Source: Acinetobacter phage ABPH49 | Sequence record: MH533020.1 | Direction: 5' to 3' (one strand) | Length of the DNA stretch: 64,000 nt | Shown: in pieces, positions 1 to 64,000 of the stretch | Position numbering within the stretch: the stretch's first letter is position 1 | How the letters are laid out: every line of letters starts with the position of its first letter | Position numbers and translations under genes: made by a program | Notes under the pieces: model-generated | What the model was told of the DNA's origin: nothing | Database searches by the model: none | Seen by the model: only the letters and a program-made list of their open reading frames with translations

Positions 1-1309
1 GCATCTGGCCGATGGCCGTGATGCCGCGCTGATATTTCACCGGGTCAACCTGCAATGCCGTGGCGTATTCGGAATAACCGGTGAACAGGGCATCAGTCTC
101 TTGCTTAGAAATCTGACCTTGGCCCGAGATCGACATCTGGGTATAACCCTCAGAGGCCTTCGGCAGGTCCAGACCCAAACGGTAAGCCTGATCCTTGATG
201 AACTTTTCTCTACGAGCAGCCTCTTCTGGGTTGTCAGAGGTCATCAGCATGGTTGCGTTCAGCCCTTGGAAGAACTGGCCTTGCTTCAGGATCGATTTAC
301 CGGCGTTGAATACACCATACGCGGCACCGATACCTACCAAACTGCTGCGGACGTCTTTCAGTGCGTCGCCAAAGCCCAGGGCTGATTGACGGTTGGACCT
401 GAATTGCGCTTCCAGTGCACTCAAGTGGGCGCGGTATTGGCTGATAGTGATCTTGCCTGCTTTCAGCTCGGCGTTCAGCTTACCGATACCACCTGTGCCC
501 GCACCAGTCCCCAGCTTGGTTTCGTACCCAGCACCATATCTCGAACGGAGACGGATGGCGTTAGTTGCGATCGCATCGGAGGCTCTCGCTTCCAGACGGG
601 CACGGTTGTTAGCTTCCGGGTTGATATTCTTAGGACTCGGACGTGGCAATTGAGGACCCGTATTTGGTCCGGCTTTCGGTCCACGTGGACGTTGAGGTCC
701 CGCGTTAGGTGGGAACGGCGTAGGCAGCATGTTCTGACGAGCACGCTCAATCGCCTCAGGACCTGCGGCCATTCCACGGTTAACAGTACCACCGGCGGCG
801 CTACGTGCGGCCAGAAGAGCATTCAACCGGTCAAGTCTGCCAGCTTTTGCCGGGCTTGTCCAGTTTGCGTTAGAACCAGCTGCACGGGCATTACGCTTTG
901 CATCTCGCTCCATCTGCTGGTAATATTTACGCATCTTGGCCGATTCTGGGTTCTTGGCCGTCATGCTGTTCATCTTCTGACGAATACGTGCAGCAGACTG
1001 CTTCTGGATCGCTTCAGTCACTCGCGCCTCTTTCTTTGCGAGGGCAATACGATGGTTAGAAGCTTTAGTCTCTTCACGTTTACGGGTTTCTGCCAGACGC
1101 TTGTTAACCAGTTCTACTTTCTTTGACGCTGTAAGGAATTGCTGGGCTGGGTTGTTCTGTGCCCTACCTTTACCGGTTGCACGCTGTCCTACCCCTTCCC
1201 ATTCACTCTTCAGCTTCTTGATCTGGTTCTTGGCATCGTTAAACGACTTCTTGTCAACATTGAACACCACGTCGTTACGGGTGGTAGTGACTACAACGTT
1301 ACCTGCCAT
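1..1309 (-). CDS. tail tape measure protein (N-terminal part; runs off window start)
   Basis: ATG at 1309 preceded by GAGGAGA RBS; hand translation MAGNVVVTTTRNDVVF...RLGLDLPKASEGYTQMSISGQGQISKQETDALF... long alpha-helical Q/R/A-rich protein with no stop before coordinate 1; position downstream of sheath/tube/chaperones. Confidence 0.7.
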   Translation of the reverse strand, partial: MAGNVVVTTTRNDVVFNVDKKSFNDAKNQIKKLKSEWEGVGQRATGKGRAQNNPAQQFLTASKKVELVNKRLAETRKREETKASNHRIALAKKEARVTEAIQKQSAARIRQKMNSMTAKNPESAKMRKYYQQMERDAKRNARAAGSNANWTSPAKAGRLDRLNALLAARSAAGGTVNRGMAAGPEAIERARQNMLPTPFPPNAGPQRPRGPKAGPNTGPQLPRPSPKNINPEANNRARLEARASDAIATNAIRLRSRYGAGYETKLGTGAGTGGIGKLNAELKAGKITISQYRAHLSALEAQFRSNRQSALGFGDALKDVRSSLVGIGAAYGVFNAGKSILKQGQFFQGLNATMLMTSDNPEEAARREKFIKDQAYRLGLDLPKASEGYTQMSISGQGQISKQETDALFTGYSEYATALQVDPVKYQRGITAIGQM

Positions 1310-1361
1310 TGTATCTCCTCAAACAAAAAAGGCCAACATCCGAAGACATTGGCCTGTAGTA

Positions 1362-1595
1362 TTATCGCCGTGGAGGCTTCGAAGTCTCTTCCACTTTACG
1401 ATCCTTATCTCCGGCCTCGATGATGTGATCTTTCATGTCGACATACTCGCAAGCCTGCAAGAATTCTTCTGTCGTCATACAGTCCACCTCAGAAAGAGTG
1501 ATGCCTTTGATTCCCCCATCTGCGAGCCTGAACCTCAGGTAGTCATACCACTTGAGGCTCGATGAATCGCGAGTGAAAGCAAGAGCTTTTTCCAC
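1362..1595 (-). CDS. tail assembly chaperone, -1 frame extension ORF (GTG start; frame open for >29 codons upstream into 1616-2089)
   Basis: Gly-rich linker DGGGDGSG in the -1 frame overlapping 3' end of upstream chaperone ORF; classic gpG/GT-like arrangement just upstream of tape measure. Confidence 0.4.
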   Translation of the reverse strand: MEKALAFTRDSSSLKWYDYLRFRLADGGIKGITLSEVDCMTTEEFLQACEYVDMKDHIIEAGDKDRKVEETSKPPRR

Positions 1596-1615
1596 TGCCG
1601 TCTTGGGCTTGTGTT

Positions 1616-2089
1616 TTACTCCTGATCCGTCTCCTCCGCCATCTGATCCACTTGTTTCACCAGACCGAACTGTTCCATCAGCCCCTGTAGGCTTCCGAAA
1701 CCGCTTCTCGTGAAAAAACTTCCGTAGTTCACCCTCAGCACTTCTTTCAGCAATTCGAAAAGCTCAGTCGGGTCATCTTGGAAAAGGTCGTCGATGTCGA
1801 TCGGTTGTGCAAAACCGTTAACCTCGATATCTTCACCAATCAGCAGATGAATCAGGTTCAGCGCACCATCTTCGTCCATCTGGTCGGCCAGATAAAGGAT
1901 GGCGGTTGGCAGAGCATCTTGGAGGCCCTCTGACCCGGAAGCTTTTGCACCAACAATGGTACCAACCGGGACAGCGAAGAATCTGGCGATGCGTGGCATA
2001 TTCCGAATGACTTTAGTCACCGGCCAGTGATATAGTGTGAATCTGTTCGCACCGATTTTTACGTCGGTAGTTTTCTTAAACTTGATCAT
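1616..2089 (-). CDS. tail assembly chaperone
   Basis: 157 aa acidic protein between tail tube and tape measure; AGGAGTG RBS before ATG at 2089. Confidence 0.5.
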   Translation of the reverse strand: MIKFKKTTDVKIGANRFTLYHWPVTKVIRNMPRIARFFAVPVGTIVGAKASGSEGLQDALPTAILYLADQMDEDGALNLIHLLIGEDIEVNGFAQPIDIDDLFQDDPTELFELLKEVLRVNYGSFFTRSGFGSLQGLMEQFGLVKQVDQMAEETDQE

Positions 2090-2165
2090 CGTGTACACTC
2101 CTGTGTCTTTGATTGTTTGGTCCATGCATTGAGAAGGCCACATCCTTGTGGCTCACGAAACGCTG

Positions 2166-2639
2166 TTAGACTGCGCCGATCAGGCCGCCGATGCCAGCAA
2201 CAACACCCTGCATGTTATCAGGTGCCAGCCATGCATCCAGAAGGCCGATTTCCCAGTCCATTTGTTCAACAGTTGAACCGTAGGTCAGGTCTGGCTGTCT
2301 CTGGATCCACCCGAAGGTGTTGATCGACAGGCCTTGAGAGCCTTCCAGCTGAACTGGGAAGAGTGCTCTACCGGTTACGTCAACTTGCTTTTGCCATTGG
2401 GCCAGATAACCGTTCCAAGCAGCAGTGTTCTGAAGGGAAACCGTCATCACGCCAGAACGGTCACGGCTCAGGGCCAGAGACAGTTCACCATCAACACCCA
2501 TGTGAGGGGTCAGGTGGTCGTTGTTACGCGATACTACGATTTTGGTATCAGCGGCATAGCCGCTGACCTTTTGCCCCAGCATGTACAGAATCACTTTCTG
2601 CGGGTCATATGCTTCCCAAGTAAGTACCTTAGTATTCAT
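2166..2639 (-). CDS. tail tube protein
   Basis: 157 aa ORF immediately downstream of sheath gene in sheath-tube-chaperone-TMP order. Confidence 0.5.
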   Translation of the reverse strand: MNTKVLTWEAYDPQKVILYMLGQKVSGYAADTKIVVSRNNDHLTPHMGVDGELSLALSRDRSGVMTVSLQNTAAWNGYLAQWQKQVDVTGRALFPVQLEGSQGLSINTFGWIQRQPDLTYGSTVEQMDWEIGLLDAWLAPDNMQGVVAGIGGLIGAV

Positions 2640-2643
2640 CTAC

Positions 2644-4068
2644 TTATGCTCCTGTTACTGCGGTCTGGGCGTTGGTGCCGGAACCAATCGGACGGTCCAG
2701 AAGGACAGCCGCGCGGATCTTGACGAAGTGCAGGCTGTTGTTGTAAACCAGCTCGACTTTAACGTCGTTCAAGAGGCGGTTCGCGATGTCGTTGGTCGGG
2801 ATTTCCGCGCGACGTGGGATTGTGATCACCGGGTCGTAGAACACATTGTTCACAGTGTCCAGTCCGGTCAGGATCGAACCGTTGCGAATACCAACGCTGA
2901 TCGGGTTGTTCATCATGACACCCTTCAGGCTTGGCAGGTCTTCATCAGACATCTTCAAGCTCAGGCCCATGTTAGAGCGGCGGTGCATGTAGGAGAACAC
3001 AGATTCTTCCAGTCTGAACTTCAGCCAGTGGGCGAAGCGGATGGTGTCTGCGTACTGTCCCGAAGCAGTTTTACCTTCGTACAGAGAACCAAGCTTGTTG
3101 ATTACACGGTAGAAGTTCATGTTGCGGGTCCAGATGTTCTTGCGGTCATTCTCACCCAGCTTCGGAGCAATTACGCCCGGCATGGTTTTCAGGTGCAGCG
3201 AGTCACCGTAAGAAGGATCGTTAGAAGCCATCGCGCCGACTACGCCGCCCTCTGGGAAGTCGATTTCCGCACGCGGGTCGTACAGACCGAGGGAGTCGTA
3301 GCTCAGAGCCATCAGCTGGTCAGCGATCGAAGTCGTGACGTTTGGCTGGGCCTTGTTGTCAGCAGCTGAAGACGAGTACACGTGGAACTTGTAGTGCGTC
3401 TTAGCGAAGGCAGCAGCAGCAACCAGATCGGCGTCTACGTGGGATTCGGTAGACAGGAAGTACCAGTTCTGGTCTTCGTCTTGAACCTTGTCCAGCGTCA
3501 GAGCAACAGTCTCATCAGACAGGTTGGTGATAACATAGTTACCAGCACCATATCCAACAGAGAAGGTCTGCATACCGTCGATGGTCAGTACGCCAGCAGC
3601 AGCGGTCGCGGTCACGAAGTCTTTGATGTCTTCGTCAGCAGCGATAACAGCAGCAAGACCAGCAGCTACTTGCTCAGGGGTTGCCGGTACACCACCAACG
3701 ATGGCGAACTTGATTGCTTTTTCGAAGCGGGCAACAGAGATGTTGACAACGACGTCTTCTGTGTTAACCTGATTGGTGAAGTCAACCTTGGTGTTCAGGT
3801 GCTTCATGCGGCCAATCGCCACTTGTTGCGGACGGAAGTTGCCGGAGAAAGCCTTCTCAGCGAACTTGTACGCCGGAGAGCCAACCGCGAACCCGTCAGC
3901 TACCATTGCGTCGGTAGACAGGTAAATACGCTGGCGCTCAGTGAATTGGTTGTGTACTGCCAAGAACATTGCTGTTTCGAACCCGACAGTGTCCATTGGT
4001 TGAGTACCAAGCTGAACGACAACGTCAACCGGTTTATCATTGTAAGCCATTTGTTTTCCTCTCTTCAA
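2644..4068 (-). CDS. contractile tail sheath protein
   Basis: 474 aa; N-terminal pattern (Y-x-x-x-V-x-V ... hydrophobic AMFLAV segment) like P2 FI/Mu L sheath proteins; gene order. Confidence 0.6.
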   Translation of the reverse strand: MKRGKQMAYNDKPVDVVVQLGTQPMDTVGFETAMFLAVHNQFTERQRIYLSTDAMVADGFAVGSPAYKFAEKAFSGNFRPQQVAIGRMKHLNTKVDFTNQVNTEDVVVNISVARFEKAIKFAIVGGVPATPEQVAAGLAAVIAADEDIKDFVTATAAAGVLTIDGMQTFSVGYGAGNYVITNLSDETVALTLDKVQDEDQNWYFLSTESHVDADLVAAAAFAKTHYKFHVYSSSAADNKAQPNVTTSIADQLMALSYDSLGLYDPRAEIDFPEGGVVGAMASNDPSYGDSLHLKTMPGVIAPKLGENDRKNIWTRNMNFYRVINKLGSLYEGKTASGQYADTIRFAHWLKFRLEESVFSYMHRRSNMGLSLKMSDEDLPSLKGVMMNNPISVGIRNGSILTGLDTVNNVFYDPVITIPRRAEIPTNDIANRLLNDVKVELVYNNSLHFVKIRAAVLLDRPIGSGTNAQTAVTGA

Positions 4069-4112
4069 GGGAGTTTGCAGGGGACGTTAGTCCCCAAGTA
4101 ACTGTCTGGTAC

Positions 4113-4694
4113 TCACCCAGCAGCATGTGTTGGCGGTTTGTTGAAATCGACCTCCACCGGGATATCGATAACCTCAACAGGGTTATGCATTTGAACCTGC
4201 ATGTTGATTCTTTCGATGGTTTCGAACTCTCCGGTATCCATCTCAACGAAAGTGACGTTGAAGATCAGTTGGACACGTGCCCGGCGTTCAAAGTCCTGCA
4301 TATTGATCGGAACCCTCATTCGTGCCACACTGGAGGCTGAAGAGAATGCCCAAGACGAAGGACGTGGGAAGTATTTGTCGTAGATGAACGGAAGGCCAAA
4401 TGCTTGAAGCAAACGCGCCAGCGCCACCTGAGGCTTATCTCTGTACGCTGTCAGGGTGTATGTCACCACATAGTTGTGGATCGCCACATACTTCTCATCA
4501 ACGATCATTTCATGAGTCTTCCAGTTCAACTGGTCGGCCTCTGAAAGCTCGATGAGGATGTGAGGACCTTCAACCTTGGGGATAACCTGATCGTCAGCGT
4601 TGATAACCTTCCAACCGGTGACCTCTTTGGTCATTCGACCAATCACCTTGGTAAGCTCGTCAAATACTTCTTCTGAGTTGGTAAATCCAGCCAT
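4113..4694 (-). CDS. tail completion / sheath-terminator-like structural protein
   Basis: 193 aa ORF, ATGA-coupled to upstream genes in neck module. Confidence 0.35.
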   Translation of the reverse strand: MAGFTNSEEVFDELTKVIGRMTKEVTGWKVINADDQVIPKVEGPHILIELSEADQLNWKTHEMIVDEKYVAIHNYVVTYTLTAYRDKPQVALARLLQAFGLPFIYDKYFPRPSSWAFSSASSVARMRVPINMQDFERRARVQLIFNVTFVEMDTGEFETIERINMQVQMHNPVEVIDIPVEVDFNKPPTHAAG

Positions 4695-5131
4695 TACAGA
4701 CCTCCACTGGTTCCCTCAGGAACCGCAATCAGGTAGCATCGGAACCGGCTAACACCTGAAGTAACGAACACGTCAACCTTCATAACGGTGAACCAGACCT
4801 TTTCGCCACGGGAATTTGTCAGGAGTAGTTGGTCAGCAAGCTGATTGGTTGCCTCGTCAGCACGTTTCAACCAAGTGGATGTGTAGACGGTGTAAGAGTC
4901 GTAATCCTTCTCACCTTCCTGCACCAGCTGGTTGTTCTGGTCGCGGGCAGCTTTGCCTCGCATTGGCTGAACAACGCACTCTACTGCGTCGAAAGGATCG
5001 TACTGGACTTCGACACCCCCGTTCTCAAACGGATCGTCAAGATCTTTCTTTTCGAAGGAGCGGTGCCTACCCTGCTCGGTTGACCAAGGGATCAGCTTGT
5101 TGCGCCCCATCAGGCGGTAACCTCTCGCCAT
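4694..5131 (-). CDS. head-tail connector (neck) protein
   Basis: 145 aa, translationally coupled run 4113-6185. Confidence 0.35.
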   Translation of the reverse strand: MARGYRLMGRNKLIPWSTEQGRHRSFEKKDLDDPFENGGVEVQYDPFDAVECVVQPMRGKAARDQNNQLVQEGEKDYDSYTVYTSTWLKRADEATNQLADQLLLTNSRGEKVWFTVMKVDVFVTSGVSRFRCYLIAVPEGTSGGL

Positions 5132-5613
5132 TAGTCTCTCTCCTTCGGATTGTAAGGCGTAACCTTGAAGCTGGTTGCCTCTCTCAGATCACCGTAGTGG
5201 ATAAGCGCTTCGTTGAAGCCCTTTACTGCCGCCCAGTTATCTGATACTGTGTTGTTTGAGAATGCCCCGGTGTCGATGACGTATTTCATCTTCTTCACCC
5301 CGGCATTACCGATTCTGCGAAGACCTTCTTCGTGGCCCTTCCTGTTGATGATGTCGTACATCAGCTGGCGGGTCATTTTATTGAGGTCAGCCTTGAAAGC
5401 AATCTGCGTGCTGTAGATGAAGTCCCTCTGTGGCAAACCATTCCACCCCTGCTCATGAATTGCAGCAAGGGTAGCCATGTTTAGACCGGAGTAATGACGT
5501 TCATCGAAGTAGCCGTAGGATACTTTTTTATTCTCCAAGACTTTGAGTTCATTGAAGAAATTGTCAAACGCAGAAAGGTCCTGAGTCGAGACATATTTCA
5601 TCAGATTCTCCAA
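5131..5613 (-). CDS. head-tail connector (neck) protein
   Basis: 160 aa, coupled ORF. Confidence 0.35.
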   Translation of the reverse strand: MENLMKYVSTQDLSAFDNFFNELKVLENKKVSYGYFDERHYSGLNMATLAAIHEQGWNGLPQRDFIYSTQIAFKADLNKMTRQLMYDIINRKGHEEGLRRIGNAGVKKMKYVIDTGAFSNNTVSDNWAAVKGFNEALIHYGDLREATSFKVTPYNPKERD

Positions 5614-5654
5614 TTAGGTTATTTTACCACAATACTGTAGCAAAATCAACGCTT

Positions 5655-6185
5655 TTAGCGGACCATCCAAGGTGAACGGCGGCGTCTGCCAACAGAGCCA
5701 CATTCTGACCGAGTTGGGATGGCTGGGGTGGCGAACACGCCCTGCTCCATGAACCCGTTGTAAGAGTTTGGTCCCTGCTTGACTCTGGCGAATTCATCCT
5801 GACGAACACCTCCGATGATGATCAGGCCAGCGTTGAATGCCAGCGATGGATCGATGTATTCCGGGTTGGCAAGCAGCCAGTCCAGCATGTCCTTCCAAGA
5901 TTTGAAGGTTGACCCACCTTTGATGGAGATTGTCTCGTCACCGATCTTCTCAGTACGCTCCGTGATTGAAGACTCGCCGGATTGAACTTCTTGAAGGATC
6001 AGCCAGCGAACGCAGTCGAGGGTGGTGTTGTAAATCACCAGCGGCCAGCGGTCCGGGTAGTCAGTTACATTGAGGGAGTATTTCCATTTATCCAAGAACA
6101 TCTGGATCACCGCATCTGGCAAATCCTCCGGCGAGACTCCGCCGAGGATCAGGCGAATCCTGTCAATGATTTCTTGATCTGTCAT
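5655..6185 (-). CDS. head-tail adaptor protein
   Basis: ATG (MTDQEIIDRI...) with AAGGA RBS; ORF track gives longer GTG-start version to 6218. Confidence 0.35.
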   Translation of the reverse strand: MTDQEIIDRIRLILGGVSPEDLPDAVIQMFLDKWKYSLNVTDYPDRWPLVIYNTTLDCVRWLILQEVQSGESSITERTEKIGDETISIKGGSTFKSWKDMLDWLLANPEYIDPSLAFNAGLIIIGGVRQDEFARVKQGPNSYNGFMEQGVFATPAIPTRSECGSVGRRRRSPWMVR

Positions 6186-6220
6186 TGGTGTTTCCTTTGG
6201 TGAAGTTGTTGACAACACTC

Positions 6221-6249
6221 ATTTTATCATAATATGGTTAGATCGTAAA
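6221..6249 (-). promoter_or_regulatory. sigma70-like promoter TTTACG-N17-TGaTAAAAT (minus strand)
   Basis: -35 at 6244-6249, extended -10 at 6221-6229, upstream of 5655-6185. Confidence 0.45.
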
Positions 6250-6255
6250 CGAATG

Positions 6256-6283
6256 GCAAAAATAAAGCCGCCCGAAGGCGGCT
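6256..6283 (-). terminator. rho-independent terminator
   Basis: GCCGCC-TTCG-GGCGGC stem-loop followed by T-run on minus strand, downstream of 6475-6819. Confidence 0.6.
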
Positions 6284-6474
6284 ATGAATTACGCGGAGGC
6301 GATCTTATCTTCCAGACACAATCCCGGCAGTCTCGTTAGAACCTAACACTCCCGTGGAAGTGCCCGTTTACGTATCTTGCCATTGATTTTCCTCTTCGCA
6401 GATGTGCAAAAAGGGACCCAAGAGGATCCCTTTAATTCGTTTGTCAGTTATTAGTTGACAGCCAGCGAACTCTA

Positions 6475-6819
6475 TTATAGAGTGAAGGTCGCAGTCTCCG
6501 TGGTGTTGTCGCTCATGTTGAAGGTCAGAGTGACAGTACCGCCCGCGTTATTGGCTGTGATGGTTTTAATACCACGTCCGGCAGCACCATCGGCACCCGC
6601 AGTACCTGTATCGCCTTTATCGCCTTTTGGTCCAGCAGGACCCGCAGGGCCTGTGTCACCTTTATCACCTTTTGGTCCCGGTGTGCCACCGCCGCCACCG
6701 ACCAAAGAGGCAACTTCAATTTGAGCGCCGGTCTTCAGGTCAACAATGGTGTGAGCAGTAACGACGCCACGGAATTGCCCTTCTGCATAGCGCTTCTGGA
6801 CCGTTTGGTCAATTGCCAT
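6475..6819 (-). CDS. collagen-like repeat protein (small fibre/whisker)
   Basis: 114 aa with GPKGDKGDTGPAGPAGPKGDKGDTGTAGADGAAG G-X-Y tract; preceded by TGgTAAAAT promoter-like motif at 6870-6878. Confidence 0.55.
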   Translation of the reverse strand: MAIDQTVQKRYAEGQFRGVVTAHTIVDLKTGAQIEVASLVGGGGGTPGPKGDKGDTGPAGPAGPKGDKGDTGTAGADGAAGRGIKTITANNAGGTVTLTFNMSDNTTETATFTL

Positions 6820-6901
6820 TTCTTCTCTCCTCTTTGAGGGTTTATGGCCCCGGAGGGCCGCGAGTTACTATTTTACCATAAATCAGAAAGATTTACGAGT
6901 G

Positions 6902-7915
6902 TCAAGAGTTTACCTTGTAAGTCACTGACATTTTCGTCAGGTCAAGGATTCCCGGGGAGAACATTACGGATCTGTTTCCCTTTGTGGCAGTGCTTCCGAG
7001 AGGGATGTTGATCTTCGACAGATCGGCGCTGTTGTAGTTGACAGTGGCTTCCATCGTTGCAGGGGTGCTTGCATCCGATCTCCTGCCAGAAGTCTCCAAC
7101 GTTTGACCGATCACTTCCCAACCTGAAGGGATTAGACCCGCAATATTCTCTGCTGCATATGTCTTAGGGTCTGCTCCCTTTTTCAATGATGTGGAGAAAG
7201 CCGACCACTCGGAACTTGCTAGGGCAGGACCCCAGTCAGACCCTACACCTACCCGGGTGTAAACCATGCGGATAGCACCGAGACGTCCTACAGGATTCTC
7301 TTCACCGGGAACATCATGCACCGAGTAGATGTCGGAGAACTCGATCCGCTGATCCCAGTTTACCGAGGGCAAGTATGATCCAGACCCTGCGGCTTGGAGA
7401 TATCTAGATCCGATAGTGATCTCAACCACGTACTTCTCAGGATGGAGATTGTAGGAAATAACCTCCACCCCGTCGTAGTACATCTTGGCCTTCAGGTTCT
7501 CCCAGTCGATTTCAACCTCGACATACACCGATGGTTGGTTGGTAGAGGGTCCCGGCAACCACATCAGCCCTGAGTCTGTGTCCCTCTTGGCATAAATCCA
7601 AGCGAGAGGCCCTGATTTGTTTGCTGACCCGAGCGACCTCAAGGTTCTAGCACCGACGATGAACTTGCCAGTTCTCGGCCTGCGGTTTGCGTCGGTTACC
7701 CAGTAATATCGGATAGCTCGGCTGAGGGTTGAGGCGTCAGTGCTATTGCTTTTGCCAACAATTCTGACATACGGGTTGGCTACGCCCGGAGCGCCATAAT
7801 GGTCAAACATCTGGTTGGATCCGTACTCGAGAGCGATATTATTCGAGTAGGGCATCTCTTCTGTCCAGAACATTGAGCCAAGTTTGTTGCTCAGTTCTGT
7901 ACCGTTAGCGCCCAT
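6902..7915 (-). CDS. tail fibre / receptor-binding protein
   Basis: 337 aa Ser/Gly/Asn-rich ORF in fibre cluster. Confidence 0.45.
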   Translation of the reverse strand: MGANGTELSNKLGSMFWTEEMPYSNNIALEYGSNQMFDHYGAPGVANPYVRIVGKSNSTDASTLSRAIRYYWVTDANRRPRTGKFIVGARTLRSLGSANKSGPLAWIYAKRDTDSGLMWLPGPSTNQPSVYVEVEIDWENLKAKMYYDGVEVISYNLHPEKYVVEITIGSRYLQAAGSGSYLPSVNWDQRIEFSDIYSVHDVPGEENPVGRLGAIRMVYTRVGVGSDWGPALASSEWSAFSTSLKKGADPKTYAAENIAGLIPSGWEVIGQTLETSGRRSDASTPATMEATVNYNSADLSKINIPLGSTATKGNRSVMFSPGILDLTKMSVTYKVNS

Positions 7916-7967
7916 GTCTTGATCCGATTTTGAGGCGAGGCATCCGAAGCTCCTGCGAACAGTAGCA

Positions 7968-8159
7968 TTATGTTTTACTCCTGATTATTAGTCCAATTCT
8001 TGTCGATGAGACTGACACCGCCGGTGGGGTATACATGACGAAACCAAGACGGGTTGATGATGCTGTGATCCCGATGGGTGGTTGGGTCACAAACCCCAGT
8101 CGTGTTGAAGACGCATCGTAGGCGGGGACAATCCCGCCACTAAGCAGCATTGTCCACAT
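7968..8159 (-). CDS. small triple-repeat protein (MWTMLL family), upstream of fibre gene
   Basis: 63 aa; three tandem SSTR(L/I)G(F/L)(V/I) repeats; paralogue of 9208-9399. Confidence 0.45.
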   Translation of the reverse strand: MWTMLLSGGIVPAYDASSTRLGFVTQPPIGITASSTRLGFVMYTPPAVSVSSTRIGLIIRSKT

Positions 8160-8161
8160 GA

Positions 8162-9208
8162 TTATCTCCCAGCCTTAATCTGAACGGTGAATGTTTCTCT
8201 CAGGTCAAGGCCACCGTCGAAATCTTCAGGCTTCAATACCAATTGACCTTTCGTCCTGATCACGGTATCAAGGTCGGAAGAAAGTGACTTACCTGCAAGT
8301 ACAGGGGCTGAACCACCATAGACGCTCATTTCCAGCTTGGAGGGTGAAGTGGGGTCTGCCTTCCCCGCTGCCATTTCAAAAGCAACCATCGCCACCTGCA
8401 TACCCGGCCGGTATGTATCTGATTGCTTTCCATGAGTAAAGGCTGAAACCGAAGTGCCAATTACCGCAGGGGTTGCAGAAAATACACCAACATCTTTAGC
8501 TGTTGCCTGTCCCGCAGCAAGCAAGGCACTAGAGGATCCGGTCACTGGTGAACTAAAATCCAAGACGATCGGACCAAGGCGTCCGGTAGGGTTTGGATCA
8601 TCTGGAAGGTCGATCGACACGTATCCATCAGAAAGCCGACAAGTGTCGTTTACTGCTTCGTTAAGGGCATATCCCTTACCAGATGACCAAGGATGGCTAC
8701 CTACGATCAGGGTCAGGTGACTGCCCCCGGTATCCAAATCTCGCGAAGAGGAAAGGACGCTATTCATGTAAACGTTCATCTTCTTGGCTACGAAGTCTGC
8801 CTCGATCTCGATGAAAGCTTCCGTTGCTGCTGAGGCTGCCAGTGTGTTATCTGCACCCCCGATGATGAAACCCCCGAAATACACGGTCCCTGTCACAACT
8901 GTTGGTCTTTTGATCCGGCACCCAAGAACAATCTTACCCTTTTGGTCTGCTGGACTAACGTTCATGAGGTAAGACCCTCCGCGACCTGCTGACCCGCCAT
9001 TGTTGATTACTTGCAGGAAGTAATCATTTGTCCCACCACTGCTAACGTAGGAGTTGGAAACAGAGGTCCCGCCAGAGATATTAACTGTCAACTTTCCCGC
9101 AAAGCGGTCGGAAACGTACTTTACCATGTTAACAGGATCGGTACTTGTCCCACCGTTGTTGGCGAAAAGTTTGAAACTCTCTTGAATGCCAAGGGTGTAA
9201 ATTGCCAT
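8162..9208 (-). CDS. tail fibre / receptor-binding protein
   Basis: 348 aa Gly/Ser/Thr-rich ORF; start overlaps stop of 9208-9399 (TAATG). Confidence 0.45.
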   Translation of the reverse strand: MAIYTLGIQESFKLFANNGGTSTDPVNMVKYVSDRFAGKLTVNISGGTSVSNSYVSSGGTNDYFLQVINNGGSAGRGGSYLMNVSPADQKGKIVLGCRIKRPTVVTGTVYFGGFIIGGADNTLAASAATEAFIEIEADFVAKKMNVYMNSVLSSSRDLDTGGSHLTLIVGSHPWSSGKGYALNEAVNDTCRLSDGYVSIDLPDDPNPTGRLGPIVLDFSSPVTGSSSALLAAGQATAKDVGVFSATPAVIGTSVSAFTHGKQSDTYRPGMQVAMVAFEMAAGKADPTSPSKLEMSVYGGSAPVLAGKSLSSDLDTVIRTKGQLVLKPEDFDGGLDLRETFTVQIKAGR

Positions 9209-9399
9209 TATGTTTTCTCCTTGTATACTCTAATAACACGCTCAACAGCGACCTTCGCAGAAGGGCTTGGGGTGTAGACCCGCACAACCCGGTTAACAGC
9301 GACCACTGTTTGAGGGGTCGGTACGTAAACCCTGACCACTCTCTCAACAGCTGCGGTTACTGTATCGTCCCGGCTATTAGCCAAAAGCATTGTCCACAT
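9208..9399 (-). CDS. small triple-repeat protein (MWTMLL family), upstream of fibre gene
   Basis: 63 aa; three tandem AVERVVRVY-x-P(T/S)P repeats encoded by about 51-nt direct repeats. Confidence 0.45.
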   Translation of the reverse strand: MWTMLLANSRDDTVTAAVERVVRVYVPTPQTVVAVNRVVRVYTPSPSAKVAVERVIRVYKEKT

Positions 9400-9427
9400 T
9401 GTGTACCTCCATTTTACCCTTTATCTG

Positions 9428-9457
9428 GGCAAAATAAAAGGGACCCGAAGGTCCCTT
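9428..9457 (-). terminator. rho-independent terminator
   Basis: AAGGGACC-TTCG-GGTCCCTT + T-run on minus strand after 9463-12348. Confidence 0.6.
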
Positions 9458-9462
9458 GACGA

Positions 9463-12348
9463 TTAGTAGTTCGGTCCAAGGGTTCCGATGAACTCTGTTC
9501 CGTCCCACAGCATAACGATCACAGTCTTGCTGTCACCGAGGGTCGGTTGTGAACCACCTGACCATTTGACGTTGGCAGGCCACGTAATGGCACCGGCTTT
9601 GCCTTTGATCACAATAGTCAGCGGGAGCATGTACTCTGAGGTCGGAACGTTTGTGAACGTAACGTCCTTGGCAGCGCTGCCTGTGTTGTCCAGAGTGAAT
9701 GCAACAGTCTGTCGGCTCAGGTCGATAACCGGAGTCGTTGTGTTGACTACCGCTACCTTTTGTGCTTGAGTCTCATCAACCCATGCGCCATCCAAACGAA
9801 CTTTGCGTTTACCGTCTGCCGAAGCATCATAAACGTTACCACCGCCGATGTGCCCCTGAGAGGCCCATTCAGTAGCGGATACCTTACGCCAGTATTCCAG
9901 CGTATTCTTGTTCAGGAAGATGTCACCGACTTGCTGTCCGTCAGTTGGTTGAGGATCGCGAGGAAGAACAACCCAGATATTACCCTGATCGCCCTTGTCG
10001 CCCTTGGCTCCTTTCTCACCGACAGGCCCTTGTGAACCAGTCAGACCACGGATACCCTGATCACCTTTCGGCCCTTGGATAGGTCCGACGTTCTCATAAG
10101 CTGATCCTGTCCACACCCAGAAGTCCTGACCGATGATATAACCTTCACCGAGGGTACCGGTTGAAGGAAGCTCACCTTCGTTGTCCTTCTTGCCGAGAAC
10201 CTTAACCCCTGCGCCCTGTTCACCTTTCTCGCCCTGGGGGCCTTCTGGCCCAGTGTCGCCTTTAGGTCCCTGCTCTCCGCGTTCGCCTGTATCGCCTTTA
10301 GCGCCGTTCTGTCCGGCAGGTCCTACGTCGCCCTTCGGTCCCTGAATGGATCCGATATTGGCCCAAGCAGTGCCGTTCCAGACGTATCCGATACCGTTGA
10401 CTGTCCACATGTCTCCATCGGTGTTCCCTGTTGCCGGGAGATCATCGATAGTAGGCTTGGTGCCTTTCGGCTTGAGAGCTGCACCGGCGTCACCTTTGTC
10501 GCCTTTCGGACCTTGAGGTCCTTGGGTACCATCAGCACCTTTCGGTCCGGCGTCGCCTTTCAGGCCTTGAACGCCGCGCTCACCTGTGTCACCCTTATCG
10601 CCTTTGGCTCCCGGTGCCCCGTCTTTACCAGCAGGGCCGACGATAGGGCCTTGGTTTCTCCAGTCACCATCAGACCAGACGTACAGGTTACCAGCGACGA
10701 TATAGGCATCGCCATCGACGTTACCATCGGTAGGGAGGTCAGACGGTTGGTCCTTGGTGCCTTTTACTCCAACACCTTTGCCGACGTCGCCTTTTTCACC
10801 CTTCTCGCCGTTAAGCCCGCGAGGACCCTGAAGACCTTGTGGCCCTTGAGCGCCGGTGGCTCCACGAAGGCCTTGCTCGCCTCTGGCTCCCTGAGGGCCT
10901 TGTGCGCCTGTTGCGCCAGTATCGCCCTTTGGCCCACGGATTGGTCCGTAGTTTTCCCATGCGGTTCCTGTCCATCCGAAGACGTCAGTGCCGACAACCC
11001 ATGCATCGCCAATCTGGTTTCCACTCGAAGGAAGATCTCCCTCGGATGCCTTAGAACCTTTCAGATTTAGAACGTTGGCGTTGGTACCTGCGGCACCAGT
11101 ATCACCTTTGTCACCCTTGGCTCCGGTGTCACCTTTTGGACCCTTGATGGCATTCAAGAAGTCGGTTACGGTACCGGTATTGCCATCTGCCAACCAAACT
11201 TGGTATGCTGATTTACCTTCAGGACCCACCTGACCAACTGGTGACCACTTCTGAGTATCCCACACCCACATCTGCTCGTCAACGATGTACGCATCGCCTG
11301 ACTGGTTGCCAGTGCTTGGCAGCTGGTTAACGTTGTCGAATGATCCGAGGATCCTCAGGCCAATGCCGTCTTTACCTCTGATCGAAACAAGCCACTCGTC
11401 AACGGTTCCTTGGAAGCCTTCCTGAACTGCGACTTCATAGGCCGAACGACCATCAGGTCCTATGAAGGATCCGAGGTCTTCCCACGCAGGGGTGCCGGAG
11501 CGGGTGATCTTGGTCCAGAAGTGACCGTCGATGACAAAGGTATCGCCCTCGGCGTAGTCGGCCACTGGCGGAAGGTCAGACACGTTAGACAGCGTATCGA
11601 GGACACGAATCCCCAGACCGATGTCGCCCTTGTCTCCCTTCGGACCCGGGGCACCCGGATCGCCTTTAAGACCTTGTTCGCCACGGTCGCCTTTATCACC
11701 TTTGTCGCCCTTGACGCCCTGATCACCTTTGATGTTCTCAACGAAGATACCATCAGGTTTGATTTCGATCTTGTTTGTTGGATCCTGAGAAACTTTAGTC
11801 TCTTGTGGACGAACATACAAGCCGCCATCAGGTTTAATCTCGAGGGTGTTGTCAAGGATGCTTGAGACGTTGACAGCGAGGCCTTTGTCTGTTACCTTCA
11901 GTGCGTTCTTGTCGTTCTGGGCATCAACCACTACTTCGAGGCTCGACTTGCTGAGATCAGAACTCACTGACTTGACGACGATTGTTTTGTTTGGAGAGGT
12001 TGCACGGTCGTGCAGTGGTGCGGAGAACAAGCCTTCGACGGCTGGGTCGCTACTGGTGATCTTGACGATCGTGTTGCCTGCTCTTGCAGAAACCTTAGGC
12101 TCAGTAGGTGCGACGTAAATGCCAGCATCCTCGCCTGAATTGATAGATTGAACTTGGTTCTGAGCCTTCTTTGAGACTTTTACAGAACCCATCAGTGGTG
12201 CGTCTTGAGTACCGTCACCAACCAACTGGATAGTGGCTGTGTCTTTCGTTACGATACCGGAGAAATCACCACCACCAGACTGGGCAGAGGCTTTCGGTAC
12301 ATCAACGATCACTTCCACGACTTTGTCCTCGTATTCGTTAAGCATCAT
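9463..12348 (-). CDS. large collagen-like fibre protein
   Basis: 961 aa; numerous G-X-Y collagen tracts (GPKGDTGATGAQGPQG..., GDKGDKGDRGEQGLKGDPGAPGPKGDKGD...) separated by globular segments. Confidence 0.7.
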   Translation of the reverse strand: MMLNEYEDKVVEVIVDVPKASAQSGGGDFSGIVTKDTATIQLVGDGTQDAPLMGSVKVSKKAQNQVQSINSGEDAGIYVAPTEPKVSARAGNTIVKITSSDPAVEGLFSAPLHDRATSPNKTIVVKSVSSDLSKSSLEVVVDAQNDKNALKVTDKGLAVNVSSILDNTLEIKPDGGLYVRPQETKVSQDPTNKIEIKPDGIFVENIKGDQGVKGDKGDKGDRGEQGLKGDPGAPGPKGDKGDIGLGIRVLDTLSNVSDLPPVADYAEGDTFVIDGHFWTKITRSGTPAWEDLGSFIGPDGRSAYEVAVQEGFQGTVDEWLVSIRGKDGIGLRILGSFDNVNQLPSTGNQSGDAYIVDEQMWVWDTQKWSPVGQVGPEGKSAYQVWLADGNTGTVTDFLNAIKGPKGDTGAKGDKGDTGAAGTNANVLNLKGSKASEGDLPSSGNQIGDAWVVGTDVFGWTGTAWENYGPIRGPKGDTGATGAQGPQGARGEQGLRGATGAQGPQGLQGPRGLNGEKGEKGDVGKGVGVKGTKDQPSDLPTDGNVDGDAYIVAGNLYVWSDGDWRNQGPIVGPAGKDGAPGAKGDKGDTGERGVQGLKGDAGPKGADGTQGPQGPKGDKGDAGAALKPKGTKPTIDDLPATGNTDGDMWTVNGIGYVWNGTAWANIGSIQGPKGDVGPAGQNGAKGDTGERGEQGPKGDTGPEGPQGEKGEQGAGVKVLGKKDNEGELPSTGTLGEGYIIGQDFWVWTGSAYENVGPIQGPKGDQGIRGLTGSQGPVGEKGAKGDKGDQGNIWVVLPRDPQPTDGQQVGDIFLNKNTLEYWRKVSATEWASQGHIGGGNVYDASADGKRKVRLDGAWVDETQAQKVAVVNTTTPVIDLSRQTVAFTLDNTGSAAKDVTFTNVPTSEYMLPLTIVIKGKAGAITWPANVKWSGGSQPTLGDSKTVIVMLWDGTEFIGTLGPNY

Positions 12349-12383
12349 CTCTCCTTTTGTGGCCCCGAAGGGCCACTATTTCA

Positions 12384-12998
12384 TTACGCGGTCAGGTGTG
12401 CCTTCAAGTCTTCCAGCATTCCATCAAACGTCTTACCACGGCTCAGGGAAGCGCCATGCTTCAGGCCGAACTCTTCCAGAGCAGTCTTCGCTGCTGCTTT
12501 CGCCGAGTCATTACGCAGTGCTTCGGCTTCCGCCATGATCGCATCCACATCCACACCAGCCTTAGGCTCAGTAGGCTCTGCATCTTCAACCGGAGCTGGG
12601 TCTACTACCGGGGCAGGGGTCGGCTCTGGATCTTCCTGCTTGACACCTTCACCCTCTGCTGGTAGGCTTGTAGTCAACAGGCTGGCAGTGCTTACCGGGG
12701 TGCTGTTCTGAACGAACTCTGCTGCATCCTTCGGTTTTTGGTTGAAGAAGATCACGTAGGTGTTGAAACGGATCGTGGAAGTTTTGACATCGATACCCAG
12801 ACCGGTCAGTGCTTCCATTTCAGTCAGGAACTGCCATACGTGGCGAGTGGTGTGCAGCTTACCATCGTAAACGTAAACGCCCGGTACCATGCGAGCTGAA
12901 GCCATCACGTCCAGTTTAGGAAGGTATTTGCCGAAGAATTTCAGCATTTGGAATTCGGAGTTGAAGCGCTCGTAGTGAGCATTAGTCGTCTTTGACAT
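12384..12998 (-). CDS. hypothetical structural protein (Pro/Glu/Ala-rich C-terminal linker)
   Basis: 204 aa between capsid and fibre genes. Confidence 0.4.
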   Translation of the reverse strand: MSKTTNAHYERFNSEFQMLKFFGKYLPKLDVMASARMVPGVYVYDGKLHTTRHVWQFLTEMEALTGLGIDVKTSTIRFNTYVIFFNQKPKDAAEFVQNSTPVSTASLLTTSLPAEGEGVKQEDPEPTPAPVVDPAPVEDAEPTEPKAGVDVDAIMAEAEALRNDSAKAAAKTALEEFGLKHGASLSRGKTFDGMLEDLKAHLTA

Positions 12999-13081
12999 GT
13001 TAACCTCTTGGTGGTTTTGGACCTATCTTATAGGGTACACTAAAATCTTGAAATTGTACACTATCTCGGAATCCAGAAAAG

Positions 13082-13113
13082 AAAAAAGGGAGCCGAATTG
13101 GCTCCCTTTTCTG
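13082..13113. terminator. bidirectional stem-loop terminator GGGAGCC-gaatt-GGCTCCC
   Basis: flanked by A6 and T-run; near-identical copy at 63790-63822. Confidence 0.6.
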
Positions 13114-13117
13114 TACC

Positions 13118-14110
13118 TTACGCGAAGGTGCCGACGGACTTGACAACCAGTTCAGGACGCACGTTAGTGGTCAGGAACGAGGTTTCAGTCTCGACTTTCT
13201 GCTCACGGTTGTAAGCAGATTCTTTGTACCACACGTAGATCTCTTTGGCACGGGTGTTGGCATCGTTCAGGGTGTCAGCTGGTGAGAACCAGATGTCGAA
13301 CATGTCGAAACCACGTGGCAGGATGAACGCTTCACCTGCGGGGATGTTCCCAGAGATGTCTTCGATGAACAGGATGTTCTTGTGCTCGAAGATACGGTTG
13401 TTTGCGTTACCGCCCAGACGACGACGCAGCATTTCCTGAGTCGACGGATAGTTGGCGTAAGCACCAGCTACCAGTGGGTGGTTGATCAGGCCGGTGAACC
13501 ACTGACGAGAGGCCAGAACGATGATCTCGTAGTTGTCGCCGTTGTCGCCAGCTACATCGATGATGTGGCCGCGTGCTTTCGCTTCGATAACGTCCATCGG
13601 GTCGATGGTGTAGTCGGTGAAGTCGATGTCAGCACGTTGCTGAGTCACACCCCAGATGTCGTAGTAGTTGTACTGGCAACGAGGGTCGCTTGGAGCGTGG
13701 CTGAAGCCCATGACCGCAGAGAACATTGCCTTCTCGGTCAGACGGGTGTGGTAACGACGCAGACGCATCATGATGCGGTCCATTTCGTCCTGCACAGTCT
13801 TGGATTCAGACTCGGTACCGTAACGACGGAAGTTCTGAATGTCAGCAGCGTTAACCTGACGGTCCAGAGGGAAGAACGGAACTTCCAGCTGGCGGTTGTC
13901 AGCTCTTTCAGAACCGATGTAGTTACGTGGACCACCACGACGGCGAGCCTCGAAGTCTTCCACACCTTCATGTACGCGGTCCAGCGACACGGTAGTCGTT
14001 GACAGGTAGTGAGGGGTGAACAGGTTCATGTTGGTAATCAACAGGTCCTGACGTGGGGTCAGCTCGATCAGACCAGAGTAATCGAGGATTTGAAATTCAC
14101 CATTACGCAT
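13118..14110 (-). CDS. major capsid protein (HK97-fold size class)
   Basis: 330 aa, downstream of scaffold in terminase-portal-scaffold-capsid order; AGGAGAT RBS. Confidence 0.5.
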   Translation of the reverse strand: MRNGEFQILDYSGLIELTPRQDLLITNMNLFTPHYLSTTTVSLDRVHEGVEDFEARRRGGPRNYIGSERADNRQLEVPFFPLDRQVNAADIQNFRRYGTESESKTVQDEMDRIMMRLRRYHTRLTEKAMFSAVMGFSHAPSDPRCQYNYYDIWGVTQQRADIDFTDYTIDPMDVIEAKARGHIIDVAGDNGDNYEIIVLASRQWFTGLINHPLVAGAYANYPSTQEMLRRRLGGNANNRIFEHKNILFIEDISGNIPAGEAFILPRGFDMFDIWFSPADTLNDANTRAKEIYVWYKESAYNREQKVETETSFLTTNVRPELVVKSVGTFA

Positions 14111-14136
14111 TTAAAATATCTCCTGTTGATGTTCGA

Positions 14137-14565
14137 TTATGGTTTCGCGTAGCCGTAAGTGCCGAAGTAGTGCTTGGTCACGTGGTTATTACCAGCGTCT
14201 TCCAGAGCTTCAGCGGCAGCGTCGGTGATGGCAGTGCCATCGGCGAAGCACAGTGCGTAGAAGTTGAAGGTCACGCCTTTGATCGCTGTGTTGAATGCGT
14301 ATTTCTCGCCTTCGATCAGCTCAACGCGATCCAGATCCACACCCGGCAGCAGGTCGCGGTCAACCAGAACGCCGTAAGCTTTGGCAGCGTCGCCCGGTGC
14401 TACCGGAACGCCAGTTTTGTCAACCAGCATACCTGCACGCAGGGTTTTGGCGAAAGTGACTTGCAGTTCACGGAAGTTAAACCCGCGATCGCTTGAGTCA
14501 ACAACGCCGAGTACGATGTCGGAATATTTGCCTTCCAACGCGCGAACTTTTACATTGATAGCCAT
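14137..14565 (-). CDS. head protein (decoration / minor capsid)
   Basis: 142 aa between scaffold and capsid. Confidence 0.35.
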   Translation of the reverse strand: MAINVKVRALEGKYSDIVLGVVDSSDRGFNFRELQVTFAKTLRAGMLVDKTGVPVAPGDAAKAYGVLVDRDLLPGVDLDRVELIEGEKYAFNTAIKGVTFNFYALCFADGTAITDAAAEALEDAGNNHVTKHYFGTYGYAKP

Positions 14566-15692
14566 TTCTCAGTCTCTCCTGTTGGATTATTTGGCAGCTT
14601 TGGCGGCTTCAGCGCGAGCTTGATGATTTCGTCCAGCTTCTGTTGGGCGGTCAGCTCACCGGTAGCGGCTTTGTTCAGCTCACCATCAGCACCGACTTCT
14701 TTACCGTCAGCAAAGGACTTTTTGACTTCTGCGATTTCAGCATCTTTCGCAGCCAGAGCCGCTTGTGCTTTTTCCAGCAGGTCCAGAACCAGTTTGCTCT
14801 CAGCAGATTTCATCAGCATATCGGCGACTGGCTCACGCTGGTCTTCAGCGATGAACGCCATACCGGCAGCTTTGTTTACCAGAACTTCACGACGTGCTTC
14901 GTTGTGAGCCTTGATGATTTCTTCAGCCTTTGCTTCTTTCTCGGCAGCGGCGCTCTTCATCAGTTCGAGCTGGGCCTGCAAGTCTTGGAACTCTTTAGAC
15001 TTGGTAATGTCGAAAGCAACAGGGGCTTCAGTTTGGTTTTTGTCCACAGGTTTCTCCTTCGTTTTATTGAGGTCTTGCTGCTCCAGAGAAGGAGCCTTTG
15101 GTTGTGGCGGAGCCTGAGGGGCCGGAGCTGACGGAGCAGCTGGAACTTCAGGTTCTGCCGGATTCGCAGGGGCTGGCGGCTCAGAGAACACCAGACCGTT
15201 GTCTTCACAACCTTCTTCGAAGGTCTTGCGGATTTGGAAGACTTCGTATTGTTCTTTCAGAGAAAGCTCTTTGCCTTCTTTGGCAGACTTCAGCAGCTCA
15301 ATGCCCTGAGCTTTTTCCTCGATGTACTTCTGGTGTCGTTCGTTCCAGTCTTTATCCCAGTCATCCATCTTGTCGCCGTTTTCTTCCATGTTATACTCGG
15401 CTTCGGTTTGAAGGCCCAGTACCTTGGTCAACAGCTCTGCGTCGTCATACCACATGTCGAAGAAACGACGAAGGAACTCTTGCATACTGACTTTCAGCTG
15501 CACTTGTTCGAGAGACTTCATCATTTCAACGGTGAGAGTGTTAGGATCGATGTCTGACTTAGTCAGCAAGGAGACTGGCCTCAAGTTGGCGCTGTAACCT
15601 TGGTCCTTGTGAGTCAAAGCAATTCCTCGACTCTTGACACGACGACCTTTTTCAATGAAGGTTCTACCCTTCTGGATAAGGACGTTCAACAT
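14550..15692 (-). CDS. scaffolding protein
   Basis: 380 aa, highly charged, coiled-coil and AP-rich (AAPSAPAPQAPPQPKAP), typical scaffold composition. Confidence 0.55.
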   Translation of the reverse strand: MLNVLIQKGRTFIEKGRRVKSRGIALTHKDQGYSANLRPVSLLTKSDIDPNTLTVEMMKSLEQVQLKVSMQEFLRRFFDMWYDDAELLTKVLGLQTEAEYNMEENGDKMDDWDKDWNERHQKYIEEKAQGIELLKSAKEGKELSLKEQYEVFQIRKTFEEGCEDNGLVFSEPPAPANPAEPEVPAAPSAPAPQAPPQPKAPSLEQQDLNKTKEKPVDKNQTEAPVAFDITKSKEFQDLQAQLELMKSAAAEKEAKAEEIIKAHNEARREVLVNKAAGMAFIAEDQREPVADMLMKSAESKLVLDLLEKAQAALAAKDAEIAEVKKSFADGKEVGADGELNKAATGELTAQQKLDEIIKLALKPPKLPNNPTGETEKWLSM

Positions 15693-16270
15693 TATTCTTC
15701 CTCTTCGATTTCGACATTGAAGTTGAGGTTAACCAACTCACCTGTCGACTCAACAACTTCCCCGCCGCACTGGAGGCTCAAGCCGCCGACGACGCCAGCC
15801 TTTTTCAGTTCCCAGATTTCAGGGGTGTACTGAACCTTGGCTACCCACGTACCGGCCTTGATTACTTCGCCAGTTTCTGCTACCGTTACATCGAACTCTT
15901 TCTGAATCCAGTGGTCGACGATCTTGAAGCAGTCAGTATCCTGCTGGTGGAACAGGTTCTCTGTCACAGCACCAAGCGACTGCGCCTTGGCGAAGTCCTC
16001 TTGAGCCTTGGCAAGAGTTTCCTTTGACATCCACTGCCCGTGGGCATCAGGAGTATCTGGCTCGTAGATGACCTCGTAAGAGATCATCTGCTCGACTGGT
16101 TCAGCCGATTTACGAATCAGGACGGAGCCGACAGCCTGCGCCAGAGCGTCTTCTTCAGACTTTCCAGACTTGAGCAAGCTGTTGGCTGTCTTCAGTACGT
16201 GGCTCTTCTGAATGCGAGTCAGCGAAGATACTGAAGGAGGGAGGTCGGAAATAGAATTAAAACTCATCAT
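15692..16270 (-). CDS. head morphogenesis protein (possible prohead protease)
   Basis: 192 aa between portal and scaffold; ATGA-coupled. Confidence 0.3.
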   Translation of the reverse strand: MMSFNSISDLPPSVSSLTRIQKSHVLKTANSLLKSGKSEEDALAQAVGSVLIRKSAEPVEQMISYEVIYEPDTPDAHGQWMSKETLAKAQEDFAKAQSLGAVTENLFHQQDTDCFKIVDHWIQKEFDVTVAETGEVIKAGTWVAKVQYTPEIWELKKAGVVGGLSLQCGGEVVESTGELVNLNFNVEIEEEE

Positions 16271-16287
16271 GTTTCCCCGTGATAGTT

Positions 16288-16316
16288 ATTTTAACACCGT
16301 TTTATGACTATTGCAA
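16288..16316 (-). promoter_or_regulatory. sigma70-like promoter TTGCAA-N17-TGtTAAAAT (minus strand)
   Basis: upstream of 15692-16270. Confidence 0.45.
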
Positions 16317-16336
16317 GGGCTTTCAGTGGCTTGGAA

Positions 16337-17878
16337 TTAATTATCCAAATTTGCCGCTGAATTATCCCTTGATCCTGACATCTTGGCGGTGCCGTTACCT
16401 GAAGTTCCGGCCTTCATTCCGTCCCCGGAGCGACTGGTATCTTCCCCAAAGAGCTTTTGGAACTCCTCGTCGGACATGTCGTCAGGGATGCGGTAATCGA
16501 TGCCCATAACCTCCAGAATCTTGTTGACCACTTCCTTGTTCTTAGGAAGGTAACCAACTGCGCCGATTCGCTGAACAGCTTTCGAGAATTCTTCCATGTT
16601 CACGTCGTTGATCAGGCCAGACTTGACGGAAGGCATATCTTCAGCTGACAGACGAATCCCATTCAGTGCGAGGACCTGAGGGATCAAGTTCTCGTTAACA
16701 GCTTCGAGAATGATCTCAATGTTTCTCTGCACGTAATGTGAGTGGATGGTCTGCTTTGACTCTGACAGGTTGTAAGAACCCTGCTGGTCGTTACCCAAGT
16801 TGATAAAGCCTGCGCCGTAAACGTCGAGGATCGACTTCTTGCGTTGGTTGATCAGGTCTTGAGTGTTATACTGCTTACCGGAACCCTCGATACCCTTCAG
16901 GGTCATGGAGTATTGCGGTGCGCTGTCTTTCATGTCAGACGGCAACATGAAGAAAGCTTGCTCACCGGCGTGGGCGTTAGCAGCATCTTCCATCAGGCCA
17001 CGGACCATCACAGCTTCGTGAGATGTCGGGTCGATGTTTGCTTTGTTCAGGATCTGCGATGGCAGTTTCAACTCAATCACACCGCCGAGGTCTTTGGTTG
17101 CACCAACAACTTCGAGGTTCTCGATGAGGATCTTTTCACGCCATGCACGGTAACATGCCAACAGCGGGGAGACGCCCATAGACAGAGAGTCGTTGCCGCC
17201 AGTGTTCATCACCATCAGTTTTGAAATTGGGATGACAACATCGTCTTTTGATCCTTCTGCAAGGACACTGTCGATGTTGAAAGGCAGCAAGCCCTCGTTG
17301 TAGTTTGTGAACGCTGAACGGCTCTGCTTGATACCCACGACTTCGTTCGAGTCAGTACCGTAGACGAACGGGTTGCGTCTCGACAGGGAGCCTTGTGGGC
17401 GGAATGCCAGCTTCTTGATCTTGAATCGTCCAGCGTACTCGCCGGTCATGATCTGAGTATACACCTTCTCGACTACAGAGAAGCCATATTCGTTGAAAGA
17501 GGCAGCGCTACGTGCAAACTGACGCAGAGTCTGACCTTCCATGTTCTTCAGGCAATACTCGATGAACTCAGCTGCTTCTTTCGAGGCTTGAGATTCACTG
17601 TGCAGAACCTTGAAGTCCTTGAAGGCTTTCTCTACGAAAGTGTAAGTTGCCGTCAGTGCGGCAGATACCGTGGCATCCTGCTTCATTGTTTCTACGGTGC
17701 TGATCAGGTTAGGCCAACGCATTTCCTCAGCCTTCATCCTCTCGACATCGCGCTGGATTTGAGACAGTGCCATCGTGCCCATTGCGGACATTCTCAGACG
17801 ACCGACTGCATCAGCTTCGTTGTTTGCCTTCTGAATTTGCTTCTTCTGCAAACGTTGGGATCTTTTGTTGTTTGACAC
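16337..17878 (-). CDS. portal protein
   Basis: 513 aa directly downstream of large terminase. Confidence 0.65.
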   Translation of the reverse strand: MSNNKRSQRLQKKQIQKANNEADAVGRLRMSAMGTMALSQIQRDVERMKAEEMRWPNLISTVETMKQDATVSAALTATYTFVEKAFKDFKVLHSESQASKEAAEFIEYCLKNMEGQTLRQFARSAASFNEYGFSVVEKVYTQIMTGEYAGRFKIKKLAFRPQGSLSRRNPFVYGTDSNEVVGIKQSRSAFTNYNEGLLPFNIDSVLAEGSKDDVVIPISKLMVMNTGGNDSLSMGVSPLLACYRAWREKILIENLEVVGATKDLGGVIELKLPSQILNKANIDPTSHEAVMVRGLMEDAANAHAGEQAFFMLPSDMKDSAPQYSMTLKGIEGSGKQYNTQDLINQRKKSILDVYGAGFINLGNDQQGSYNLSESKQTIHSHYVQRNIEIILEAVNENLIPQVLALNGIRLSAEDMPSVKSGLINDVNMEEFSKAVQRIGAVGYLPKNKEVVNKILEVMGIDYRIPDDMSDEEFQKLFGEDTSRSGDGMKAGTSGNGTAKMSGSRDNSAANLDN

Positions 17879-17893
17879 GGTATCTCCTAAGTG

Positions 17894-19399
17894 TTATCTT
17901 CTTCTTCTTGAAGAGAGCAAGGTTGGTGCGGAGATCTTAGGCATGACAACGGCGCGGACAATGTCATACTTCTCCATGTAGTTGATACCAGTGGAGATGC
18001 AGTCGACAAAGTCATCCTTTCGGCTACCGGTCGAACGCAATCCGTCGAACGATTCCAACTCTTTCATGATGGCTTCGTATGTGTCAGGACTGAATGAGTT
18101 CTTCAGGATCTTGACGAAACCGTTCTGAGCCAAGTTGGCGAAAGGTGAGAAGCGTGTAAGCTTCGCCTTGTTGGTGGCCGTTGGGTCCTTCTCCACCATG
18201 TAACCCATGCTGATAAGCTCTCGGGAAGACGTCAGGAACTCTGAGGTACCTGCTTGCCCGGGGTCAACTGGGAAGACGATTACAACGTCTGAACCGTCGT
18301 GCTGGGCCTGTTTCTGGATGATTTTATCTCGCTCACCCGCCTTCTTACAGAACCGGCCCTCTGTGCCTGTGCTCCACTCACCAGTGTCTTTGAACTCTGG
18401 GCAGTAGTCACCAATCAGGATGTAATATCCGTCCTGATCCTTCGCAATCTTAATCCCGGCTGTAAAGTCGGGAGTCTTGTTACCGGTCGAACGCTCTGTT
18501 CCCGCCTTGTCGTATGAACGAACAAAGGTGCAGTTGTCTGGCAGTGTGTAGATGTTCTCGAGGAAGGAACGCTTGAAGTAGTTAGCGCCTTCTGGACGAG
18601 CGTCCCAGTTACCATAGAGCAGTCGTGCACGGTCAACCTCGTTCAAACCTTCCAACTGGGAAAGGTACTCGGGGTTGTTGATCATCATTGGGGGGTTGTC
18701 TTTGATCGTCGAGCTGATGAAGCTGAACGATACTGGACGAATCTTCTTGCCGCCCGGGACCTGATATCTTTCGATCAGTTCTTGGCGAGTGGCTCCCCAC
18801 ATGTATTGGTCATCGATACGGACAAACCATCTGATCACCCCATCCTTTTCAGGATCTGGATAACCCTTCTCGTCTAGATACCAGTCAATCATCTTACGGA
18901 GTTCGTGGTCTGGATCCGGGTTACATGAGATAACCATGCGGCTTGGGTGTCTCGAGTTAGAACGCAGACGAGACATCATGTATTCGAGCTGGGGCCATGT
19001 AAACTGTGTTCCTTCGTCGACACCGATGAAGGTAAATTCCAGACCCTGAATGTTGAATTTGTCAGATTCGTGTTGCATTGACTGCCATTTAACTGTCGCC
19101 CCATTCGGGAACGTGGCAATCATCTCGTTCTCTTTGAACTTCGGCTTGAACTCCGGCGGAAGTTGATTGTAGATGTCCTTGGCCTTGTCGAACAGACCCC
19201 CTTGACCACGGATTTGAGGAACGGTACGACGGAACATGATACATGCTGTACGCGGGTCATCAACAATCAAAAGTGGCATGAGCTGAAGCAGGTAGGACTT
19301 ACCAGAACCCGCAGCACCGCCGATCACAAGGATCTGTGCGTCAGATTCAAGTACCATTTGTTGTTTACGACTCGCCGGAGCAAATGTAGCGGATGCCAT
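17894..19399 (-). CDS. terL: terminase large subunit
   Basis: Walker A GGAAGSGKS, Walker B FIGVDEGTQF, C-terminal nuclease-like region; 501 aa. Confidence 0.9.
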   Translation of the reverse strand: MASATFAPASRKQQMVLESDAQILVIGGAAGSGKSYLLQLMPLLIVDDPRTACIMFRRTVPQIRGQGGLFDKAKDIYNQLPPEFKPKFKENEMIATFPNGATVKWQSMQHESDKFNIQGLEFTFIGVDEGTQFTWPQLEYMMSRLRSNSRHPSRMVISCNPDPDHELRKMIDWYLDEKGYPDPEKDGVIRWFVRIDDQYMWGATRQELIERYQVPGGKKIRPVSFSFISSTIKDNPPMMINNPEYLSQLEGLNEVDRARLLYGNWDARPEGANYFKRSFLENIYTLPDNCTFVRSYDKAGTERSTGNKTPDFTAGIKIAKDQDGYYILIGDYCPEFKDTGEWSTGTEGRFCKKAGERDKIIQKQAQHDGSDVVIVFPVDPGQAGTSEFLTSSRELISMGYMVEKDPTATNKAKLTRFSPFANLAQNGFVKILKNSFSPDTYEAIMKELESFDGLRSTGSRKDDFVDCISTGINYMEKYDIVRAVVMPKISAPTLLSSRRRR

Positions 19400-19452
19400 T
19401 TGGATCTCCAGATGTGAGTTGTGCTAATAGTGAGATTTTACCACGAAACTGG

Positions 19453-19486
19453 ACAAATAAAAGCCCCTATCGCTAGATAAGGGCTT
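19453..19486 (-). terminator. rho-independent terminator
   Basis: AAGCCC...GGGCTT stem + T-run on minus strand after o-spanin. Confidence 0.5.
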
Positions 19487-19499
19487 GACAAGTCTTGTT

Positions 19500-19808
19500 T
19501 TACTTCTTACAGACTGGTCCTGCCGAACCGTCTGGGAACAAATTGCACACGTATTGCTGGAGTGCTTCCGCGTTATTCTCCACCGTGTTGCTTCGAATGT
19601 TGTTGTTTCTCATGACCCCAAGAATCTCCCCATCTGTCATCCCATGTTCCAACTTGGTTTTTGGAGGAAGAGGCTGCATCAGGGCGATATCTGGAGGTGG
19701 AGTAAGGTCTTTCACCTGCACAACTCGTACTGGCGCTGGTGGGGCCTCTGGCTTGGCACAACCGGCCAATGAGAAGGTAATCAACAGGGCTACAAGGTAC
19801 TTTTTCAT
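19500..19808 (-). CDS. o-spanin (Rz1-like outer-membrane lipoprotein)
   Basis: signal peptide with LAGC lipobox, Pro-rich mature region; ATGA overlap with i-spanin. Confidence 0.6.
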   Translation of the reverse strand: MKKYLVALLITFSLAGCAKPEAPPAPVRVVQVKDLTPPPDIALMQPLPPKTKLEHGMTDGEILGVMRNNNIRSNTVENNAEALQQYVCNLFPDGSAGPVCKK

Positions 19809-20199
19809 TTCTCCCCCAGTGACTCGTTGTATACGTCGATGAATCGTGTATCGATGGTCTTTTTCTTACCGGCGTCAGAGGCAGCGAACTCTGCCTGCTT
19901 CTTCGCAGTGTCCTTGTCCATCTGGTCAATCAACTTCTGTTTCTCTTCGGTTCTGGCACGCAGAGCAGCTGACAGGAGGGAGTTCTCAATGAACTTGCTG
20001 TCGATCTCTGTCTGCATCTTAGTACGCTTCTGCTCCCAAACTTGCTCTGAGGTCTGGTAACCTTTGTCGTAGGCTCATGCTCGAGGTGGCTGATATACAT
20101 CTTGCCTCCGAACACCAATGCCAACGCCAGACCGGCGACGATCAGGTATTTCCTGTACGTCGAGATCAGGCCGAGGATAAACTTCATGATGGTCTTCAT
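19805..20199 (-). pseudogene. i-spanin (Rz-like) split by apparent single-base deletion near 20072-20077
   Basis: N-terminal TM ORF (20199-19930) and coiled-coil ORF (20017-19805) are in frames -1 apart; coiled-coil frame open up to TGA at 20075-20077. Confidence 0.5.
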
Positions 20200-20257
20200 T
20201 GTGAGATCTCTTTTGTTGTTGGTTCAAATATGTTATCGTCTTTTGTTCACTTTCGCA

Positions 20258-20291
20258 ACAAACAAAAAGGCCCTCCGGGTTAGGGAGGGCC
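20258..20291 (-). terminator. rho-independent terminator at end of tRNA array transcript
   Basis: GGCCCTCC-ctaaccc-GGAGGGCC + T-run on minus strand. Confidence 0.55.
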
Positions 20292-20331
20292 GAGGCGAAG
20301 GAGAGGAGATATCTCTATTCTTATTGTAATT

Positions 20332-20408
20332 TGGCAAGGGTAGAGGGAGTCGAACCCGTCTCAGCATGGTTTTGGAGGCCAGCGGCGTCACCCAGACGCT
20401 TACCCTAA
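20332..20408 (-). tRNA. tRNA-like element (possible pseudo-tRNA)
   Basis: GGTTCGACTCC T-loop-like motif and CCA end, but T-stem and anticodon arm do not fold canonically by hand. Confidence 0.2.
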
Positions 20409-20414
20409 CTGAAG

Positions 20415-20491
20415 TGGTTGCGAGAGCCGGATTTGAACCGGCGACCACGGGAGTATGAACCCCGCATTCTTGACCGCTGAACTATCTCGCA
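20415..20491 (-). tRNA. tRNA-Met (anticodon CAT; could be Ile2)
   Basis: hand fold: 7-bp acceptor TGCGAGA/TCTCGCA, D-arm GTTC..GAAT, anticodon loop TTCATAC, T-loop GGTTCAAATCC, CCA encoded. Confidence 0.75.
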
Positions 20492-20584
20492 ATTGTTTGG
20501 CATACCCAACAGGATCTTACCCTGTATTTCCCCAAGCACCTGCGTCTTGGCAGCGTCCTAGATTTAGACGATGGATATATTGTT

Positions 20585-20661
20585 TGGTGGGACCAAGAGG
20601 GATCGAACCTCTGACCTGTGGACTTTCAAACCACCGCTCTAACCAACTGAGCTACAGTCCC
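20585..20661 (-). tRNA. tRNA-Phe (GAA)
   Basis: acceptor GGGACTG/TGGTCCC, D-arm GCTC-AGTTGGTTA-GAGC, anticodon loop TTGAAAG, T-arm AGAGG-TTCGATC-CCTCT. Confidence 0.7.
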
Positions 20662-20666
20662 GATGA

Positions 20667-20750
20667 TGGTGGGCAAGGAGAGACTTGAACTCTCACACCT
20701 AAGGCGCTGGAACCTAAATCCAGTGCGTCTGCCAATTCCGCCACTTGCCC
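20667..20750 (-). tRNA. tRNA-Leu (TAG), type II
   Basis: acceptor GGGCAAG/CTTGCCC, anticodon stem CTGGA/TCCAG loop TTTAGGT, long variable arm, T-loop TTCAAGT. Confidence 0.75.
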
Positions 20751-20912
20751 GGATGCCTGCTTTGTGAACCTAACGACCCGCCTTAGCTGACCGCCCCGGT
20801 GCAGGACTTATTTGCGCTGGGGTCCGAAGAAATCCCAGCCTTGTATTGGTGCGGTACTAGTTAACAATTCTATTGGCGTACCAATTACCTCTCGCAACTT
20901 TCCCGCATTGTT

Positions 20913-20987
20913 TGGTCAGAGTGGAGAGGATCGAACTCCCGAGGACCTGTTCCCAAAACAGGTGGCATACCGCTTGCCGACACTCTG
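20913..20987 (-). tRNA. tRNA-Pro (TGG)
   Basis: anticodon stem CCTGT/ACAGG loop TTTGGGA, T-arm GGGAG-TTCGATC-CTCTC, CCA encoded. Confidence 0.7.
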
Positions 20988-21041
20988 ATGTGTTAGTGCC
21001 CAGAGACGAAAGATGTTCTTATTCGTATCTAAAGGCTAATG

Positions 21042-21117
21042 TGGCGGTCCTGACCAGATTCGAACTGGCGACTCCTGCGTGACAGGCAGGCATGTTTACC
21101 GCTAATACCACAGGACC
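21042..21117 (-). tRNA. tRNA-Asp (GTC)
   Basis: acceptor GGTCCTG/CAGGACC, anticodon stem CCTGC/GCAGG loop CTGTCAC, T-loop TTCGAAT. Confidence 0.75.
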
Positions 21118-21232
21118 GAGGTTGCCACACTGAGCAGTGGCTGCTGGACCTTTAACGTCTTCCGTCGACATCTCTCGCCGTTTTTATGAGCGCAGCGCTT
21201 GTTTCCCTGCACTTACCACACGACTCTGGATT

Positions 21233-21308
21233 TGGCGGATGGTGCTGGATTCGAACCAGCTATCCTTGGCTTAACAGGCCACCGCATGTCCGTATATGCT
21301 CACCATCC
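21233..21308 (-). tRNA. tRNA-Asn (GTT)
   Basis: acceptor GGATGGT/ACCATCC, anticodon loop CTGTTAA, T-arm GCTGG-TTCGAAT-CCAGC. Confidence 0.7.
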
Positions 21309-21312
21309 AATT

Positions 21313-21387
21313 TGGTGGGTCGTGGAAGATTCGAACTTCCGATGTACGGTTTAAAAGACCGCTACCTTACCGCTTGGTCAACGACCC
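21313..21387 (-). tRNA. tRNA-Lys (TTT)
   Basis: acceptor GGGTCGT/ACGACCC, anticodon stem GCGGT/ACCGT loop CTTTTAA, T-loop TTCGAAT. Confidence 0.75.
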
Positions 21388-21801
21388 AAACTCAATATTC
21401 AAGACCCCAGCGTGGACCTTCCTGTGGCAATTTGATCACAAGATGACGCATTTTGAAATCTCTTCTTTAACTCTGGCAAGTCCGTAATTCAACATGCCTG
21501 AAATGTTACCTTCCTTCTCCGAAGGATCAAGGTGGTGGAAATCCAACGTACAAGGCTCTTTCTCGGAGCAGACTGAACAACCGCCTGCTTTAACAGATGC
21601 AACATATTCAACGCAACGAGCGCGGGATGCATCGTTATTCCGCATAATCCTAGCCCTGTGGGAAGGATCGTCCTTATATCTGTCGTTGTTTCTCTTCTTA
21701 GTGCACAACCGGCACCAATTCTGAAGACCATCCTTGTTGCTAGAGTTCTTATTGAACTCAGACTCATCTTTATCTTCGGAGCAGCGTCTGCAATGCTTCA
21801 T
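21367..21801 (-). pseudogene. HNH homing endonuclease interrupted by in-frame TGA at a conserved Cys codon (ORF track: 21436-21801; frame continues to 21367)
   Basis: CSVC...LDFHHLDPSEKEGN...KCVIL-TGA-SNCHRKVH: HNH zinc-finger motif continues in frame past the stop; located inside tRNA array, extended frame overlaps tRNA-Lys by about 20 nt. Confidence 0.55.
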
Positions 21802-21822
21802 CAGATCTCCTCCTCTTTGTTT

Positions 21823-21910
21823 TGGAGGAAGATAACAGAGTCGAACTGTCGCCGCTCTCGCAACGGGCCGGGGTTCAAATCCGGTTGCGTACCACTACGC
21901 CCTATCTTCC
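21823..21910 (-). tRNA. tRNA-Ser (TGA), type II
   Basis: acceptor GGAAGAT/ATCTTCC, anticodon loop TTTGAAC, 17-nt variable arm, T-arm ACAG-TTCGACT-CTGT. Confidence 0.65.
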
Positions 21911-21914
21911 AAAT

Positions 21915-21991
21915 TGGGGTGGCTTGTGGAATTCGAATCCACATAGGCCTGCCTCACAAGCAGGATCATTAACCAATTATGATAAAGCCAC
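21915..21991 (-). tRNA. tRNA-His (GTG)
   Basis: acceptor GTGGCTT/AAGCCAC with discriminator C, anticodon stem CCTGC/GCAGG loop TTGTGAG, T-arm GTGGA-TTCGAAT-TCCAC. Confidence 0.75.
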
Positions 21992-22063
21992 ATTTGAGCA
22001 TTCTCCTGCCAAGCGCCATCAGGGTTTCCCCATCCATCATCAAGGCCCAAAAACGCTCATATC

Positions 22064-22139
22064 TGGCTGGGAGTGGTGGATTCGAACCACCGATACCGAT
22101 TTCAAAGACCGGGGCATTAGGCCTCTATGCTAACTCCCA
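22064..22139 (-). tRNA. tRNA-Gln (TTG)
   Basis: acceptor TGGGAGT/ACTCCCA, D-arm GCAT..ATGC, anticodon loop CTTTGAA, T-loop TTCGAAT. Confidence 0.7.
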
Positions 22140-22288
22140 ATTGTATGAGTGCAGAGAGGAGGAGTCGCACCTCCATGCCGTGGGGCCAATCACGACAGTC
22201 ACCATCAGGCGGTTAATCCAATAATCGCATATCAACCGTGCACAGTATCAATACTTTCTGGATGCCGCGTTGCGACCTCTGCGTTGTT

Positions 22289-22359
22289 TGGAGCGGATAG
22301 AGGGATTCGAACCCTCACTACACAGCTTGGAAGGCTGGCGACACACCTTGTGCATACCC
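22289..22359 (-). tRNA. tRNA-Gly (TCC), short D-arm
   Basis: acceptor GCGGGTA/TATCCGC, anticodon loop CTTCCAA, T-arm GAGGG-TTCGAAT-CCCTC; only 71 nt with a reduced D-loop. Confidence 0.55.
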
Positions 22360-22532
22360 GCTTAAATTCTCTTTCGTACCACATCATCGGACCAGTTAAA
22401 TGGTTAATCGCTCACTGGCGTCCCAGATCACTTTCCCCACCTGTTAGTGTCAGTAACCGGAGATCAGCCCGGCACTATGCACCATCCAATGATATGGTCG
22501 GAAGAGAACTTCTCTTCTTTTGTCTGGTGCCA

Positions 22533-22693
22533 TTACAAAGTATACAGACGATTCAACATCTCCGCTGTTGGCACATGAGAAAGGCGTTGTTTTTCAAACT
22601 CCTCTTCCAGACCTTTGAAACGCTCACGTATGCGCTTCTTGTCTTCGTCAGTAAGCACCACTGGTTCTTTAGAGATATCCAGTAGCTCTTGCA
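22533..22693 (-). CDS. small hypothetical protein within tRNA array
   Basis: about 53 aa ORF with AAGGAGA RBS 8 nt before GTG; helical, charged. Confidence 0.35.
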
Positions 22694-22711
22694 AAGTAAT
22701 CACCAAGATGG

Positions 22712-22786
22712 TCTCCTTAATTGGTACTCCTACCGAGGATCGAACTCGGATTTCCAGATTGAAAGTCTGGCGGCCTAGCCATTAGC
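22712..22786 (-). tRNA. tRNA-Glu (TTC)
   Basis: anticodon stem CCAGA/TCTGG loop CTTTCAA, T-arm CCGAG-TTCGATC-CTCGG. Confidence 0.7.
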
Positions 22787-22793
22787 CGATAGG

Positions 22794-22868
22794 AGCATTA
22801 ATTTGGTTGGGGATGCTGGATTCGAACCAGCGACCTGACCCTTATCAAGAGCCTGCTCTACCACTGAG
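22794..22868 (-). tRNA. tRNA-Ile (GAT)
   Basis: acceptor TGGGGAT/ATCCCCA, D-arm GCTC-AGTGGTA-GAGC, anticodon loop TTGATAA, T-arm GCTGG-TTCGAAT-CCAGC. Confidence 0.75.
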
Positions 22869-22875
22869 CTAATCC

Positions 22876-22963
22876 CCAATTGTTCTGGCGGAAGATGAAG
22901 GATTTGAACCTTCGGGACCCATCAGGATCCTACTCCTTAGCAGGGAGCTGCATTACCGCTCTG
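22876..22963 (-). tRNA. tRNA-Ser (GCT), type II
   Basis: acceptor GGAAGAT/ATCTTCC, anticodon stem GCTCC/GGAGT loop CTGCTAA, 18-nt variable arm, T-loop TTCAAAT. Confidence 0.75.
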
Positions 22964-23124
22964 CCAATCTTCCAGTATTCTTTATGTTCGTCGGCTTGCA
23001 TCTTTCAGCGTCGCATGGAGAGAGCCGTCTCTTTATCCATACCGAATTGGGTGCCCCTGTGCATCAGAACTGTTGAGTGGGTGTTTCCAGCCGCGCAGGT
23101 GTTCCTCATTTTAGGGGCATTGTT

Positions 23125-23204
23125 TGGTGCACCGTGATGGAGTCGAACCACCCGAGTCATCTCTGACAGCAGATTTACAGTCTGCCCCGCTACCCCTACG
23201 GTCT
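23125..23204 (-). tRNA. tRNA-Tyr-like (GTA), type II, imperfect 5' half
   Basis: perfect anticodon arm GCAGA-CTGTAAA-TCTGC, variable arm, T-arm GGTGG-TTCGACT-CCATC, 3' ACGGTGC-A-CCA; 5' acceptor strand pairs only 5 of 7. Confidence 0.4.
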
Positions 23205-23282
23205 AACAATGCATTGTCCTCACTTATAGCTGAGCAAGTGATCCTTCTCAGTTATAAGTGGCCTCTTTCGAGGCACACTTTA

Positions 23283-23654
23283 TTAATCTTCACCTTCCGC
23301 CATCTTATACTCACGAATCTGAGTTGTCAATGGCATTTTCGACATATCCATCTGAGTGTTGTGAGCGTCAGAACTTGCCGAGGCAGTACCTCCGGCGTCC
23401 TTATCCTCATTCTCCTCGGTGATATACGCCGCTTGAGCAGTTTGAGCTTGCTCAATGATGAATTTAGATGTTGTCTCACGAACTTTTTCAGATTCTGCGA
23501 CAAGCAATGACTTCAACGTCTTCAAAGCTTCCGGTACAAGATCTGCAATACCGGCCTTCAGGTCGAGCATTGCTTTATCCATCTTAATAGCAACGGATTC
23601 CTCGGCCCTTGGTCGCCCACGTCGCCGTGTGACAATAGCAGCCTTTGTTGCCAT
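23283..23654 (-). CDS. AT-hook-like DNA-binding protein
   Basis: MATKAAIVTRRRGRPRAEE (RGRP AT-hook core), acidic C-terminus; AGGAG RBS; ORF track lists longer 23283-23696. Confidence 0.4.
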   Translation of the reverse strand: MATKAAIVTRRRGRPRAEESVAIKMDKAMLDLKAGIADLVPEALKTLKSLLVAESEKVRETTSKFIIEQAQTAQAAYITEENEDKDAGGTASASSDAHNTQMDMSKMPLTTQIREYKMAEGED

Positions 23655-23772
23655 GTCTAAGCTCCTGTTTAATAAGCGATGTATCCATCTTACCATCGTT
23701 TATCAAGTATTGCAAGAGCTTTTTAACATTGAAACAAAAAAGCCCCTGTCAGAAGACAAGGGCTTTTAGATC

Positions 23773-24093
23773 TTACTTACGCTTGCCTTTTACAGGCGCT
23801 GCCGCTGGTGCTTCGACCTTTTGTGCCTTCATGGCGCGTTCGCGCTCACGGCGGGTCTTACCAGTACGGACACGGTGGGATACTTTCAGTACCTCTCCGC
23901 CGACAGCTTCAGACACTGACTCCCACTCGCCCTTACGGTGGTTGTAGCGCTGAACAGTGATGGTCTTGCCACCCAGACGCAGGTCTTTTACCGGCGAGTG
24001 GGTCTGAGTCGAATAGGACTCAAATTGGAACGGATGGATGATCGCATCAATCGCGGACACTTTCTTATTCGCTTGGTTCTTAGCCATTACCAT
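23773..24093 (-). CDS. hypothetical basic protein (Lys/Arg-rich C-terminus)
   Basis: about 107 aa; GAAGGAGAAA RBS; immediately downstream of minus-strand promoter 24143-24171. Confidence 0.4.
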   Translation of the reverse strand: MVMAKNQANKKVSAIDAIIHPFQFESYSTQTHSPVKDLRLGGKTITVQRYNHRKGEWESVSEAVGGEVLKVSHRVRTGKTRRERERAMKAQKVEAPAAAPVKGKRK

Positions 24094-24142
24094 TTCTCCT
24101 TCATCAATGAAAACAATCAACTATGTCCAACTCAGTAATTCT

Positions 24143-24171
24143 ATCTTACATTTGACTTGATTCTTTGTCAA
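24143..24171 (-). promoter_or_regulatory. sigma70-like promoter TTGACA-N17-TAAGAT (minus strand)
   Basis: read on minus strand between tRNA-Leu(CAA) and 23773-24093. Confidence 0.5.
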
Positions 24172-24192
24172 TGTAATTTTTAAAAATTTATT

Positions 24193-24279
24193 TGGTGCGG
24201 GATGTGGGACTCGAACCCACAGAGCCGAAGCTCACCAGCGTTTGAAACTGGCGTGTACTGCCGATACCACCAATCCCGC
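24193..24279 (-). tRNA. tRNA-Leu (CAA), type II
   Basis: acceptor GCGGGAT/ATCCCGC, anticodon stem CCAGT/GCTGG loop TTCAAAC, variable arm TGAGCTTCGGCTC, T-arm TGTGGGTTCGAGTCCCACA. Confidence 0.65.
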
Positions 24280-24584
24280 AATTAAGTTGAGCAGAGGACG
24301 TATGCTCATGGGCTGACAACCCTTTTCGTCCAGCATGTCCCTCACGGGACGTCGGCGAGAGGCGCTGTGTATCCGCCTGAACTATCCGCAGCCAAAATGC
24401 TCACGGACCTTTCTCGCCCACCCGATCAGTTGTCATCCTGAACAGGGAACTCTTGAATAATGCCGGGACCCGATTATTTCATTCCGCCTTCCGCTACATT
24501 CGGGTCAAGATGCGCCATCTGGGTCGGGGTTGACCGCTTCCACTCCTCGTCGTACAACGGCTTCACGGGAGTCGTGTGGAAAAT

Positions 24585-24660
24585 TGGAGCAACGTACTGG
24601 ACTTGAACCAGTGAACACCTCATTTGCAGTGAGAGCCGTTACCAACTCCGGCAACGTTGC
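24585..24660 (-). tRNA. tRNA-Cys (GCA)
   Basis: acceptor GCAACGT/ACGTTGC, D-arm CCGG-AGTTGGTAA-CGGC, anticodon loop CTGCAAA, T-arm ACTGG-TTCAAGT-CCAGT. Confidence 0.75.
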
Positions 24661-24847
24661 ATATTTTAGGGGTGGTGACATCAGGGCGGGGTCCCGCTAC
24701 CTGACCGGAGGTTCGAACTCCGTTAACCTTACCAGTCACCACTTTGTGTTAAGGCCCTATTACTTACCGTCCCATTGTATCGCAACTCCGGGCTTATTGA
24801 TTATCAGGCGGCTATGACTACCTCTTCCTGAACGGCATTGTTTGGCT

Positions 24848-25078
24848 TCACTTTCCCGACCTTTCGTATTTTTCTCTTCTTTTTGCCGGGTCGTACCTTC
24901 GTGAGTATGTTTCAGACATGAATTCAGAACACTTTTCGCATCTGCACCCACGCTTATACTTTCTTTCCGTTCCACATTGGGATACTGTGCTTCTTCTTGC
25001 ACGTGTGTTACAGGAAAGGTGGCTGAAAGATATGTTATCAAGATCAAAGAACATACCTTTTGGGTCTTTACTGTCCAA
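24848..25078 (-). CDS. small Cys-rich hypothetical protein
   Basis: 76 aa with CxxxxC...CRCEKC; weak RBS; lies in low-coding stretch of tRNA array. Confidence 0.25.
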   Translation of the reverse strand: MDSKDPKGMFFDLDNISFSHLSCNTRARRSTVSQCGTERKYKRGCRCEKCSEFMSETYSRRYDPAKRREKYERSGK

Positions 25079-25265
25079 CCACGGAACCTTGTGCTCTATT
25101 GAAAATAGTATCCCTGCTCATAGGCAGGCCGCAATGGAAACAAAGGTTATTACCAGAATCCTCTATCATTTTCCATAGAATATCCTTTACTAATCTGTTA
25201 GATGCTGTACCTATAGACATCCCTAGCTGATCTTTCTTTTTATCCACGAAAATTCATCCTTGTAA

Positions 25266-25342
<77 letters not shown>

Positions 25343-25409
25343 TATGTTATCTAAGAGCACCATACTACATATTCTGTTTTTAACTGTCAAGAACTTTTTA
25401 AAATTTATT

Positions 25410-25483
25410 TGGTGCTGGTTGACGGAATCGAACCGCCTTAGGTGCATTACAAGTGCACTGCATCTCCAGTGTGCTAAACCAGC
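25410..25483 (-). tRNA. tRNA-Thr (TGT)
   Basis: acceptor GCTGGTT/AACCAGC, anticodon stem GTGCA/TGCAC loop CTTGTAA, T-arm GGCGG-TTCGATT-CCGTC. Confidence 0.7.
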
Positions 25484-25630
25484 ATAATGCCCCGTGGGTT
25501 ACGTAAACGGATATTCAAACTCTCCGCCAGTGGTTCCGCGCCGAGGACTTGTGGGGTGCACAGCACTCAGGTCCGCCTTCTGGGGTTGGTGCCTCTGTAC
25601 AGCCTGAGTTGCCTCCACTTCATGTTTCAC

Positions 25631-25660
25631 ATCCTACTTGTTGTGTATTGCTATGTCAAG
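25631..25660 (-). promoter_or_regulatory. sigma70-like promoter TTGACA-N18-TAGGAT driving tRNA array (minus strand)
   Basis: consensus -35 and good -10 read on minus strand, just upstream of tRNA-Thr. Confidence 0.55.
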
Positions 25661-25668
25661 GGGTAATT

Positions 25669-25818
25669 TTAACTAATTTCCTCAGGAATGATATTTTCCC
25701 CTTCGTACTGCTCTTCTGTTTGCTTATCGTGAGCAACAAGCCAGTCGCGGAGCGATGTGGCTACTTCTTCTTCCGTCGTGGCCTTCTTCAGGTCAACGAT
25801 CAAGTCTTCAACTGTCAT
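25669..25818 (-). CDS. small acidic hypothetical protein
   Basis: 49 aa MTVEDLIVDLKKATTEEEVATSLRDWLVAHDKQTEEQYEGENIIPEEIS; the listed plus-strand ORF here is its antisense. Confidence 0.35.
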   Translation of the reverse strand: MTVEDLIVDLKKATTEEEVATSLRDWLVAHDKQTEEQYEGENIIPEEIS

Positions 25819-26075
25819 TCTGTTTTCCCGCTGATTGTGAGTCGATAACGTGATGTCCGATCTTCCTCGTTGGGGTAGAAGTAATATAGCCTGCGGCCAT
25901 TACCGAAATCAAGAGGGAGTTGCCAGCTTTCGAGTGGGAAACCTACGGTGGAGAATGCGAGGTCGTCCGCTTCATCAAAAGCATCATCGAACGAGTGGTG
26001 ACTGGAGGTGTGTTCTGTTGTTGTGCCGTCGGGAGTTACGTAGTTGAGGGACAACTGGAATTTATCATCGTGCAT
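25815..26075 (-). CDS. hypothetical protein
   Basis: 86 aa ORF, ATGA-coupled. Confidence 0.35.
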   Translation of the reverse strand: MHDDKFQLSLNYVTPDGTTTEHTSSHHSFDDAFDEADDLAFSTVGFPLESWQLPLDFGNGRRLYYFYPNEEDRTSRYRLTISGKTE

Positions 26076-26135
26076 AAGCCCTTCATTTGATTAATGGATT
26101 GGATGCTTCCATTTTATCGAAGGGCTGGTCGAATG

Positions 26136-26387
26136 TCAACGATGATCGGGCTTATTGACCACTATTGTGGCACCGTCTGCAAAACTGCCCACCGGCTCGC
26201 CGCAGATGTACAGCTTAACGCCTTTTGGTTGGTGAACTGTACGCTGGTATTCTTCCTGTGCGGCGTTTTCAGATGTTTGCGCCAGATACTCAAGCAAACC
26301 CTCGTCTCCAGAGTCTTGAGGCTCCTTGGAGCGGTCTGTGTGCACTGCTGCACGGTTGAAATCGTTCTTCGCTACCAGATTTCTCAT
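26136..26387 (-). CDS. hypothetical protein
   Basis: 83 aa ORF. Confidence 0.35.
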   Translation of the reverse strand: MRNLVAKNDFNRAAVHTDRSKEPQDSGDEGLLEYLAQTSENAAQEEYQRTVHQPKGVKLYICGEPVGSFADGATIVVNKPDHR

Positions 26388-26584
26388 TCTATCTCCTCAA
26401 CTTCATACGGGTACACTTCATAAAACTCCCCGTTGAACAAGACAAGCCAATAATCGACATTGCCGTGGTCATCAAGGATCTCTTCGTCGACGGTTAAGAT
26501 GTCTCCCTCTTTCGGACCTTTTCTGCCAGTCTCGATATCCCAGTCATCAACCATCTTCAGTTTATTTGCCATTTCCACCCCCAT
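26384..26584 (-). CDS. hypothetical protein
   Basis: 66 aa ORF overlapping downstream gene by ATGA. Confidence 0.35.
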   Translation of the reverse strand: MGVEMANKLKMVDDWDIETGRKGPKEGDILTVDEEILDDHGNVDYWLVLFNGEFYEVYPYEVEEIE

Positions 26585-26587
26585 GAG

Positions 26588-26610
26588 AAAAGCCGCCCGA
26601 AGGCGGCCTT
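26588..26610 (-). terminator. rho-independent terminator after nadV
   Basis: GGCCGCC-TTCG-GGCGGCT + T-run on minus strand. Confidence 0.55.
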
Positions 26611-26614
26611 GATT

Positions 26615-28396
26615 TTAGTTCAGGTAACTCGCAGCTCGTTCACGAATAACCGTCAGAGACTCGTCAACAACCATCTTACCATCCTTGAAGATGATCCGCA
26701 ATTCGTTGTCTGGCGTATTTACACCATCGAACCCGAAACCATCCTTCAGGACGTAATTGCCGTCCTCTTTTACAACCTTGACACAGCCCTTGGCAGATTT
26801 CTTGCCCGGGTCGGTCTTCGGCTCTTTGCTCACCAGAATCTCAACGCCGTCGATAATAGCGCCGGTGGCTTTCACAGCAGAACCCAGACTGTCACGGGTT
26901 GCGTACTGGGTTGTGTAAGAACCGACACCGAATACGATGTTGGAGCTTGCGAAACCTTTCGCTTCCAGACGTTTGAAGATCTGGGTTGCACGATCAACGG
27001 TGATGGAGTCGCCGTAGATCAGACCGATGTGGCTATCGAGCACTTTGAAGCCTTTGCTGTTGACTTCGCCGCCGAAGATTTCCCACAGGATCTCAATGGT
27101 GCCTTTCTGCTGCGTGTCCAGAGTAGCTTCTTCGTACTCCAGCACGGTACGGCCGTCGATGTAGTAGTATTGCTTATCGTGGCGGTTCCACTCAATCTTA
27201 CCCTTCATACGGTACAGTTTGCCAGCGAAAGTGAAGAAACGGTCAACTGTATCAGGGCCTCGCTTACCGTGACCCACTTCCAGATCTTCCTCTGCACTTT
27301 CCAGCGCCCACTCGGCAGCTGATTCCAGATCGCCAGCTTCAGTCAGGTCTTCAATATCTGACCAGTCGACTGTTCCGCAGATTACGTCTACAGGGTTGCC
27401 GGAGTCTGGACGCATAACCAGACGGCCGTCGCGTGCCATGATCTTATCCTTCAGGGCAGGCAGGGCTTTGGTGATGATTGCCCAGTAGTCGTAGGAGTCG
27501 GCTACATAGGATACGAAGCCATCCGGGTAAATCTTGGTGATGAACTTATCCAAGAACTCCACTTCTGCCATGTATCGCAGGGAGTCCAGAGTTGCATCTG
27601 GAAACTCTTTACGCAGGCGCTCTACGTTGAAGCTGATGTTCGTGGTGGCAACGGAGTGCTCAGACGCCGGGATTGAACCAGCAACGAACTCATCTTCCAT
27701 GTTGTAATACTCTTCAGCATACCACTGGGAAGGAATGGTGTCGGTACCCATGAAGTGGATCAGGTGACCCAGTTCGCTCTGTGCTGCATCTGCCAGCCCA
27801 GCTTCGCCACGGAATGCGAACATGTGACACTGGAACGGGATGTGGTCCATGTTGTCACAGGTTTTCTTCGCGGCCTCTACGCACAACACTTTGAACTGGC
27901 GCATGGTTGTCGCGGTGTTCATGGTTTTCCACGTCTCCGAAGACATAACGCTCTCGAAGAAGTTTACCAGCCAGCCGAAGCCGGGGACCGTATTCTGGAT
28001 GGTGTAGACTGGCACACCTATCGGTGACAGACTACCTTCCGGCAGGGCGCGGATTTCCAGAGGCAGGTAGCCCAGATCGTAAACGGCTTCGATGCCGGAC
28101 ATATCGACCTTGCCTTTGCCGATGGATTTATCCGCGTGCTTACGCAGGCCATCGATAGCTTTTTTCTTCGATACGTTGAAGAAGTTGCGTTGGAACAGGT
28201 CGATGAAGAACCACTTAGTGAAGCCTTGCAGGCCTGCAAACATCACGCGCTGGTCTTCCCCGGTGAAGTGCGGGAACAGACGTGCAGACCGTGGGGTGTA
28301 GTTGGACTGGACGAATTCAGTCTTATCGTGGTACATCGAGATGTGTGCCGGTTTGTACCAATCAGTTGCAACGAACGGGTTCATGTTGTGAATCAT
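26615..28396 (-). CDS. nadV: nicotinamide phosphoribosyltransferase-like (NAMPT/NadV; Namat-like)
   Basis: 593 aa; N-terminus FVATDWYKPAHISMY... matches NAMPT family pattern; adjacent to Prs-like gene. Confidence 0.8.
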   Translation of the reverse strand: MIHNMNPFVATDWYKPAHISMYHDKTEFVQSNYTPRSARLFPHFTGEDQRVMFAGLQGFTKWFFIDLFQRNFFNVSKKKAIDGLRKHADKSIGKGKVDMSGIEAVYDLGYLPLEIRALPEGSLSPIGVPVYTIQNTVPGFGWLVNFFESVMSSETWKTMNTATTMRQFKVLCVEAAKKTCDNMDHIPFQCHMFAFRGEAGLADAAQSELGHLIHFMGTDTIPSQWYAEEYYNMEDEFVAGSIPASEHSVATTNISFNVERLRKEFPDATLDSLRYMAEVEFLDKFITKIYPDGFVSYVADSYDYWAIITKALPALKDKIMARDGRLVMRPDSGNPVDVICGTVDWSDIEDLTEAGDLESAAEWALESAEEDLEVGHGKRGPDTVDRFFTFAGKLYRMKGKIEWNRHDKQYYYIDGRTVLEYEEATLDTQQKGTIEILWEIFGGEVNSKGFKVLDSHIGLIYGDSITVDRATQIFKRLEAKGFASSNIVFGVGSYTTQYATRDSLGSAVKATGAIIDGVEILVSKEPKTDPGKKSAKGCVKVVKEDGNYVLKDGFGFDGVNTPDNELRIIFKDGKMVVDESLTVIRERAASYLN

Positions 28397-28416
28397 TGTG
28401 TTTCTCCTTCGCTAAG

Positions 28417-28441
28417 TTTGAAAAGGGGAGGTTGCCCTCCC
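28417..28441 (-). terminator. stem-loop terminator between prs and nadV
   Basis: GGGAGG-gcaa-CCTCCC + T-run on minus strand. Confidence 0.45.
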
Positions 28442-28454
28442 GACGAACACCAGA

Positions 28455-29330
28455 TTAACCGAAGTATCCGGTCTGGTCAAGAGTTTTAATCAACCCTTTT
28501 GGATCGTGACCTTCTACGTACTTCTTCCACGGGAATGGGGTGTAGACTGCATCAATAATGCCGTCGAATACTTCCAGACCTTTCGAGAAGATGCCGTGAG
28601 TAACGTAAAGCAGAACTGTCTTTGCCCCAGCCTCTTTCAACGCATTGGCGAGATGGATGAATGTTGCACCACCATCTGCAATGTCGTCAACCATCAGAAC
28701 TGTTCGACCTTTTACGTCCGAACCCATGAACCCGGTACCGGTGATCTGACCGGTAGAAACGTCGCGATGTTTGATGCCAATCACCATCTCCTTGGCACCC
28801 ATGTTTGCAGCGAGTTTTGACACCTTCTTCAAAGCACCAGCGTCTGGAGAGCAGAATAGAACCTCTTCCTGACGAGCGATACGGGTGTAATGGTCACTTC
28901 GTACCAAAAGACCAACAGCTTGGGTTTCAACCCCAGTAACCCGAAGGTTCTTGATGAGGGCCGGACCAACATCACTGTGTGGGTCGTAAACATGAACAGC
29001 GTCGAAGTTCATGCTGTTGATCAGATTAGCCATCACACGGACAGATAGTGCTTCACCCGTGACCATTGCCCGGTCTTGCCGTGCATACGGGAGGTATGGG
29101 ATGAACAGGTTTTTAGGGGAATCCGACATCCCACCGTGATTATCCATTGCATCCTTGAGCAACAGAAGATCCATCACGTCATCCGAAGAGGTAATGTGGG
29201 CAACTACGTTAACAGGGCCTTTGACATTGAAGCCCAACGACATCCCGGGGATTTTTACGTTGCGTTCACCACCGCTGAAGCTGAAGAATTGTGGAATCAA
29301 GTCCACACCAAAGCGATTTAATTTGATCAT
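28455..29330 (-). CDS. prs: ribose-phosphate pyrophosphokinase-like (Prs / Adps-like)
   Basis: 291 aa with PRPP-binding signature VLMVDDIADGGATF and Prs-like N-domain. Confidence 0.8.
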   Translation of the reverse strand: MIKLNRFGVDLIPQFFSFSGGERNVKIPGMSLGFNVKGPVNVVAHITSSDDVMDLLLLKDAMDNHGGMSDSPKNLFIPYLPYARQDRAMVTGEALSVRVMANLINSMNFDAVHVYDPHSDVGPALIKNLRVTGVETQAVGLLVRSDHYTRIARQEEVLFCSPDAGALKKVSKLAANMGAKEMVIGIKHRDVSTGQITGTGFMGSDVKGRTVLMVDDIADGGATFIHLANALKEAGAKTVLLYVTHGIFSKGLEVFDGIIDAVYTPFPWKKYVEGHDPKGLIKTLDQTGYFG

Positions 29331-29836
29331 TTTCTCTCTCCTTGCTGTTGAAGTTTTCGATACGAAGCAGTCTGCACCTTTGAATGACCGATGTCAATCA
29401 TATTTTTAGCTGCCAACAGGTCGTAGGGTGTGATCCCCAGACGTCCGTTGATGATGACCGACGGGTACAGGTACATGTTGGCACCTGCGTCGTCAATAAT
29501 CGCCCACTTGGTGATTTCATTTTCCTCAACAAAGTCGAGGACCCCAGTGCCTCTTCCGAACCCACCCCCGCAGTGGCGGCCAGTGCAGAAGATGTTGAAA
29601 CCGAGAGACTCTGAAACCATCTTCAGGTCCTTTTTGTCTGAACCGACAAACCATGAGCTGACACCAACCACCACGATACCTTCTCGGTTAACCCACCCAG
29701 CGAACATGTTGCAGAGTGTCCGATCAACATATCGTGTAAGGTCGACAGTCTTGTCAACCTGCTCATTTCTATAAGGTGCATAGTTCAATACACCATCAAT
29801 GTCCAAGAAAACTACTTTTGCTTTTCGCCAGTCCAT
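29327..29836 (-). CDS. HAD-superfamily phosphatase-like protein
   Basis: N-terminal FLDIDGVL (DxDxV/T motif I); 169 aa; coupled to prs. Confidence 0.45.
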   Translation of the reverse strand: MDWRKAKVVFLDIDGVLNYAPYRNEQVDKTVDLTRYVDRTLCNMFAGWVNREGIVVVGVSSWFVGSDKKDLKMVSESLGFNIFCTGRHCGGGFGRGTGVLDFVEENEITKWAIIDDAGANMYLYPSVIINGRLGITPYDLLAAKNMIDIGHSKVQTASYRKLQQQGERK

Positions 29837-30291
29837 GAAGACCTCCCGTAAGATTCCAATAAGTTATCGTCCTTGACCGTCAGGTAATGCTTTGGCTTCT
29901 TCTTACCAAAACGGTCAATGTATGTCTCTCTGATCACCTCGATGATGCCCAACTCTTCCATCCGCGACAGGAATTCACTGACCCGCGACCGGGATGTTCT
30001 TGAGAATCCGATGTTGACGCCCAGTTCCTGTTGGGATTCCCACATCACCCTCATCAGATTGCAATCCCTGTCTTCCTCTAACGCCTGCCGGGCGAAGAAG
30101 TCGTACCGCTGCCGAAGCAGGCACATCTTCTTGAAGTCAGCATCACTCATGATGTGCATCCACCACAGGGGGATAGCCACATACTGCCTCTCGTCGATCT
30201 CAACAAGTCGGCCCCTTATCTCGACTTTCATCTTTACCTCCAACTCAACTTCAGCTATCTTATCACCAGCTGCCGATTTGTCAACCATGAG
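29812..30291 (-). CDS. hypothetical protein, possible wHTH DNA-binding regulator
   Basis: start taken at MVDKSAAG (ORF track 29812-30315); helix-turn-helix-like RVSEFLSRMEELGIIEV; first gene leftward of divergent control region. Confidence 0.3.
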   Translation of the reverse strand, partial: LMVDKSAAGDKIAEVELEVKMKVEIRGRLVEIDERQYVAIPLWWMHIMSDADFKKMCLLRQRYDFFARQALEEDRDCNLMRVMWESQQELGVNIGFSRTSRSRVSEFLSRMEELGIIEVIRETYIDRFGKKKPKHYLTVKDDNLLESYGRSSWTGEKQK

Positions 30292-30467
30292 AGGTGTGCT
30301 TAAAAAGGAACACAAGTATTAACATACGATCTCCCTTGCTCGACTCCGTCTCGCATAATATTATTATTCATTACATTCATAATAATATTAAACCCTATTC
30401 TTTTATAGTTATTCCTTTCAGTCATAACTATAAGAAGATCTTATATCAAAAGAGTATTAAAAATTTC

Positions 30468-30496
30468 TTGATTTGAAATTCAAAGTTGAGTAGTAT
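30468..30496 (+). promoter_or_regulatory. sigma70-like promoter TTGATT-N17-TAGTAT
   Basis: in AT-rich divergent region, upstream of first plus-strand gene. Confidence 0.4.
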
Positions 30497-30527
30497 CTAT
30501 CCCAACGAAACGCATTGAGGATTTGAA

Positions 30528-30836
30528 ATGTTAAATTTAAAAAGTAAGTCACCAACAGCTCTGGAAGTGTCACTCCAACAGTGGTTCCGCGATGCGGCAT
30601 ATCTGGCCCGGTGTGCCAACACCGTATGTGTGGTGATCCCAGAGGGAACTGAAACGAATCTTCAGGCTCTGTTCGGTAAGTTTTACCCGTCGGTACAGAA
30701 TTTTGTCAAGGAGGGGATGATTTATCTGAAGAATGTGGTTGACATCAGTGTGGAAGATCTGGACAATCAGATTGTGGAAGTACAAAACGTTCAACACCTT
30801 CACGATCTGAAGGTGCATTCAATGGAAGCTTCATGA
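30528..30836 (+). CDS. hypothetical protein
   Basis: 102 aa, GAGGA RBS. Confidence 0.4.
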   Translation: MLNLKSKSPTALEVSLQQWFRDAAYLARCANTVCVVIPEGTETNLQALFGKFYPSVQNFVKEGMIYLKNVVDISVEDLDNQIVEVQNVQHLHDLKVHSMEAS

Positions 30837-30846
30837 GGAGAGTAAA

Positions 30847-31029
30847 ATGCAAGAGATTATCGCGTTTGGCCTGACAAAGGCAGAGCTGTTGGTCATTTTC
30901 ATCGGCTTCATCATGCTGGTGGTTGGCACGTCGTTCATCGTCAACCTGTTCCAACGTCAAAAGCCCTCGGTGAGTGATATGCTTATTGAGCTTCAGAAGG
31001 CCAATGACGAGTTCACAGGTCGACGGTAA
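30847..31029 (+). CDS. small membrane protein
   Basis: 60 aa with one TM (LLVIFIGFIMLVVGTSFIV); GAGGAGAG RBS. Confidence 0.4.
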   Translation: MQEIIAFGLTKAELLVIFIGFIMLVVGTSFIVNLFQRQKPSVSDMLIELQKANDEFTGRR

Positions 31030-31093
31030 CCGACCATAAGGGTTAGCCCCGGAAAATCGATTCTGGGGCTTCCTGTTGACGATTTGGGGGTGT

Positions 31094-31414
31094 ATGGTGA
31101 GTGAGTTTAAGAATATTACGTTCGATGACGGGGTCTATGAGCAACTCAAGGACTCTGCGCCGGATGACTTTCAGCTGATCCGTCTGTTTCTGCAAATCAG
31201 AGAAGCTGACCGGGTCATGAAGCGATCGGGAATCAAGGGTGAGATTACCCGGATGTCTAAGATCTACGACACGGAGACGAGGCAGTATCTGTTCCTGCTG
31301 TGGCTCGACAGTGATGACGAAAATATTGTTGACCAGATCGAGATCCGGTTGGTAAACTACCAAAACAAAGAGAAATGGCCGGAGTCGGTCGTTTTCGTAA
31401 AAGAGGGGAGATGA
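31094..31414 (+). CDS. hypothetical protein
   Basis: 106 aa, GGGGG RBS. Confidence 0.35.
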   Translation: MVSEFKNITFDDGVYEQLKDSAPDDFQLIRLFLQIREADRVMKRSGIKGEITRMSKIYDTETRQYLFLLWLDSDDENIVDQIEIRLVNYQNKEKWPESVVFVKEGR

Positions 31415-31415
31415 G

Positions 31416-31889
31416 ATGCAAAAAACTAAATCCTGCGAGTGCCACCTGTGCGTTCGCTCCCGCGATATCCAAGAACATCTGGATCTTGTGAACGATCCAA
31501 TCATCAGGAAAGGCCTGCGTCGCCTGATCCTTGAAATCGATCATGAGCTGGAGATCGCAAATACCGACAACGGCCGTCTTGAAGCGATCATCGCCGGGAC
31601 GTGGCACAATGCCGATGAGGTTATGAATAAGGCCGGTTGGGTTCGCAAGCAAGAAGAGGCCGAATTTAAACCTTTCAACGCGTACATCAAATCACACTCA
31701 GTGTTCGGCACTCTGCTGTTCGAGGGCTATGGTGTGGTGATTGAACGGCGTGCACACGGGGCATCCTACCTTGTTCGCTGCCAAGACGGTGTTGAGCGTG
31801 AAGTGTTCCTCTCGAGCAACAAGTATCCAAAAGATCGACTGCAAATGGTGGGCCAAAATGAAAAATTCAGTTCCGCTCTCACTGAGTAA
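31416..31889 (+). CDS. hypothetical Cys-rich protein
   Basis: 157 aa, N-terminal CECHLC; AAGAGGGGAG RBS. Confidence 0.4.
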   Translation: MQKTKSCECHLCVRSRDIQEHLDLVNDPIIRKGLRRLILEIDHELEIANTDNGRLEAIIAGTWHNADEVMNKAGWVRKQEEAEFKPFNAYIKSHSVFGTLLFEGYGVVIERRAHGASYLVRCQDGVEREVFLSSNKYPKDRLQMVGQNEKFSSALTE

Positions 31890-33054
31890 AAATTATGTAG
31901 CACACTGGACGTGGAAAGAGGCAGTCCGAGAGATCCTTCAGAACGCCATCGACTGCCGCGAATGGGGCATCGGTAAAGATGCTGATGGAAAATTGGTCAT
32001 CTCATCGTTTGGTGGCTCCATCCCACGTACAGCCCTGCTGCTGGGGGAGTCCGGCAAACGCGATGATGAAAAGATCGGTAAGTTTGGTGAAGGCCTGAAG
32101 CTTGCCCTGCTGATCCTGTGTCGCGAAGGGTACGATGTGGCCGTTCATACCGGTAAAGAGGTGTGGACCCCATACATGGACCACAGTGAACAGTTCGGCA
32201 CCGAGTGTCTGCACATCTTCATCGAAGAGTCAGACAACGAAGATGATAGCGCCGTTCACGTATCGATCGGTGGGTTATCCCGTGAGCAGTTCGATGAAAT
32301 TGACGACATGTATCTCTCTGAAGAGCAAATGGAAGACGCAATTATCGAGGTTGATGGTTGTCACGTCTTCAATGCGTTAACGACTGCGCCGGAGTACGAC
32401 GACGGAATGTATACGGACGACGAGATCCCTCGCAAAGTTTACTGCGGAGGTCTTTTCGTGTGCAACCTGCCGGAAAACTTCGAGTATTCGTACAACTTCC
32501 GCCCAGACCGTATCAAGCTGGATCGTGATCGTAAGACTGTTCAGGCGTGGGATATCGCTTGGGAAATCTCCCGGATCTTCGCTTCCGCTGGCCGCGCCGA
32601 CATGATCGTAAGTCTGGCCGGTCAAAAGAAAGAGGATGTAGGGAACTACTCCACGATCCACACAACCTACTACGGTGCGTCTACATCGGGCAAGTCTACG
32701 GCTGAGTTCAGCGAAGAGCTTCAAACTCTGGCTGCGGAAAGCTTCAAGACTCGACATGGTGAACGTGCGGTCCCTGTATATGACAACATGGATCACGCAA
32801 AGCGCCAGCTCTTGACCAAGGCGATACACAAGGCTGGATACATCCCGGTCAACGTTGGGAAGTCTGAGTTCGACATGATCGGTGACTGTATCCAATTGCC
32901 GGAGAACTTGACTTTACCTGACGAGCCAAACATGCTATCTTTGCTGCTCGAGTGGAAAGACAAGTTCGGAGGTGAAACTTCCGAGGCGGGGAATGAATCG
33001 ATGAACGAAATCATCGAGAAACTCCAAAACTGGGTGATGTTCAAAGGGGAATAA
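31858..33054 (+). CDS. GHKL-type ATPase domain protein (Bergerat fold)
   Basis: motifs EILQNAIDC (N box), DADGKLVISSFGG (G1), GKFGEGLKLA (G2) near N-terminus; about 398 aa; start ambiguous (ORF track 31741). Confidence 0.45.
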   Translation: MKNSVPLSLSKNYVAHWTWKEAVREILQNAIDCREWGIGKDADGKLVISSFGGSIPRTALLLGESGKRDDEKIGKFGEGLKLALLILCREGYDVAVHTGKEVWTPYMDHSEQFGTECLHIFIEESDNEDDSAVHVSIGGLSREQFDEIDDMYLSEEQMEDAIIEVDGCHVFNALTTAPEYDDGMYTDDEIPRKVYCGGLFVCNLPENFEYSYNFRPDRIKLDRDRKTVQAWDIAWEISRIFASAGRADMIVSLAGQKKEDVGNYSTIHTTYYGASTSGKSTAEFSEELQTLAAESFKTRHGERAVPVYDNMDHAKRQLLTKAIHKAGYIPVNVGKSEFDMIGDCIQLPENLTLPDEPNMLSLLLEWKDKFGGETSEAGNESMNEIIEKLQNWVMFKGE

Positions 33055-33056
33055 GA

Positions 33057-33236
33057 TGACAAAGGTGATTTTGTTTTGGGTGATGACCACCCTGAGTGGT
33101 GACGGTATCTCCACACAGGCGGGGACCGCTGAGTTCCCCACTGCTGACCAATGCATGACGGCCAAGGCTATGATCTTGGACCATGCAAAGACACTGTCCC
33201 GTGCTGGAGTTTCTGCACAAGCGGATTGTCTGTAAT
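33057..33236 (+). CDS. small secreted/membrane-anchored protein
   Basis: 59 aa, hydrophobic N-terminus MTKVILFWVMTTLSG. Confidence 0.25.
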
Positions 33237-33555
33237 GGACGCCGTAATGATCGCAGACCTTGAGGAAGAGGGTTATGTCTTCCGCCGGGATGGGATCGTA
33301 CTGGGCAAGGACGGCTTTAAAATGCCGTCTTACTTGGCTAAGAGTCCATATCATGTAGATCTTGAGTGTAAAAAGCGTTGGGAAGGGAAACAAAACTTCC
33401 TGATTGCACACCTGATCGCTGCTAAGTATAAGCCTTGCCCGGGCGATCTCAAAAGCGGTACGTATTTCATTCGTCATATCAACAGCTTGCAGAGTGACTC
33501 GTCTGTTGAGAATCTCGAATGGGTTAAATTCACATCTCAAAACGGGGGTGGGTGA
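33235..33555 (+). CDS. hypothetical protein
   Basis: 106 aa; TAATG overlap. Confidence 0.35.
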   Translation: MDAVMIADLEEEGYVFRRDGIVLGKDGFKMPSYLAKSPYHVDLECKKRWEGKQNFLIAHLIAAKYKPCPGDLKSGTYFIRHINSLQSDSSVENLEWVKFTSQNGGG

Positions 33556-33716
33556 TGGAGAGCTATCACGAAATGATGTGGCGTTGGTATCTGGAGGGTG
33601 CCAGATGCTACAGCTCCGGTGGTAAGATCGAGGACTGTCCTTACAGCCCCGAGGATGAGGAGAGCCATCGCGAGTGGATGGACGGATTTGCTGATGCACA
33701 GATGGGGGATTTATGA
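33555..33716 (+). CDS. ribosome modulation factor (Rmf)-like small protein
   Basis: 53 aa RWYLEGARCYSSGGKIEDCPYSPEDEESHREWMDGFADAQ aligns by eye to E. coli RMF RGYQAGIAGRSKEMCPYQ...QWLGGWREAMA. Confidence 0.5.
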   Translation: MESYHEMMWRWYLEGARCYSSGGKIEDCPYSPEDEESHREWMDGFADAQMGDL

Positions 33717-34036
33717 CTTCAGTTCGTTACGATGAGTACGTCAGGGATTTGGGTCTTGATGATTTGAGCAGCCTGAGTGAGTCTCTGGAGAACCGCCGAG
33801 CGTTACTTCGGGACGAGGAAAAGAAAACCGTCTGGCGGATCGTTGATCGGTGGATGTGTTACGGAAACTACCGTGAAGAGGACTACGTCCGAGCTGCACA
33901 GGGCCTTGCCGCACACGCAACCAAGATCTTCAACGATGGGGAGAGGGATCGTGGCGACCTCGAGTTGCATATTCAGGCGGAGAGATTGCCTGCCAGTGAA
34001 TATGCCAAGTGGGAGAAAGAATATGGCTTCGATTGA
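33713..34036 (+). CDS. hypothetical protein
   Basis: 107 aa. Confidence 0.35.
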   Translation: MTSVRYDEYVRDLGLDDLSSLSESLENRRALLRDEEKKTVWRIVDRWMCYGNYREEDYVRAAQGLAAHATKIFNDGERDRGDLELHIQAERLPASEYAKWEKEYGFD

Positions 34037-34364
34037 TCTTGAAATGAAACCTGAGATAGAGTCGGACGAGCCAGTCTTCGACTCGCCTCACGGTAGCATC
34101 TGGATCGTCGCTGTAGACTACGCCGGTAGGGTGAGTGTTCTTCAGACCCCAAATATTCACTACTCTCTACTTGACAACGGTCCAGAGGCGGAGTATCTTG
34201 GGCTTCCTGAGAGTGTTGATGACTTAGACCCGGGGGTTTACCGGTGGAAGTGCAGTTATCACACATCTGTCGATTGGGAATCAGGGCATGTTGACGGCTA
34301 CAGCTTCGAAGTTGAAGAGTCCACACTGCTCTGGAGTCCAGATGAGGAATTACCAAGGGGGTAG
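34023..34364 (+). CDS. hypothetical protein
   Basis: 113 aa, start MASIDLEMK. Confidence 0.35.
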   Translation: MASIDLEMKPEIESDEPVFDSPHGSIWIVAVDYAGRVSVLQTPNIHYSLLDNGPEAEYLGLPESVDDLDPGVYRWKCSYHTSVDWESGHVDGYSFEVEESTLLWSPDEELPRG

Positions 34365-34368
34365 TGAA

Positions 34369-34644
34369 ATGCGGTCCACAGAAGAAATCATGGCTGATAT
34401 GCCAGAAGATATGAAGGTGAAGCTGGCTGATATAACTGAGATGTTTTCAAAACTGCTGGCAAATCCAGAGGCTTTCATGCCAAAGGCTGAGTGCAAGGTA
34501 TGCGGAGAGAATCGCAGTCAGGATCTGGTGGCGCATGGCCCGGGCGTTGCCCGGTTCATGTATTACCCTTGCCGCCATAGCGAAGTACACAAGGACCATG
34601 TTTCGACGTGGTATGATGAGAAAGATAACGAGGTGGAGGTATAA
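34369..34644 (+). CDS. hypothetical Cys/His-rich protein
   Basis: 91 aa, CKVCGEN...YYPCRHSEVHKDH. Confidence 0.35.
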   Translation: MRSTEEIMADMPEDMKVKLADITEMFSKLLANPEAFMPKAECKVCGENRSQDLVAHGPGVARFMYYPCRHSEVHKDHVSTWYDEKDNEVEV

Positions 34645-36017
34645 TGACCAAGTCAGTAACTGAGATCCTTAACGAGCTGCGTGCAACCTCGTCTAAGAAC
34701 GAAAAAGAGCGAATCATCCGTGAGAATGCTGATCATGACGGCCTGCGTGAAGCATTTCGTGTAGCTTACTCGAAAGAGTTGAACTTCTTTGTGCGTGGCG
34801 TGAAGAACACCTACCAGAACCCGGGCCTGCGCCCTCTTTCGGACAGCATCAACGATCTGGTAACGAACATCGCTGGCCGCCTGTACACCGGCGACGAAGC
34901 CAAGTCGTACATGCAGCAGCTGATCGGCTTGTGTGAAGAGCCTGATACGCTGGTGGCGATCATCAACCGCGATCTGGAGTGTGGTGTACAGACAACCATC
35001 ACCAACAAAGTGTGGAAGGACCTGATCACCGAGCCTCCGTACCAGAGCTACACGCTGTTCACCGAGAAGTTGCTGCGTAAGTTCAACTTCAAGGGCGCTT
35101 TCTCCGATGAGAAAATGGACGGTCTGTATGCAGACATCATGGTATGGCCTGATCAGGTTATCTATCGCTCACGATCTGGTAAAGAGCTGAACTTCCGTGC
35201 CCCACAGGCAGTGGAAGATGCGCTGATGTCGGCGGCCTGCACTCGAGGCCCATTCGTGGCACACGGTGAAGGTCTGGTTATCGATCCGACAGCACGTCAT
35301 GGTGTTATGGAACGTGCAGAGGGTAACGGCTATCTGAACCAAGATCCTGAAGACATCGACCGAAACCGGGTCCGACTTGTTGTCTGGGACATGGTTGACA
35401 TGGACGATTACATCGCCCGCAAGTCGAAAGTCGAATATTACATTCGTCGTGACAACACCAGCTTCTTGGTTGCAGAGGTGGATGTTCTTGAGCATTTCCA
35501 GATGGTTCGTGGTCGTAAGATCAACAGCCTGAAAGAGGCGATCGACCACTTCATCGAAATGCGACAGCAGAAGAAGGAAGGGACGGTACTCAAAGAAGCT
35601 GATATGTTGTGGGGTGACAACAAGACCAAGAAGGGTATCAAACTGAAGAATGAGTTTGACGTCGATCTGGAAGTTGTTGCGACGACACCTCACAAGAAGA
35701 AGGAAGGTTGGGTGGGCGCTCTGATCTGTCAGACACGTGATGGTCTGCTTGAGGTTGGTGCCGGTTCTGGATTGACAGATGCACTGCGTGGCAAGTCACC
35801 AGACTACTTCGTCGGCCAGATCATCACGATCAAGGCGAACGACATCACGAAATCTGAGACGAAAGAACTCCAGTCTCTGTTCCTGCCACGACTCAACTAC
35901 AAGTTTGTTGAGATCCGCCGGGACAAGAGCATCGCCAACAGTCTGGAAGAAGTTATCCAAGCTGCTGACTCACTGCTGGAACTGCTGCGTAAAATTGCGG
36001 AGGATGTGGATAAATGA
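34644..36017 (+). CDS. ATP-dependent DNA ligase
   Basis: 457 aa; adenylation motif I SDEKMDGL (KxDG); ATGA overlap with upstream gene. Confidence 0.75.
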   Translation: MTKSVTEILNELRATSSKNEKERIIRENADHDGLREAFRVAYSKELNFFVRGVKNTYQNPGLRPLSDSINDLVTNIAGRLYTGDEAKSYMQQLIGLCEEPDTLVAIINRDLECGVQTTITNKVWKDLITEPPYQSYTLFTEKLLRKFNFKGAFSDEKMDGLYADIMVWPDQVIYRSRSGKELNFRAPQAVEDALMSAACTRGPFVAHGEGLVIDPTARHGVMERAEGNGYLNQDPEDIDRNRVRLVVWDMVDMDDYIARKSKVEYYIRRDNTSFLVAEVDVLEHFQMVRGRKINSLKEAIDHFIEMRQQKKEGTVLKEADMLWGDNKTKKGIKLKNEFDVDLEVVATTPHKKKEGWVGALICQTRDGLLEVGAGSGLTDALRGKSPDYFVGQIITIKANDITKSETKELQSLFLPRLNYKFVEIRRDKSIANSLEEVIQAADSLLELLRKIAEDVDK

Positions 36018-36475
36018 CAGGTGAAGGTTACTTCCTGCTGATCATGGGCGTACTTATCGCCCTGATTATGGTCATCTGGGCCGATGACACATTCTTCAAG
36101 CCAAAGCGTGAGACTCGCCCACCGGTGGAGAAGATCCTCGATCTGATAAAGTCAGAGGCTGGTTCCATAATCGTCCACAATGGTGACCACCTCGCTCCAG
36201 AGAGTGTCATGAAGAGGCAGTTCGTGGATTATACCATTGAAGACCGGATCACAAAGAAGCTGACATGGATCGGGAGGTTCCCTATGCATGACACCCCGGC
36301 AATCTCTGGGGATTTCAAGTGGTTCAATTCTTCGGAGGCTAAAAGGCTGTATCGGATCGTCAACAAGATTGGCACACGCCAAAGGAAAGAGAAAAACGAG
36401 AGGGCCTCAAAGGAACGCTATGAGCGTCATGAGGAACTTCGTAAGAAGGCCGAAGAGACGTATAAATACCGTTGA
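36014..36475 (+). CDS. membrane-anchored hypothetical protein
   Basis: 153 aa, N-terminal TM, Lys/Arg/Glu-rich C-terminus. Confidence 0.4.
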   Translation: MTGEGYFLLIMGVLIALIMVIWADDTFFKPKRETRPPVEKILDLIKSEAGSIIVHNGDHLAPESVMKRQFVDYTIEDRITKKLTWIGRFPMHDTPAISGDFKWFNSSEAKRLYRIVNKIGTRQRKEKNERASKERYERHEELRKKAEETYKYR

Positions 36476-36501
36476 CATACTTCCCCGGGGTCATGTAATA
36501 T
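36472..36501 (+). promoter_or_regulatory. sigma70-like promoter TTGACA-N18-TAATAT
   Basis: consensus hexamers upstream of 36531. Confidence 0.55.
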
Positions 36502-36530
36502 GGCCCCACATTGAACGAGAGGAGAAAATA

Positions 36531-37319
36531 GTGGAATACATCAATTCGATGCGTAAGCGTGAGGATTTCTTGGTGTTGGGACTTGATCGAGTGATCAACT
36601 GGAACCTTACCGCTCGCGGATCGCATCAGTTCAGTGACGAAGATGTGGCTCGCCAAAAGAGCTTTGTTGCTGAGGAGCTGAAGGAAACAATCCAAGCATC
36701 CGTGGATAAAAACCGTAAAGAGATTATCGACGGGATCTGCGACATGTTTGTTGTTGCTACCTACTGGAACTTCCTCAAGGTAATGAAAGAGCAGAACGGC
36801 CGCATCAAACCAGAAGACCGGGTTTCTGGACATTTCGACGATGGTTTCAAAGAAATGGTTATCCGAGATGCGAGAATGGACACTCTGGACTACATGAAGC
36901 CGGGTAGTTATTGGTCAGATGAAGAGCCTGTCGAGCTTCTCACGTATCTTGAGAACTGCCTTAATGATGACCGTTCGCATACGTTTGTTGAGATTGTTGT
37001 CACCCTGATGGAAATTCTCGACTTCAATGCCGAATTGGCTCTGGGTCGGGTCCTTGATTCAAACGACAGCAAGATGCCGACTGTGTACGAACTGACAAAC
37101 GCACTTGAGCAAGGTGGTTCACAGTTTATGGATGAACCACGGTCAGTTGATGAGATGGTTGAATTTGAGGCTGACAACCTTAACAGGTACCACGCCGGTC
37201 GCTACTCTGGTATCACCGGCAACATCAATGTTCAGTTGAATCGGGTAGTTTTCAAAGACTCGAACAACAAGATCATGAAGCCTTGCACATTCGCTGATCC
37301 AGCCCTCAGCGACCTGTAA
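36531..37319 (+). CDS. hypothetical protein, possible MazG-like NTP pyrophosphohydrolase
   Basis: GTG start after GAGGAGAAAATA; EELKETIQA...EIIDGICDMF resembles EExxE...ExxD NTP-PPase motif. Confidence 0.3.
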   Translation: MEYINSMRKREDFLVLGLDRVINWNLTARGSHQFSDEDVARQKSFVAEELKETIQASVDKNRKEIIDGICDMFVVATYWNFLKVMKEQNGRIKPEDRVSGHFDDGFKEMVIRDARMDTLDYMKPGSYWSDEEPVELLTYLENCLNDDRSHTFVEIVVTLMEILDFNAELALGRVLDSNDSKMPTVYELTNALEQGGSQFMDEPRSVDEMVEFEADNLNRYHAGRYSGITGNINVQLNRVVFKDSNNKIMKPCTFADPALSDL

Positions 37320-37327
37320 GAAAGTTG

Positions 37328-37358
37328 TTGACATAGACCACACGGATGTGGTTTAATG
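37328..37358 (+). promoter_or_regulatory. sigma70-like promoter TTGACA-N19-TTTAAT
   Basis: good -35, weaker -10. Confidence 0.35.
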
Positions 37359-37381
37359 ACCACCTTACATCGGGAGGCAGT

Positions 37382-37573
37382 ATGCAGATAAGCACTTACG
37401 ACCTTATCACCAAGATTGATGCGGTGGTAGTTTGGAAAGCACGGCGGCGCTGGGGGAAGTTCAAAACTGAGCGCACCGAGGTTAAGTCCCAAAACGAGCT
37501 GGCGTATGTCATGAAGACAATCCGCGAAGCTGGTGAAGATGCAAAATTCGTTCGCATTGAACATAAAAAGTAA
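37382..37573 (+). CDS. hypothetical protein
   Basis: 63 aa, GGAGG RBS. Confidence 0.35.
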   Translation: MQISTYDLITKIDAVVVWKARRRWGKFKTERTEVKSQNELAYVMKTIREAGEDAKFVRIEHKK

Positions 37574-37590
37574 TCGAGAGGAGAACAAAA

Positions 37591-37914
37591 ATGGCTAAGA
37601 AAGACCTGATCGCAACCATCCCTTCAGACCCGGCAGCACGTAAGCGCCTGTCAGACACCATCAACGAAGCTGTGAAGCTGCGTATCGGCATCAAAGACAG
37701 TCAGGAAAGCCTTCGCGACCTCATCAAGGTTGAGAAAGAAGACCGAGACTTCTGTCCGAAATTCCTGAAAACCCTGATCGACGGTGAGTTCGACAAGCAG
37801 TACGCAGCAGAAAAAGCCCGCCGTAATCTGGAAGGCAAGATCGAACAGCTGAACGAACTGGACATCCTGATGGGCCGCAAGGCTGAGCCGGAAGCGGAAG
37901 ACGGCGAGGAGTAA
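37591..37914 (+). CDS. hypothetical protein
   Basis: 107 aa, GAGAGGAGAA RBS. Confidence 0.4.
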   Translation: MAKKDLIATIPSDPAARKRLSDTINEAVKLRIGIKDSQESLRDLIKVEKEDRDFCPKFLKTLIDGEFDKQYAAEKARRNLEGKIEQLNELDILMGRKAEPEAEDGEE

Positions 37915-38144
37915 TGTACATCCACTTCCCGGGTGACGTTTACGAAAGGCTGAGTGTTCTTGCACAGCGCGATGAAATCTCTATCGCGGCCTTCGTGGCA
38001 AAAGAGATGGCCCGGATCTCGAAGGAGCGTGTTACCATCGAGTACACGGTCAAGGAAGAAAGTTCCGCAGACATGCGGGAACTCCGAAACCAGATCCTTC
38101 GCTCGCTGGAAATAGGAAAGATTGGAGCACCTACGTCGAACTAG
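37914..38144 (+). CDS. ribbon-helix-helix-like DNA-binding protein
   Basis: 76 aa; N-terminal beta-strand then helix DVYERLSVLAQRDEISIAAFVAKEMA typical of RHH/CopG. Confidence 0.35.
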   Translation: MYIHFPGDVYERLSVLAQRDEISIAAFVAKEMARISKERVTIEYTVKEESSADMRELRNQILRSLEIGKIGAPTSN

Positions 38145-38168
38145 GACGAAAGGCATCCAAAAACACTC

Positions 38169-38196
38169 AAAGGTCACCTTCGGGTGGCCTTTTTCA
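38169..38196 (+). terminator. rho-independent terminator (copy 1 of shared 33-mer)
   Basis: AGGTCACC-TTCG-GGTGGCCT + TTTTT; identical 33-nt block at 43827-43859. Confidence 0.7.
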
Positions 38197-38223
38197 ATAT
38201 GGCCCACAATAGGGGAGATAAAA

Positions 38224-38442
38224 ATGAAAGGTTTTTGCTTAGGTGTTAGCGTAATGGCGCTGCTTGTAAACATCGTACTGTATTTCTCTATGCCTTCCGC
38301 ACACGCATCGCAGACCATGAGCCTTGTCGATGAATACCGGGACGGCAATCAAAAAGTCTGTGTGTACAGCGACGGACGCAACAGCGCCGAAGTCAGAAAG
38401 AGCCTTGCAGGGGCTTGTCCTTCAAAACATATTCGGGGGTAA
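38224..38442 (+). CDS. small secreted protein
   Basis: 72 aa with signal peptide MKGFCLGVSVMALLVNIVLYFSMPSAHA. Confidence 0.4.
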   Translation: MKGFCLGVSVMALLVNIVLYFSMPSAHASQTMSLVDEYRDGNQKVCVYSDGRNSAEVRKSLAGACPSKHIRG

Positions 38443-38445
38443 AAA

Positions 38446-38762
38446 TGGGTAACGTACTCCACATCCATGCAACTGATCGCGCTCTGGCTACTGGGCTGTT
38501 TGCACCGCAGGACTCTCCATCTGAGAACTGTGAGTACAACATGTACCTGCCGTCAGAATCATGCGACATGAAGATCTGGCTAACCCAGATCGACACAATC
38601 TTCCAGAGGGTATACTGGATCGGCTTCGACTATGTGACCATCCATAGCGGGGATTATTCAAGCTTGGCAATCACTGGGATGAAAATCAACCTTGGAAATC
38701 TTCTTTTCCGAGAAGGTTCCCGGGTGAATGTCCCTAGTGACCTGCTGAGGAAATTCCTGTGA
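38446..38762 (+). CDS. hypothetical protein
   Basis: 105 aa. Confidence 0.35.
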
Positions 38763-39196
38763 AGATAACAGACAAGCACGTATTGTTCTTTTCATACAAG
38801 GATATGTTCAGCAACCACTTCCGGTCTGAACGCCCATTCTTCTCTCCACGTCATGAGCGTGACGGGGTTAAGTTCTATACCGGCGAGCACTTCATGATGT
38901 ATGAGAAGGCAAAGCTGTTCGGTGATGAAGAGATCTCAAAGAAGATCCTTGAAACATTCCACCCTCAGGAGGCAAAGAAGCTCGGACGGCTGGTGAAGGG
39001 GTTCAACAACGATGTGTGGGAGTATCACCGTGAGGACATAATCTTCTCGATCGTGTATTGCCGGTTGGTATACGACCAACACCTACGCCTGTCGGCGCTC
39101 AATCACCGCATGGATGGCCGATCATTCGTTGAGGCGTCCCCTTGGGACAAGATCTACGGCATCGGTCTGAAGGAGACTGACCCTGCGTGCGGCTGA
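38759..39196 (+). CDS. NADAR (YbiA/DUF1768) domain protein
   Basis: FFSYKDMFSNHF...GEHFMMYEKAKLF...KKLGRLVKGFNNDVW...FVEASPWDKIYGIG matches YbiA/NADAR pattern across full length; GTG start. Confidence 0.7.
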   Translation: MKITDKHVLFFSYKDMFSNHFRSERPFFSPRHERDGVKFYTGEHFMMYEKAKLFGDEEISKKILETFHPQEAKKLGRLVKGFNNDVWEYHREDIIFSIVYCRLVYDQHLRLSALNHRMDGRSFVEASPWDKIYGIGLKETDPACG

Positions 39197-39397
39197 CGAT
39201 CCATCCCAATGGAAAGGATTAAACCTCCTCGGCAAGGCGTGGGACAACGCCACAGACGCTCTGGCGGAAAAGTGCGGAGGGTACGAGCTTATGAGTAAGG
39301 AGAGAGCAACATGGGGCATATAATGCTACTGATGGTTTACGCTGGATGGTTCTCATCGGTGGCGTGGCTAAGTTTTACTGGGAAACTGCATTTTACC

Positions 39398-39426
39398 TTG
39401 ACAGTTTCCCGTTAGCGGTGTATGGT
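39398..39426 (+). promoter_or_regulatory. sigma70-like promoter TTGACA-N17-TATGGT
   Basis: upstream of 39488 HNH gene. Confidence 0.45.
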
Positions 39427-39487
39427 ATCATGTTCTTCTTCCTGACACATCTGGTTGCTTTCTACGAAGTGAAAAGGAGGGGTTACA

Positions 39488-40000
39488 TTGTCAGATAAGA
39501 TAAAGCACAAGATCTGTCTTATCCCAAGGACATCGTGGGACCAAAACCTGCGAAGCCACCTGACGAAGACAGGTTGGGACAAGGTAAGGCGAAAGTGCTA
39601 CGCAGAACATGGCTATCATTGTCAGATCTGCGGGAACCAAGGTGGTAACGGTAAAAAACACCCCGTTGAGTGTCATGAAGACTGGACATTCGAAGACGGA
39701 GAGGTTAAGCTGGTAGGCCTTATGTGCCTGTGCCCTCCGTGTCATGAATTCCATCACCCGGGGCTGGCCGAGATGAACGGTAATGTCGAGCGTATGCTCC
39801 GGCAGTTCATGAAGGTGAATAACATCACTCGCGATCAGGCGATCGCATACATGAAGAGTGAGTTCAATATCTGGCGGGAGCGCAGCAAACAAAGCTGGAC
39901 CCTCAATATTGACTACCTCGACGAGTACATGGGTGGTGAGCAGGTTGGTAAGAAAAAGAAACCGGTGCTGAAGGACTACGGCCCGGGCGAGGCATTCTGA
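39488..40000 (+). CDS. HNH endonuclease
   Basis: CQICGN...HPVECHEDW...LMCLCPPCHEFHH HNH zinc-finger motif; 170 aa. Confidence 0.65.
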   Translation: MSDKIKHKICLIPRTSWDQNLRSHLTKTGWDKVRRKCYAEHGYHCQICGNQGGNGKKHPVECHEDWTFEDGEVKLVGLMCLCPPCHEFHHPGLAEMNGNVERMLRQFMKVNNITRDQAIAYMKSEFNIWRERSKQSWTLNIDYLDEYMGGEQVGKKKKPVLKDYGPGEAF

Positions 40001-40028
40001 GGAGTGCGAGAGAAGTGAAGAGGGGGTT

Positions 40029-41153
40029 TTGATGGGGTACCCATACGTTAAGGACCTCGCGGAGATCATGTCTCCAGATTGTGAGATTATTCTCGATCTG
40101 GATCAGACGTGCTTCGTGGCGGCGGCAGGAGCCGAGAAGAGAACGATCAAGGCGATTCACACCAAATCAGGGAAGTTCGAGATCTTCAAGAACAGGACCG
40201 AGTTCTGGGGATCCGGTAAGAAAGCGATCGGTGGTTGGCTGAAGGATTCAAACACCAACCGCGAGATGGCGGCAATGAAGGCTGGAAAGACCTTCAGGCC
40301 ACTTGGTCGGGAAGACTTCACAATCGAGGATATTCAGACGCCGGAGCCGGTTGAGAACTGTCTACACCTGCTGAAGGTGAAGATCAACGCAATCCTCGAG
40401 CACATGCAGTGCGAAAACGGTGTGGGTGTTCTGGGCGGGGAAGGAAACTTCCGCCTTGTTCTTCCAACGCCGGAGATTTACAAGGGCAACCGCGAAGACA
40501 CTCTACGACCGCTTCTGTTGGCGGATACCCGCGAGTACGTCAAGAAGAAATACGGCGCGGTTGTGATCGACGGGATCGAGGCTGATGACTACCTGACCAT
40601 GAAACAGTGGGAGGGGTGGCAGCACTACCAGCGGACTGGCAAGTTCAACAAGATCGTTGCCTCGTTCGACAAGGATCAGGTGCAGTGCCCGGGGCTTATC
40701 TTCAACACGATGCGTGAAACGGATAAAGGCCGCGAGTCTGGGTGGAAACACCCGCAGCCAATGCTTATCGACGATTCGATGGGTGAAGTGTGGATGGAGA
40801 AGGGTAAGGTTAAGGGCTGGGGTAAGAAATTCTTCGGCTACCAGATGCTGTTTGGCGACACGTCGGACAACGTCAAACCCTACCAGAACTTCGACATCAA
40901 GTTTGGGGAAGGTGCCGCCTTCAAGGTGATCTCCCCTTGCGACACGGAAGCCGACATGTGGGCTGCGATCGTAGACACTTACAAGGGCTGGTTCCCTGAT
41001 GGTGTTGAGTTTGTGGACCACTCTGGAGTTGAGCGTAAGTTTACTGCCGGGCAGTGGGCGAGCGTAATCTTCCAGCTGGTGTACATGAAAAGGTGGGAAG
41101 GTGACGAAACTTCCTTGACCACAAAACTGAGGGAGGTTGGGCTGATCAAATGA
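40029..41153 (+). CDS. 5'-3' exonuclease / flap endonuclease (FEN, T4 RNase H-like)
   Basis: motifs ILDLDQTCF, VIDGIEADDYL, ASFDKDQVQ, FGDTSDNVKP correspond to FEN/PIN catalytic clusters. Confidence 0.65.
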   Translation: MMGYPYVKDLAEIMSPDCEIILDLDQTCFVAAAGAEKRTIKAIHTKSGKFEIFKNRTEFWGSGKKAIGGWLKDSNTNREMAAMKAGKTFRPLGREDFTIEDIQTPEPVENCLHLLKVKINAILEHMQCENGVGVLGGEGNFRLVLPTPEIYKGNREDTLRPLLLADTREYVKKKYGAVVIDGIEADDYLTMKQWEGWQHYQRTGKFNKIVASFDKDQVQCPGLIFNTMRETDKGRESGWKHPQPMLIDDSMGEVWMEKGKVKGWGKKFFGYQMLFGDTSDNVKPYQNFDIKFGEGAAFKVISPCDTEADMWAAIVDTYKGWFPDGVEFVDHSGVERKFTAGQWASVIFQLVYMKRWEGDETSLTTKLREVGLIK

Positions 41154-41482
41154 TCTTTGAGAATGCTGATGAGAAAATCATCGAACTCGTAGAGGCGGAG
41201 GATTCTCTTCGCCACCACCTCGCCCAGTACAAGGGTGCAACAATGTTCTACGATGGACCGTGGACCATTGTTGACGACCCTTGGTCGATCCAGTGGTTGA
41301 ACGAAAAGGAAGAGTTGTGCCAAGTGCAGATCATCGCACCACCGATTGAGGGTGAAAAGTTGAGCATGTTCGTTTGCACATTCGATGCACGAACTGTTCT
41401 GAACCTTGTCCTCATGAAGGAAGAGTACATCAGTGTCGAACACGAATTGGAGAAAGAAAAGAGTGAGAATCCTGACGATTGA
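41150..41482 (+). CDS. hypothetical protein
   Basis: 110 aa, ATGA-coupled. Confidence 0.35.
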   Translation: MIFENADEKIIELVEAEDSLRHHLAQYKGATMFYDGPWTIVDDPWSIQWLNEKEELCQVQIIAPPIEGEKLSMFVCTFDARTVLNLVLMKEEYISVEHELEKEKSENPDD

Positions 41483-42044
41483 CCAGAGTATGGCGTCATG
41501 CGCCTACGTGGTGTTGGAAGACGAAAAGCCGATCTTCAAAGAGGTGTTGCACACAACCGGGGCTGCTGATCCAAAGGCTTGGCAGATCAGGTTCGATAAC
41601 CCGGTTGAGCAAATGGATTACATCTCCAAGAAGATCCTCGGGGTAGCCAACAGCTTCGAAGTCGAGCACGTCGTTATGGAATCGCTGAGTTTCGGATCTG
41701 CGGGTAACGCAACCCGCGATCTGGCCGGGCTGTTCTTCTGCATCCAGCTCACTCTGTTCCGAGATGGACGGTATGGGATGGATCAGCTGCATACGATCGC
41801 GCCGACATCGGCCAAATCTTGGGCATGGAACTTCTTGCCAGAAGACATGCAGTCCGTCCCTAATGAAAAGGGAACCAAGATGAACAAGCGAAAGATGGGT
41901 AAGGATGAAATGGTGATTGTTGCCAAATCTCTGTACCCGGGTTTCCTTGACGGCTACAACAAAACAGGTAAGAATGGTGGGTTGACTGACCTCGCGGATG
42001 CGATCTTGATTGGTCGTACTTGGCGGGCTAAGCGGGGGCTGTAA
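41463..42044 (+). CDS. RuvC-like Holliday junction resolvase
   Basis: RILTIDQSMAS..., ESLSFGSAGN, LTDLADAILIG (RuvC-like D/E/D/D arrangement); GTG start, alternative 41433. Confidence 0.6.
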   Translation: MRILTIDQSMASCAYVVLEDEKPIFKEVLHTTGAADPKAWQIRFDNPVEQMDYISKKILGVANSFEVEHVVMESLSFGSAGNATRDLAGLFFCIQLTLFRDGRYGMDQLHTIAPTSAKSWAWNFLPEDMQSVPNEKGTKMNKRKMGKDEMVIVAKSLYPGFLDGYNKTGKNGGLTDLADAILIGRTWRAKRGL

Positions 42045-42628
42045 TGGCCCGTCGCTACCGCCGTAAAACTTCGAGGTCTGCAAAGCCGAAGTTTGCCACC
42101 AAGAAAAAGGTGACCGCTCGAATCACCACACCGCTGAATAAGGATTTATGGGTTTCAGGGTCGAAATCTATAGAGAAAGAAAGGGATAGGATCCTCGCAG
42201 AACAAGGAGGGCTTTGCGCTCTCCTCGGCGAGCCGGTGATAGACCCGTGTCTTGACCATGATCATTACGACGGGAAATGCCGGGGAGTCCTAAGCAGTGT
42301 GGTCAACATGTGGGAAGGGAAAGTTCATGAGTTGTGGGGACGTCATGTGGCCGAATACACAGACACCCCGCTCAGTGAAGTCCTGAGGAGAATGGCCGAT
42401 TATCTGGAAGCTGATCGGACACAATCTAAGCTGCATGGTAAAACAGTGGCCGACCTGAAGGCTTACCTGAAAAAACTGACGAAAGAAACGATCGTCCGTC
42501 GTGGACGAGAGATCCTTGGTATTGAGATCGACCCGGAACTCGAAAAGGTTGAGCAGATCAGGATCTACGTCGTCGAATTCATTCGTCAACTCGAGGAGAA
42601 TTACGGTTATGAGAGAAGTCGGCCTTAG
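42044..42628 (+). CDS. endonuclease VII-like (T4 gp49-like) resolvase
   Basis: GGLCALLGEPVIDPCLDHDHYDGKCRGVLSSVVNMWEGK resembles EndoVII zinc/H-N-H core. Confidence 0.6.
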   Translation: MARRYRRKTSRSAKPKFATKKKVTARITTPLNKDLWVSGSKSIEKERDRILAEQGGLCALLGEPVIDPCLDHDHYDGKCRGVLSSVVNMWEGKVHELWGRHVAEYTDTPLSEVLRRMADYLEADRTQSKLHGKTVADLKAYLKKLTKETIVRRGREILGIEIDPELEKVEQIRIYVVEFIRQLEENYGYERSRP

Positions 42629-42833
42629 TGCAGGGATTGATGCACCAGTGATCCAGTTCTTCTATCGCAATTGGCGAGGGGAGTGTGGCTACCGTAAGAT
42701 CAAGGGGACTCCGCAGTTCTGGTATGGAACGAGCCAGTACCACAAGGGTGCCCAGTGGTTCATCAAGGCATACGATGCAGACAAAGATGATGTAAGAGAC
42801 TTCGCAGTCAAAGACATCATTGAATTCGTGTAA
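42609..42833 (+). CDS. hypothetical protein
   Basis: 74 aa. Confidence 0.3.
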   Translation: MREVGLSAGIDAPVIQFFYRNWRGECGYRKIKGTPQFWYGTSQYHKGAQWFIKAYDADKDDVRDFAVKDIIEFV

Positions 42834-42853
42834 ACGAGAGGAGAATAGCAGTA

Positions 42854-43828
42854 ATGACAACCAACCAAACGGTCAAGGCAACAATCACGGATGAGCAGTT
42901 GGAAAATCTGAAGGCGTCTGGGCTTTCCAACCGAGCGATTGCCCGAGACTATCTGGGCAAAGAGAGTCGTGAGTCCTACGTGCGCCTGCGTCTTGATCGC
43001 CTGTACGGAAGCACACGAGCAAGTGTCAGTGCGCTGAACGCTGCCAAACGAAGGGCTAGTGGTCCGAAGGTTCTCGTATTGGACATCGAGACAGCACCGC
43101 TGATCGCCCACATGTGGAGCCTCTGGCAAAACGGGATCGGCCTGAACCAAATGCAAGGTGACTGGCACCTGCTGTCGTATGCTGCCAAGTGGATTGATAG
43201 CGACGAAGTGTTCTACAAGGATCAGCGTGACAAGGAAGACATCACGGATGACTCTGAGCTGTTGGAAGATCTCTGGGAGCTTCTGAACGAAGCGGACTTC
43301 GTGATTGGTCACAACATCCGCAAGTTCGACATCAAGAAGATCAAGGCCCGGATGCTGTTGAATGGCTTGCCGCCTCCGTCAACCTTCCGACAGATTGACA
43401 CCCTGATCATTGCCAAGAGCGTGTTCGCGTTCACCAGCAATAAGCTGGAGTACCTGACTGACAAACTCTGCAAGGTGTTCAAGAAGTCCAAGCACGGTAA
43501 GTTCCACGGACATTCCCTGTGGACAGAGTGTCTGAAAGGTAACCCGGAAGCATGGCTGGAGATGGAGGAATACAACAAGTACGACATCCTGTCCAACCAA
43601 GAGCTGTACGAGATTCTGGCACCGTGGGATGCCCGCCTGCCGAACTTCGACCTGTACACGGATGAGGTCCTCGACAACTCCGAATGGGTTAAAGACGGGT
43701 ACCACCTGACCAACCTCGGTAAGTACGATCGTTATCGTCACGTGGTGACCGGCCAGTACCGCCGTGGGCGGAAAAATCTGCTAACGAAGGAAAAGCGAGC
43801 TTCGTTGCTGTCAAACATCATCGCTTAA
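42854..43828 (+). CDS. DEDD-family 3'-5' exonuclease (DnaQ-like)
   Basis: exo motifs VLDIETAP (I), GHNIRKFD (II), YNKYDIL...ELY (III); 324 aa. Confidence 0.6.
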   Translation: MTTNQTVKATITDEQLENLKASGLSNRAIARDYLGKESRESYVRLRLDRLYGSTRASVSALNAAKRRASGPKVLVLDIETAPLIAHMWSLWQNGIGLNQMQGDWHLLSYAAKWIDSDEVFYKDQRDKEDITDDSELLEDLWELLNEADFVIGHNIRKFDIKKIKARMLLNGLPPPSTFRQIDTLIIAKSVFAFTSNKLEYLTDKLCKVFKKSKHGKFHGHSLWTECLKGNPEAWLEMEEYNKYDILSNQELYEILAPWDARLPNFDLYTDEVLDNSEWVKDGYHLTNLGKYDRYRHVVTGQYRRGRKNLLTKEKRASLLSNIIA

Positions 43829-43833
43829 CACTC

Positions 43834-43861
43834 AAAGGTCACCTTCGGGTGGCCTTTTTTC
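43834..43861 (+). terminator. rho-independent terminator (copy 2 of shared 33-mer)
   Basis: identical to 38162-38194 block. Confidence 0.7.
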
Positions 43862-43929
43862 GTGATTGGTGATTGACATGGTCGGTAGGATTTGAGAAAA
43901 TTCTCATGTTGAAGAAGAGAGGAGAAGAA

Positions 43930-44567
43930 ATGAAGATCATTGCTTTAAATGCCCCTGCGAACTCCGGCAAAGACGAGATCGCTAAATACCTGAGCAAAAA
44001 TACGGCACCGTGCACATGGAGATCAAAGAGCTGCTGTTCGAAGTGGCTATCCGCGCCGCCGGGGTCAGCAAAAAGCTCTGGGAAGCACTGTATGAGCGCG
44101 AGTACAAAGAGCGCCCATGCCCATACCTGATGATCAACGGACAAAACGTCAGCCCGCGTGAGTGGATGATCCATTGTTCTGAGGGACTGATGAAGCCGAT
44201 CTTCGGCAACACTGTGTTCGGCGACGCCCTCCGCAAGAAACTCGAGGCTTTGGAAGAAGAGAATGCCGGTAAAGAGTTGGTGATCGTCCTGTCCGATGGG
44301 GGCTTCGTTGCTGAGGCGATTCCAAACATGGATTTTGTCGGTGTTCACAATTACTACCTCGCCCGCGTGCAGCGCGTGGATGAAAACGGTGACCCAAGCA
44401 AATACGGCTTCGGGGCAGATAGTCGCCGGTTCTTGTACGCCAGTGACTTTGGCTTCGCTATCCGTGCCGTTGATTGGGAAAACCGACCAAATGAGCTTGA
44501 GCAGCTGGCAGAAGAGATCTATGCCGACGCAATGGCTAACAAAAAGAGCAGCTGGGAGCAACCATGA
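43930..44567 (+). pseudogene. deoxynucleoside monophosphate kinase-like P-loop kinase split by apparent A-run deletion at 43996-44000
   Basis: MKIIALNAPANSGKDEIAKYLSKN (frame a) continues as YGTVHMEIKELLFE... in frame -1; one extra A in CAAAAAT restores a 212-aa ORF. Confidence 0.5.
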
Positions 44568-45160
44568 TTAAATGTCCTATCATTGTCGACGTGGATCAGA
44601 CCTTCGTAGATTCTGCAACACCGTGGCTTCGGTGGTGTGAGGATGTGTACGGTGTTCTGCCAGACTGGAGCCAAAGCCCTCCGAGTGGTGAGATGCACTA
44701 CAACATCGGGAGCTATTTCCCGTCGCCGAAGAAGCATCAACCTCTGCCGCTGTTGTTCTGGGAGGATCCGTTCCTCTACGACAAGCTTCGTCCTCTGCCC
44801 GGCGCACTGGTCGTACTCCGCAAACTGAAAAGTATGGGACACCCGATCCGCTTTGTCTCTTACTGCAAGAACGGCCACTTCAGTTCAAAGGCGAGATTCC
44901 TGAAGCGTGAGACAAGCGACTTCTTGGATCTCGAGACTGGGTCAACTGGGGACGGGTTCTACGCCACAAAGGTGAAAAGTGGTGTAAGCGGTGGTGTGAT
45001 CATTGACGATCGCAACGAGTTCCTGAACCAGTTTGCGGATGACGTGCTGAAGATTAAGATGTGGACCCCGTTCACACAGTCTGTTGAGCCACGTTGCAAA
45101 TACGACTTCGAGGCTCGCAGCTGGAAGCAGATCGGCGACTTCCTGCTGGCAACGCTGTAA
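44564..45160 (+). CDS. HAD-family 5'(3')-deoxyribonucleotidase-like
   Basis: IIVDVDQTFVDS (DxDxT) motif I, 198 aa. Confidence 0.5.
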   Translation: MIKCPIIVDVDQTFVDSATPWLRWCEDVYGVLPDWSQSPPSGEMHYNIGSYFPSPKKHQPLPLLFWEDPFLYDKLRPLPGALVVLRKLKSMGHPIRFVSYCKNGHFSSKARFLKRETSDFLDLETGSTGDGFYATKVKSGVSGGVIIDDRNEFLNQFADDVLKIKMWTPFTQSVEPRCKYDFEARSWKQIGDFLLATL

Positions 45161-45348
45161 TGGCGAAGGATTGTGGCACATACGCGGTTAAGTATGGGCA
45201 GCAGGTGGAGATTCTGGACGGCGAGGGGAACATCCTCGCCTCTTTCAGAGCCAGATCTGACATGTGCAAAGAAATTCTTGACAGGTATTTGGCTAACATG
45301 TACCATGTCGACACAACAAAACAGTACAAAATCAAAAGGATACGATGA
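45160..45348 (+). CDS. hypothetical protein
   Basis: 62 aa MAKDCGTYAVKYGQQ; TAATG overlap. Confidence 0.3.
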   Translation: MAKDCGTYAVKYGQQVEILDGEGNILASFRARSDMCKEILDRYLANMYHVDTTKQYKIKRIR

Positions 45349-46332
45349 ATGAGTAAAGTGTTCGAAGGTCGTGGTAACATCTTCGTTAAGGTGATTGCGG
45401 ATTCCAAAGTTCGAGAGAACAAGGAGCAAAAGGCGAGGGTAACAACGTTTGAGTTGACATACCCACGGATCATTCATGCTGAGCTGATGACTCACCGGGT
45501 CCTGACGAAAAATGCGATGTCTTCCCGAGCAGTACCGATCGCAACGATGATTGAACTGGTCCGCAGCCAACCTGCAATGCCGGTAGAGTGGGGCAGCAAT
45601 AACCCGGGAATGCGTTCCATGAACTTGCTGGGTGAAGAAGAGACTGCCAAAGCCAAGGAACTTTGGATTGAGGCCTCCGAGTTTGCTTGCCAGAAGGCAG
45701 AAGAGCTGGCCGCGCTGAATGCACACAAACAGATCGCCAACCGCCTGCTGGAGCCGTTCCAGTTTATGCGTACCATCGTTACCGGCACCGACTGGAACAA
45801 CTTCCGCTGGTTGCGTGTGGACAAGGATGCGGATCCTACCTTCTACGAACTGGCTAAGGTGATGATGGCAGCGATGGATCAAAGCCATCCAGAAACTTTG
45901 AAGTTTGGTCAGTGGCACACCCCGTATGTTGAGCATTGCGAGGGTGGAGCGCCGGGCACGTTCGGTTATTACGTGACGGATGAAGAAGATCAGCGTGTGA
46001 TGCTGACCAAGGAAGAAGCATTGGCGATCTCCGCCTCCTGCTGCGCTCAGGTGAGTTATCGCCGACTGAACAGCACGAAAGACAAAGCATTGGACATCTA
46101 TGGTCGTCTGCTGTCTGGCAACAAGGTGCACGCCAGTCCGTTCGAGCATCAGGCGACGCCTCTCCCGTACCACATGTACGAGAAGAAGCCGCTGAATGGT
46201 GTTGCACTGCCACCGTGGAACTGGCCGAAGGGTGTTACACACGTCAGCCGTGAAATGGAGTATTTCTCTGGCAACCTGCGTGGCTTCATACAGCACCGAC
46301 AATTGCTGGAAAATAACGTCAAAGCCGGTTGA
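45349..46332 (+). CDS. thyX: FAD-dependent thymidylate synthase ThyX
   Basis: ThyX signature THRVLTKNAMSSRA (RHR-x7-S-x-R) and HASPFEH; 327 aa. Confidence 0.75.
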   Translation: MSKVFEGRGNIFVKVIADSKVRENKEQKARVTTFELTYPRIIHAELMTHRVLTKNAMSSRAVPIATMIELVRSQPAMPVEWGSNNPGMRSMNLLGEEETAKAKELWIEASEFACQKAEELAALNAHKQIANRLLEPFQFMRTIVTGTDWNNFRWLRVDKDADPTFYELAKVMMAAMDQSHPETLKFGQWHTPYVEHCEGGAPGTFGYYVTDEEDQRVMLTKEEALAISASCCAQVSYRRLNSTKDKALDIYGRLLSGNKVHASPFEHQATPLPYHMYEKKPLNGVALPPWNWPKGVTHVSREMEYFSGNLRGFIQHRQLLENNVKAG

Positions 46333-46358
46333 CATTGATCAGCGGTTTTTGGTAGAAT
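46329..46358 (+). promoter_or_regulatory. sigma70-like promoter TTGACA-N18-TAGAAT
   Basis: overlaps 3' end of thyX, upstream of 46413. Confidence 0.5.
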
Positions 46359-46412
46359 TGACGACTTGCCCGGTGATGAGCCGGGCTGATACGAAAGAGA
46401 GGAAATAACCTA

Positions 46413-46958
46413 ATGGCGTTCAAAAAAGTGCAACACATCTCAGTGACTCTGGACTTCCTGCTGGAGCTGCAAAACAACGGCGGTCTGGCCCACATCGAAG
46501 AGCGTTTCGGTGGTAAAATGGATATCCTGCGGAACTCTGAGCATCTCCGCGCCGCTCTCCGCGTTGTAGGTTTCGACGCATGGGAGATCGACGACAAGGG
46601 TGAGTATGTTACGGACGAAAATGGGCACAAGAAGCCTTCCCGTATTGACAAGCTTCCTGCGGTAAACGTCCGCTGCAACAACATGCCGTACAAGTCCCGT
46701 AAATGCATCGTGTTTGCCGGTCGTATGGTTAGCGGATTCAAACACGCACGGATCTACGATGGTGTCGACATCCTTGACGTCGCAGTGGTCAAAGACAGTG
46801 CCATGCTGGACATGGTTAACGAGTTCGACTATGACGTCCCGGTTGTGGATAAAGTAAATACCCGGAAGTACACCAAACGCGAAGATCGTAACTCCACCGT
46901 CGAAGTGGAATACACACCTGAGCAACTGGAACAACTGTCCGCAATCTTTGGAGAGTAA
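46413..46958 (+). CDS. hypothetical protein
   Basis: 181 aa. Confidence 0.4.
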   Translation: MAFKKVQHISVTLDFLLELQNNGGLAHIEERFGGKMDILRNSEHLRAALRVVGFDAWEIDDKGEYVTDENGHKKPSRIDKLPAVNVRCNNMPYKSRKCIVFAGRMVSGFKHARIYDGVDILDVAVVKDSAMLDMVNEFDYDVPVVDKVNTRKYTKREDRNSTVEVEYTPEQLEQLSAIFGE

Positions 46959-46962
46959 TGCA

Positions 46963-47220
46963 ATGGCGAGAAAGCAAACCCCGGCGAAGTGTGTTCCAGT
47001 TGAGAATACCAAATGGCATCAGCGTGGATTCACCGACAAACACCATTACCAAGGGTGGTTGCAGTTCAACGACCTGATCGACGAAGGTTATGGGTACGAT
47101 GACACGTACTATGACCAGTTCAGTGGTAAAACAATTCGCATCGCGGGCAGTACAGATGCACCTGACGGCACCGAGGCGGATGAAGCAGCACAATTCCTGA
47201 AAATGCACGACAAACAATAA
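46963..47220 (+). CDS. hypothetical protein
   Basis: 85 aa. Confidence 0.35.
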   Translation: MARKQTPAKCVPVENTKWHQRGFTDKHHYQGWLQFNDLIDEGYGYDDTYYDQFSGKTIRIAGSTDAPDGTEADEAAQFLKMHDKQ

Positions 47221-47233
47221 AAGGGAGATTCAC

Positions 47234-49507
47234 TTGATCAACAAGATTGTAAAGGCCAACGGTTCCACGGTAGACTTCGATCCTGCAAAACTGAACGGCT
47301 GGGCCAAGTGGGCGGCTCAGTATGGTGTAGACTGGAGCAACATCGCACTGCAAGCAGTTAAAAAGTGTTTCGATGGTTGTTCCACGAAAGACCTTCAGCA
47401 AGCAATGATCGACGCCTGCGTTGACCGTGTGGATGAGCCGCATATGATGATGGCAGGACGCCTTCTGATTGGCAACATCTACAAAGAGGCCTTTGGCGGT
47501 CATGATAAGATCCCTACGCTGAAAGACTTCTACCACAGCATGGTTGGAAAGGGCTTTTGGCAGGAGATGGATTACACCGATGAAGAGCTGGATGTGATCG
47601 ACCGCTTCATCGACCATGACAAAGACCTGAATACACCGTACCCGGAACTGAACCAGATCCGAACGAAGTACACCTGCATCGACCGTGTTAATGACGTGTG
47701 CCATGAAAGCCCACAGTTCATGTACATCGGCATGGCGATGAAGAACATGGAGAAATCTCCGAAAGACGAGCGAATGACTGACATTAAGATGCTGTACACG
47801 TATCTGAGTGACAAGAAGATCAACGCTCCAACGCCATTTATGGTAAACCTTCGCACTCCGAAGGGCGGCTATGCCTCCTGTTGCGTAAGCACCACCGAGG
47901 ACACGGCCCCGTCTCTGGCGGCAGCAGACCACATCAACTACATGATGACCTGCGCCTCCGCCGGGATCGGTGCTCACATTAAGAGCCGCAGCAAGTGGGA
48001 CGCCGTGGGTAAAGGTCAGGTTGTCCACCAAGGCAAAATGCCGTACTACCGTGCGACTGTTGCTATGGTGAGTGCAAACCTCCAGTCCAGTCGTGGTGGT
48101 GCAGCAACAATGCACTTCAACTGCATGGACCCTGAGGTTGAGGACCTGTTGCAGCTGAAGAACCCGACGACTGTGACCCAGAAGCAGATCCGCGACATCG
48201 ACTACTCGTTCGGTGCCATGCGTCTGTTCGGTAAGCACGTAGCCAAGAACTTGCCTTGGATGCTGATCAGCTACGCTGCGGCACCGGACCTGTACGAAGC
48301 GGCTTACTCTGAGGATCAGGTTGAGTTCGAGCGCCTTTACGAGCAATACGCTAACGATGAAAAGACCAAGAAGGCTTTCATCTCGGCACGTGAACTGCTG
48401 GTCCTGAACTTGACGCAGCGGATTGAAACTGGCAGGATCTATCAGCACTTCACTGACCGCCTGAACCAGCAGACTCCGTTCAAAGACAAGATCTACAGCT
48501 CGAACCTGTGCCAAGAGATCGGCCTGCCGACCAAAGGGTACGACAACGTTCACCAGCTGAACGAAGCGTCTGAGAGCGGAGAGATTGGTCTGTGCAGCCT
48601 GTCAGCGTTGGTTGCTGGCCGTATCAAGGATGAAGAGTACGGTGACGTGGCGTATTACGCGCTGAAAATGGTTGACAACGTGATCGATTTGATGGAATAT
48701 CCATTCCCTCAGCTCGAGTTCACCGCGAAGGCCCGTCGGAGCATCGGCATCGGGATCACCAACTTGGCGTATGCTATGGCGAAGAACGGCTACAGCTACT
48801 CAACGGAAGAGGGTCGTAATTACGTGCACCGTCTGGCAGAGCTTCACAGCTACAGCCTGCACCGTGCAAGTCTGCGACTGGCTAAAGAACGTGGAGTGTG
48901 CGACTGGATTGGCCGGACCAAATACCCACAGGGTTGGTTCCCACATGATGCAGCTGTACCTGCGGTGGATACAGTCCACTCCCAGCCTCTGCTTCAGGAC
49001 TGGGAGACTCTCCGCAAAGAGATCGTTGAGTCCGGTGGTATTCGACACAGCGTCCTCGAGGCACACATGCCTTGCGAGAGCAGCTCGGTGGCAAGTGGTA
49101 CGCTTAACGGCCTGTATCCGGTTCGTTCACTGAAGACCGTGAAAAGCTCGGGCAATGAGCGCAAGAACGTCGTAATCGTCCCAGAGTACGATAAGCTGAA
49201 GGACAAGTACGACATTGCGTGGGAAGTGAGTACCAAGCATCTGACGGAGATTTATGCCCTTGTGCAGAAATTTACCGGTCAGGGGATCAGTGCCGACTTC
49301 TACGTCGTATTCAAGGAAGGTGAAGAGCGTAAGATCAGTACCCGCGTATTGATCAGCGACTACCTCTACATGATGAAGATGGGGCTGAAGACTGCTTACT
49401 ACCTCAACAGCAAAACCTCGGTTGCCGGTCTGAACACTGGCGTCCGTGATGCAGTTGTCGAGGAGCAGGAGAACGAAGATTGCGCCGGTGGTGGCTGCAA
49501 GCTGTAA
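47234..49507 (+). CDS. nrdA: ribonucleotide reductase large subunit (class I, NrdA)
   Basis: 757 aa; N-terminal ATP-cone (KANGSTVDFDPAKL), catalytic region with conserved Cys/Asn/Glu context; TTG start. Confidence 0.85.
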   Translation: MINKIVKANGSTVDFDPAKLNGWAKWAAQYGVDWSNIALQAVKKCFDGCSTKDLQQAMIDACVDRVDEPHMMMAGRLLIGNIYKEAFGGHDKIPTLKDFYHSMVGKGFWQEMDYTDEELDVIDRFIDHDKDLNTPYPELNQIRTKYTCIDRVNDVCHESPQFMYIGMAMKNMEKSPKDERMTDIKMLYTYLSDKKINAPTPFMVNLRTPKGGYASCCVSTTEDTAPSLAAADHINYMMTCASAGIGAHIKSRSKWDAVGKGQVVHQGKMPYYRATVAMVSANLQSSRGGAATMHFNCMDPEVEDLLQLKNPTTVTQKQIRDIDYSFGAMRLFGKHVAKNLPWMLISYAAAPDLYEAAYSEDQVEFERLYEQYANDEKTKKAFISARELLVLNLTQRIETGRIYQHFTDRLNQQTPFKDKIYSSNLCQEIGLPTKGYDNVHQLNEASESGEIGLCSLSALVAGRIKDEEYGDVAYYALKMVDNVIDLMEYPFPQLEFTAKARRSIGIGITNLAYAMAKNGYSYSTEEGRNYVHRLAELHSYSLHRASLRLAKERGVCDWIGRTKYPQGWFPHDAAVPAVDTVHSQPLLQDWETLRKEIVESGGIRHSVLEAHMPCESSSVASGTLNGLYPVRSLKTVKSSGNERKNVVIVPEYDKLKDKYDIAWEVSTKHLTEIYALVQKFTGQGISADFYVVFKEGEERKISTRVLISDYLYMMKMGLKTAYYLNSKTSVAGLNTGVRDAVVEEQENEDCAGGGCKL

Positions 49508-49551
49508 TGTCACAAGGCGGGGGTAATTCCCCGCTTCCACAAGGAGAGAAA

Positions 49552-50648
49552 ATGTCCGTATTCAACAAAGAGAATAACAACTGGAAAACTGGTAAGTACC
49601 CCCTGTTTTTGGGAGAGCAACTGGGCCTTCTCGACACCGTAAACACACCATACAAGCGCCTGTTCGAACTGTACAAGCTGCAAAAGAGCATCGACTGGGA
49701 CGAGAACGAGATGAACCTCGAGCAGTCACGTTTGGACATGGCAACCTGCCTGCCGGGCACCCGAAACCTGATGATCAAGAACTTGGCATTCCAAGCCGAG
49801 CTTGATGGTATCGCGGCACGATGCATGGCACCGCTGCTGGCACCGTTCATCACCAACACGGAGATGTGGCTGGGAGTATCCAAGATCACCGAGGTGGAAA
49901 ACCTCCACGCGATCACTTACACCACGATCATCCGCAACGTACTGAAGAATCCAGAAGAGTTCTTCGAAGAGATCACCAAGAACGAGAAGATCTTCGATCG
50001 TTCTGACAGCGTAATGGAAGTATTTGACGAGCTGGCGATCGCCGGTGCAAAATACACGCTGGACAAAAACTCCATCCCGCGCCGCGAGCTTATGTCTCTG
50101 CTGTTGCGTGCCTACGTGGGCATTTACTGTCTGGAGCGACTCCAGTTCATGTCTTCGTTCGCTGCAACCTTCGCGATCGGCGAGCAGGGCATGATGGTCG
50201 GGATCGCCAAGCTGGTATCGAAGATGCTCAGGACGAGCAGCTGCACGCAGCGTTCGACGAGGAAGTTATTCGGATCCTGTTGGCAGACCCAGAGTGGGCG
50301 GAAGTTTACGAAGAGATTAAGCCGTTTGTGCTGCGCTTTGTAAACGCTGTAACCAAGAGCGAGCTGGACTGGAACGAATATCTGTTCTCCGAGGGTCGTC
50401 AGATCGTTGGCCTGAACCGCCAGTTGCTGGACGAATGGGTCCTGTTGAACGCGGGTGTGGTGTACAAGTTCTTGGGCGTTGAAAACCCGCACAAGATCAT
50501 CGATGTGTCCCCGATCACTTGGATGGGCGATTGGCTGGATATCTCCAAGTTCCAGTTCGCGGCACAAGAAGGTGACATCACCGACTACCCAATGAACGTC
50601 GTGAGTAATGACGTTTCCGATGATGAAGAATTCGACTTCGAGGGATAA
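49552..50648 (+). pseudogene. nrdB: ribonucleotide reductase small subunit NrdB, split by apparent single-T deletion near 50216
   Basis: N-terminal frame (to 50343) and C-terminal frame (50280-50648) are -1 apart; AKLV|IEDAQDEQLH aligns to E. coli NrdB AKIIRLIARDEALH when one T is restored in GGTATC. Confidence 0.75.
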
Positions 50649-50649
50649 G

Positions 50650-50943
50650 ATGAGCTACATTGTCTTTGGTAAAGAGAACTGCCCGTACTGCGTCCGCGCC
50701 AAGAACCTTCTGGAGCTTGGTGGGTTTGAGTACCGGTACTTGGATGTAGGTAAGGACGGCCATGCCTTCCAAACCATGCTGGACTGGGTCACAGATGCAA
50801 CGGGGACCGGCCCGAAATCGGTACCTCAGATTTTCGTTGACGAAGACGACACCATGACGTACATTGGTGGACACGACGACTTGGTATTGGCCCTCAACAA
50901 GGCCAAGACTGAAGAGTTGGGCGACGAAGACTTCGACTTTTGA
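50650..50943 (+). CDS. glutaredoxin (NrdC/NrdH-like)
   Basis: 97 aa, CPYC active site, immediately after nrdB. Confidence 0.7.
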   Translation: MSYIVFGKENCPYCVRAKNLLELGGFEYRYLDVGKDGHAFQTMLDWVTDATGTGPKSVPQIFVDEDDTMTYIGGHDDLVLALNKAKTEELGDEDFDF

Positions 50944-50957
50944 CAGAGGAGATAAAG

Positions 50958-51335
50958 ATGACCCGTCAAGAAGCACTGAATTACGTAGCAACAGAGCTGG
51001 CTGCACAGGCAGTGCGCCATCAGCGTGTGGCTGCACAACAAACTCTCGACTTCCTGAGCCAGATTGACCCAACCGGGGATCCTGACCTCGAGAAGAAGAT
51101 CCAAATGGGGAAGGAAGAGCTGGCCCTCTTCTCCTCTCAGAAGTTTCTCCGTGCACTTGAGTATCTGTACGCGGAGATCTATGACGGGCTGGAAGACAAA
51201 CATCTCATTCGCTTCGCGGAAGAGGTCGAGTACGAACTGGCCGTCTCAACTGTGGGTGCGTTGAACGCGGCGCGTGTCGGAGAGTTGGTAGACCAGCTGA
51301 TCAACGGCACCTACGTGGCACCAACAATCCAATAA
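50958..51335 (+). CDS. hypothetical protein
   Basis: 126 aa, GAGGAGATAAAG RBS. Confidence 0.35.
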   Translation: MTRQEALNYVATELAAQAVRHQRVAAQQTLDFLSQIDPTGDPDLEKKIQMGKEELALFSSQKFLRALEYLYAEIYDGLEDKHLIRFAEEVEYELAVSTVGALNAARVGELVDQLINGTYVAPTIQ

Positions 51336-51345
51336 GAGGTAATGA

Positions 51346-51837
51346 ATGGCTACAAGTCAGAACCTGAGGGCATTTCTGGACATGCTGGCATGGTCAGAGG
51401 GGACCAGTACAAGCCCGGCCACCAAAAATAACGGTTACGATGTGATCGTTACGGGGATCGACAAGAAACCCGAGGTGTTCACTGATTATTCGGATCATCC
51501 CTTCAACAAAGGGCGTAAATCCAAAGTGATCAATTCCAAAGGCCTGACTTCTAACGCCTCCGGGCGTTATCAGTTCATGCTGCGGGACTGGGCGCACTAC
51601 AAGGCTCAGCTGGGTCTGAAAGACTTCAGCCCAGAGTCTCAGGAGAAATGGGCAATTCAGCTCATCAAGGAACGAAGAGCATTGCCTGACATCGAGAACG
51701 GTAATATCACCGCTGCGATCAGTAAGTGCCGTAACATCTGGGCATCTCTGCCCGGTGCGGGGTATGACCAGCCGGAACATCCGGCAGGGAAGCTGATTGC
51801 ACAGTACGTGAAAGCCGGTGGTATCTTCAAATCCTAA
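51346..51837 (+). CDS. endolysin, lambda R-like lytic transglycosylase
   Basis: RAFLDMLAWSEGT...NGYDVIV...FTDYSDHP...SGRYQFMLRDW...QLGLKDFSPESQ...IWASLPGAGYDQPEH matches lambda R nearly motif-for-motif. Confidence 0.85.
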   Translation: MATSQNLRAFLDMLAWSEGTSTSPATKNNGYDVIVTGIDKKPEVFTDYSDHPFNKGRKSKVINSKGLTSNASGRYQFMLRDWAHYKAQLGLKDFSPESQEKWAIQLIKERRALPDIENGNITAAISKCRNIWASLPGAGYDQPEHPAGKLIAQYVKAGGIFKS

Positions 51838-51849
51838 AAGGAGACACAC

Positions 51850-52596
51850 ATGCGTCGAAACAACCGTAAAGAAGCACAGGATCGCCGTGACCGTAAAGAA
51901 GTCCGTGGCCGGATTGTAACTCAGCGTGGTAGAGAGGAAGCCTCGATGGCTAAGCCGATCACCCCGCAGGGGATCTTCCAGAAGGATCTTCTTTTCGCGA
52001 TTTCCAACAAGAGTGCAGTCTTCGTTGATGCACCTGCTGGTTCGGGTAAGACGTTTGTTGTGATGAGTACCGTATCTGACTGGCTGAAGCAGGGCAAGAT
52101 CAAGAAGATCGTCCTGTCCCGACCAAGTGTCGGGATGGGTAAGTCTCTCGGACTCTTGCCCGGAGACATCAAGGAGAAGTTCGAGCCGTATCTGGCAGCA
52201 CTGATCTCTGTGTTGACAAATCGGTACGGGCACGGGTACTATGAGACTCAACTGTCCAACAAGAACATCGAGTTCGTGCCTCTGGAATACATCCGTGGCC
52301 GGTCATTTGACAACGCTGTCGTGATCGTCGACGAGTTCCAGAACACCACAGAGGATGATGCTTACACCATCATGACTCGTCTGGGTGAGAACTCTCGCAT
52401 GTTCTGTCTGGGTGATTGCACCCAGAGCGACATGAGGGGCCGTACAACTGGACTGGAGTGGGCGATCAGCTTCATCGATCGTCACAATCTTGGAGAGTTT
52501 GCGGAAATTGTGGAAGGCGACAGCGACGATATCGTCCGCAGTCCTTTCTGCCGGGCGGTTGTTAAAGCTCGAGAACAAGATCTGGGTCTGAATTAA
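51850..52596 (+). CDS. phoH: PhoH-like ATPase
   Basis: Walker A DAPAGSGKTF, VVIVDEFQN, GDCTQSD; true start may be 51946 (MAKPITPQ). Confidence 0.75.
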   Translation: MRRNNRKEAQDRRDRKEVRGRIVTQRGREEASMAKPITPQGIFQKDLLFAISNKSAVFVDAPAGSGKTFVVMSTVSDWLKQGKIKKIVLSRPSVGMGKSLGLLPGDIKEKFEPYLAALISVLTNRYGHGYYETQLSNKNIEFVPLEYIRGRSFDNAVVIVDEFQNTTEDDAYTIMTRLGENSRMFCLGDCTQSDMRGRTTGLEWAISFIDRHNLGEFAEIVEGDSDDIVRSPFCRAVVKAREQDLGLN

Positions 52597-52821
52597 GGAG
52601 TCAAAATGCAAGATGAATTCGATGGTTTCATCGGCTACGGTGAAGGCATCCTCGGTGAAGAAGACTGGGGAGTTTTCAAGAAGAGTGAGGAGAACTGGGA
52701 TGTTTGATAAACAAATGGCCCAACTTCACTCGGATGCGATGAAGCTCCGCAGTCTGATGGATGACCTGCTGATTCGCTCAGCTGAAGATGTGGATTTCTT
52801 CGACGAGTACGAGGGCGTCTA

Positions 52822-53454
52822 ATGTATTACACGGGGATCGGCAGTAGAGATATCCCGGCAGAGGTGGTTAGCATCATGGAAGATGCTGGCTACCGACTTG
52901 CCAAGATGGGGTGGGTTCTCCGCTCAGGAAAGGCAGACGGGTCCGACGCAGCATTCCAACGTGGGATGCAGAAGTACGTGATAGACTCTGGGATCTCGGA
53001 CTACAAGCGCTTGGCTGAAATTTACATCCCTTGGGACAATTTCACCGGCGGTCAAGGACTTCGAGATCATTGGGACATAAGTCTGAACCAAATCGACATG
53101 TTGTTCCCAGAGCACTCGGCGATGAGGAAGGAGTGGATGTCTGAAGTTCACCCAGCACCAGAGCGTTTGTCTCAGGGTGCCGAGAAACTTCACCTCCGCA
53201 ACGTCCATCAGGTGTTCGGTCCAAACCTGACAGATGCCTTCATAAACCAGAGCAAGTTCGTGTTGTATTACGCGAAAGAAGACAAGAAGGGTAATCCAAA
53301 AGGCGGCACTGCCACGGCTGTAAACCTTGCCAAGAAGACCGGGATCCGAGTCCTTAACCTTCTGAATCAAGAGGGGCGTGACAAGCTGGAGAGTTTCCTC
53401 AAGCAAATGGAGGAGAGAAGGAATGCAAAAAGTGAAGGTAGTCCTCTGCGCTAA
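52822..53454 (+). CDS. DprA/Smf-like (SLOG/Rossmann) protein
   Basis: MYYTGIGSRDIP...RSGKADGSDAAFQRG resembles DprA SGGAxGIDxxAH Rossmann motif; 210 aa. Confidence 0.4.
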   Translation: MYYTGIGSRDIPAEVVSIMEDAGYRLAKMGWVLRSGKADGSDAAFQRGMQKYVIDSGISDYKRLAEIYIPWDNFTGGQGLRDHWDISLNQIDMLFPEHSAMRKEWMSEVHPAPERLSQGAEKLHLRNVHQVFGPNLTDAFINQSKFVLYYAKEDKKGNPKGGTATAVNLAKKTGIRVLNLLNQEGRDKLESFLKQMEERRNAKSEGSPLR

Positions 53455-53569
53455 GTGCCTGAAGGTGTATAGGATAAAAGACCCTAAGGATTGTTGCCCG
53501 GGGTGCAAGAAGCAGATATTCTACTCGAACTACACGACCGAGGAGGTTGATGATGTTAAAGGATCCTAA
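53423..53569 (+). CDS. small zinc-ribbon protein
   Basis: CAKC...CPGC, 48 aa; GGAGAGAAGG RBS. Confidence 0.3.
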   Translation: MQKVKVVLCAKCLKVYRIKDPKDCCPGCKKQIFYSNYTTEEVDDVKGS

Positions 53570-53879
53570 GGACCTGAATTATCTCTACTCGTTGGGTAAG
53601 AGAAAAGGCGCACAGTATTTTGAAGTGTGCAACATAGTCGGCGACTGGCTGATTAGTGTTGACGATGGGAAGAAGGTTTGCAAGAGTGACCAGCTTACCC
53701 GTCGCCGGATGTTCCGCGAAGCGGAGTTCATTGTGAAGCCACAAGTTGAGGGCCAGCCTTACAAGCAAGGGGCGAGGATCTCTAAGGAAGATAGTGATGG
53801 ACACCCAGCATGGTTCTACATTGTTGAAGTCGGCGAAGAAAGCCCTGACGGAGACGTCAAGTTGTTGGTTGCGTACTGA
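53553..53879 (+). CDS. hypothetical protein
   Basis: about 108 aa. Confidence 0.35.
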   Translation: MLKDPKDLNYLYSLGKRKGAQYFEVCNIVGDWLISVDDGKKVCKSDQLTRRRMFREAEFIVKPQVEGQPYKQGARISKEDSDGHPAWFYIVEVGEESPDGDVKLLVAY

Positions 53880-53895
53880 TCAAAAGGGAGAGTGC

Positions 53896-54405
53896 ATGAG
53901 TCAAGTGTTGTTGGCGGTGGTTCCGCATCGTCGGTTGATGGAGCTGAAGAACTCCGGGGTTGTTCGTCCACAAACGATCAAAGATTTGGCGGATATCGCC
54001 TTCATCAGACTGCGTGACAAGATCATTGCCAAGCGGATTGAAGCAGAGAAGCCTACCGGAATCCTGCGGCTGATGAAAAGAAGCACATTCGAACACCACC
54101 TTACCCGCGAGGTTGAAGTGATGTTCGAGAATCGCGAGGCGCTGGTGTCTCACGTCCAGTGCATTAAGGATCGTCTGCCAACACCTCTTGTGCCGGTGGA
54201 TGAGTCAGAAGTGAAGGATCTTCTGTTCTTGGATCGCGCTACCACGTGTGCCGCAGAAGCGGAGAAGGTTGTGATGCTGTTCAAACTGCATGACGAGGTA
54301 ATCGTTGATGCGGATACCAGCTTCCTGTTGAGCTGGCTGATGAGCAACACGCAGCGAATCAAAGACCACATTGCCGGGGAGGTGAAAGATGAATCGAACC
54401 AATAA
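53896..54405 (+). CDS. hypothetical protein
   Basis: 169 aa; AAGGGAGAG RBS. Confidence 0.35.
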   Translation: MSQVLLAVVPHRRLMELKNSGVVRPQTIKDLADIAFIRLRDKIIAKRIEAEKPTGILRLMKRSTFEHHLTREVEVMFENREALVSHVQCIKDRLPTPLVPVDESEVKDLLFLDRATTCAAEAEKVVMLFKLHDEVIVDADTSFLLSWLMSNTQRIKDHIAGEVKDESNQ

Positions 54406-55240
54406 GCGTGAAGATTTGGATGGCGGTTTCATGACGGTTGATACCAGCTCAGAGCGTTCGATCTGGCGTCGTGAGCAGATCACCACCCTTTGGGAGGTTT
54501 ACCTGTCCGGGGCAATGGAGAATCATGGCGATCATTTGGAACGTATCGACCTGATCCGTGCCGCGAGTCCAGAAGATACAATCCGTATCCACCTGAACAC
54601 GCCGGGCGGTGTTGTCTCCATCATGGAAAGCTACCTCGACGCGATCTCCGAGTCTCAGGCGAAGATCATTACCCGCGCCGTTGGGCAAGTTTGCTCTGCC
54701 GGGACTGACATCTGGCTGGCCGGTGATGAGCGTGAAATCTCAGACCGAGCTATCTTCATGTTCCACAACACGCAGCTGTGGACCGGTGGCGACCTGTATA
54801 ACGTTCAGAAGTACGCTGACTTCTCGTCACGTCTGTTCAAGGACCAGCTGACCGTAACCTACGGCGAAGTGCTGACAGAGGCAGAGCTGAACACCATCTT
54901 CACCGGCGGCGAGGTGTGGTTGAGGGGAACTGACATGCAACGCCGTGTCGAGGGCGTAGCGCCTCAGCAGCTGGTCGGGAAAGAGATTGCGAGCGAGACT
55001 GAAGAACCTTCTTCCGGGCGTGAGCTGAAGATCATTCTGGAAGATGGCTACAGTAAACTCATCCCGATTGACACCCTCTCGGTAAAGGACTTTTACGAGT
55101 TCAACCACCAAGAGCTGAAGGGCATCTTGAGCGGTATGGGAGTATCACCTGACCGCTGGATGGGCGTCCGATCGGCCACTGACCTTGCCCAGATGGTCGT
55201 TGACGTGGTGAACGAAACGTATAAGCGGGGCGATCAGTGA
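54389..55240 (+). CDS. ClpP-like (S14/S49) serine protease
   Basis: HLNTPGGVVSIMESYLDAISE...GQVCSAGTDIWLAGDER...FMFHN aligns to ClpP INSPGG...GQAASMGA...MIHQP (Ser/His positions conserved). Confidence 0.55.
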   Translation: MNRTNKREDLDGGFMTVDTSSERSIWRREQITTLWEVYLSGAMENHGDHLERIDLIRAASPEDTIRIHLNTPGGVVSIMESYLDAISESQAKIITRAVGQVCSAGTDIWLAGDEREISDRAIFMFHNTQLWTGGDLYNVQKYADFSSRLFKDQLTVTYGEVLTEAELNTIFTGGEVWLRGTDMQRRVEGVAPQQLVGKEIASETEEPSSGRELKIILEDGYSKLIPIDTLSVKDFYEFNHQELKGILSGMGVSPDRWMGVRSATDLAQMVVDVVNETYKRGDQ

Positions 55241-55779
55241 CGGAAGAGAAAAAGAAGAAGCAAAAACCACGCCTGAAGTCGAAGGAAGATCGTGCAGCTC
55301 ATGATCTGTACGAAACTCCAAAGTGGTGTGTTGATTCTATTCTGAAGATCATCCCGATCAGGAACGACTGGTCTTACATGGAACCTTGCCGGGCATCCGG
55401 CAGGTTTTATAACCACATGCCGATCGGTTCTGCGTGGGGAGAGATCAGACACGGTATCGACTACCTGAAAACGGAGTACAACAACCGTGTGGATTGCATC
55501 CTGACCAACCCTCCATTCCTGCTGGCACAGGAGTTCGTGGAGAAGGCGCACAAGGACGCAGACGTGGTAATCATGCTGCTTCGCCTTGGGTTCTTGGAGA
55601 GTCAGCGTCGGGAAGAGTTCTGGAAACAGTATCCTCTCAACCACCTGATCACTCTGTCACGAAGACCATCCTTTACCGAGGACGGAAAGACTGATGGGGC
55701 AGGGTACGGATACTTCGTTTGGGATCCCAAGGGCAAGCTGAAAGACTTGAAATTGCCACCGTTCATGTGGATCAGCTGA
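55237..55779 (+). CDS. putative DNA N6-adenine methyltransferase
   Basis: ILTNPPF (motif IV, DPPY-like) and EPCRASGRF (motif I-like); 180 aa. Confidence 0.45.
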   Translation: MTEEKKKKQKPRLKSKEDRAAHDLYETPKWCVDSILKIIPIRNDWSYMEPCRASGRFYNHMPIGSAWGEIRHGIDYLKTEYNNRVDCILTNPPFLLAQEFVEKAHKDADVVIMLLRLGFLESQRREEFWKQYPLNHLITLSRRPSFTEDGKTDGAGYGYFVWDPKGKLKDLKLPPFMWIS

Positions 55780-55784
55780 TACAA

Positions 55785-55808
55785 GGCCGCCTTCGGGCGG
55801 CTTTTTTC
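55785..55808 (+). terminator. rho-independent terminator
   Basis: GGCCGCC-TTCG-GGCGGC + TTTTTTC. Confidence 0.7.
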
Positions 55809-55818
55809 GTTTATGGTG

Positions 55819-55847
55819 TTGACACCCGGTAATGATTCGAGTAATAT
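55819..55847 (+). promoter_or_regulatory. sigma70 consensus promoter TTGACA-N17-TAATAT
   Basis: perfect -35, near-perfect -10, immediately after terminator. Confidence 0.6.
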
Positions 55848-55868
55848 GCTCTAAACACCGGAGGAAAC

Positions 55869-56228
55869 ATGAAATATTACCTGTATGCAGTTGCCCTGTT
55901 CACCAAGAAAGACAAGAAGCCTAACGGCTCGATGGTAAAACTCGTCGAAAGTAAGGATGAAGGTCTTGAAAGTGAAGGCATCCGGTGCTACACTTTGAAA
56001 ATCGACACGGCGACATTCTCTCGTTGGAATAATGCTCTGTCCTCCTGCGATGACGGTACAGGTTGGGCAGTTATCCCACAAACAGAAGCGGAGCTGTTGG
56101 CTAAAATAACGGGGAAAGAGTTAAAACCTTTCCGAAACCCAGATTGGGAAGACAAAATAGAGGAGTATAAAGCATGGCCGGGCCAAAACGAGACTTCGAC
56201 AAGGTATTTGAGTTCGAGACAGCTGTAA
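55869..56228 (+). CDS. hypothetical protein
   Basis: 119 aa, GGAGGAAAC RBS. Confidence 0.35.
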   Translation: MKYYLYAVALFTKKDKKPNGSMVKLVESKDEGLESEGIRCYTLKIDTATFSRWNNALSSCDDGTGWAVIPQTEAELLAKITGKELKPFRNPDWEDKIEEYKAWPGQNETSTRYLSSRQL

Positions 56229-56386
56229 ATCCAGACTTCCTCGCGGCAGTTAGCTGTTACCCGGACGTGTGGATCTCTTATATCGGTACAGAATCTTGGG
56301 ACGATAGCATTGAAGTTATCGTGACTTCAAAAAATGAAAAGTCGGTGTCTGAGCTGGCAGAAAGATTCGGAGGTAAGAATGGCTGA
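56174..56386 (+). CDS. hypothetical protein
   Basis: 70 aa, GAGGAG RBS; overlaps previous ORF by 55 nt. Confidence 0.35.
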   Translation: MAGPKRDFDKVFEFETAVNPDFLAAVSCYPDVWISYIGTESWDDSIEVIVTSKNEKSVSELAERFGGKNG

Positions 56387-57640
56387 TATCAAAAATATCT
56401 GGTTGGTGGCGCTGTCCGCGACATGCTGATGGGCAAGGAACCAAAAGACCGCGATTACGTGGTGGTTGGGTCTACCCATGAGGAGATGATCTCCCTTGGC
56501 TTCGGTATGCCATTTGGTGCGGCATTCCCTGTCTATCACCACCCTGAAACCAAGGAAGAGTATGCACTGGCACGTACAGAGCGCTCAACCGGTCCGGGTT
56601 ACCACGACTTCGAGACTTTGTTCTCGCCTGACGTAACTCTGGAACAGGACCTGCTTCGCCGCGACCTGACGATCAATGCGATCGCATACGACGAAGAGAC
56701 TGGTGAGTTCATCGATCCGCATGGCGGTGTTGAAGACATCAAAAATAAACAGCTGCGTCCGGTAAACCCAAAGGCATTCCTTGAGGATCCTCTGCGAATC
56801 TACCGACTGGCTCGTCTGTTTGCCCGGTACGGCGGTGAGTTCCAAATCGGTTGGCGCACCATGTGGCTGGTAACTCAGGCTGTCAAAGCCGGTGGCCTGA
56901 ACCACCTGCCAAAGGAAAGGAAATTCGCCGAGATCGAGAAGTGCTTCAAAGACGACTCTCGCAGCAACAAACCTTCCATGATGATCACCTTCTTGGCAGA
57001 TATCGGTGAACTGCCGGAGATTGCTGCTCTGGAAGGTGTCCCACAACCGGCGGAGCACCATCCTGAGGGTGACGCTTTCGTCCACACTATGTTGGTGATG
57101 GATGCCGCGTTCAATCTGGGGGCGAGCGCACAGGAGCTGTTCGCAGCCATGCTGCACGACGTGGGAAAGGCCGTGGTTTACGAAAAGTACGGCAAGCTTC
57201 ACGGTCACGAAGAGGCGGGTGTTCCGGTAGTGGAGCAAGTGTGCGACCGGTTTGGTGTACCACTCAGCTGGAGAAAGCTGGCGGTTGTGTGCACAGAGAA
57301 TCATGGCCGGGTCCACAAAATCCGCGACATGCGCCCAAAAAAGGTTCTGGCACTCCTTGAACGATTGAAAGCAGAGCAATCCTTTGATACGATGCTGTCA
57401 CTGTGTCTGGTTTGTCAGGCCGACGCATGGGGACGTGGCCCGGATCGTTATGGAAAGATGTACCTGCAAGGGGTGTACCTGATGAATGTTGCAGAAGCTC
57501 TGGCACTGGCACGGAAAGATCTGAAGATCAAAAACCGTGAAATTGCCTTGCAATGCAAAGGTAATCCGGGTAAGATTGCTGAAAGAGTTCGGGCAGAGAA
57601 ACTGTCCGTGGTAAAATCCGCGATACGGGAGATGAGTTGA
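56379..57640 (+). pseudogene. cca: tRNA nucleotidyltransferase (CCA-adding enzyme, class II + HD domain) with apparent A-run deletion at 56391-56395
   Basis: MADIKN (frame x) then YLVGGAVRDMLMG...RDLTINA...HDVGK in frame -1; restoring one A gives MADIKKYLVGGAVRD, the canonical N-terminus. Confidence 0.75.
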
Positions 57641-57996
57641 TGGAAGAGGCAAAACGTAACCAACCGGCAGAGACGTTCTTGGACTTCATGTTGTCAAACC
57701 CCCATGACTTTGTGGTCAAGAAGGAAGACATGAAATCTCACTACACCATGACTGTCCGTCACAAATGGACATCCGCCTCAGTTGTGGTCGTGTCTGGGCG
57801 TGGTGACGTATACACCATCCGCCCGGTGGAGGAGAAAGAGGGTGTTATCGGCTACAGTCATCCAGATACCGCGAAAAACATCTGGAATCAGGGAAGCCGA
57901 ATCATCGAAGACGAGAAAATCTTCGGAGAATATTCCCGTGACGTGAGGACTTCGGCGGCACTGGGGGAGTTCTATGACAAAAAAGAAGAAGGATAA
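57640..57996 (+). CDS. hypothetical protein
   Basis: 118 aa. Confidence 0.35.
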   Translation: MEEAKRNQPAETFLDFMLSNPHDFVVKKEDMKSHYTMTVRHKWTSASVVVVSGRGDVYTIRPVEEKEGVIGYSHPDTAKNIWNQGSRIIEDEKIFGEYSRDVRTSAALGEFYDKKEEG

Positions 57997-58198
57997 GTTC
58001 CGCTTCGAAGGGCATGTCTGGTATGCAGACAAGAACTGTGGTAAACAAGTCTGCGCCGCGTGCGGGCTTGTTGCCCTTAACAATGAGGCCAGCGACTGGT
58101 GCATCCGTAAAGGTTGCAATTACAAAGATGATCCTGCTTACGAGTTGGCGATGGTCCGGCTTACAGAAGGGAAGAGCTTTATAAGGAGGAAACGATGA
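57974..58198 (+). CDS. small Cys-rich (zinc-binding) protein
   Basis: CGKQVCAACG...CIRKGC. Confidence 0.35.
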   Translation: MTKKKKDKFRFEGHVWYADKNCGKQVCAACGLVALNNEASDWCIRKGCNYKDDPAYELAMVRLTEGKSFIRRKR

Positions 58199-58668
58199 AA
58201 TTAAGAGCTTATGCGCTGGTAAACCAATACATCGCCGGGATCCATGCCGGTATTCAGACTGCTCACGCGCTGATGGAATTGTCCGCGAAGTATGATCTTC
58301 GAGACTGCTTTGACGGAGATGATGCTGCAATGTTTTACGACTGGCGTCGGGAAGACAAAACGCTCATCGTCCTCAATGGTGGGTACCAGCAGCGTATCTA
58401 CGAGGCGATGGAGCTTTGGTCCAAGAGCGTATTCCCATATGCCCACTTCTGTGAAGAGCAGGATGCGTTAAACGGTGCATTGACGGCTGCGGTAATCATC
58501 CTGCCGGAGTATGTCTACGATCGAGCTAACCACATCACTTCTGAGGATGGTTCGTCGCTGTACCACATGCCGGATGGTCTCGAGACAGGAAATGACGTTG
58601 TCGAACTCAACTACATCGAGCGTCAAATCTCTGAATCTTTGGGCAAATTCCGACTGAAGGGGGAGTAA
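58195..58668 (+). CDS. hypothetical protein, possible PTH2-like peptidyl-tRNA hydrolase
   Basis: [25 protein letters not shown] resembles PTH2 [39 protein letters not shown] follows. Confidence 0.3.
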   Translation: [157 protein letters not shown]

Positions 58669-58949
58669 TGGAAGATAAACACGGGGTGTTCATGTACGGG
58701 GACGAGAAGATCGTCGTCTACCAGCAGCCGGGTTGGTTGTACATGTATTGGCGGCACCTGCCGATCGAATACGGTACACGACTCGCACAGACAGGTCCAA
58801 GTGTTTTCGAAAAGAAATACAAAGGATCTTTTGAGAAGTGGTTCGATGCTGTCCAGAAGCGAGAGAAAGAAACAATGCTCAGCTATCAGGAACAGGCGCG
58901 TGACCTTCTTAACCAAGCGGAGTATATCCGTAAAAACAACGGATTCTGA
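58668..58949 (+). CDS. hypothetical protein
   Basis: 93 aa. Confidence 0.35.
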   Translation: MEDKHGVFMYGDEKIVVYQQPGWLYMYWRHLPIEYGTRLAQTGPSVFEKKYKGSFEKWFDAVQKREKETMLSYQEQARDLLNQAEYIRKNNGF

Positions 58950-58957
58950 GGAGAATC

Positions 58958-59437
58958 ATGAAAGTAAAAGAGCTTATCGACCTCTTGTCGAAGATGGACC
59001 CAGAGGCTACGGCGCTGTTCGCAGCTGACCGTCTCCACGCCTCCATCGGTGGAACACCGGCCCTGCCGGTTGCCACGGTGTCCGCTGGTTTTGACTGGGA
59101 CAACAACAAAGTGTTCATTGGGCCGCCGGTTGGCGCTCACTTCCTGCAAGTTTCCCGGGAAGACTTCAGAGAGGTCATCGAGTGGAAGCAGCTGCTGTCC
59201 GGTTGTCGTAGTCGTGGGGAAGTTAAGGCGATCCAAGCGAAATACATTGACAAGGAAGAGTTGCGTGGTAAACTGGCCGACATCATCAGAAAACATTTTG
59301 GTGATGACTGGTACCCGAGCTGTTCCGAGTCGATTTTCCAGTGCGACACCCCGTTGATCGAGTCCCCTTCAGTGGTTGCTGAAATCATGGAAGAGTTCGA
59401 TCTTTACAAAAGCGTAGATGAAGAAGAAGAGGAGTAA
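58958..59437 (+). CDS. hypothetical protein
   Basis: 159 aa, acidic C-terminus. Confidence 0.35.
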   Translation: MKVKELIDLLSKMDPEATALFAADRLHASIGGTPALPVATVSAGFDWDNNKVFIGPPVGAHFLQVSREDFREVIEWKQLLSGCRSRGEVKAIQAKYIDKEELRGKLADIIRKHFGDDWYPSCSESIFQCDTPLIESPSVVAEIMEEFDLYKSVDEEEEE

Positions 59438-59442
59438 TAAAC

Positions 59443-59841
59443 ATGGCTGCATACATTTCGGTAATCGTACTTCAGGCACTGTGCCTGTTTCTGGCACTGT
59501 TCGGCATGTTCGGCAAGGCGATCCTGAAGAAAGCCGGTAAGTGGGAATTCAAACCTGAGCCGATCTCTACAGCTCAGAAGGTTGTCCAGCTGCTTATCGC
59601 GATTGGCTACGCGGTGCTGATTTACTTTGCCACCATCGGCACCTTCGTCGGCAACCTGCCTCTGGTTCTGTTCGTTATTCAGGTGACCACCACTTCAGTT
59701 CTTTACCTGAAGCACCTGCCTAAGCGAATGACGTCTGATGACCTGTCCGGCACCATGTTCACCATCAGCGTCGCATACGCGATTGGTATTCTGGTCGCCT
59801 ACACCTACATGGGTCTGGTCTGCGCCCGAGTGGTTGGCTGA
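59443..59841 (+). CDS. 4-TM membrane protein
   Basis: 132 aa with four hydrophobic helices. Confidence 0.45.
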   Translation: MAAYISVIVLQALCLFLALFGMFGKAILKKAGKWEFKPEPISTAQKVVQLLIAIGYAVLIYFATIGTFVGNLPLVLFVIQVTTTSVLYLKHLPKRMTSDDLSGTMFTISVAYAIGILVAYTYMGLVCARVVG

Positions 59842-60053
59842 TGAAAACATGTGACAGCTGCACACACTGCATTGTCATGAAAGGGAAGCCGCACAATCTG
59901 TGCGGCCTTCACGATTATAGAGTCAAGGGGGTTCACACCTGCTTGAGCTTCAAAGGGAGAAAATATGAGCGAAGAGAACAAGGTCCCCGGAAAAGTAATC
60001 ATGAAGTGCTTGGCCGGATCGAAGGCATACGGAACATCTGTCCCGACGAGTGA
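59841..60053 (+). CDS. small Cys-rich protein
   Basis: CDSCTHC...CGLHDYRVKGVHTC; 3' part overlaps NTase gene. Confidence 0.25.
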   Translation: MKTCDSCTHCIVMKGKPHNLCGLHDYRVKGVHTCLSFKGRKYERREQGPRKSNHEVLGRIEGIRNICPDE

Positions 60054-61041
60054 CACAGACATTCGTGGGATCTTTGTTGCCGAGCCAAAGTCTATCCGCA
60101 CACCGTGGTACACCGTTGGTGAATACACCATGCCAGACGAAGAAGATGGAAAACTTTATGAGCTGAACAAGTTCATGGAGCTGTTCGTCGATATGAACCC
60201 AAACATCATCGAACTTATGTTCGTCAGGGAGTCGGAGATCCTCTTCTCGACACCTGAGTATTGGGAACTCCGTCGACATGCTCACGCTCTGCTGTCGAGC
60301 AAGGTAGCCTTCAAGTTCTCCGGGTACGCGATGGCACAGCTGAAGCGCATCAAAGGCCACGACAAATGGATCAACAACCCACAGCCGGTAGAGGTCCCAA
60401 GCCAGCTGGAATTCTTCAGGATGGTGAATAACTACACTGAAGAGAGGATCTTGAAACATAAAGACTTCATGGACGTACTGATCAGGCTGGAGGGTCTTGC
60501 ATCACTGATCCCTCTGGGAAACTGGTTGTACGGTGTGGTGTTCGACTACCGAGAGTCGGTGCCTCCGATGTTCAACCCGGACGGGTCAATCAGGAAGATC
60601 GCTTATGAGGACATTCCTGACGACATCAAGAAACGCGCGCCGCTCTTCATCGTAAAATACTTGAGCGAGGACCACAAACTCGCAAAAGAAAAGCACAGGA
60701 ACTACTGGACGTGGAAGGAAAACCGCAATGCGGCCCGTCACGAACTGGAGGTTAAGTTCGGTTACGACACAAAACACGCCATGCACCTTGTGCGGCTTAT
60801 GCGTATGGCCCGTGAGATCCTCGAAACCGGAGAGGTCCATGTCTGGAGGCCTGACCACGAAGAGCTTGTTGGTATTCGAAACGGATCCCTTGATTACGAC
60901 ACCCTGATCGAGTGGGCCGAGATGACCGACGAGTATGTGCGGGGCGAGGCATACCAGAACACAAAACTTCCTAAAAAGGTTGACTTGAAGCTGGCATCTG
61001 ATATACTGCTCAAAGTTCAGGACATGGCTTGGAGGAGTTAA
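59965..61041 (+). CDS. Pol-beta-superfamily nucleotidyltransferase (minimal NTase core + helical C-domain)
   Basis: GSKAYGTSVPTSDTDIRGIFV = [GS]-x9-13-DxD NTase signature; 358 aa; GGGAGA RBS. Confidence 0.5.
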   Translation: MSEENKVPGKVIMKCLAGSKAYGTSVPTSDTDIRGIFVAEPKSIRTPWYTVGEYTMPDEEDGKLYELNKFMELFVDMNPNIIELMFVRESEILFSTPEYWELRRHAHALLSSKVAFKFSGYAMAQLKRIKGHDKWINNPQPVEVPSQLEFFRMVNNYTEERILKHKDFMDVLIRLEGLASLIPLGNWLYGVVFDYRESVPPMFNPDGSIRKIAYEDIPDDIKKRAPLFIVKYLSEDHKLAKEKHRNYWTWKENRNAARHELEVKFGYDTKHAMHLVRLMRMAREILETGEVHVWRPDHEELVGIRNGSLDYDTLIEWAEMTDEYVRGEAYQNTKLPKKVDLKLASDILLKVQDMAWRS

Positions 61042-61043
61042 AA

Positions 61044-61304
61044 GTGTTGCAGCAGTTGCCGTTCGTTGAGATGGGTGCCGGTCTGGCACTCATCCTGTAC
61101 TTTGCGATGGTTCTTCGTGTGTTCTTGCGTCTCAAGCGGGACGTTGTTCTCAGAAGGGTTGTCGGCAAAGAATCACAGGAGGATTGGGAGGATTTATGCT
61201 GGAAGATGGCAGCGTGGTGGCCGGTAGTCCCGGTGACAAAGAAGATCCTGAGGAAGTTATCGAAGTCAAAGAGTGCCGTGGTTGCGGTAAATTTGGCGAA
61301 GTGA
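61044..61304 (+). CDS. small membrane protein
   Basis: GTG start; TM segment GAGLALILYFAMVLRVFL. Confidence 0.25.
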   Translation: MLQQLPFVEMGAGLALILYFAMVLRVFLRLKRDVVLRRVVGKESQEDWEDLCWKMAAWWPVVPVTKKILRKLSKSKSAVVAVNLAK

Positions 61305-61366
61305 ACTTTGACGGGTACGGGATCCAACAGTATTATTGTGGAGGAAGTCCAAATTGTTGTCCGTGA
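61184..61366 (+). CDS. small Cys-rich protein
   Basis: GGAGG RBS; CRGCGKF...CGGSPNCC. Confidence 0.3.
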   Translation: MGGFMLEDGSVVAGSPGDKEDPEEVIEVKECRGCGKFGEVNFDGYGIQQYYCGGSPNCCP

Positions 61367-61698
61367 ATGAAACATTCGAGGTTGGTGAAAAGGTAATAAT
61401 CAGTCGGGCCGGGTACAGTAAAGCTGTGTCAACCGTTGAGAGGATGACAAAAACACTGTACATTCTGAAAAACGGGATGCGCTTCTCCCGAGAAAGCAAC
61501 TCCGCGAAGAATGACAGCCATTACACCATAACCTGCCTAATGAAGGCGACACCGGAAAGGCTTCGTAAGGTCTATGCCCAAAACTGGCGCAGGACTTTAC
61601 ATGCTTTTGACTTTAATGAGTTCGACGATGATGCCATCATGGCCGTCGCCAAGGTGTTCAAGGAGGAGCGTGATAGATGTCAAAAGAAAACAAACTGA
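61363..61698 (+). CDS. hypothetical protein
   Basis: about 111 aa. Confidence 0.3.
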   Translation: MNETFEVGEKVIISRAGYSKAVSTVERMTKTLYILKNGMRFSRESNSAKNDSHYTITCLMKATPERLRKVYAQNWRRTLHAFDFNEFDDDAIMAVAKVFKEERDRCQKKTN

Positions 61699-62129
61699 TC
61701 CGTGGTCAGCTGTCGATCTCCAGACGGGATGGCGGCGGTGTACCGGCGCGAGTGACCATCAAGATTCGTGATGAAGTAAGCCGTACCGATTTTGTTGAGA
61801 TTGAGATTCCGTTCGACGAGTTCGCAAGGGCGCTGATGGGATCCGCAGAGCGTCCAATGGGCTACCGTACTAAAGGTCTGGACGTTATCGGCAAAGAACG
61901 CATCAATGAGAATCGCAAGATGATCGTGGACAACGTCGGTTACGACAAGGATGTGTATTCCAAAATCATCGATCGAGACTTCAAAGAGGAAGGGTGGAAA
62001 GCCTGCTCTTATCTCGGTTCAAAGAACTCGATCACTCGACTGGGTGACGAAAAGGTTCAACTGAGCTTTGTCGTGAGCAAATACGAGGAGAGCAAAGACA
62101 ATGAGTACAAGCATCCACCTGAGCCGTGA
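61677..62129 (+). CDS. hypothetical protein
   Basis: 150 aa. Confidence 0.35.
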   Translation: MSKENKLIRGQLSISRRDGGGVPARVTIKIRDEVSRTDFVEIEIPFDEFARALMGSAERPMGYRTKGLDVIGKERINENRKMIVDNVGYDKDVYSKIIDRDFKEEGWKACSYLGSKNSITRLGDEKVQLSFVVSKYEESKDNEYKHPPEP

Positions 62130-62270
62130 GCAGCTGCTGTTCATCGCCTGTAAATTAGCCGCCGGTGAGGGGTCAATCGAAGGATGGGCACGTCACTACA
62201 ACTTCAAGGATGGTATCCCCGCCGGTTACGCGGAGAAACAGATCCGAGACTACATCGAGGAGGTTCGTGA

Positions 62271-62483
62271 ATGAGCTTCGGTATCCCACCGATCGGTGTC
62301 GGCGACTTCTCCGAATACTTCGAAAGGCTGAACAAACAGCCTCAAGTTGTCCAACCGGTCGAGAAAAGTGACTGTCTACACGTAAACTGCCCTTCCTGTC
62401 GTGGGACCGGTATTCGTGCAAACGGTCAGATGTGTGTTCATGGGATCAGCTGCCCATGCAAAAACTGCCGGACTTATGCATAA
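62271..62483 (+). CDS. zinc-ribbon protein
   Basis: CLHVNCPSCRGTG...CVHGISCPCKNC. Confidence 0.35.
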   Translation: MSFGIPPIGVGDFSEYFERLNKQPQVVQPVEKSDCLHVNCPSCRGTGIRANGQMCVHGISCPCKNCRTYA

Positions 62484-62503
62484 GAATTCATGAGTAAGGT
62501 ATC

Positions 62504-62540
62504 GCCTATGGGTGGGATCTCATCCATAGGCATTTTATTA
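62504..62540 (+). terminator. stem-loop terminator
   Basis: GCCTATGG-12 nt-CCATAGGC perfect 8-bp stem followed by ATTTTATTA. Confidence 0.45.
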
Positions 62541-62671
62541 CTAATTATCGTCATTTATCTGCACAAATTCAAATCCTCTAAATATCTGTTGCAGTGTGCT
62601 ACTACAAATCCCTGCCTGTAGCTTCTCTTCTTTTTGTGGTAAAATGGTTACGTACCGATAAGGAGGTAATC

Positions 62672-63145
62672 ATGTTTTACTCATACACGATGAACACCCC
62701 CTTTGTTACCAAAAGCCATCCAAAACTCCTCGACGGAGATCTAATCACCTTCTCTGGCGGTTACATCAGGCACATCACCGATGAGGATTACAATAATACC
62801 TTCGTAGTCAGGGATCTGAGCAGGGATGTGTCTTATCGCGCCAGTTCCGCAGACTTGATTGTGACAAGAGGTGGTGATGGAAATCGTCCTTGGCAGCAGC
62901 TGAAGATCGTTGTTCCAAGGACTAGGGCGGGCCACATGGTTCTGAATGACTTCCCCGATGAGGACGATCGGGACGACGTGGCTAACTTCATCGAGGTACT
63001 CTCGGAGATGCAAAGGGAGTACGACAAAAGGAACGGAGTAATGTCGAAATTGCTTGGGTTGATGAAGGATCCTGTCGCAAAAATCATCTTGTTGGCAGGT
63101 TTGGTATATGCTATGGTGACAGTATTCGTGCTGGTTGCCGGTTAA
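62672..63145 (+). CDS. hypothetical protein with C-terminal TM anchor
   Basis: TAAGGAGG RBS; preceded by TGgTAAAAT extended -10 at about 62623-62631. Confidence 0.4.
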   Translation: MFYSYTMNTPFVTKSHPKLLDGDLITFSGGYIRHITDEDYNNTFVVRDLSRDVSYRASSADLIVTRGGDGNRPWQQLKIVVPRTRAGHMVLNDFPDEDDRDDVANFIEVLSEMQREYDKRNGVMSKLLGLMKDPVAKIILLAGLVYAMVTVFVLVAG

Positions 63146-63149
63146 CGTA

Positions 63150-63187
63150 AAGGGCTAATCATCTTCGGGTGGTTGGCCCTTTCTTCT
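63150..63187 (+). terminator. rho-independent terminator
   Basis: 12-bp G:U-containing stem with TTCG loop then T-rich tail. Confidence 0.5.
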
Positions 63188-63299
63188 TGTAAAGGCCTGT
63201 ACGGCCTCGAGAGACAACACCTGTACATCGGCTCATCTTTCCTGAGATCGGCCCACAGTGGCCCGCACAGGAGCAAACAGAGGCATTTGAGGAGGTTAT

Positions 63300-63788
63300 T
63301 TGATAGAGCACATGCAAGACTGCAAAGATGCGGTGATGATCCTTGCTTCCAAGTGGAAATACGAGGACATGGTTATCGACAGGAAAGACATGTTGAGGGA
63401 TTACTCCACAAGAGAGGTCCATGTCCGAGAGTGGCCCAACTCATTAGTGGGTAACGGGTACAGATTCAAAGCCACCCGGGCAGAGGGGCGAGGTGGGGAG
63501 ATGTCAGACTGGAGGTTCTGGAAAACAGAGAGCAACTGCCTGCTGCAATGGAGAACAGGGATAGGGAAAGAGGGCTGGGACAACCACCGGTTTGTGATCA
63601 CCACCTTCGGAAAAGAGTCTGTTGTTGAACGACTTCCGGTGAACAAGTTCTTCTCCAATCCTCTCGAACCAACAGACGGAGAGATGATGATGTTCATGAT
63701 GTTGTACCCGGAGGTTATCCCGGCACTGGCGGGGATGAAGAACATAGGACCTTGGATCTGGGAATGGAAAAAGAGGGCGAACAGATGA
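63300..63788 (+). CDS. hypothetical protein
   Basis: 162 aa, GAGGAGG RBS, TTG start. Confidence 0.4.
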   Translation: MIEHMQDCKDAVMILASKWKYEDMVIDRKDMLRDYSTREVHVREWPNSLVGNGYRFKATRAEGRGGEMSDWRFWKTESNCLLQWRTGIGKEGWDNHRFVITTFGKESVVERLPVNKFFSNPLEPTDGEMMMFMMLYPEVIPALAGMKNIGPWIWEWKKRANR

Positions 63789-63789
63789 C

Positions 63790-63822
63790 AAAAAGGGAGC
63801 CGAATGGCTCCCTTTTCTTTTA
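63790..63822. terminator. bidirectional terminator GGGAGCC-gaat-GGCTCCC (copy of 13082-13113)
   Basis: between convergent genes. Confidence 0.6.
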
Positions 63823-63830
63823 TCGCTTAC

Positions 63831-64000
63831 TTCTTGGCTTTCTTCAATACCGGGGCCTTGAACGGGTGGCCCGGTGAAACGGTAGTTCCGTTGGTGAAGC
63901 AGTGACCCATTACCTTTTTGGACACGACCCAACCGTTCTTTGGGGTCTTTACCCACCAGTGCACGAACGGCGCGGACACCACCGCTGCCAGAAAGATCAG
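63831..64000 (-). CDS. C-terminal end of a minus-strand gene continuing beyond window
   Basis: hand translation ...LIFLAAVVSAPFVHWWVKTPKNGWVVSKK...PVLKKAKK* ends at TAA 63831-63833; listed 63504-63956 ORF is another frame. Confidence 0.3.

Follow-up and report, generated by a model that had tools for sequence, protein, structure and literature searches.

A YbiA-type NADAR gene, probably directed at DarT1, is interrupted by a 4-bp duplication in the sequence of phage ABPH49

Does phage ABPH49 carry its own means of removing ADP-ribose (ADPr) from DNA, and if so, which toxin would it oppose and is the gene whole? The question arises from a NADAR-like open reading frame (ORF) in record MH533020.1, of which we analyzed a stretch of 64,000 nt (hereafter the window). 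A phage NADAR acting as an anti-DarT factor is already published, in the form of AdfN, NADAR^Bas32 and NADAR^Bas60; new here is an uncharacterised orthologue from a Serratia/'Acinetobacter' lineage of Vequintavirinae, disrupted in the ABPH49 sequence. The observations as a whole are best explained, with a probability of about 0.65, by a gene whose intact form would be an anti-DarT1 NADAR and which is here frameshifted and most likely inactive. We see the main value of the locus in the correction of an annotation and in the recurrent decay of an accessory counter-defence gene.

A NADAR gene that stops short

The NADAR-like ORF is genuine and exceeds chance similarity. As written, it matches the Pfam NADAR profile PF08719 with 91.5 bits (E 8.9e-26; cut-off 35.1) and the NCBIfam model TIGR02464 with 91 bits (cut-off 73.7), which bears out the NADAR/YbiA family assignment made by the sequence-only reading; the coordinates given there, 38759-39196, were likewise exact and delimit one plus-strand ORF of 145 codons. 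Its GTG overlaps the TGA stop of the preceding ORF as GTGA, at the position where Serratia phage vB_SmaM-ChuuTotoro has an ATG start (ATGA). Full-length similarity, which had also been claimed, was not found: the ORF covers only profile positions 11-137 of the 163 in PF08719, the C-terminal part being encoded in the +1 frame, and it does not make up a complete NADAR domain, ending before the WxGxNLLG loop and the helix H155-170. A read-through reconstruction extends the PF08719 match to positions 11-161 of 163 and lifts the score to 113.5 bits (+22 bits).

Within the phage collection, ChuuTotoro (81% nucleotide identity here) and Serratia phage vB_SmaM-Kashira (98.8%), both Vequintavirinae, come closest, and each carries an intact gene of 561 nt and 186 aa at this locus. 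What interrupts the gene in the window is a 4-bp tandem duplication, with TGCG at 39184-39187 and again at 39188-39191: in a three-way alignment Kashira reads CCCTGCGGCT where the window reads CCCTGCGTGCGGCT, and the equivalent site is a single TGCG in Kashira and AGCT in ChuuTotoro, the duplication being present in neither. The window product consists of residues 1-143 of the 186-aa ancestral protein followed by Cys-Gly and a stop at 39194-39196. Directly 3', the +1 frame reads ...AADDPSQWKGLNLLGKAWDNATDALAEKCGGYELMSKERATWGI*, the canonical NADAR C-terminus; in a tblastn search, residues 143-186 map to 39189-39320 (frame 3), with 100% protein identity to the C-terminus of Kashira, and the original TAA stop (39321-39323) is still there, inside the remnant. 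Separate translation of this C-terminal remnant is ruled out, as it has no start codon before an internal Met near its end.

AXN57782.1, annotated as a 'hypothetical protein' of Acinetobacter phage ABPH49 and encoded on a contig of 149,960 bp, has exactly the sequence of the ORF product and clusters with the 186-aa Kashira protein at 90% identity. Looking for the exact 145-aa product among contigs gave no record, although AXN57782.1 is present in the cluster database, and a search of the 64,000-nt window for a second NADAR copy found none. AXN57782.1 as deposited is a truncated fragment and is unsuitable as a full-length NADAR. An uninterrupted gene reaching past the WxGxNLLG motif is found in 59 of the 60 nearest phage records, and we classify the locus, on its sequence, as a YbiA-type NADAR gene conserved among Vequintavirinae-like myoviruses.

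Table 1. Positions of the features discussed, numbered from the first letter of the window
Feature	Position	Strand	Description and basis
Truncated NADAR ORF	38759..39196	+	GTG start, TGA stop, 145 aa; ORF list
Shine-Dalgarno-like GAGGA	38747..38751	+	7 nt 5' of the GTG; read from the sequence
4-bp tandem duplication TGCG/TGCG, frameshifting lesion	39184..39191	+	Three-way DNA alignment, indel census, tandem-repeat check
Out-of-frame remnant, residues 144-186	39192..39323	+ (+1 frame)	Translation, tblastn
HNH endonuclease gene just 3' of NADAR	39488-40000	+	phrog_5200, E 2e-68
Nampt/NAPRTase-like (Namat) gene	26615-28396	-	Pfam; 3' of the Prs-like gene
Prs-like (Adps) gene	28455-29330	-	Pfam; NARP1-like pair
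HAD_SAK_2-domain gene	29327-29836	-	Directly before the Prs-like gene, 4-nt overlap
1-bp deletions relative to Kashira	14619, 20074, 31859, 39377, 44000, 50225, 56391		Base runs inside Kashira CDSs

The gene lies in a plus-strand block of early replication-type genes, in the order DNA ligase, small hypothetical genes, NADAR, a hydrophobic ORF of 50-62 aa, HNH endonuclease and an RNase H/flap-nuclease-like gene. A promoter and terminator scan of 37.5-40.2 kb returned no more sites than shuffled sequence. The NADAR had also been linked conceptually to an NAD salvage module. The window does hold a NARP1-like pair with the Pfam composition and order of the Bas63 NARP1 operon (Adps + Namat), 9.4 kb from the NADAR gene and on the opposite strand; in Bas60, such a pair and the NADAR are about 60 kb apart. 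On these positions a physical or operonic connection is rejected, and the proposed link holds only as a thematic one: both would counter NAD-using defences. A HAD_SAK_2-domain gene stands directly before the pair in the window, and such a HAD-type partner would be a different one.

ABPH49 (MH533020) is described as a singleton 'Acinetobacter' phage of the Vequintavirinae whose closest relative is Kashira and whose tailspikes resemble those of Serratia phages. The window is 97-99.7% identical to Kashira, a phage of Serratia marcescens, which makes the assignment of Acinetobacter baumannii as host doubtful. By correspondence with Kashira 52439-56483, where about 20 tRNAs are annotated, a tRNA cluster is expected at about 20400-24500 on the minus strand; alignment blocks show that parts of this region are rearranged or have diverged between the phages.

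Fold and ADP-ribose site of the repaired protein

An AlphaFold2 model of the repaired protein has a pLDDT of 96.6 and a pTM of 0.91. It matches the ADP-ribose-bound NADAR of P. nicotianae (PnNADAR, 8BAU; TM 0.75, E 5e-9), to which the sequence also aligns (phmmer, E 6e-12), as well as E. coli YbiA (2B3W; TM 0.68-0.75); at E ≤ 0.001 the model had no further match among solved structures. To map residues, we combined the phmmer alignment with 8BAU and the ADPr contacts listed by Schuller et al. 2023 (PMC11543638), with an offset of 2 in the 8BAU chain numbering that all named residues upheld. The resulting pairs (window/PnNADAR) are E43/E43, K50/K50, K73/K75, G76/G78, R77/R79, V79/V81, F82/Y84, N84/D86, W87/W89, R91/R93, E125/E125, D130/D130 and Y133/W133. 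Every PnNADAR residue reported to touch ADPr is thus conserved or conservatively replaced, and all of them precede residue 143; the truncated ORF retains E43, K50, K73, G76, R77, W87, R91, E125, D130 and Y133. A lack of catalytic residues had been named as grounds for rejecting the anti-DarT reading; all are present, with E43, K50 and E125 aligning to their PnNADAR counterparts.

The same residues place the protein within the family. The catalytic Glu/Lys pair (E43 and K50 in PnNADAR, E88 and K95 in E. coli C7) is there, and E125, in the F-V-E-A-S strand (E122-125), is invariant in the alignment, as in the YbiA subfamily. The BC4488/DarG1 type is not matched, F123 occupying the position of the Asp (C7 D171) and no ART domain being found among the neighbours; nor is the gp30.3/AdfN type, the last-strand position holding Glu rather than His.

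An alignment of 52-53 phage and bacterial homologues has 14 invariant columns: F10, E43, M47, K50, A51, K73, G76, W87, E125, D130, G152, N154, L156 and G157. The 43 residues lost in the window contain four of these (G152, N154, L156 and G157) and two of the 15 nearly invariant ones (W150 and L155). Lost with them are the entire W150-x-G152-x-N154-L155-L156-G157 motif, the helix H155-170, which is part of the core fold, and the terminal helix H173-183.

A real mutation or an error in the record

A base-by-base comparison of the window with Kashira over 63.3 kb yielded 796 substitutions and 20 indels. Seven 1-bp indels fall within Kashira CDSs, every one a deletion in the window and in a base run, and genes split in this way include those for RNR beta, broken at residue 225 of 365 (49552-50226 / 50226-50645), and dNMP kinase (about 43930-44564), as well as a 131-aa hypothetical gene and the small gene directly after NADAR. 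Taken by themselves, the 1-bp deletions suggest either homopolymer-type errors in the record or an unusually damaged phage stock. The NADAR gene has nine substitutions relative to Kashira, all up to 39172, and the flanking regions diverge by 1-3%; from 39173 to about 46000 (6.8 kb) there are 0 substitutions, together with three frameshifting indels at 39188, 39377 and 44000. Indels that do not track divergence point to sequence error or to mutation that is very recent. The boundary of the 39173-46000 segment looks like the edge of a recombination mosaic inside the 3' end of NADAR, beside the HNH endonuclease gene.

Whether the NADAR lesion is real or an artefact of sequencing or assembly stands at roughly even odds. 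We give just short of an even chance to the possibility that the frameshift is such an artefact and that the real phage has an intact 186-aa NADAR with a C-terminus identical to that of Kashira. The seven 1-bp CDS deletions in base runs elsewhere in the window, the three frameshifting indels amid 6.8 kb free of substitutions and the complete protein identity of the out-of-frame remnant to Kashira all speak for this; yet a 4-bp tandem duplication is unlike the homopolymer undercalls seen elsewhere and is a classic replication-slippage mutation, and the independent degradation of the same gene in Escherichia phage A7_1, a Logan contig and RB69 makes a real loss plausible. Exact matches to the duplicated and the wild-type alleles in viral_contigs and metagenome_contigs numbered 0. 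It is very improbable that the interrupted gene as written still yields a functional product, be it through a +1 ribosomal shift at GGC-UGA-C or through a 145-aa core active alone. A one-base skip at the UGA would restore the ancestral frame, the resulting ...DPACG-DDPSQW... exceeding the wild type by one residue, and the ADPr-contacting residues all lie within 1-143. There is, however, no slippery P-site codon, tRNA-Gly on GGC being unable to re-pair on GCU; the sole Shine-Dalgarno-like AGGAG stands about 15 nt upstream, as against ~3 nt in prfB; and no relative shares the arrangement, so that it is no conserved recoding signal. Four invariant columns and a core helix are moreover lost, and RB69 provides a precedent against activity of a truncated NADAR. 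A programmed +1 frameshift is ruled out by the missing slippery codon, the Shine-Dalgarno spacing and the lack of conservation in relatives, and we would be equally surprised by low-level +1 frameshifting, or by a 145-aa core serving as a minimal NADAR or ADP-ribose-binding protein.

The gene is broken independently in at least three phage sequences, which fits a dispensable, host-dependent anti-defence gene. In Escherichia phage A7_1 (OP795442), the NADAR orthologue is split over two frames near residues 88-98, and the record lists it as two CDSs (601-1145 of the extracted OP795442 locus). A ChuuTotoro-like Logan contig (SRR28250427, 969-1394) has an in-frame deletion of residues 2-46, flanked by CATGA repeats, which removes the catalytic E43, and also carries W150C and G152D. 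In RB69, the sole DarTG1-sensitive T-even phage in the set studied, a single-T insertion in adfN truncates AdfN by 15 residues, the terminal helix. Because this loss of just 15 residues goes with DarTG1 sensitivity, the 145-aa product of the window is expected to be inactive or unstable, and probably is so; the truncated ORF, which keeps all known catalytic residues, could retain some residual activity. Should the lesion be real, ABPH49 and Kashira would form a natural near-isogenic pair differing in an anti-DarT1 gene, and with it a natural comparison for DarTG1 sensitivity.

Endonuclease genes recur beside this locus in other phages as well: in A7_1, a homing endonuclease lies directly 3' of the broken NADAR (1152-1652 of the extracted OP795442 locus), and in Klebsiella K54-type phages an HNH gene is annotated within the matched region. 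A homing endonuclease acting here might speed up turnover of the sequence around NADAR.

Proposed function and comparison with known systems

By analogy with its characterised homologues, the intact 186-aa form would be a stand-alone ADP-ribosyl glycohydrolase that removes ADP-ribose from guanines modified by host DarT1 on replicating phage ssDNA, allowing replication to continue in DarTG1-bearing hosts. E43 and E125 would hold the distal ribose, and K50 with a shell of K73, R77, W87, R91, D130 and Y133 the diphosphate and adenine, if the chemistry of the homologues applies. The duplication shifts the frame after residue 143 and leaves a product without the WxGxNLLG loop and the final core helix. 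A DarT1-directed, orphan antitoxin-like DNA ADP-ribosyl glycohydrolase is the best-supported account of what the intact orthologue may be; both its activity and the loss of function in the truncated form are what we infer.

The guanine-ADPr made by DarT1 is the predicted target because every NADAR subtype tested cleaves guanine-ADPr, and thymidine-ADPr is a substrate for none of them (PMC11125620). T4 gp30.3 (AdfN) removes DarT1-made ADP-ribose from phage DNA (Johannesman, Carlson, LeRoux; PMC11257639), and two unrelated phage NADARs gave DarTG1-sensitive phages a gain in plating of several logs and neutralised DarT1, with no rescue from DarTG2 (PMC11257639). In one study, E. coli YbiA and T4 gp30.3 hydrolysed guanine-ADPr in vitro and did not rescue DarT1 toxicity (PMC11125620). 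Of the NADARs with experimental data, the nearest to the window protein is NADAR^Bas60 (bas60_0111 of Escherichia phage PaulScherrer/Bas60, MZ501100 82014-82565); over 170 aa it shares 39% identity with the repaired protein (E 1e-31), a figure that does not guarantee equal specificity in vivo. The anti-DarTG role suggested by the sequence-only reading survives in part: phage NADARs are proven anti-DarT factors and this relative is among them, but the gene is frameshifted in the window and the target would be DarT1. DarT2, against which a protection test had been proposed, is the wrong toxin: thymidine-ADPr is not removed by NADARs, and NADAR^Bas60 gave no rescue from DarTG2, so that a DarT2 assay would serve as a negative control.

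Two other functions compete with a DarT1-directed role. It is possible, though in our view unlikely, that a toxin different from DarT1 makes the ADPr-nucleic acid which is the natural target, examples being YarT-like or pierisin/ScARP-like ARTs, cytidine-ADPr or RNA-ADPr. The protein is indeed a Glu-carrying, YbiA-type NADAR and not of the DarT1-associated Asp type, and YbiA-type NADARs serve as YarT antitoxins (PMC11125620) and remove cytidine-ADPr (PMC12945103); it also matches the PADLOC candidate-defence component PDC-M42C. Yet NADAR^Bas60, which is also Glu-type and positive for both TIGR02464 and PDC-M42C, neutralises DarT1 and counters DarTG1, and roles against DarT1 and against another toxin are not mutually exclusive. 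Distinctly less probable is a YbiA-like metabolic N-glycosidase that destroys reactive riboflavin-pathway intermediates, with the gene then counting as auxiliary metabolic rather than anti-defence. It is suggested by the name of TIGR02464, 'riboflavin biosynthesis intermediates N-glycosidase' (106 bits against the cut-off of 73.7), by the fold match to YbiA 2B3W and by the annotation of homologues as YbiA, GTP cyclohydrolase II or swarming motility protein in some phage records. The TIGR02464 label is non-discriminating, however, because the window protein and the anti-DarTG1 NADAR^Bas60 (109 bits) both match above the cut-off; the neighbours are a ligase, an RNase H/flap nuclease and an HNH endonuclease, with no riboflavin genes nearby; and guanine-ADPr is hydrolysed by every NADAR subtype tested (PMC11125620).

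Among solved structures, YbiA (2B3W) and PnNADAR (8BAU) are the best sequence and structure matches to the probable anti-DarT1 protein and share its Glu-type site. YbiA differs in being chromosomal, in its link to the detoxification of riboflavin intermediates and in giving no DarT1 rescue in vivo (PMC11125620), and the phage protein differs from both in an extra C-terminal helix, H173-183, and in its replication-module context. DarG1 (E. coli C7, G. lovleyi; BC4488 family) has the NADAR fold, with E88, K95 and K115 equivalent to E43, K50 and K73, and its hydrolysis of guanine-ADPr is predicted for the window protein as well; in the latter, however, D171 is replaced by F123, E125 two residues later would be used instead, and no darT gene is adjacent.

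AdfN (T4 gp30.3) is, like the window protein, an orphan phage NADAR, and the +T allele of RB69 is a direct precedent for the lesion described here, with 15 residues lost in RB69 AdfN as against 43 in the window allele. The gp30.3 clade has His at the position of E125 and forms a separate cluster near DarG1, and in the analysis of Johannesman et al. the Vequintavirinae-type NADAR falls outside the AdfN cluster (PMC11257639). AdfN is described as effective only in a Tevenvirinae context (PMC11257639).

NADAR^Bas60, found in the Vequintavirinae-like phages Bas60-62, counters DarTG1 and neutralises DarT1, and does not act on DarTG2 (PMC11257639). It lies in another genomic neighbourhood, Bas60 is now placed in the Stephanstirmvirinae, and only the window copy is frameshifted. 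In other respects the two are alike: both are stand-alone Glu-type NADARs of about 185 aa from large myoviruses of about 150 kb, with the same Pfam, TIGR02464 and PDC-M42C matches and the same E, K, E, D and WxGxNLLG residues, and Bas60, too, carries a Prs-like/Nampt-like pair.

Follow-up and report, generated by a model that had tools for sequence, protein, structure and literature searches.

The class Ia small subunit of ribonucleotide reductase (RNR) from Escherichia coli, NrdB (PDB 1JPR, 1MXR, 1RIB and others), has metal ligands, a radical tyrosine and the residues W48 and Y356 that are all matched by the repaired product of the gene discussed here. This gene is the nrdB at 49552-50648 of the window, which is the whole 64,000-nucleotide stretch of Acinetobacter phage ABPH49 (MH533020.1) that was analyzed. 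The similarity to the E. coli protein is moderate at the level of sequence, and in the window as written three of the matching residues, E229, H232 and Y346, are encoded in a different reading frame from the rest.

Interruption of a phage RNR gene inside its coding sequence has a precedent in Aeromonas phage Aeh1. In that phage, nrdA was split by the insertion of the mobE homing endonuclease gene, an event that also created the tails needed for assembly of the two polypeptides (Crona et al. 2010, PMC3045599). The Aeh1 pieces have their own translation signals in addition to these new assembly-mediating tails. The nrdB of the window is likewise an interrupted phage RNR gene, but unlike Aeh1 nrdA it contains no insert, offers no start codon for a second piece, and its break is not conserved.

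Phage relatives and gene neighborhood

A megablast search of 50,697 phage records identified two relatives of the window, vB_SmaM-Kashira (ON287374.1) and vB_SmaM-ChuuTotoro (ON287369.1), both of the Vequintavirinae. Their host is Serratia marcescens LVF3 and their source German sewage. Around nrdB, Kashira aligns at 99.8% identity over 1,401 bases with a single gap, and ChuuTotoro at 84%. Over its full length the window is a mosaic relative to Kashira, with identities of 96-99.9% and a few divergent stretches of about 88%; judged by this comparison, it is a distinct close relative of Kashira and not Kashira itself. The genomes of both relatives come from Illumina MiSeq reads with a coverage of about 50-fold (PMC10070969), and from this platform and coverage the lengths of their base runs are likely reliable.

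The genes surrounding nrdB are well preserved. The partner gene nrdA, encoding the class I RNR large subunit (47234-49507, + strand), is present and intact on the 5' side, and its 757-aa product is 100% identical to Kashira NrdA, with Pfam matches to PF02867 (300.6 bits) and PF00317 (35 bits). Directly 3' of nrdB lies an intact glutaredoxin gene, grx (50650-50943, + strand; PF00462, 49.4 bits), whose product is also 100% identical to that of Kashira. The Kashira gene order nrdA-nrdB-grx-hypothetical-endolysin-phoH is the same in the window. In all, this is an ordinary nrdB of class Ia in the usual nrdA-nrdB-grx arrangement, carried by a Serratia phage of the Vequintavirinae that resembles Kashira.

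The nrdB reading frames as written

On the + strand, nrdB begins at the ATG at 49552, with an AAGGAGA ribosome-binding site just 5' of it. Its coding information is divided between two adjacent frames, as seen on translation. The 5' part (49552-50225, frame A) encodes Met1 to Lys224, followed by the AT that opens the Ile225 codon, and includes W49, D85, E116, H119, Y123 and E195. The 3' part (50226-50648, frame B) encodes Ala226 to Gly365 and ends with the TAA stop codon at 50646-50648. This second part includes E229 (50235-50237), H232 (50244-50246), Y346 and the acidic C-terminal tail ...DDEEFDFEG, which is found in frame B only and is consequently missing from the as-written product. Frame A reads ...GIAKLVSKMLRTSS..., whereas the -1 frame reads ...IEDAQDEQLHAAFDEEV... 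as far as the TAA. Taken together, the halves encode every residue of the protein except Ile225.

As written, the open reading frame yields a product of 263 aa, the last 38 of which are out of frame. It is good NrdB sequence as far as GIAKLVSK, then continues as MLRTSSCTQRS... to a TGA stop codon at 50341-50343, the complete out-of-frame tail (50224-50343, + strand) being MLRTSSCTQRSTRKLFGSCWQTQSGRKFTKRLSRLCCAL. This tail was matched by none of the best 120 of 158 homologues, for which coverage of the query ends at about 86% (residues 1-225). The interruption is present in the sequence as given and is not a chance pattern, since the N-terminal fragment alone scores 75.7 bits against PF00268 (profile positions 7-200 of 281) and, once repaired, the protein matches Kashira NrdB at 100% identity, including residues 226-365 encoded by the 3' part.

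Position and repair of the missing base

The break was placed by a three-way DNA alignment of the codon 225 region, which reads TCG AAG ATT GCT CAG in Kashira, TCT AAG ATC GCT CAG in ChuuTotoro and TCG AAG AT- GCT CAG in the window. The absent base is the second T of the ATT codon for Ile225, between positions 50225 and 50226 (+ strand); the corresponding sequences are GAAGATTGCTCAG in Kashira and GAAGATGCTCAG in the window. Kashira nrdB thus has ATT at codon 225 and an unbroken reading frame, while the window has AT and a frameshift. Addition of one T after 50225 gives a 1,098-nt nrdB (49552-50648) encoding a 365-aa protein that is 100% identical to Kashira NrdB (URC22717.1). Apart from the missing T, the gene differs from that of Kashira by one synonymous base in 1,098 nt. 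The local peptide becomes AKLVSKIAQDEQLH, and the K-I pair that it restores at the break is invariant in 25 of 25 aligned homologues, down to about 45% identity. Around the break, nrdB identity is 99.9% to Kashira and 84% to ChuuTotoro, and the gene is in frame in both.

An earlier note, made from the sequence alone, had proposed a TT-to-T loss within 50200-50230 and the recovery of a full-length 365-aa NrdB from a single restored T, and both proposals agree with the alignment to the two relatives and with the repaired translation. It had, however, assigned the deletion to GGTATC at 50214-50219, about 10 bases upstream of the true site at 50225/50226. Insertion of a T at 50215/50216 does open the frame and produce the peptide that had been predicted, AKLVIEDAQDEQLH, but this peptide contains the sequence IED, and neither was seen in any of the 25 aligned homologues. 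An intron, an intein or a homing endonuclease was also considered as the source of the interruption and rejected. Compared with Kashira, there is no additional DNA in the window, and the missing base is the sole length difference within the gene.

NrdB family membership and effect of the break

The repaired protein belongs to the Ribonuc_red_sm family (PF00268; 106.1 bits, against a cut-off of 33.6) and, over residues 15-363, matches E. coli NrdB structures with E = 1.4e-44. Structure-sequence alignment pairs W49 with E. coli W48, D85 with D84, E116 with E115, H119 with H118, Y123 with Y122 and E195 with E204. At the break and beyond it, I225 corresponds to I234, E229 to E238, H232 to H241 and Y346 to Y356. 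The break lies four codons before E229, in the helix to which E. coli E238 and H241 belong, and the placement of the lesion in an iron-ligand helix had therefore been correct.

As written, the protein is left with the radical tyrosine and four of its six iron ligands; it loses E229, H232, Y346 and the C-terminal tail, which bears the radical-transfer tyrosine and docks on NrdA. One polypeptide carries the full set of six metal ligands (D, E, H, E, E, H) together with the radical tyrosine only after a T is restored at 50225/50226. Because it lacks the E229/H232 pair, the radical-transfer Y346 and the NrdA-binding tail, the as-written product would be unable to assemble the diiron site or to pass a radical to NrdA, and is predicted to be inactive.

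Recoding and split-gene explanations

Two explanations would allow the sequence to stand as written and the enzyme to function. Under the first, -1 ribosomal frameshifting or transcriptional slippage near 50221-50228 would restore full-length NrdB. The geometry is suitable, as the overlap of the two frames extends over 50028-50340, frame B being open from 50028 on. Hypothetically, re-reading of the G at 50226 after AAG AUG would result in a conservative change of Ile225 to Met. Against this, a scan of the frame overlap (50028-50340) for X_XXY_YYZ slippery heptamers was empty, in keeping with the earlier expectation that programmed frameshifting is unlikely, and a scan of base runs in the overlap revealed no long A/T run at the break on which transcriptional slippage could occur. 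The longest run is an A5 at 50065, about 160 nt upstream, and a single T is left at the site itself. The downstream RNA (50226-50325) has a predicted minimum free energy of -27.8 kcal/mol compared with a mean of -27.15 for shuffled sequences (z = -0.21), an ordinary fold for pseudoknot-free secondary structure. Genuine programmed frameshifts are normally conserved among relatives, yet the nrdB frameshift is not: the gene is in frame in Kashira and ChuuTotoro, as it is in the 4,241 phage records that match at least 80% of NrdB in one place and in the best 120 of 158 homologues from a set of 5.8 billion proteins, which are all 354-447 aa with none truncated. Recoding of either kind is accordingly very improbable, and the same slight probability applies to the more specific proposal that the single T is real, that full-length NrdB arises through non-canonical recoding at AAG-AUG-C, and that the other broken genes of the window are rescued alike.

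Under the second explanation, nrdB would encode two polypeptides that assemble into a functional small subunit, as do NrdA-a and NrdA-b of Aeh1. There is a precedent for a fragmented RNR subunit that functions (PMC3045599), and the two halves of nrdB jointly cover all residues but Ile225. In frame B, however, no ATG, GTG or TTG follows the stop codon at 50025 until a TTG at 50280, which is downstream of the codons for both E229 and H232, so the second polypeptide would begin past these residues and be left without either ligand. The resulting 122-aa open reading frame matched no Pfam family. Further, no mobile element or other insert separates the halves, and the break is missing from a relative that is 99.9% identical. 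The earlier note had named a verified sequence together with evidence for a split but functional small subunit as what would overturn its reading; the missing start codon essentially refutes that arrangement, which must be considered even less probable than recoding. Jointly, recoding and a functional split would account for a very small share of the probability at most.

Additional frame-breaking indels in the window

When each gene annotated in this region of Kashira was compared with the window, nrdB proved not to be the only gene affected. Seven further frame-breaking indels relative to Kashira occur in conserved genes, making eight with nrdB. Two are CC-to-C changes in genes on the - strand: one at 14619, near the C-terminus of the KASHIRA_00710 homologue, and one at 20073, which splits the 131-aa KASHIRA_00760 homologue into pieces matching residues 1-46 and 43-131. 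At 31854, the 01110 homologue gains an 11-aa tail in place of its final residue through a change from A5 to A4. A tandem duplication that adds TGCG at 39184-39187 throws the final 44 codons of a NADAR-domain gene (PF08719) out of frame, and 188 nt downstream, at 39372, a T5-to-T4 change affects an overlapping 62-aa gene (the 01280 homologue); these two lesions do not compensate for one another. On the + strand, an A6-to-A5 change at 43995 interrupts a dNMP kinase gene (about 43930-44564) just past its P-loop, MKIIALNAPANSGKDEIAKYLSK, parting this motif from the rest of an enzyme that is in frame in both Kashira and ChuuTotoro. A second A6-to-A5 change, at 56390 (+ strand), falls in codon 5 of a gene (about 56378-57640) encoding a PolyA_pol head domain (PF01743) and an HD domain (PF01966), with the loss of its start. 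The homologue of this last gene is annotated as a "DNA methylase" in Kashira and as a "Poly A polymerase" in ChuuTotoro, and the Kashira label looks like a misannotation.

ChuuTotoro agrees with Kashira at all five of the sites checked, namely nrdB, 39184-39187, 39372, 43995 and 56390, and the window therefore carries the derived state at these five. The reverse possibility, that Kashira is the broken genome, was rejected, as no gene is split in Kashira yet intact in the window. All seven single-base coding indels, nrdB included, are deletions in base runs (binomial p = 0.016), the changes being A6 to A5 twice, T5 to T4, A5 to A4, CC to C twice and TT to T. Coding indels that preserve the frame number one, as against seven that break it by the same tally, or eight with 31854 included. 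Codon differences between the window and Kashira over 46.6 kb amount to 351 synonymous and 80 non-synonymous, which shows that substitutions are strongly constrained by purifying selection. Most neighboring proteins are 100% identical to those of Kashira. The broken genes are all auxiliary or hypothetical; none of the capsid, portal, terminase or tail genes is broken.

Intergenic DNA also differs from that of Kashira by five single-base indels, at 26577, 28425, 30389, 36483 and 1358. Three are insertions and two are deletions; four of the five are changes in base-run length that occur in both directions, whereas the single-base indels in coding DNA are all deletions.

Probable consensus error and the mutational alternative

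The nrdB break is probably an error of the consensus sequence, in which one T at the Ile225 codon would have gone missing through base calling, consensus polishing or assembly, and its cause thus appears to be technical as opposed to mutational. This reading leads over a biological event specific to nrdB because at least seven further frame-breaking indels occur in the same window. Error-prone sequencing platforms leave indel errors at base runs in consensus sequences, and the window likewise holds several single-base deletions in runs of identical bases that break otherwise perfectly conserved genes. The combination of purifying selection on substitutions with an excess of frame-breaking deletions in one direction is hard to obtain from natural evolution and would be expected of a deletion-biased consensus error. 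In addition, nrdB displays no other decay, with its one synonymous difference from Kashira and with the NrdA and Grx proteins 100% identical on either side. The lesions do not conform in every respect to platform error, however, as three of the affected runs (TT to T once and CC to C twice) comprise just two bases and the TGCG duplication at 39184 does not look like a typical homopolymer error; some of the lesions of the window may accordingly be real.

If the deletion is real, it would represent a very recent loss-of-function mutation that makes nrdB a pseudogene and leaves an intact NrdA beside a dead NrdB. The phage would have lost its small RNR subunit and would draw on the dNTP supply of the host, with the other breaks attributable to a relaxation of selection, as might occur on propagation in the laboratory. 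Phages can often do without an RNR of their own if that of the host is available, and the frameshift is, after all, present in the sequence as given. The 4-bp tandem duplication at 39184 resembles replication slippage more than it does a base-calling error. Likewise, the broken genes are non-structural or hypothetical while every recognizable virion and packaging gene is intact, a pattern also expected of real, tolerated mutations; its chance under random errors, about 0.07 by a crude length argument, is nevertheless not small. Such a history, however, would require some eight independent frame-breaking events in the face of the 351:80 ratio of synonymous to non-synonymous differences and of neighbors that are mostly 100% identical to their Kashira counterparts. 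All of the single-base events would have to be deletions in base runs, and neither nrdB nor its partner nrdA has otherwise decayed. The deleted allele is also absent from the other collections searched, where the pattern AAGATN{0,1}GCTCAGGACGAGCAGCTGCA, which covers both the deleted and the intact allele, had no matches in viral_contigs, metagenome_contigs or genome_contigs. Exact-match look-ups of the 263-aa product, of the 122-aa downstream open reading frame and of a divergent tail-region protein of the window likewise yielded no entry. Recent mutational loss of nrdB is for these reasons the less likely reading, though the main alternative and a far more serious candidate than recoding or a functional split, and consensus error remains the preferred explanation. 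In either case the lesion is a technical error or a plain frameshift mutation, both of which are familiar, and nothing novel is involved.

Implications for annotation

Taken at face value, the sequence would lead to the annotation of nrdB as truncated or split and of the dNMP kinase, the poly(A)-polymerase/HD protein and others as broken, and the uncorrected nrdB could be misread to indicate a phage that lacks a working ribonucleotide reductase. The comparison with Kashira provides eight positions to be re-verified before annotation. Should the nrdB deletion prove real, it would illustrate on a small scale how a phage sheds genes for its own dNTP synthesis, a case of modest interest and with no new mechanism.

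Other differences from Kashira

Elsewhere in the window, mosaicism is concentrated in a hot spot at 6443-9229 (- strand), where the flanking structural proteins share 98-100% identity with those of Kashira but a pair of proteins, each of about 340 aa, reaches only 60% and 82%. These two divergent proteins may determine host range. A cluster of 19 tRNA genes at 20415-25483 (- strand) is rearranged, with indels, relative to the 20-tRNA cluster of Kashira.

What the first reader, a model, noticed from the sequence alone, without database searches (positions are those of the whole stretch)
56379..56440. CCA-adding enzyme gene has an A5 run where A6 is needed (MADIKN / YLVGGAVRD in different frames)
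The ATG with RBS at 56379 gives MADIKNIWLVALSATC*. The conserved head motif YLVGGAVRDMLMG and the rest of the 405-aa class II CCA enzyme/HD domain are in the -1 frame. Adding one A to 56391-56395 gives MADIKKYLVGGAVRD, which is textbook. This is the fourth homopolymer indel, and the second at CAAAAATA.
Basis: seen in the sequence. Interest (0 to 1): 0.55.

Follow-up and report, generated by a model that had tools for sequence, protein, structure and literature searches.

The report
Likely sequencing-error frameshift in phage CCA gene
A phage gene for the enzyme that repairs the CCA ends of tRNAs looks broken by one missing A in a run of A's, but its near-identical sister phage has the intact gene, and the pattern of similar breaks across the window points to an error in the deposited sequence, not to biology.

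Summary
ATG 56379 with a GGAGG ribosome-binding site opens a 16-codon ORF (MADIKNIWLVALSATC*), and YLVGGAVRD plus the rest of the enzyme lie in the -1 frame. The window comes from Acinetobacter phage ABPH49 (MH533020), whose depositors annotated only the truncated 405-aa ORF. Its closest relative, Serratia phage Kashira (Illumina, 52x), has no substitution in this gene but carries A6, giving exactly the predicted MADIKKYLVGGAVRD in an intact 420-aa protein. A third lineage from public reads also has A6. All 50 aligned homologs keep the N-terminal motif, including five invariant residues that the 405-aa ORF lacks.

The window has seven such frameshifts relative to Kashira, among them RNR-beta, dNMP kinase and the Rz-like spanin. 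All six 1-nt ones are deletions in the window, and each leaves the downstream protein perfectly preserved. They are spread evenly per base rather than in proportion to local divergence (p=0.0008), while substitutions remain strongly purified. Only the two C-A6-TA sites lost an A.

Most likely (~0.7) this is a systematic base-calling or assembly error. A real recent loss-of-function deletion is possible (~0.23). Programmed slippage or frameshifting is not supported (~0.03). The gene itself is an ordinary phage class II CCA-adding/repair enzyme. Interest is low.

The parts
56369..56373 (+). Shine-Dalgarno GGAGG, 5 nt upstream of the true start codon
   Evidence: Read directly from the sequence. 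Identical in Kashira.
56379..56429 (+). True start codon (ATG 56379) and the 16-codon dead-end ORF MADIKNIWLVALSATC*, as created by the missing A
   Evidence: The first five codons (MADIK) equal the N-terminus of Kashira URC22732.1.
56391..56395 (+). A5 run (CAAAAATA); it is A6 in Kashira and in Logan contig SRR19221883_2427
   Evidence: Alignments. This is the only difference from Kashira across the 1263-nt gene.
56396..57640 (+). Body of the CCA-adding/repair enzyme gene in the -1 frame (Y7 to S420 plus stop), 100% identical in protein to Kashira
   Evidence: Matches PHROG 2244 'tRNA nucleotidyltransferase' at 3.7e-121. Matches NCBIfam NF008137 over its full length at 380 bits.
56423..57640 (+). 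The 405-aa ORF as annotated in GenBank (AXN57812.1), starting at internal Met16. It has no good SD and lacks the invariant residues V9 G10 G11 R14 D15
56396..56758 (+). Nucleotidyltransferase head domain (PF01743, residues 7-127 of the repaired protein), including catalytic D24, D26 and E61
   Evidence: Alignment to A. aeolicus 1VFG D31/D33/E74, with residue roles taken from PMC3925840.
57080..57319 (+). HD phosphohydrolase domain (PF01966, residues 235-314), with invariant H260 D261
56174..56386 (+). Upstream 70-aa gene whose TGA stop overlaps the CCA start (ATGGCTGA). In the window it sits in the same frame as the CCA body
43996..44000 (+). Sister event: A6 to A5 in the same C-A6-TA context, frameshifting the dNMP kinase gene at codon 24
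50225..50225 (+). Sister event: TT to T, frameshifting ribonucleotide reductase beta at codon 225
39184..39191 (+). Sister event: TGCG tandem duplication (the extra copy is 39188-39191), frameshifting the phrog_1017 gene (KASHIRA_01270 homolog)
39373..39376 (+). Sister event: T5 to T4, frameshifting the 62-aa KASHIRA_01280 homolog
20074..20074 (-). Sister event: CC to C, frameshifting the Rz-like i-spanin (lysis gene) at codon 43
14619..14619 (-). Sister event: CC to C, changing the last 11 codons of a head-module gene (phrog_2970) and extending it

Best explanation
The gene is an ordinary phage-encoded class II tRNA nucleotidyltransferase. It is the E. coli Cca type, with an N-terminal nucleotidyltransferase head and a C-terminal HD phosphohydrolase. 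Its likely job is to rebuild damaged 3' CCA ends of phage and host tRNAs during infection. The apparent frameshift at 56391-56395 is most likely not in the phage's DNA at all. I read it as a one-base undercall of an A6 run in the deposited ABPH49 genome (MH533020), one of a set of about seven similar consensus errors in this 64-kb window. On that reading the real phage makes the 420-aa protein MADIKKYLVGGAVRD... from ATG 56379. Shown here: the frames, the identity of the gene, the A6 allele in relatives, and the statistical behaviour of the frameshifts. Inferred: that the cause is a sequencing or assembly error, since no reads were available, and that the enzyme's activity is CCA addition and repair.
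For: (1) Kashira is the closest relative and was sequenced on Illumina MiSeq 2x300 at 52x (PMC10070969). Across the 1263-nt gene it has no substitution and differs only by the extra A, giving an intact 420-aa ORF. An independent Logan assembly of Kashira's reads also has A6, as does a third lineage, SRR19221883, which mixes window and Kashira SNP alleles.
(2) All 50 aligned homologs (44-81% identity) have the N-terminal motif. V9, G10, G11, R14 and D15 are invariant, and all lie upstream of the internal Met16.
(3) The window carries 7 frameshifts inside genes that are intact in Kashira. All six 1-nt ones are deletions in the window, and in each the downstream Kashira protein is preserved 100% in the shifted frame. 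The affected genes include RNR-beta, dNMP kinase and the Rz-like i-spanin.
(4) Substitutions show strong purifying selection: 390 synonymous against 98 nonsynonymous codon changes. The N:S ratio is the same in low- and high-divergence segments (p=0.59).
(5) Three of the 7 frameshifts lie in the 40-60 kb segment, which holds only 23 of 796 substitutions. That has p=0.0008 if frameshifts tracked divergence and p=0.69 if they are uniform per base. Fisher's test of frameshifts against synonymous changes gives p=0.003. In contrast, all six intergenic 1-nt indels lie in divergent segments and run in both directions.
(6) Of 17 A6/T6 runs, only the two in the C-A6-TA context are shortened, which is 1/136 by chance. 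That suggests a systematic, context-dependent miscall.
Against: No reads or platform information exist for MH533020, which has no primary paper. I found no second assembly of the ABPH49 lineage. Replication slippage in real DNA also scales with run length and favours deletions. Mutations on a recent clonal frame would also be uniform per base. The CCA enzyme is plausibly dispensable, because all 19 phage tRNAs encode their own CCA. RNR, dNMP kinase and spanins can likewise be dispensable in the laboratory. Two of the sister events, a TGCG tandem duplication and a TT to T change, are not classic homopolymer miscalls.
Confidence: 0.72

Rival explanations
1. The deletion is real. The ABPH49 lineage recently lost one A by replication slippage, inactivating an accessory tRNA-repair gene. 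At most, a 405-aa product from Met16 is made. It would lack strand beta-1 and the GGxVRD loop, so it could not act as a nucleotidyltransferase, though its HD domain might remain functional. The other frameshifts would then be parallel decay of nucleotide-metabolism genes, for example during laboratory passage or after a change of host.
For: Indel frequency rises with run length, as expected for slippage: 3/19 six-mers, 2/113 five-mers, 2/479 four-mers. The gene shows no other change, consistent with a very recent event. All 19 phage tRNAs encode CCA, so the enzyme is a repair function and plausibly dispensable, as cca is in E. coli (the E. coli point is from my own knowledge). The phage is reported on A. 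baumannii while its near-twin infects Serratia (PMC11126041), so relaxed selection after a host change is conceivable. The TGCG duplication looks like a true mutation.
Against: Seven disrupted genes among about 100 in 64 kb is a very high pseudogene load for a lytic phage whose substitutions remain strongly purified. The i-spanin is among the broken genes. All 1-nt frameshifts are on the ABPH49 side and all are deletions. Hitting exactly the two C-A6-TA sites among 17 equivalent runs is unlikely for independent mutations (p about 0.007). Internal Met16 has no usable SD: the upstream sequence is TCTGGTTGGTGGCGCTGTCCGCGAC.
Confidence: 0.23
2. The A5 is real and is decoded by programmed recoding. 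Either RNA polymerase inserts an extra A at CAAAAATA, or the ribosome shifts -1 there, so a fraction of product is full-length. The same device would operate at the dNMP kinase site.
For: Both shortened A6 runs share the same 8-9-nt context and both lie near the 5' end of their genes at a K-K-Y codon triplet. The true start with its strong SD is retained.
Against: Kashira is essentially identical in both genes, and the third lineage covers the CCA gene. Both encode their proteins in one frame with A6, so no frameshift is conserved. More distant homologs start MK[IKV]YLVGG in a single ORF without a conserved A run. The 0-frame C AAA AAU is not an X XXY YYZ slippery heptamer (read directly from the sequence). 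The 85 nt downstream fold no better than shuffles (z=-1.31, 20/200 shuffles as good). From my own knowledge, bacterial RNA polymerase slippage needs longer runs, about 7-9 or more A/T, or special hairpin-assisted motifs. Five other frameshifts in the window have no such context.
Confidence: 0.03

Closest known systems
[quoted passage not shown]
   Same: The 405-aa ORF is 100% identical in protein, and the gene has no nucleotide substitution. It has the same neighbours, SD, start codon and ATGGCTGA overlap with the upstream gene.
   Different: Kashira has A6 and one uninterrupted 420-aa ORF. Its GenBank product name, 'DNA methylase', is wrong.
E. coli-type multifunctional CCA addition/repair protein (Cca; NCBIfam NF008137 / PRK10885)
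   Same: It matches profile positions 2-404 of 409 (1.3e-113). It has the same head plus HD architecture, the DxD and third carboxylate, RRD, EDPLR and HD motifs.
   Different: It scores 380 bits, below the 451-bit equivalog cut-off, so it is a divergent phage branch. Its activity is untested.
Phage tRNA nucleotidyltransferases of Vequintavirinae and relatives (PHROG 2244; e.g. Escherichia phage A7_1, Pectobacterium phage POP15, Salmonella phage SSBI34, Serratia phage ChuuTotoro)
   Same: Identity is 53-77%, the lengths are similar (416-439 aa), and the N-terminus MK.YLVGGAVRD is conserved.
   Different: Those genes are all intact single ORFs.
Aquifex aeolicus A-adding enzyme (PDB 1VFG, 4WBZ) and bacterial CCA-adding enzymes (6IBP, 1MIV)
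   Same: These are the closest solved structures over the head and neck (residues 4-193, E about 1e-25 to 1e-15). They allow assignment of catalytic D24, D26 and E61 (PMC3925840).
   Different: They have no HD domain, they are matched only over the N-terminal half, and the best hit has a different specificity (A-adding).

Membership tests
Class II tRNA nucleotidyltransferase / poly(A) polymerase superfamily (PF01743 head) | Head domain matches PF01743 above the gathering score | tested here: met
   79.2 bits against a cut-off of 23, residues 7-127 covering profile 2-126 of 126.
Class II tRNA nucleotidyltransferase / poly(A) polymerase superfamily (PF01743 head) | N-terminal strand and Gly-rich GGxVRD motif present in the same reading frame as the rest of the enzyme | tested here: not met
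   In the window as deposited, YLVGGAVRD is in-frame with the body, but it has no start codon and is cut off from ATG 56379 by the frameshift. The longest ORF starts at Met16.
Class II tRNA nucleotidyltransferase / poly(A) polymerase superfamily (PF01743 head) | Catalytic DxD plus a third carboxylate on the head beta-sheet | tested here: met
   D24, D26 and E61 align to D31, D33 and E74 of 1VFG. D26 is invariant, and D24 and E61 are at least 90% conserved. Residue roles are from PMC3925840.
Class II tRNA nucleotidyltransferase / poly(A) polymerase superfamily (PF01743 head) | RRD motif and EDxxR nucleotide-templating motif | tested here: met
   R94, R95 and D96 are invariant. EDPLR is present with D137, P138 and R140 invariant. 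The motif's role is from PMC2532741.
Class II tRNA nucleotidyltransferase / poly(A) polymerase superfamily (PF01743 head) | Adds C-C-A specifically, as opposed to A-adding, CC-adding or poly(A) polymerase activity | not testable with these tools
   The best curated family is CCA addition/repair. Specificity needs an enzyme assay or complementation of an E. coli cca mutant.
Multifunctional CCA addition/repair protein (NF008137, E. coli Cca type) | Score at or above the curated equivalog cut-off | tested here: not met
   379.9 bits against a 451-bit cut-off, although the match runs full length over 2-404 of 409.
Multifunctional CCA addition/repair protein (NF008137, E. coli Cca type) | C-terminal HD phosphohydrolase domain with an H...HD motif | tested here: met
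   PF01966 scores 30.8 bits against a cut-off of 22, over residues 235-314. H228, H236, H260, D261, H277 and H309 are invariant.
Programmed -1 ribosomal frameshift site | X XXY YYZ slippery heptamer in the 0 frame | tested here: not met
   The 0 frame reads AUC AAA AAU AUC. The heptamer C AAA AAU does not allow P-site re-pairing.
Programmed -1 ribosomal frameshift site | Downstream stimulatory RNA structure | tested here: not met
   The 85 nt after the run fold at -29.4 kcal/mol, z=-1.31, and 20 of 200 shuffles fold as well.
Programmed recoding (ribosomal or transcriptional) | Frameshifted gene organisation conserved in relatives | tested here: not met
   Kashira, SRR19221883, ChuuTotoro and all 50 aligned homologs encode the protein in one frame.
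Programmed transcriptional slippage site | Long A/T run (about 7-9 or more) or a hairpin-assisted slippery motif, with heterogeneous transcripts | tested here: not met
   The run is only A5, and the longest run anywhere in the window is 6. The length threshold is from my own knowledge. Transcript heterogeneity is not testable here.

The most novel reading that the evidence does not exclude
The A5 and the six other frameshifts are real. ABPH49 would then be a Serratia-phage lineage caught in the act of shedding nucleotide-metabolism and tRNA-repair genes (CCA enzyme, dNMP kinase, RNR-beta, a phrog_1017 gene) after moving to a new host (Acinetobacter). Alternatively, the two identical C-A5-TA sites are decoded by low-level slippage to give a small dose of full-length enzyme.
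Probability: 0.2. Interest if true: 0.35.

Novelty: not a real feature. Interest (0 to 1): 0.08.

Why it matters
Mostly as housekeeping. GenBank record MH533020 (ABPH49) appears to carry a set of one-base errors that truncate or split at least seven genes in this window. They include the CCA-adding enzyme, deposited as a 405-aa protein (AXN57812.1) that lacks its conserved N-terminal motif. These truncated proteins propagate into protein databases; here the truncated form is even the cluster representative. If the frameshifts were instead real, they would document rapid multi-gene decay in a lytic phage. That would be of moderate interest for understanding which auxiliary genes are dispensable.

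Tried and rejected
1. I searched for either allele (A5 or A6) in IMG/VR, JGI metagenome and GTDB genome contigs and found no hits.

2. Exact look-ups of the 405-aa ORF and of two neighbouring ABPH49-specific proteins, aimed at finding another assembly of this lineage, returned nothing on record. MH533020 is not in the annotated phage collection.

3. The literature on ABPH49 gives no primary paper and no sequencing platform.

4. Alternative start: between the TGA at 56384-56386 and Y7 there are only the codons TAT CAA AAA, and the only near-cognate codon is CTG (L8), 24 nt or more from the SD. I rejected this.

5. Stop-codon read-through from the upstream 70-aa gene is formally possible in the window, because that gene is in the same frame as the CCA body. 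But in Kashira the two are in different frames, so this is an accident of the deletion. Rejected.

6. -1 PRF and transcriptional slippage are rejected for the reasons given under rival explanations.

7. The possibility that Kashira, not the window, carries the error is rejected. The Kashira allele gives the intact, universally conserved protein and is reproduced by an independent assembly and by a third lineage.

8. I did not run structure prediction. It would not discriminate between the hypotheses.

Full report
**Observation.** A strong Shine-Dalgarno (GGAGG, 56369-56373) precedes ATG 56379. The frame it opens reads MADIKNIWLVALSATC and stops at 56427-56429. From 56396 the -1 frame reads YLVGGAVRDMLMGKEPKDRDYVVVG... 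and continues to the stop at 57638-57640. The longest formal ORF there is 405 aa, starting at an internal ATG at 56423. The run at 56391-56395 is A5. With one more A the product is a 420-aa protein carrying a PolyA_pol head domain (PF01743, 4.5e-22) and an HD domain (PF01966, 3.8e-7).

**Source and relatives.** The 405-aa ORF is identical to AXN57812.1, 'tRNA nucleotidyltransferase [Acinetobacter phage ABPH49]', on a 149,960-bp contig. The window is therefore part of GenBank MH533020, an unpublished genome discussed only in comparative papers (PMC8878043, PMC11126041).

[quoted passage not shown] Window 1-64000 corresponds to Kashira 32151-95117 at 77-100% local identity.
- Across the CCA gene, Kashira has no substitution and differs only by one extra A. 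It has CAAAAAATA and an uninterrupted 420-aa CDS, KASHIRA_01580, mislabelled 'DNA methylase'.
- Kashira was sequenced on Illumina MiSeq 2x300 at 52x (PMC10070969).
- Independent Logan assemblies give the same A6. One is SRR19221879, which is Kashira itself. The other is SRR19221883, a third lineage that shares the window's allele at 57858 and Kashira's at 57952.
- The more distant ChuuTotoro (73% nt) and every protein homolog examined start MK[IKV]YLVGGAVRD in one ORF.

**What the gene is.**

- PHROG 2244 'tRNA nucleotidyltransferase' matches at 3.7e-121.
- The best NCBIfam family is NF008137, 'multifunctional CCA addition/repair protein'. It matches end to end (2-404 of 409) at 380 bits, below the 451-bit equivalog cut-off.
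- The closest solved structures are the A. aeolicus A-adding enzyme (1VFG, 4WBZ) and bacterial CCA-adding enzymes (6IBP, 1MIV), matched over the head and neck.
- By that alignment the catalytic carboxylates are D24, D26 and E61, corresponding to D31, D33 and E74 of 1VFG. Their roles are as described in PMC3925840.
- RRD (94-96), the EDPLR templating motif (role per PMC2532741) and the HD residues (H260 D261) are invariant in a 50-sequence alignment.
- V9, G10, G11, R14 and D15 are also invariant, and all lie upstream of Met16. The annotated 405-aa product would lack the first strand and the Gly-rich loop of the head domain. I infer from this that it would be inactive as a nucleotidyltransferase.
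- Met16 has no usable SD, and there is no other start codon in frame upstream of Y7.
- All 19 tRNA genes in the window encode their own CCA. The enzyme's role would therefore be 3'-end repair rather than maturation, which makes it an accessory function.

**Error, mutation or recoding?** I compared the whole window with Kashira.

- *Purifying selection on substitutions.* Codon changes split 390 synonymous to 98 nonsynonymous.
- *Indel inventory.* There are 13 single-base indels, one 4-nt duplication and two 3-nt in-frame indels.
  - Six single-base indels are intergenic. They run in both directions and all lie in divergent segments, as expected of real evolutionary differences.
  - One (31859, A5 to A4) removes a stop codon and extends the gene by 9 codons.
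  - Six single-base indels and the TGCG duplication lie inside genes that are intact in Kashira:
    - a head-module gene, in its last 11 codons
    - the Rz-like i-spanin
    - a phrog_1017 gene
    - a 62-aa gene
    - dNMP kinase
    - RNR-beta
    - the CCA enzyme
- *Direction and preservation.* All six single-base frameshifts are deletions in the window. In every case the downstream Kashira protein is preserved 100% in the shifted frame.
- *Distribution.*
  - Three of the seven frameshifts fall in the 40-60 kb segment, which contains only 23 of the 796 substitutions. That has p=0.0008 if frameshifts accumulated like divergence and p=0.69 if they are uniform per base.
  - Fisher's test of frameshifts against synonymous changes gives p=0.003.
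  - The N:S ratio does not differ between segments (p=0.59).
- *Run-length dependence.* 3/19 six-mers changed, 2/113 five-mers, 2/479 four-mers, and about 0.03% of two-mers.
- *Context.* Of 17 A6/T6 runs, only the two followed by TA (C-A6-TA) are shortened. The 15 others are unchanged, as are three C-A5-TA sites. That is 1/136 by chance.

A per-base-uniform, deletion-biased, context-specific process that ignores selection is what consensus errors look like. I therefore consider a sequencing or assembly artefact the best explanation, at about 0.72.

**Caveats.** I could not see reads and the platform is unknown. No other assembly of the ABPH49 lineage was found. Real replication slippage also depends on run length. 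Recent clonal-frame mutations would also be uniform per base. The affected genes are mostly auxiliary. The TGCG duplication and the TT to T change are not classic homopolymer errors. A real, recent loss-of-function deletion therefore keeps about 0.23.

**Programmed recoding.** This is poorly supported, at about 0.03. Relatives encode both C-A6-TA genes in a single frame. C AAA AAU is not a slippery heptamer. No significant downstream structure is predicted (z=-1.31). A5 is well below the run lengths known to support RNA polymerase slippage (this last point is from my own knowledge).

**Comparison with known.** The gene is a member of the well-populated phage tRNA nucleotidyltransferase family found across Vequintavirinae and relatives, and it works like E. 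coli Cca. Membership of the class II superfamily is met on every sequence criterion once the frame is repaired. Membership of the strict NF008137 equivalog is not met by score. Nothing about the locus is new. The only unusual thing is the frameshift, which is probably not biological.

**Verdict.** The likely cause is an error in the deposited sequence. Interest is low (0.08).

Noticed in passing
window 14619, 20074, 31855-31858, 39184-39191, 39373-39376, 43996-44000, 50225: Seven further gene-disrupting indels relative to Kashira. They affect the C-terminus of a head-module gene, the Rz-like i-spanin, the stop codon of the hyp_01110 homolog (a 9-codon extension), a phrog_1017 gene (TGCG duplication), a 62-aa gene, dNMP kinase and RNR-beta. 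In each frameshift the downstream protein is preserved in the shifted frame.
   Followed up: yes
window 43996-44000 and 56391-56395, against 15 other A6/T6 runs (e.g. 56329-56334, 57337-57342): Only the two A6 runs followed by TA (C-A6-TA in Kashira) are shortened. All other six-mers are unchanged, as are three C-A5-TA sites (6257, 51423, 56740). The chance probability is about 1/136. This suggests a context-dependent miscall, but the platform is unknown.
   Followed up: partly
whole window: The record is named Acinetobacter phage ABPH49, yet it is 98-100% identical over most of the window to a phage isolated on Serratia marcescens (Kashira). The host assignment may deserve checking. PMC11126041 has already remarked on this.
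   Followed up: partly
L001 2280-3542 (Kashira 87492-88754) and L001 1138-1680: Kashira's CCA-adding enzyme is annotated 'DNA methylase', while the methyltransferase-like gene three genes upstream is 'hypothetical'. Its ChuuTotoro homolog is labelled as a SAM-dependent methyltransferase. This looks like a misplaced product name in ON287374.
   Followed up: partly
window 20415-25483 (minus strand): There are 19 tRNA genes, and all encode the 3' CCA. Kashira has 20 in the corresponding region. Window 24846-25361 does not align to Kashira 56090-56361, so the tRNA content there differs (Arg only, against Arg plus a second Phe).
   Followed up: partly
window 40000-54000 against 6900-10000: Divergence from Kashira is strongly mosaic: 7 substitutions in 14 kb at 40-54 kb, against 192 in 2 kb at 8-10 kb. 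Kashira CDSs 38928..39986 and 61834..61950 have no counterpart in the window. This indicates recent recombination among related phages.
   Followed up: no
window 56174-56398: Because of the missing A, the upstream 70-aa gene and the CCA body are in the same frame, separated only by TGA TAT CAA AAA. In Kashira they are in different frames, so this is an accident of the deletion.
   Followed up: yes
L007 (Logan SRR19221883_2427, 1972 bp): This is a third lineage of the phage in a public read set. It carries the window's allele at 57858, Kashira's allele at 57952, and A6 with an intact 420-aa CCA gene.
   Followed up: yes
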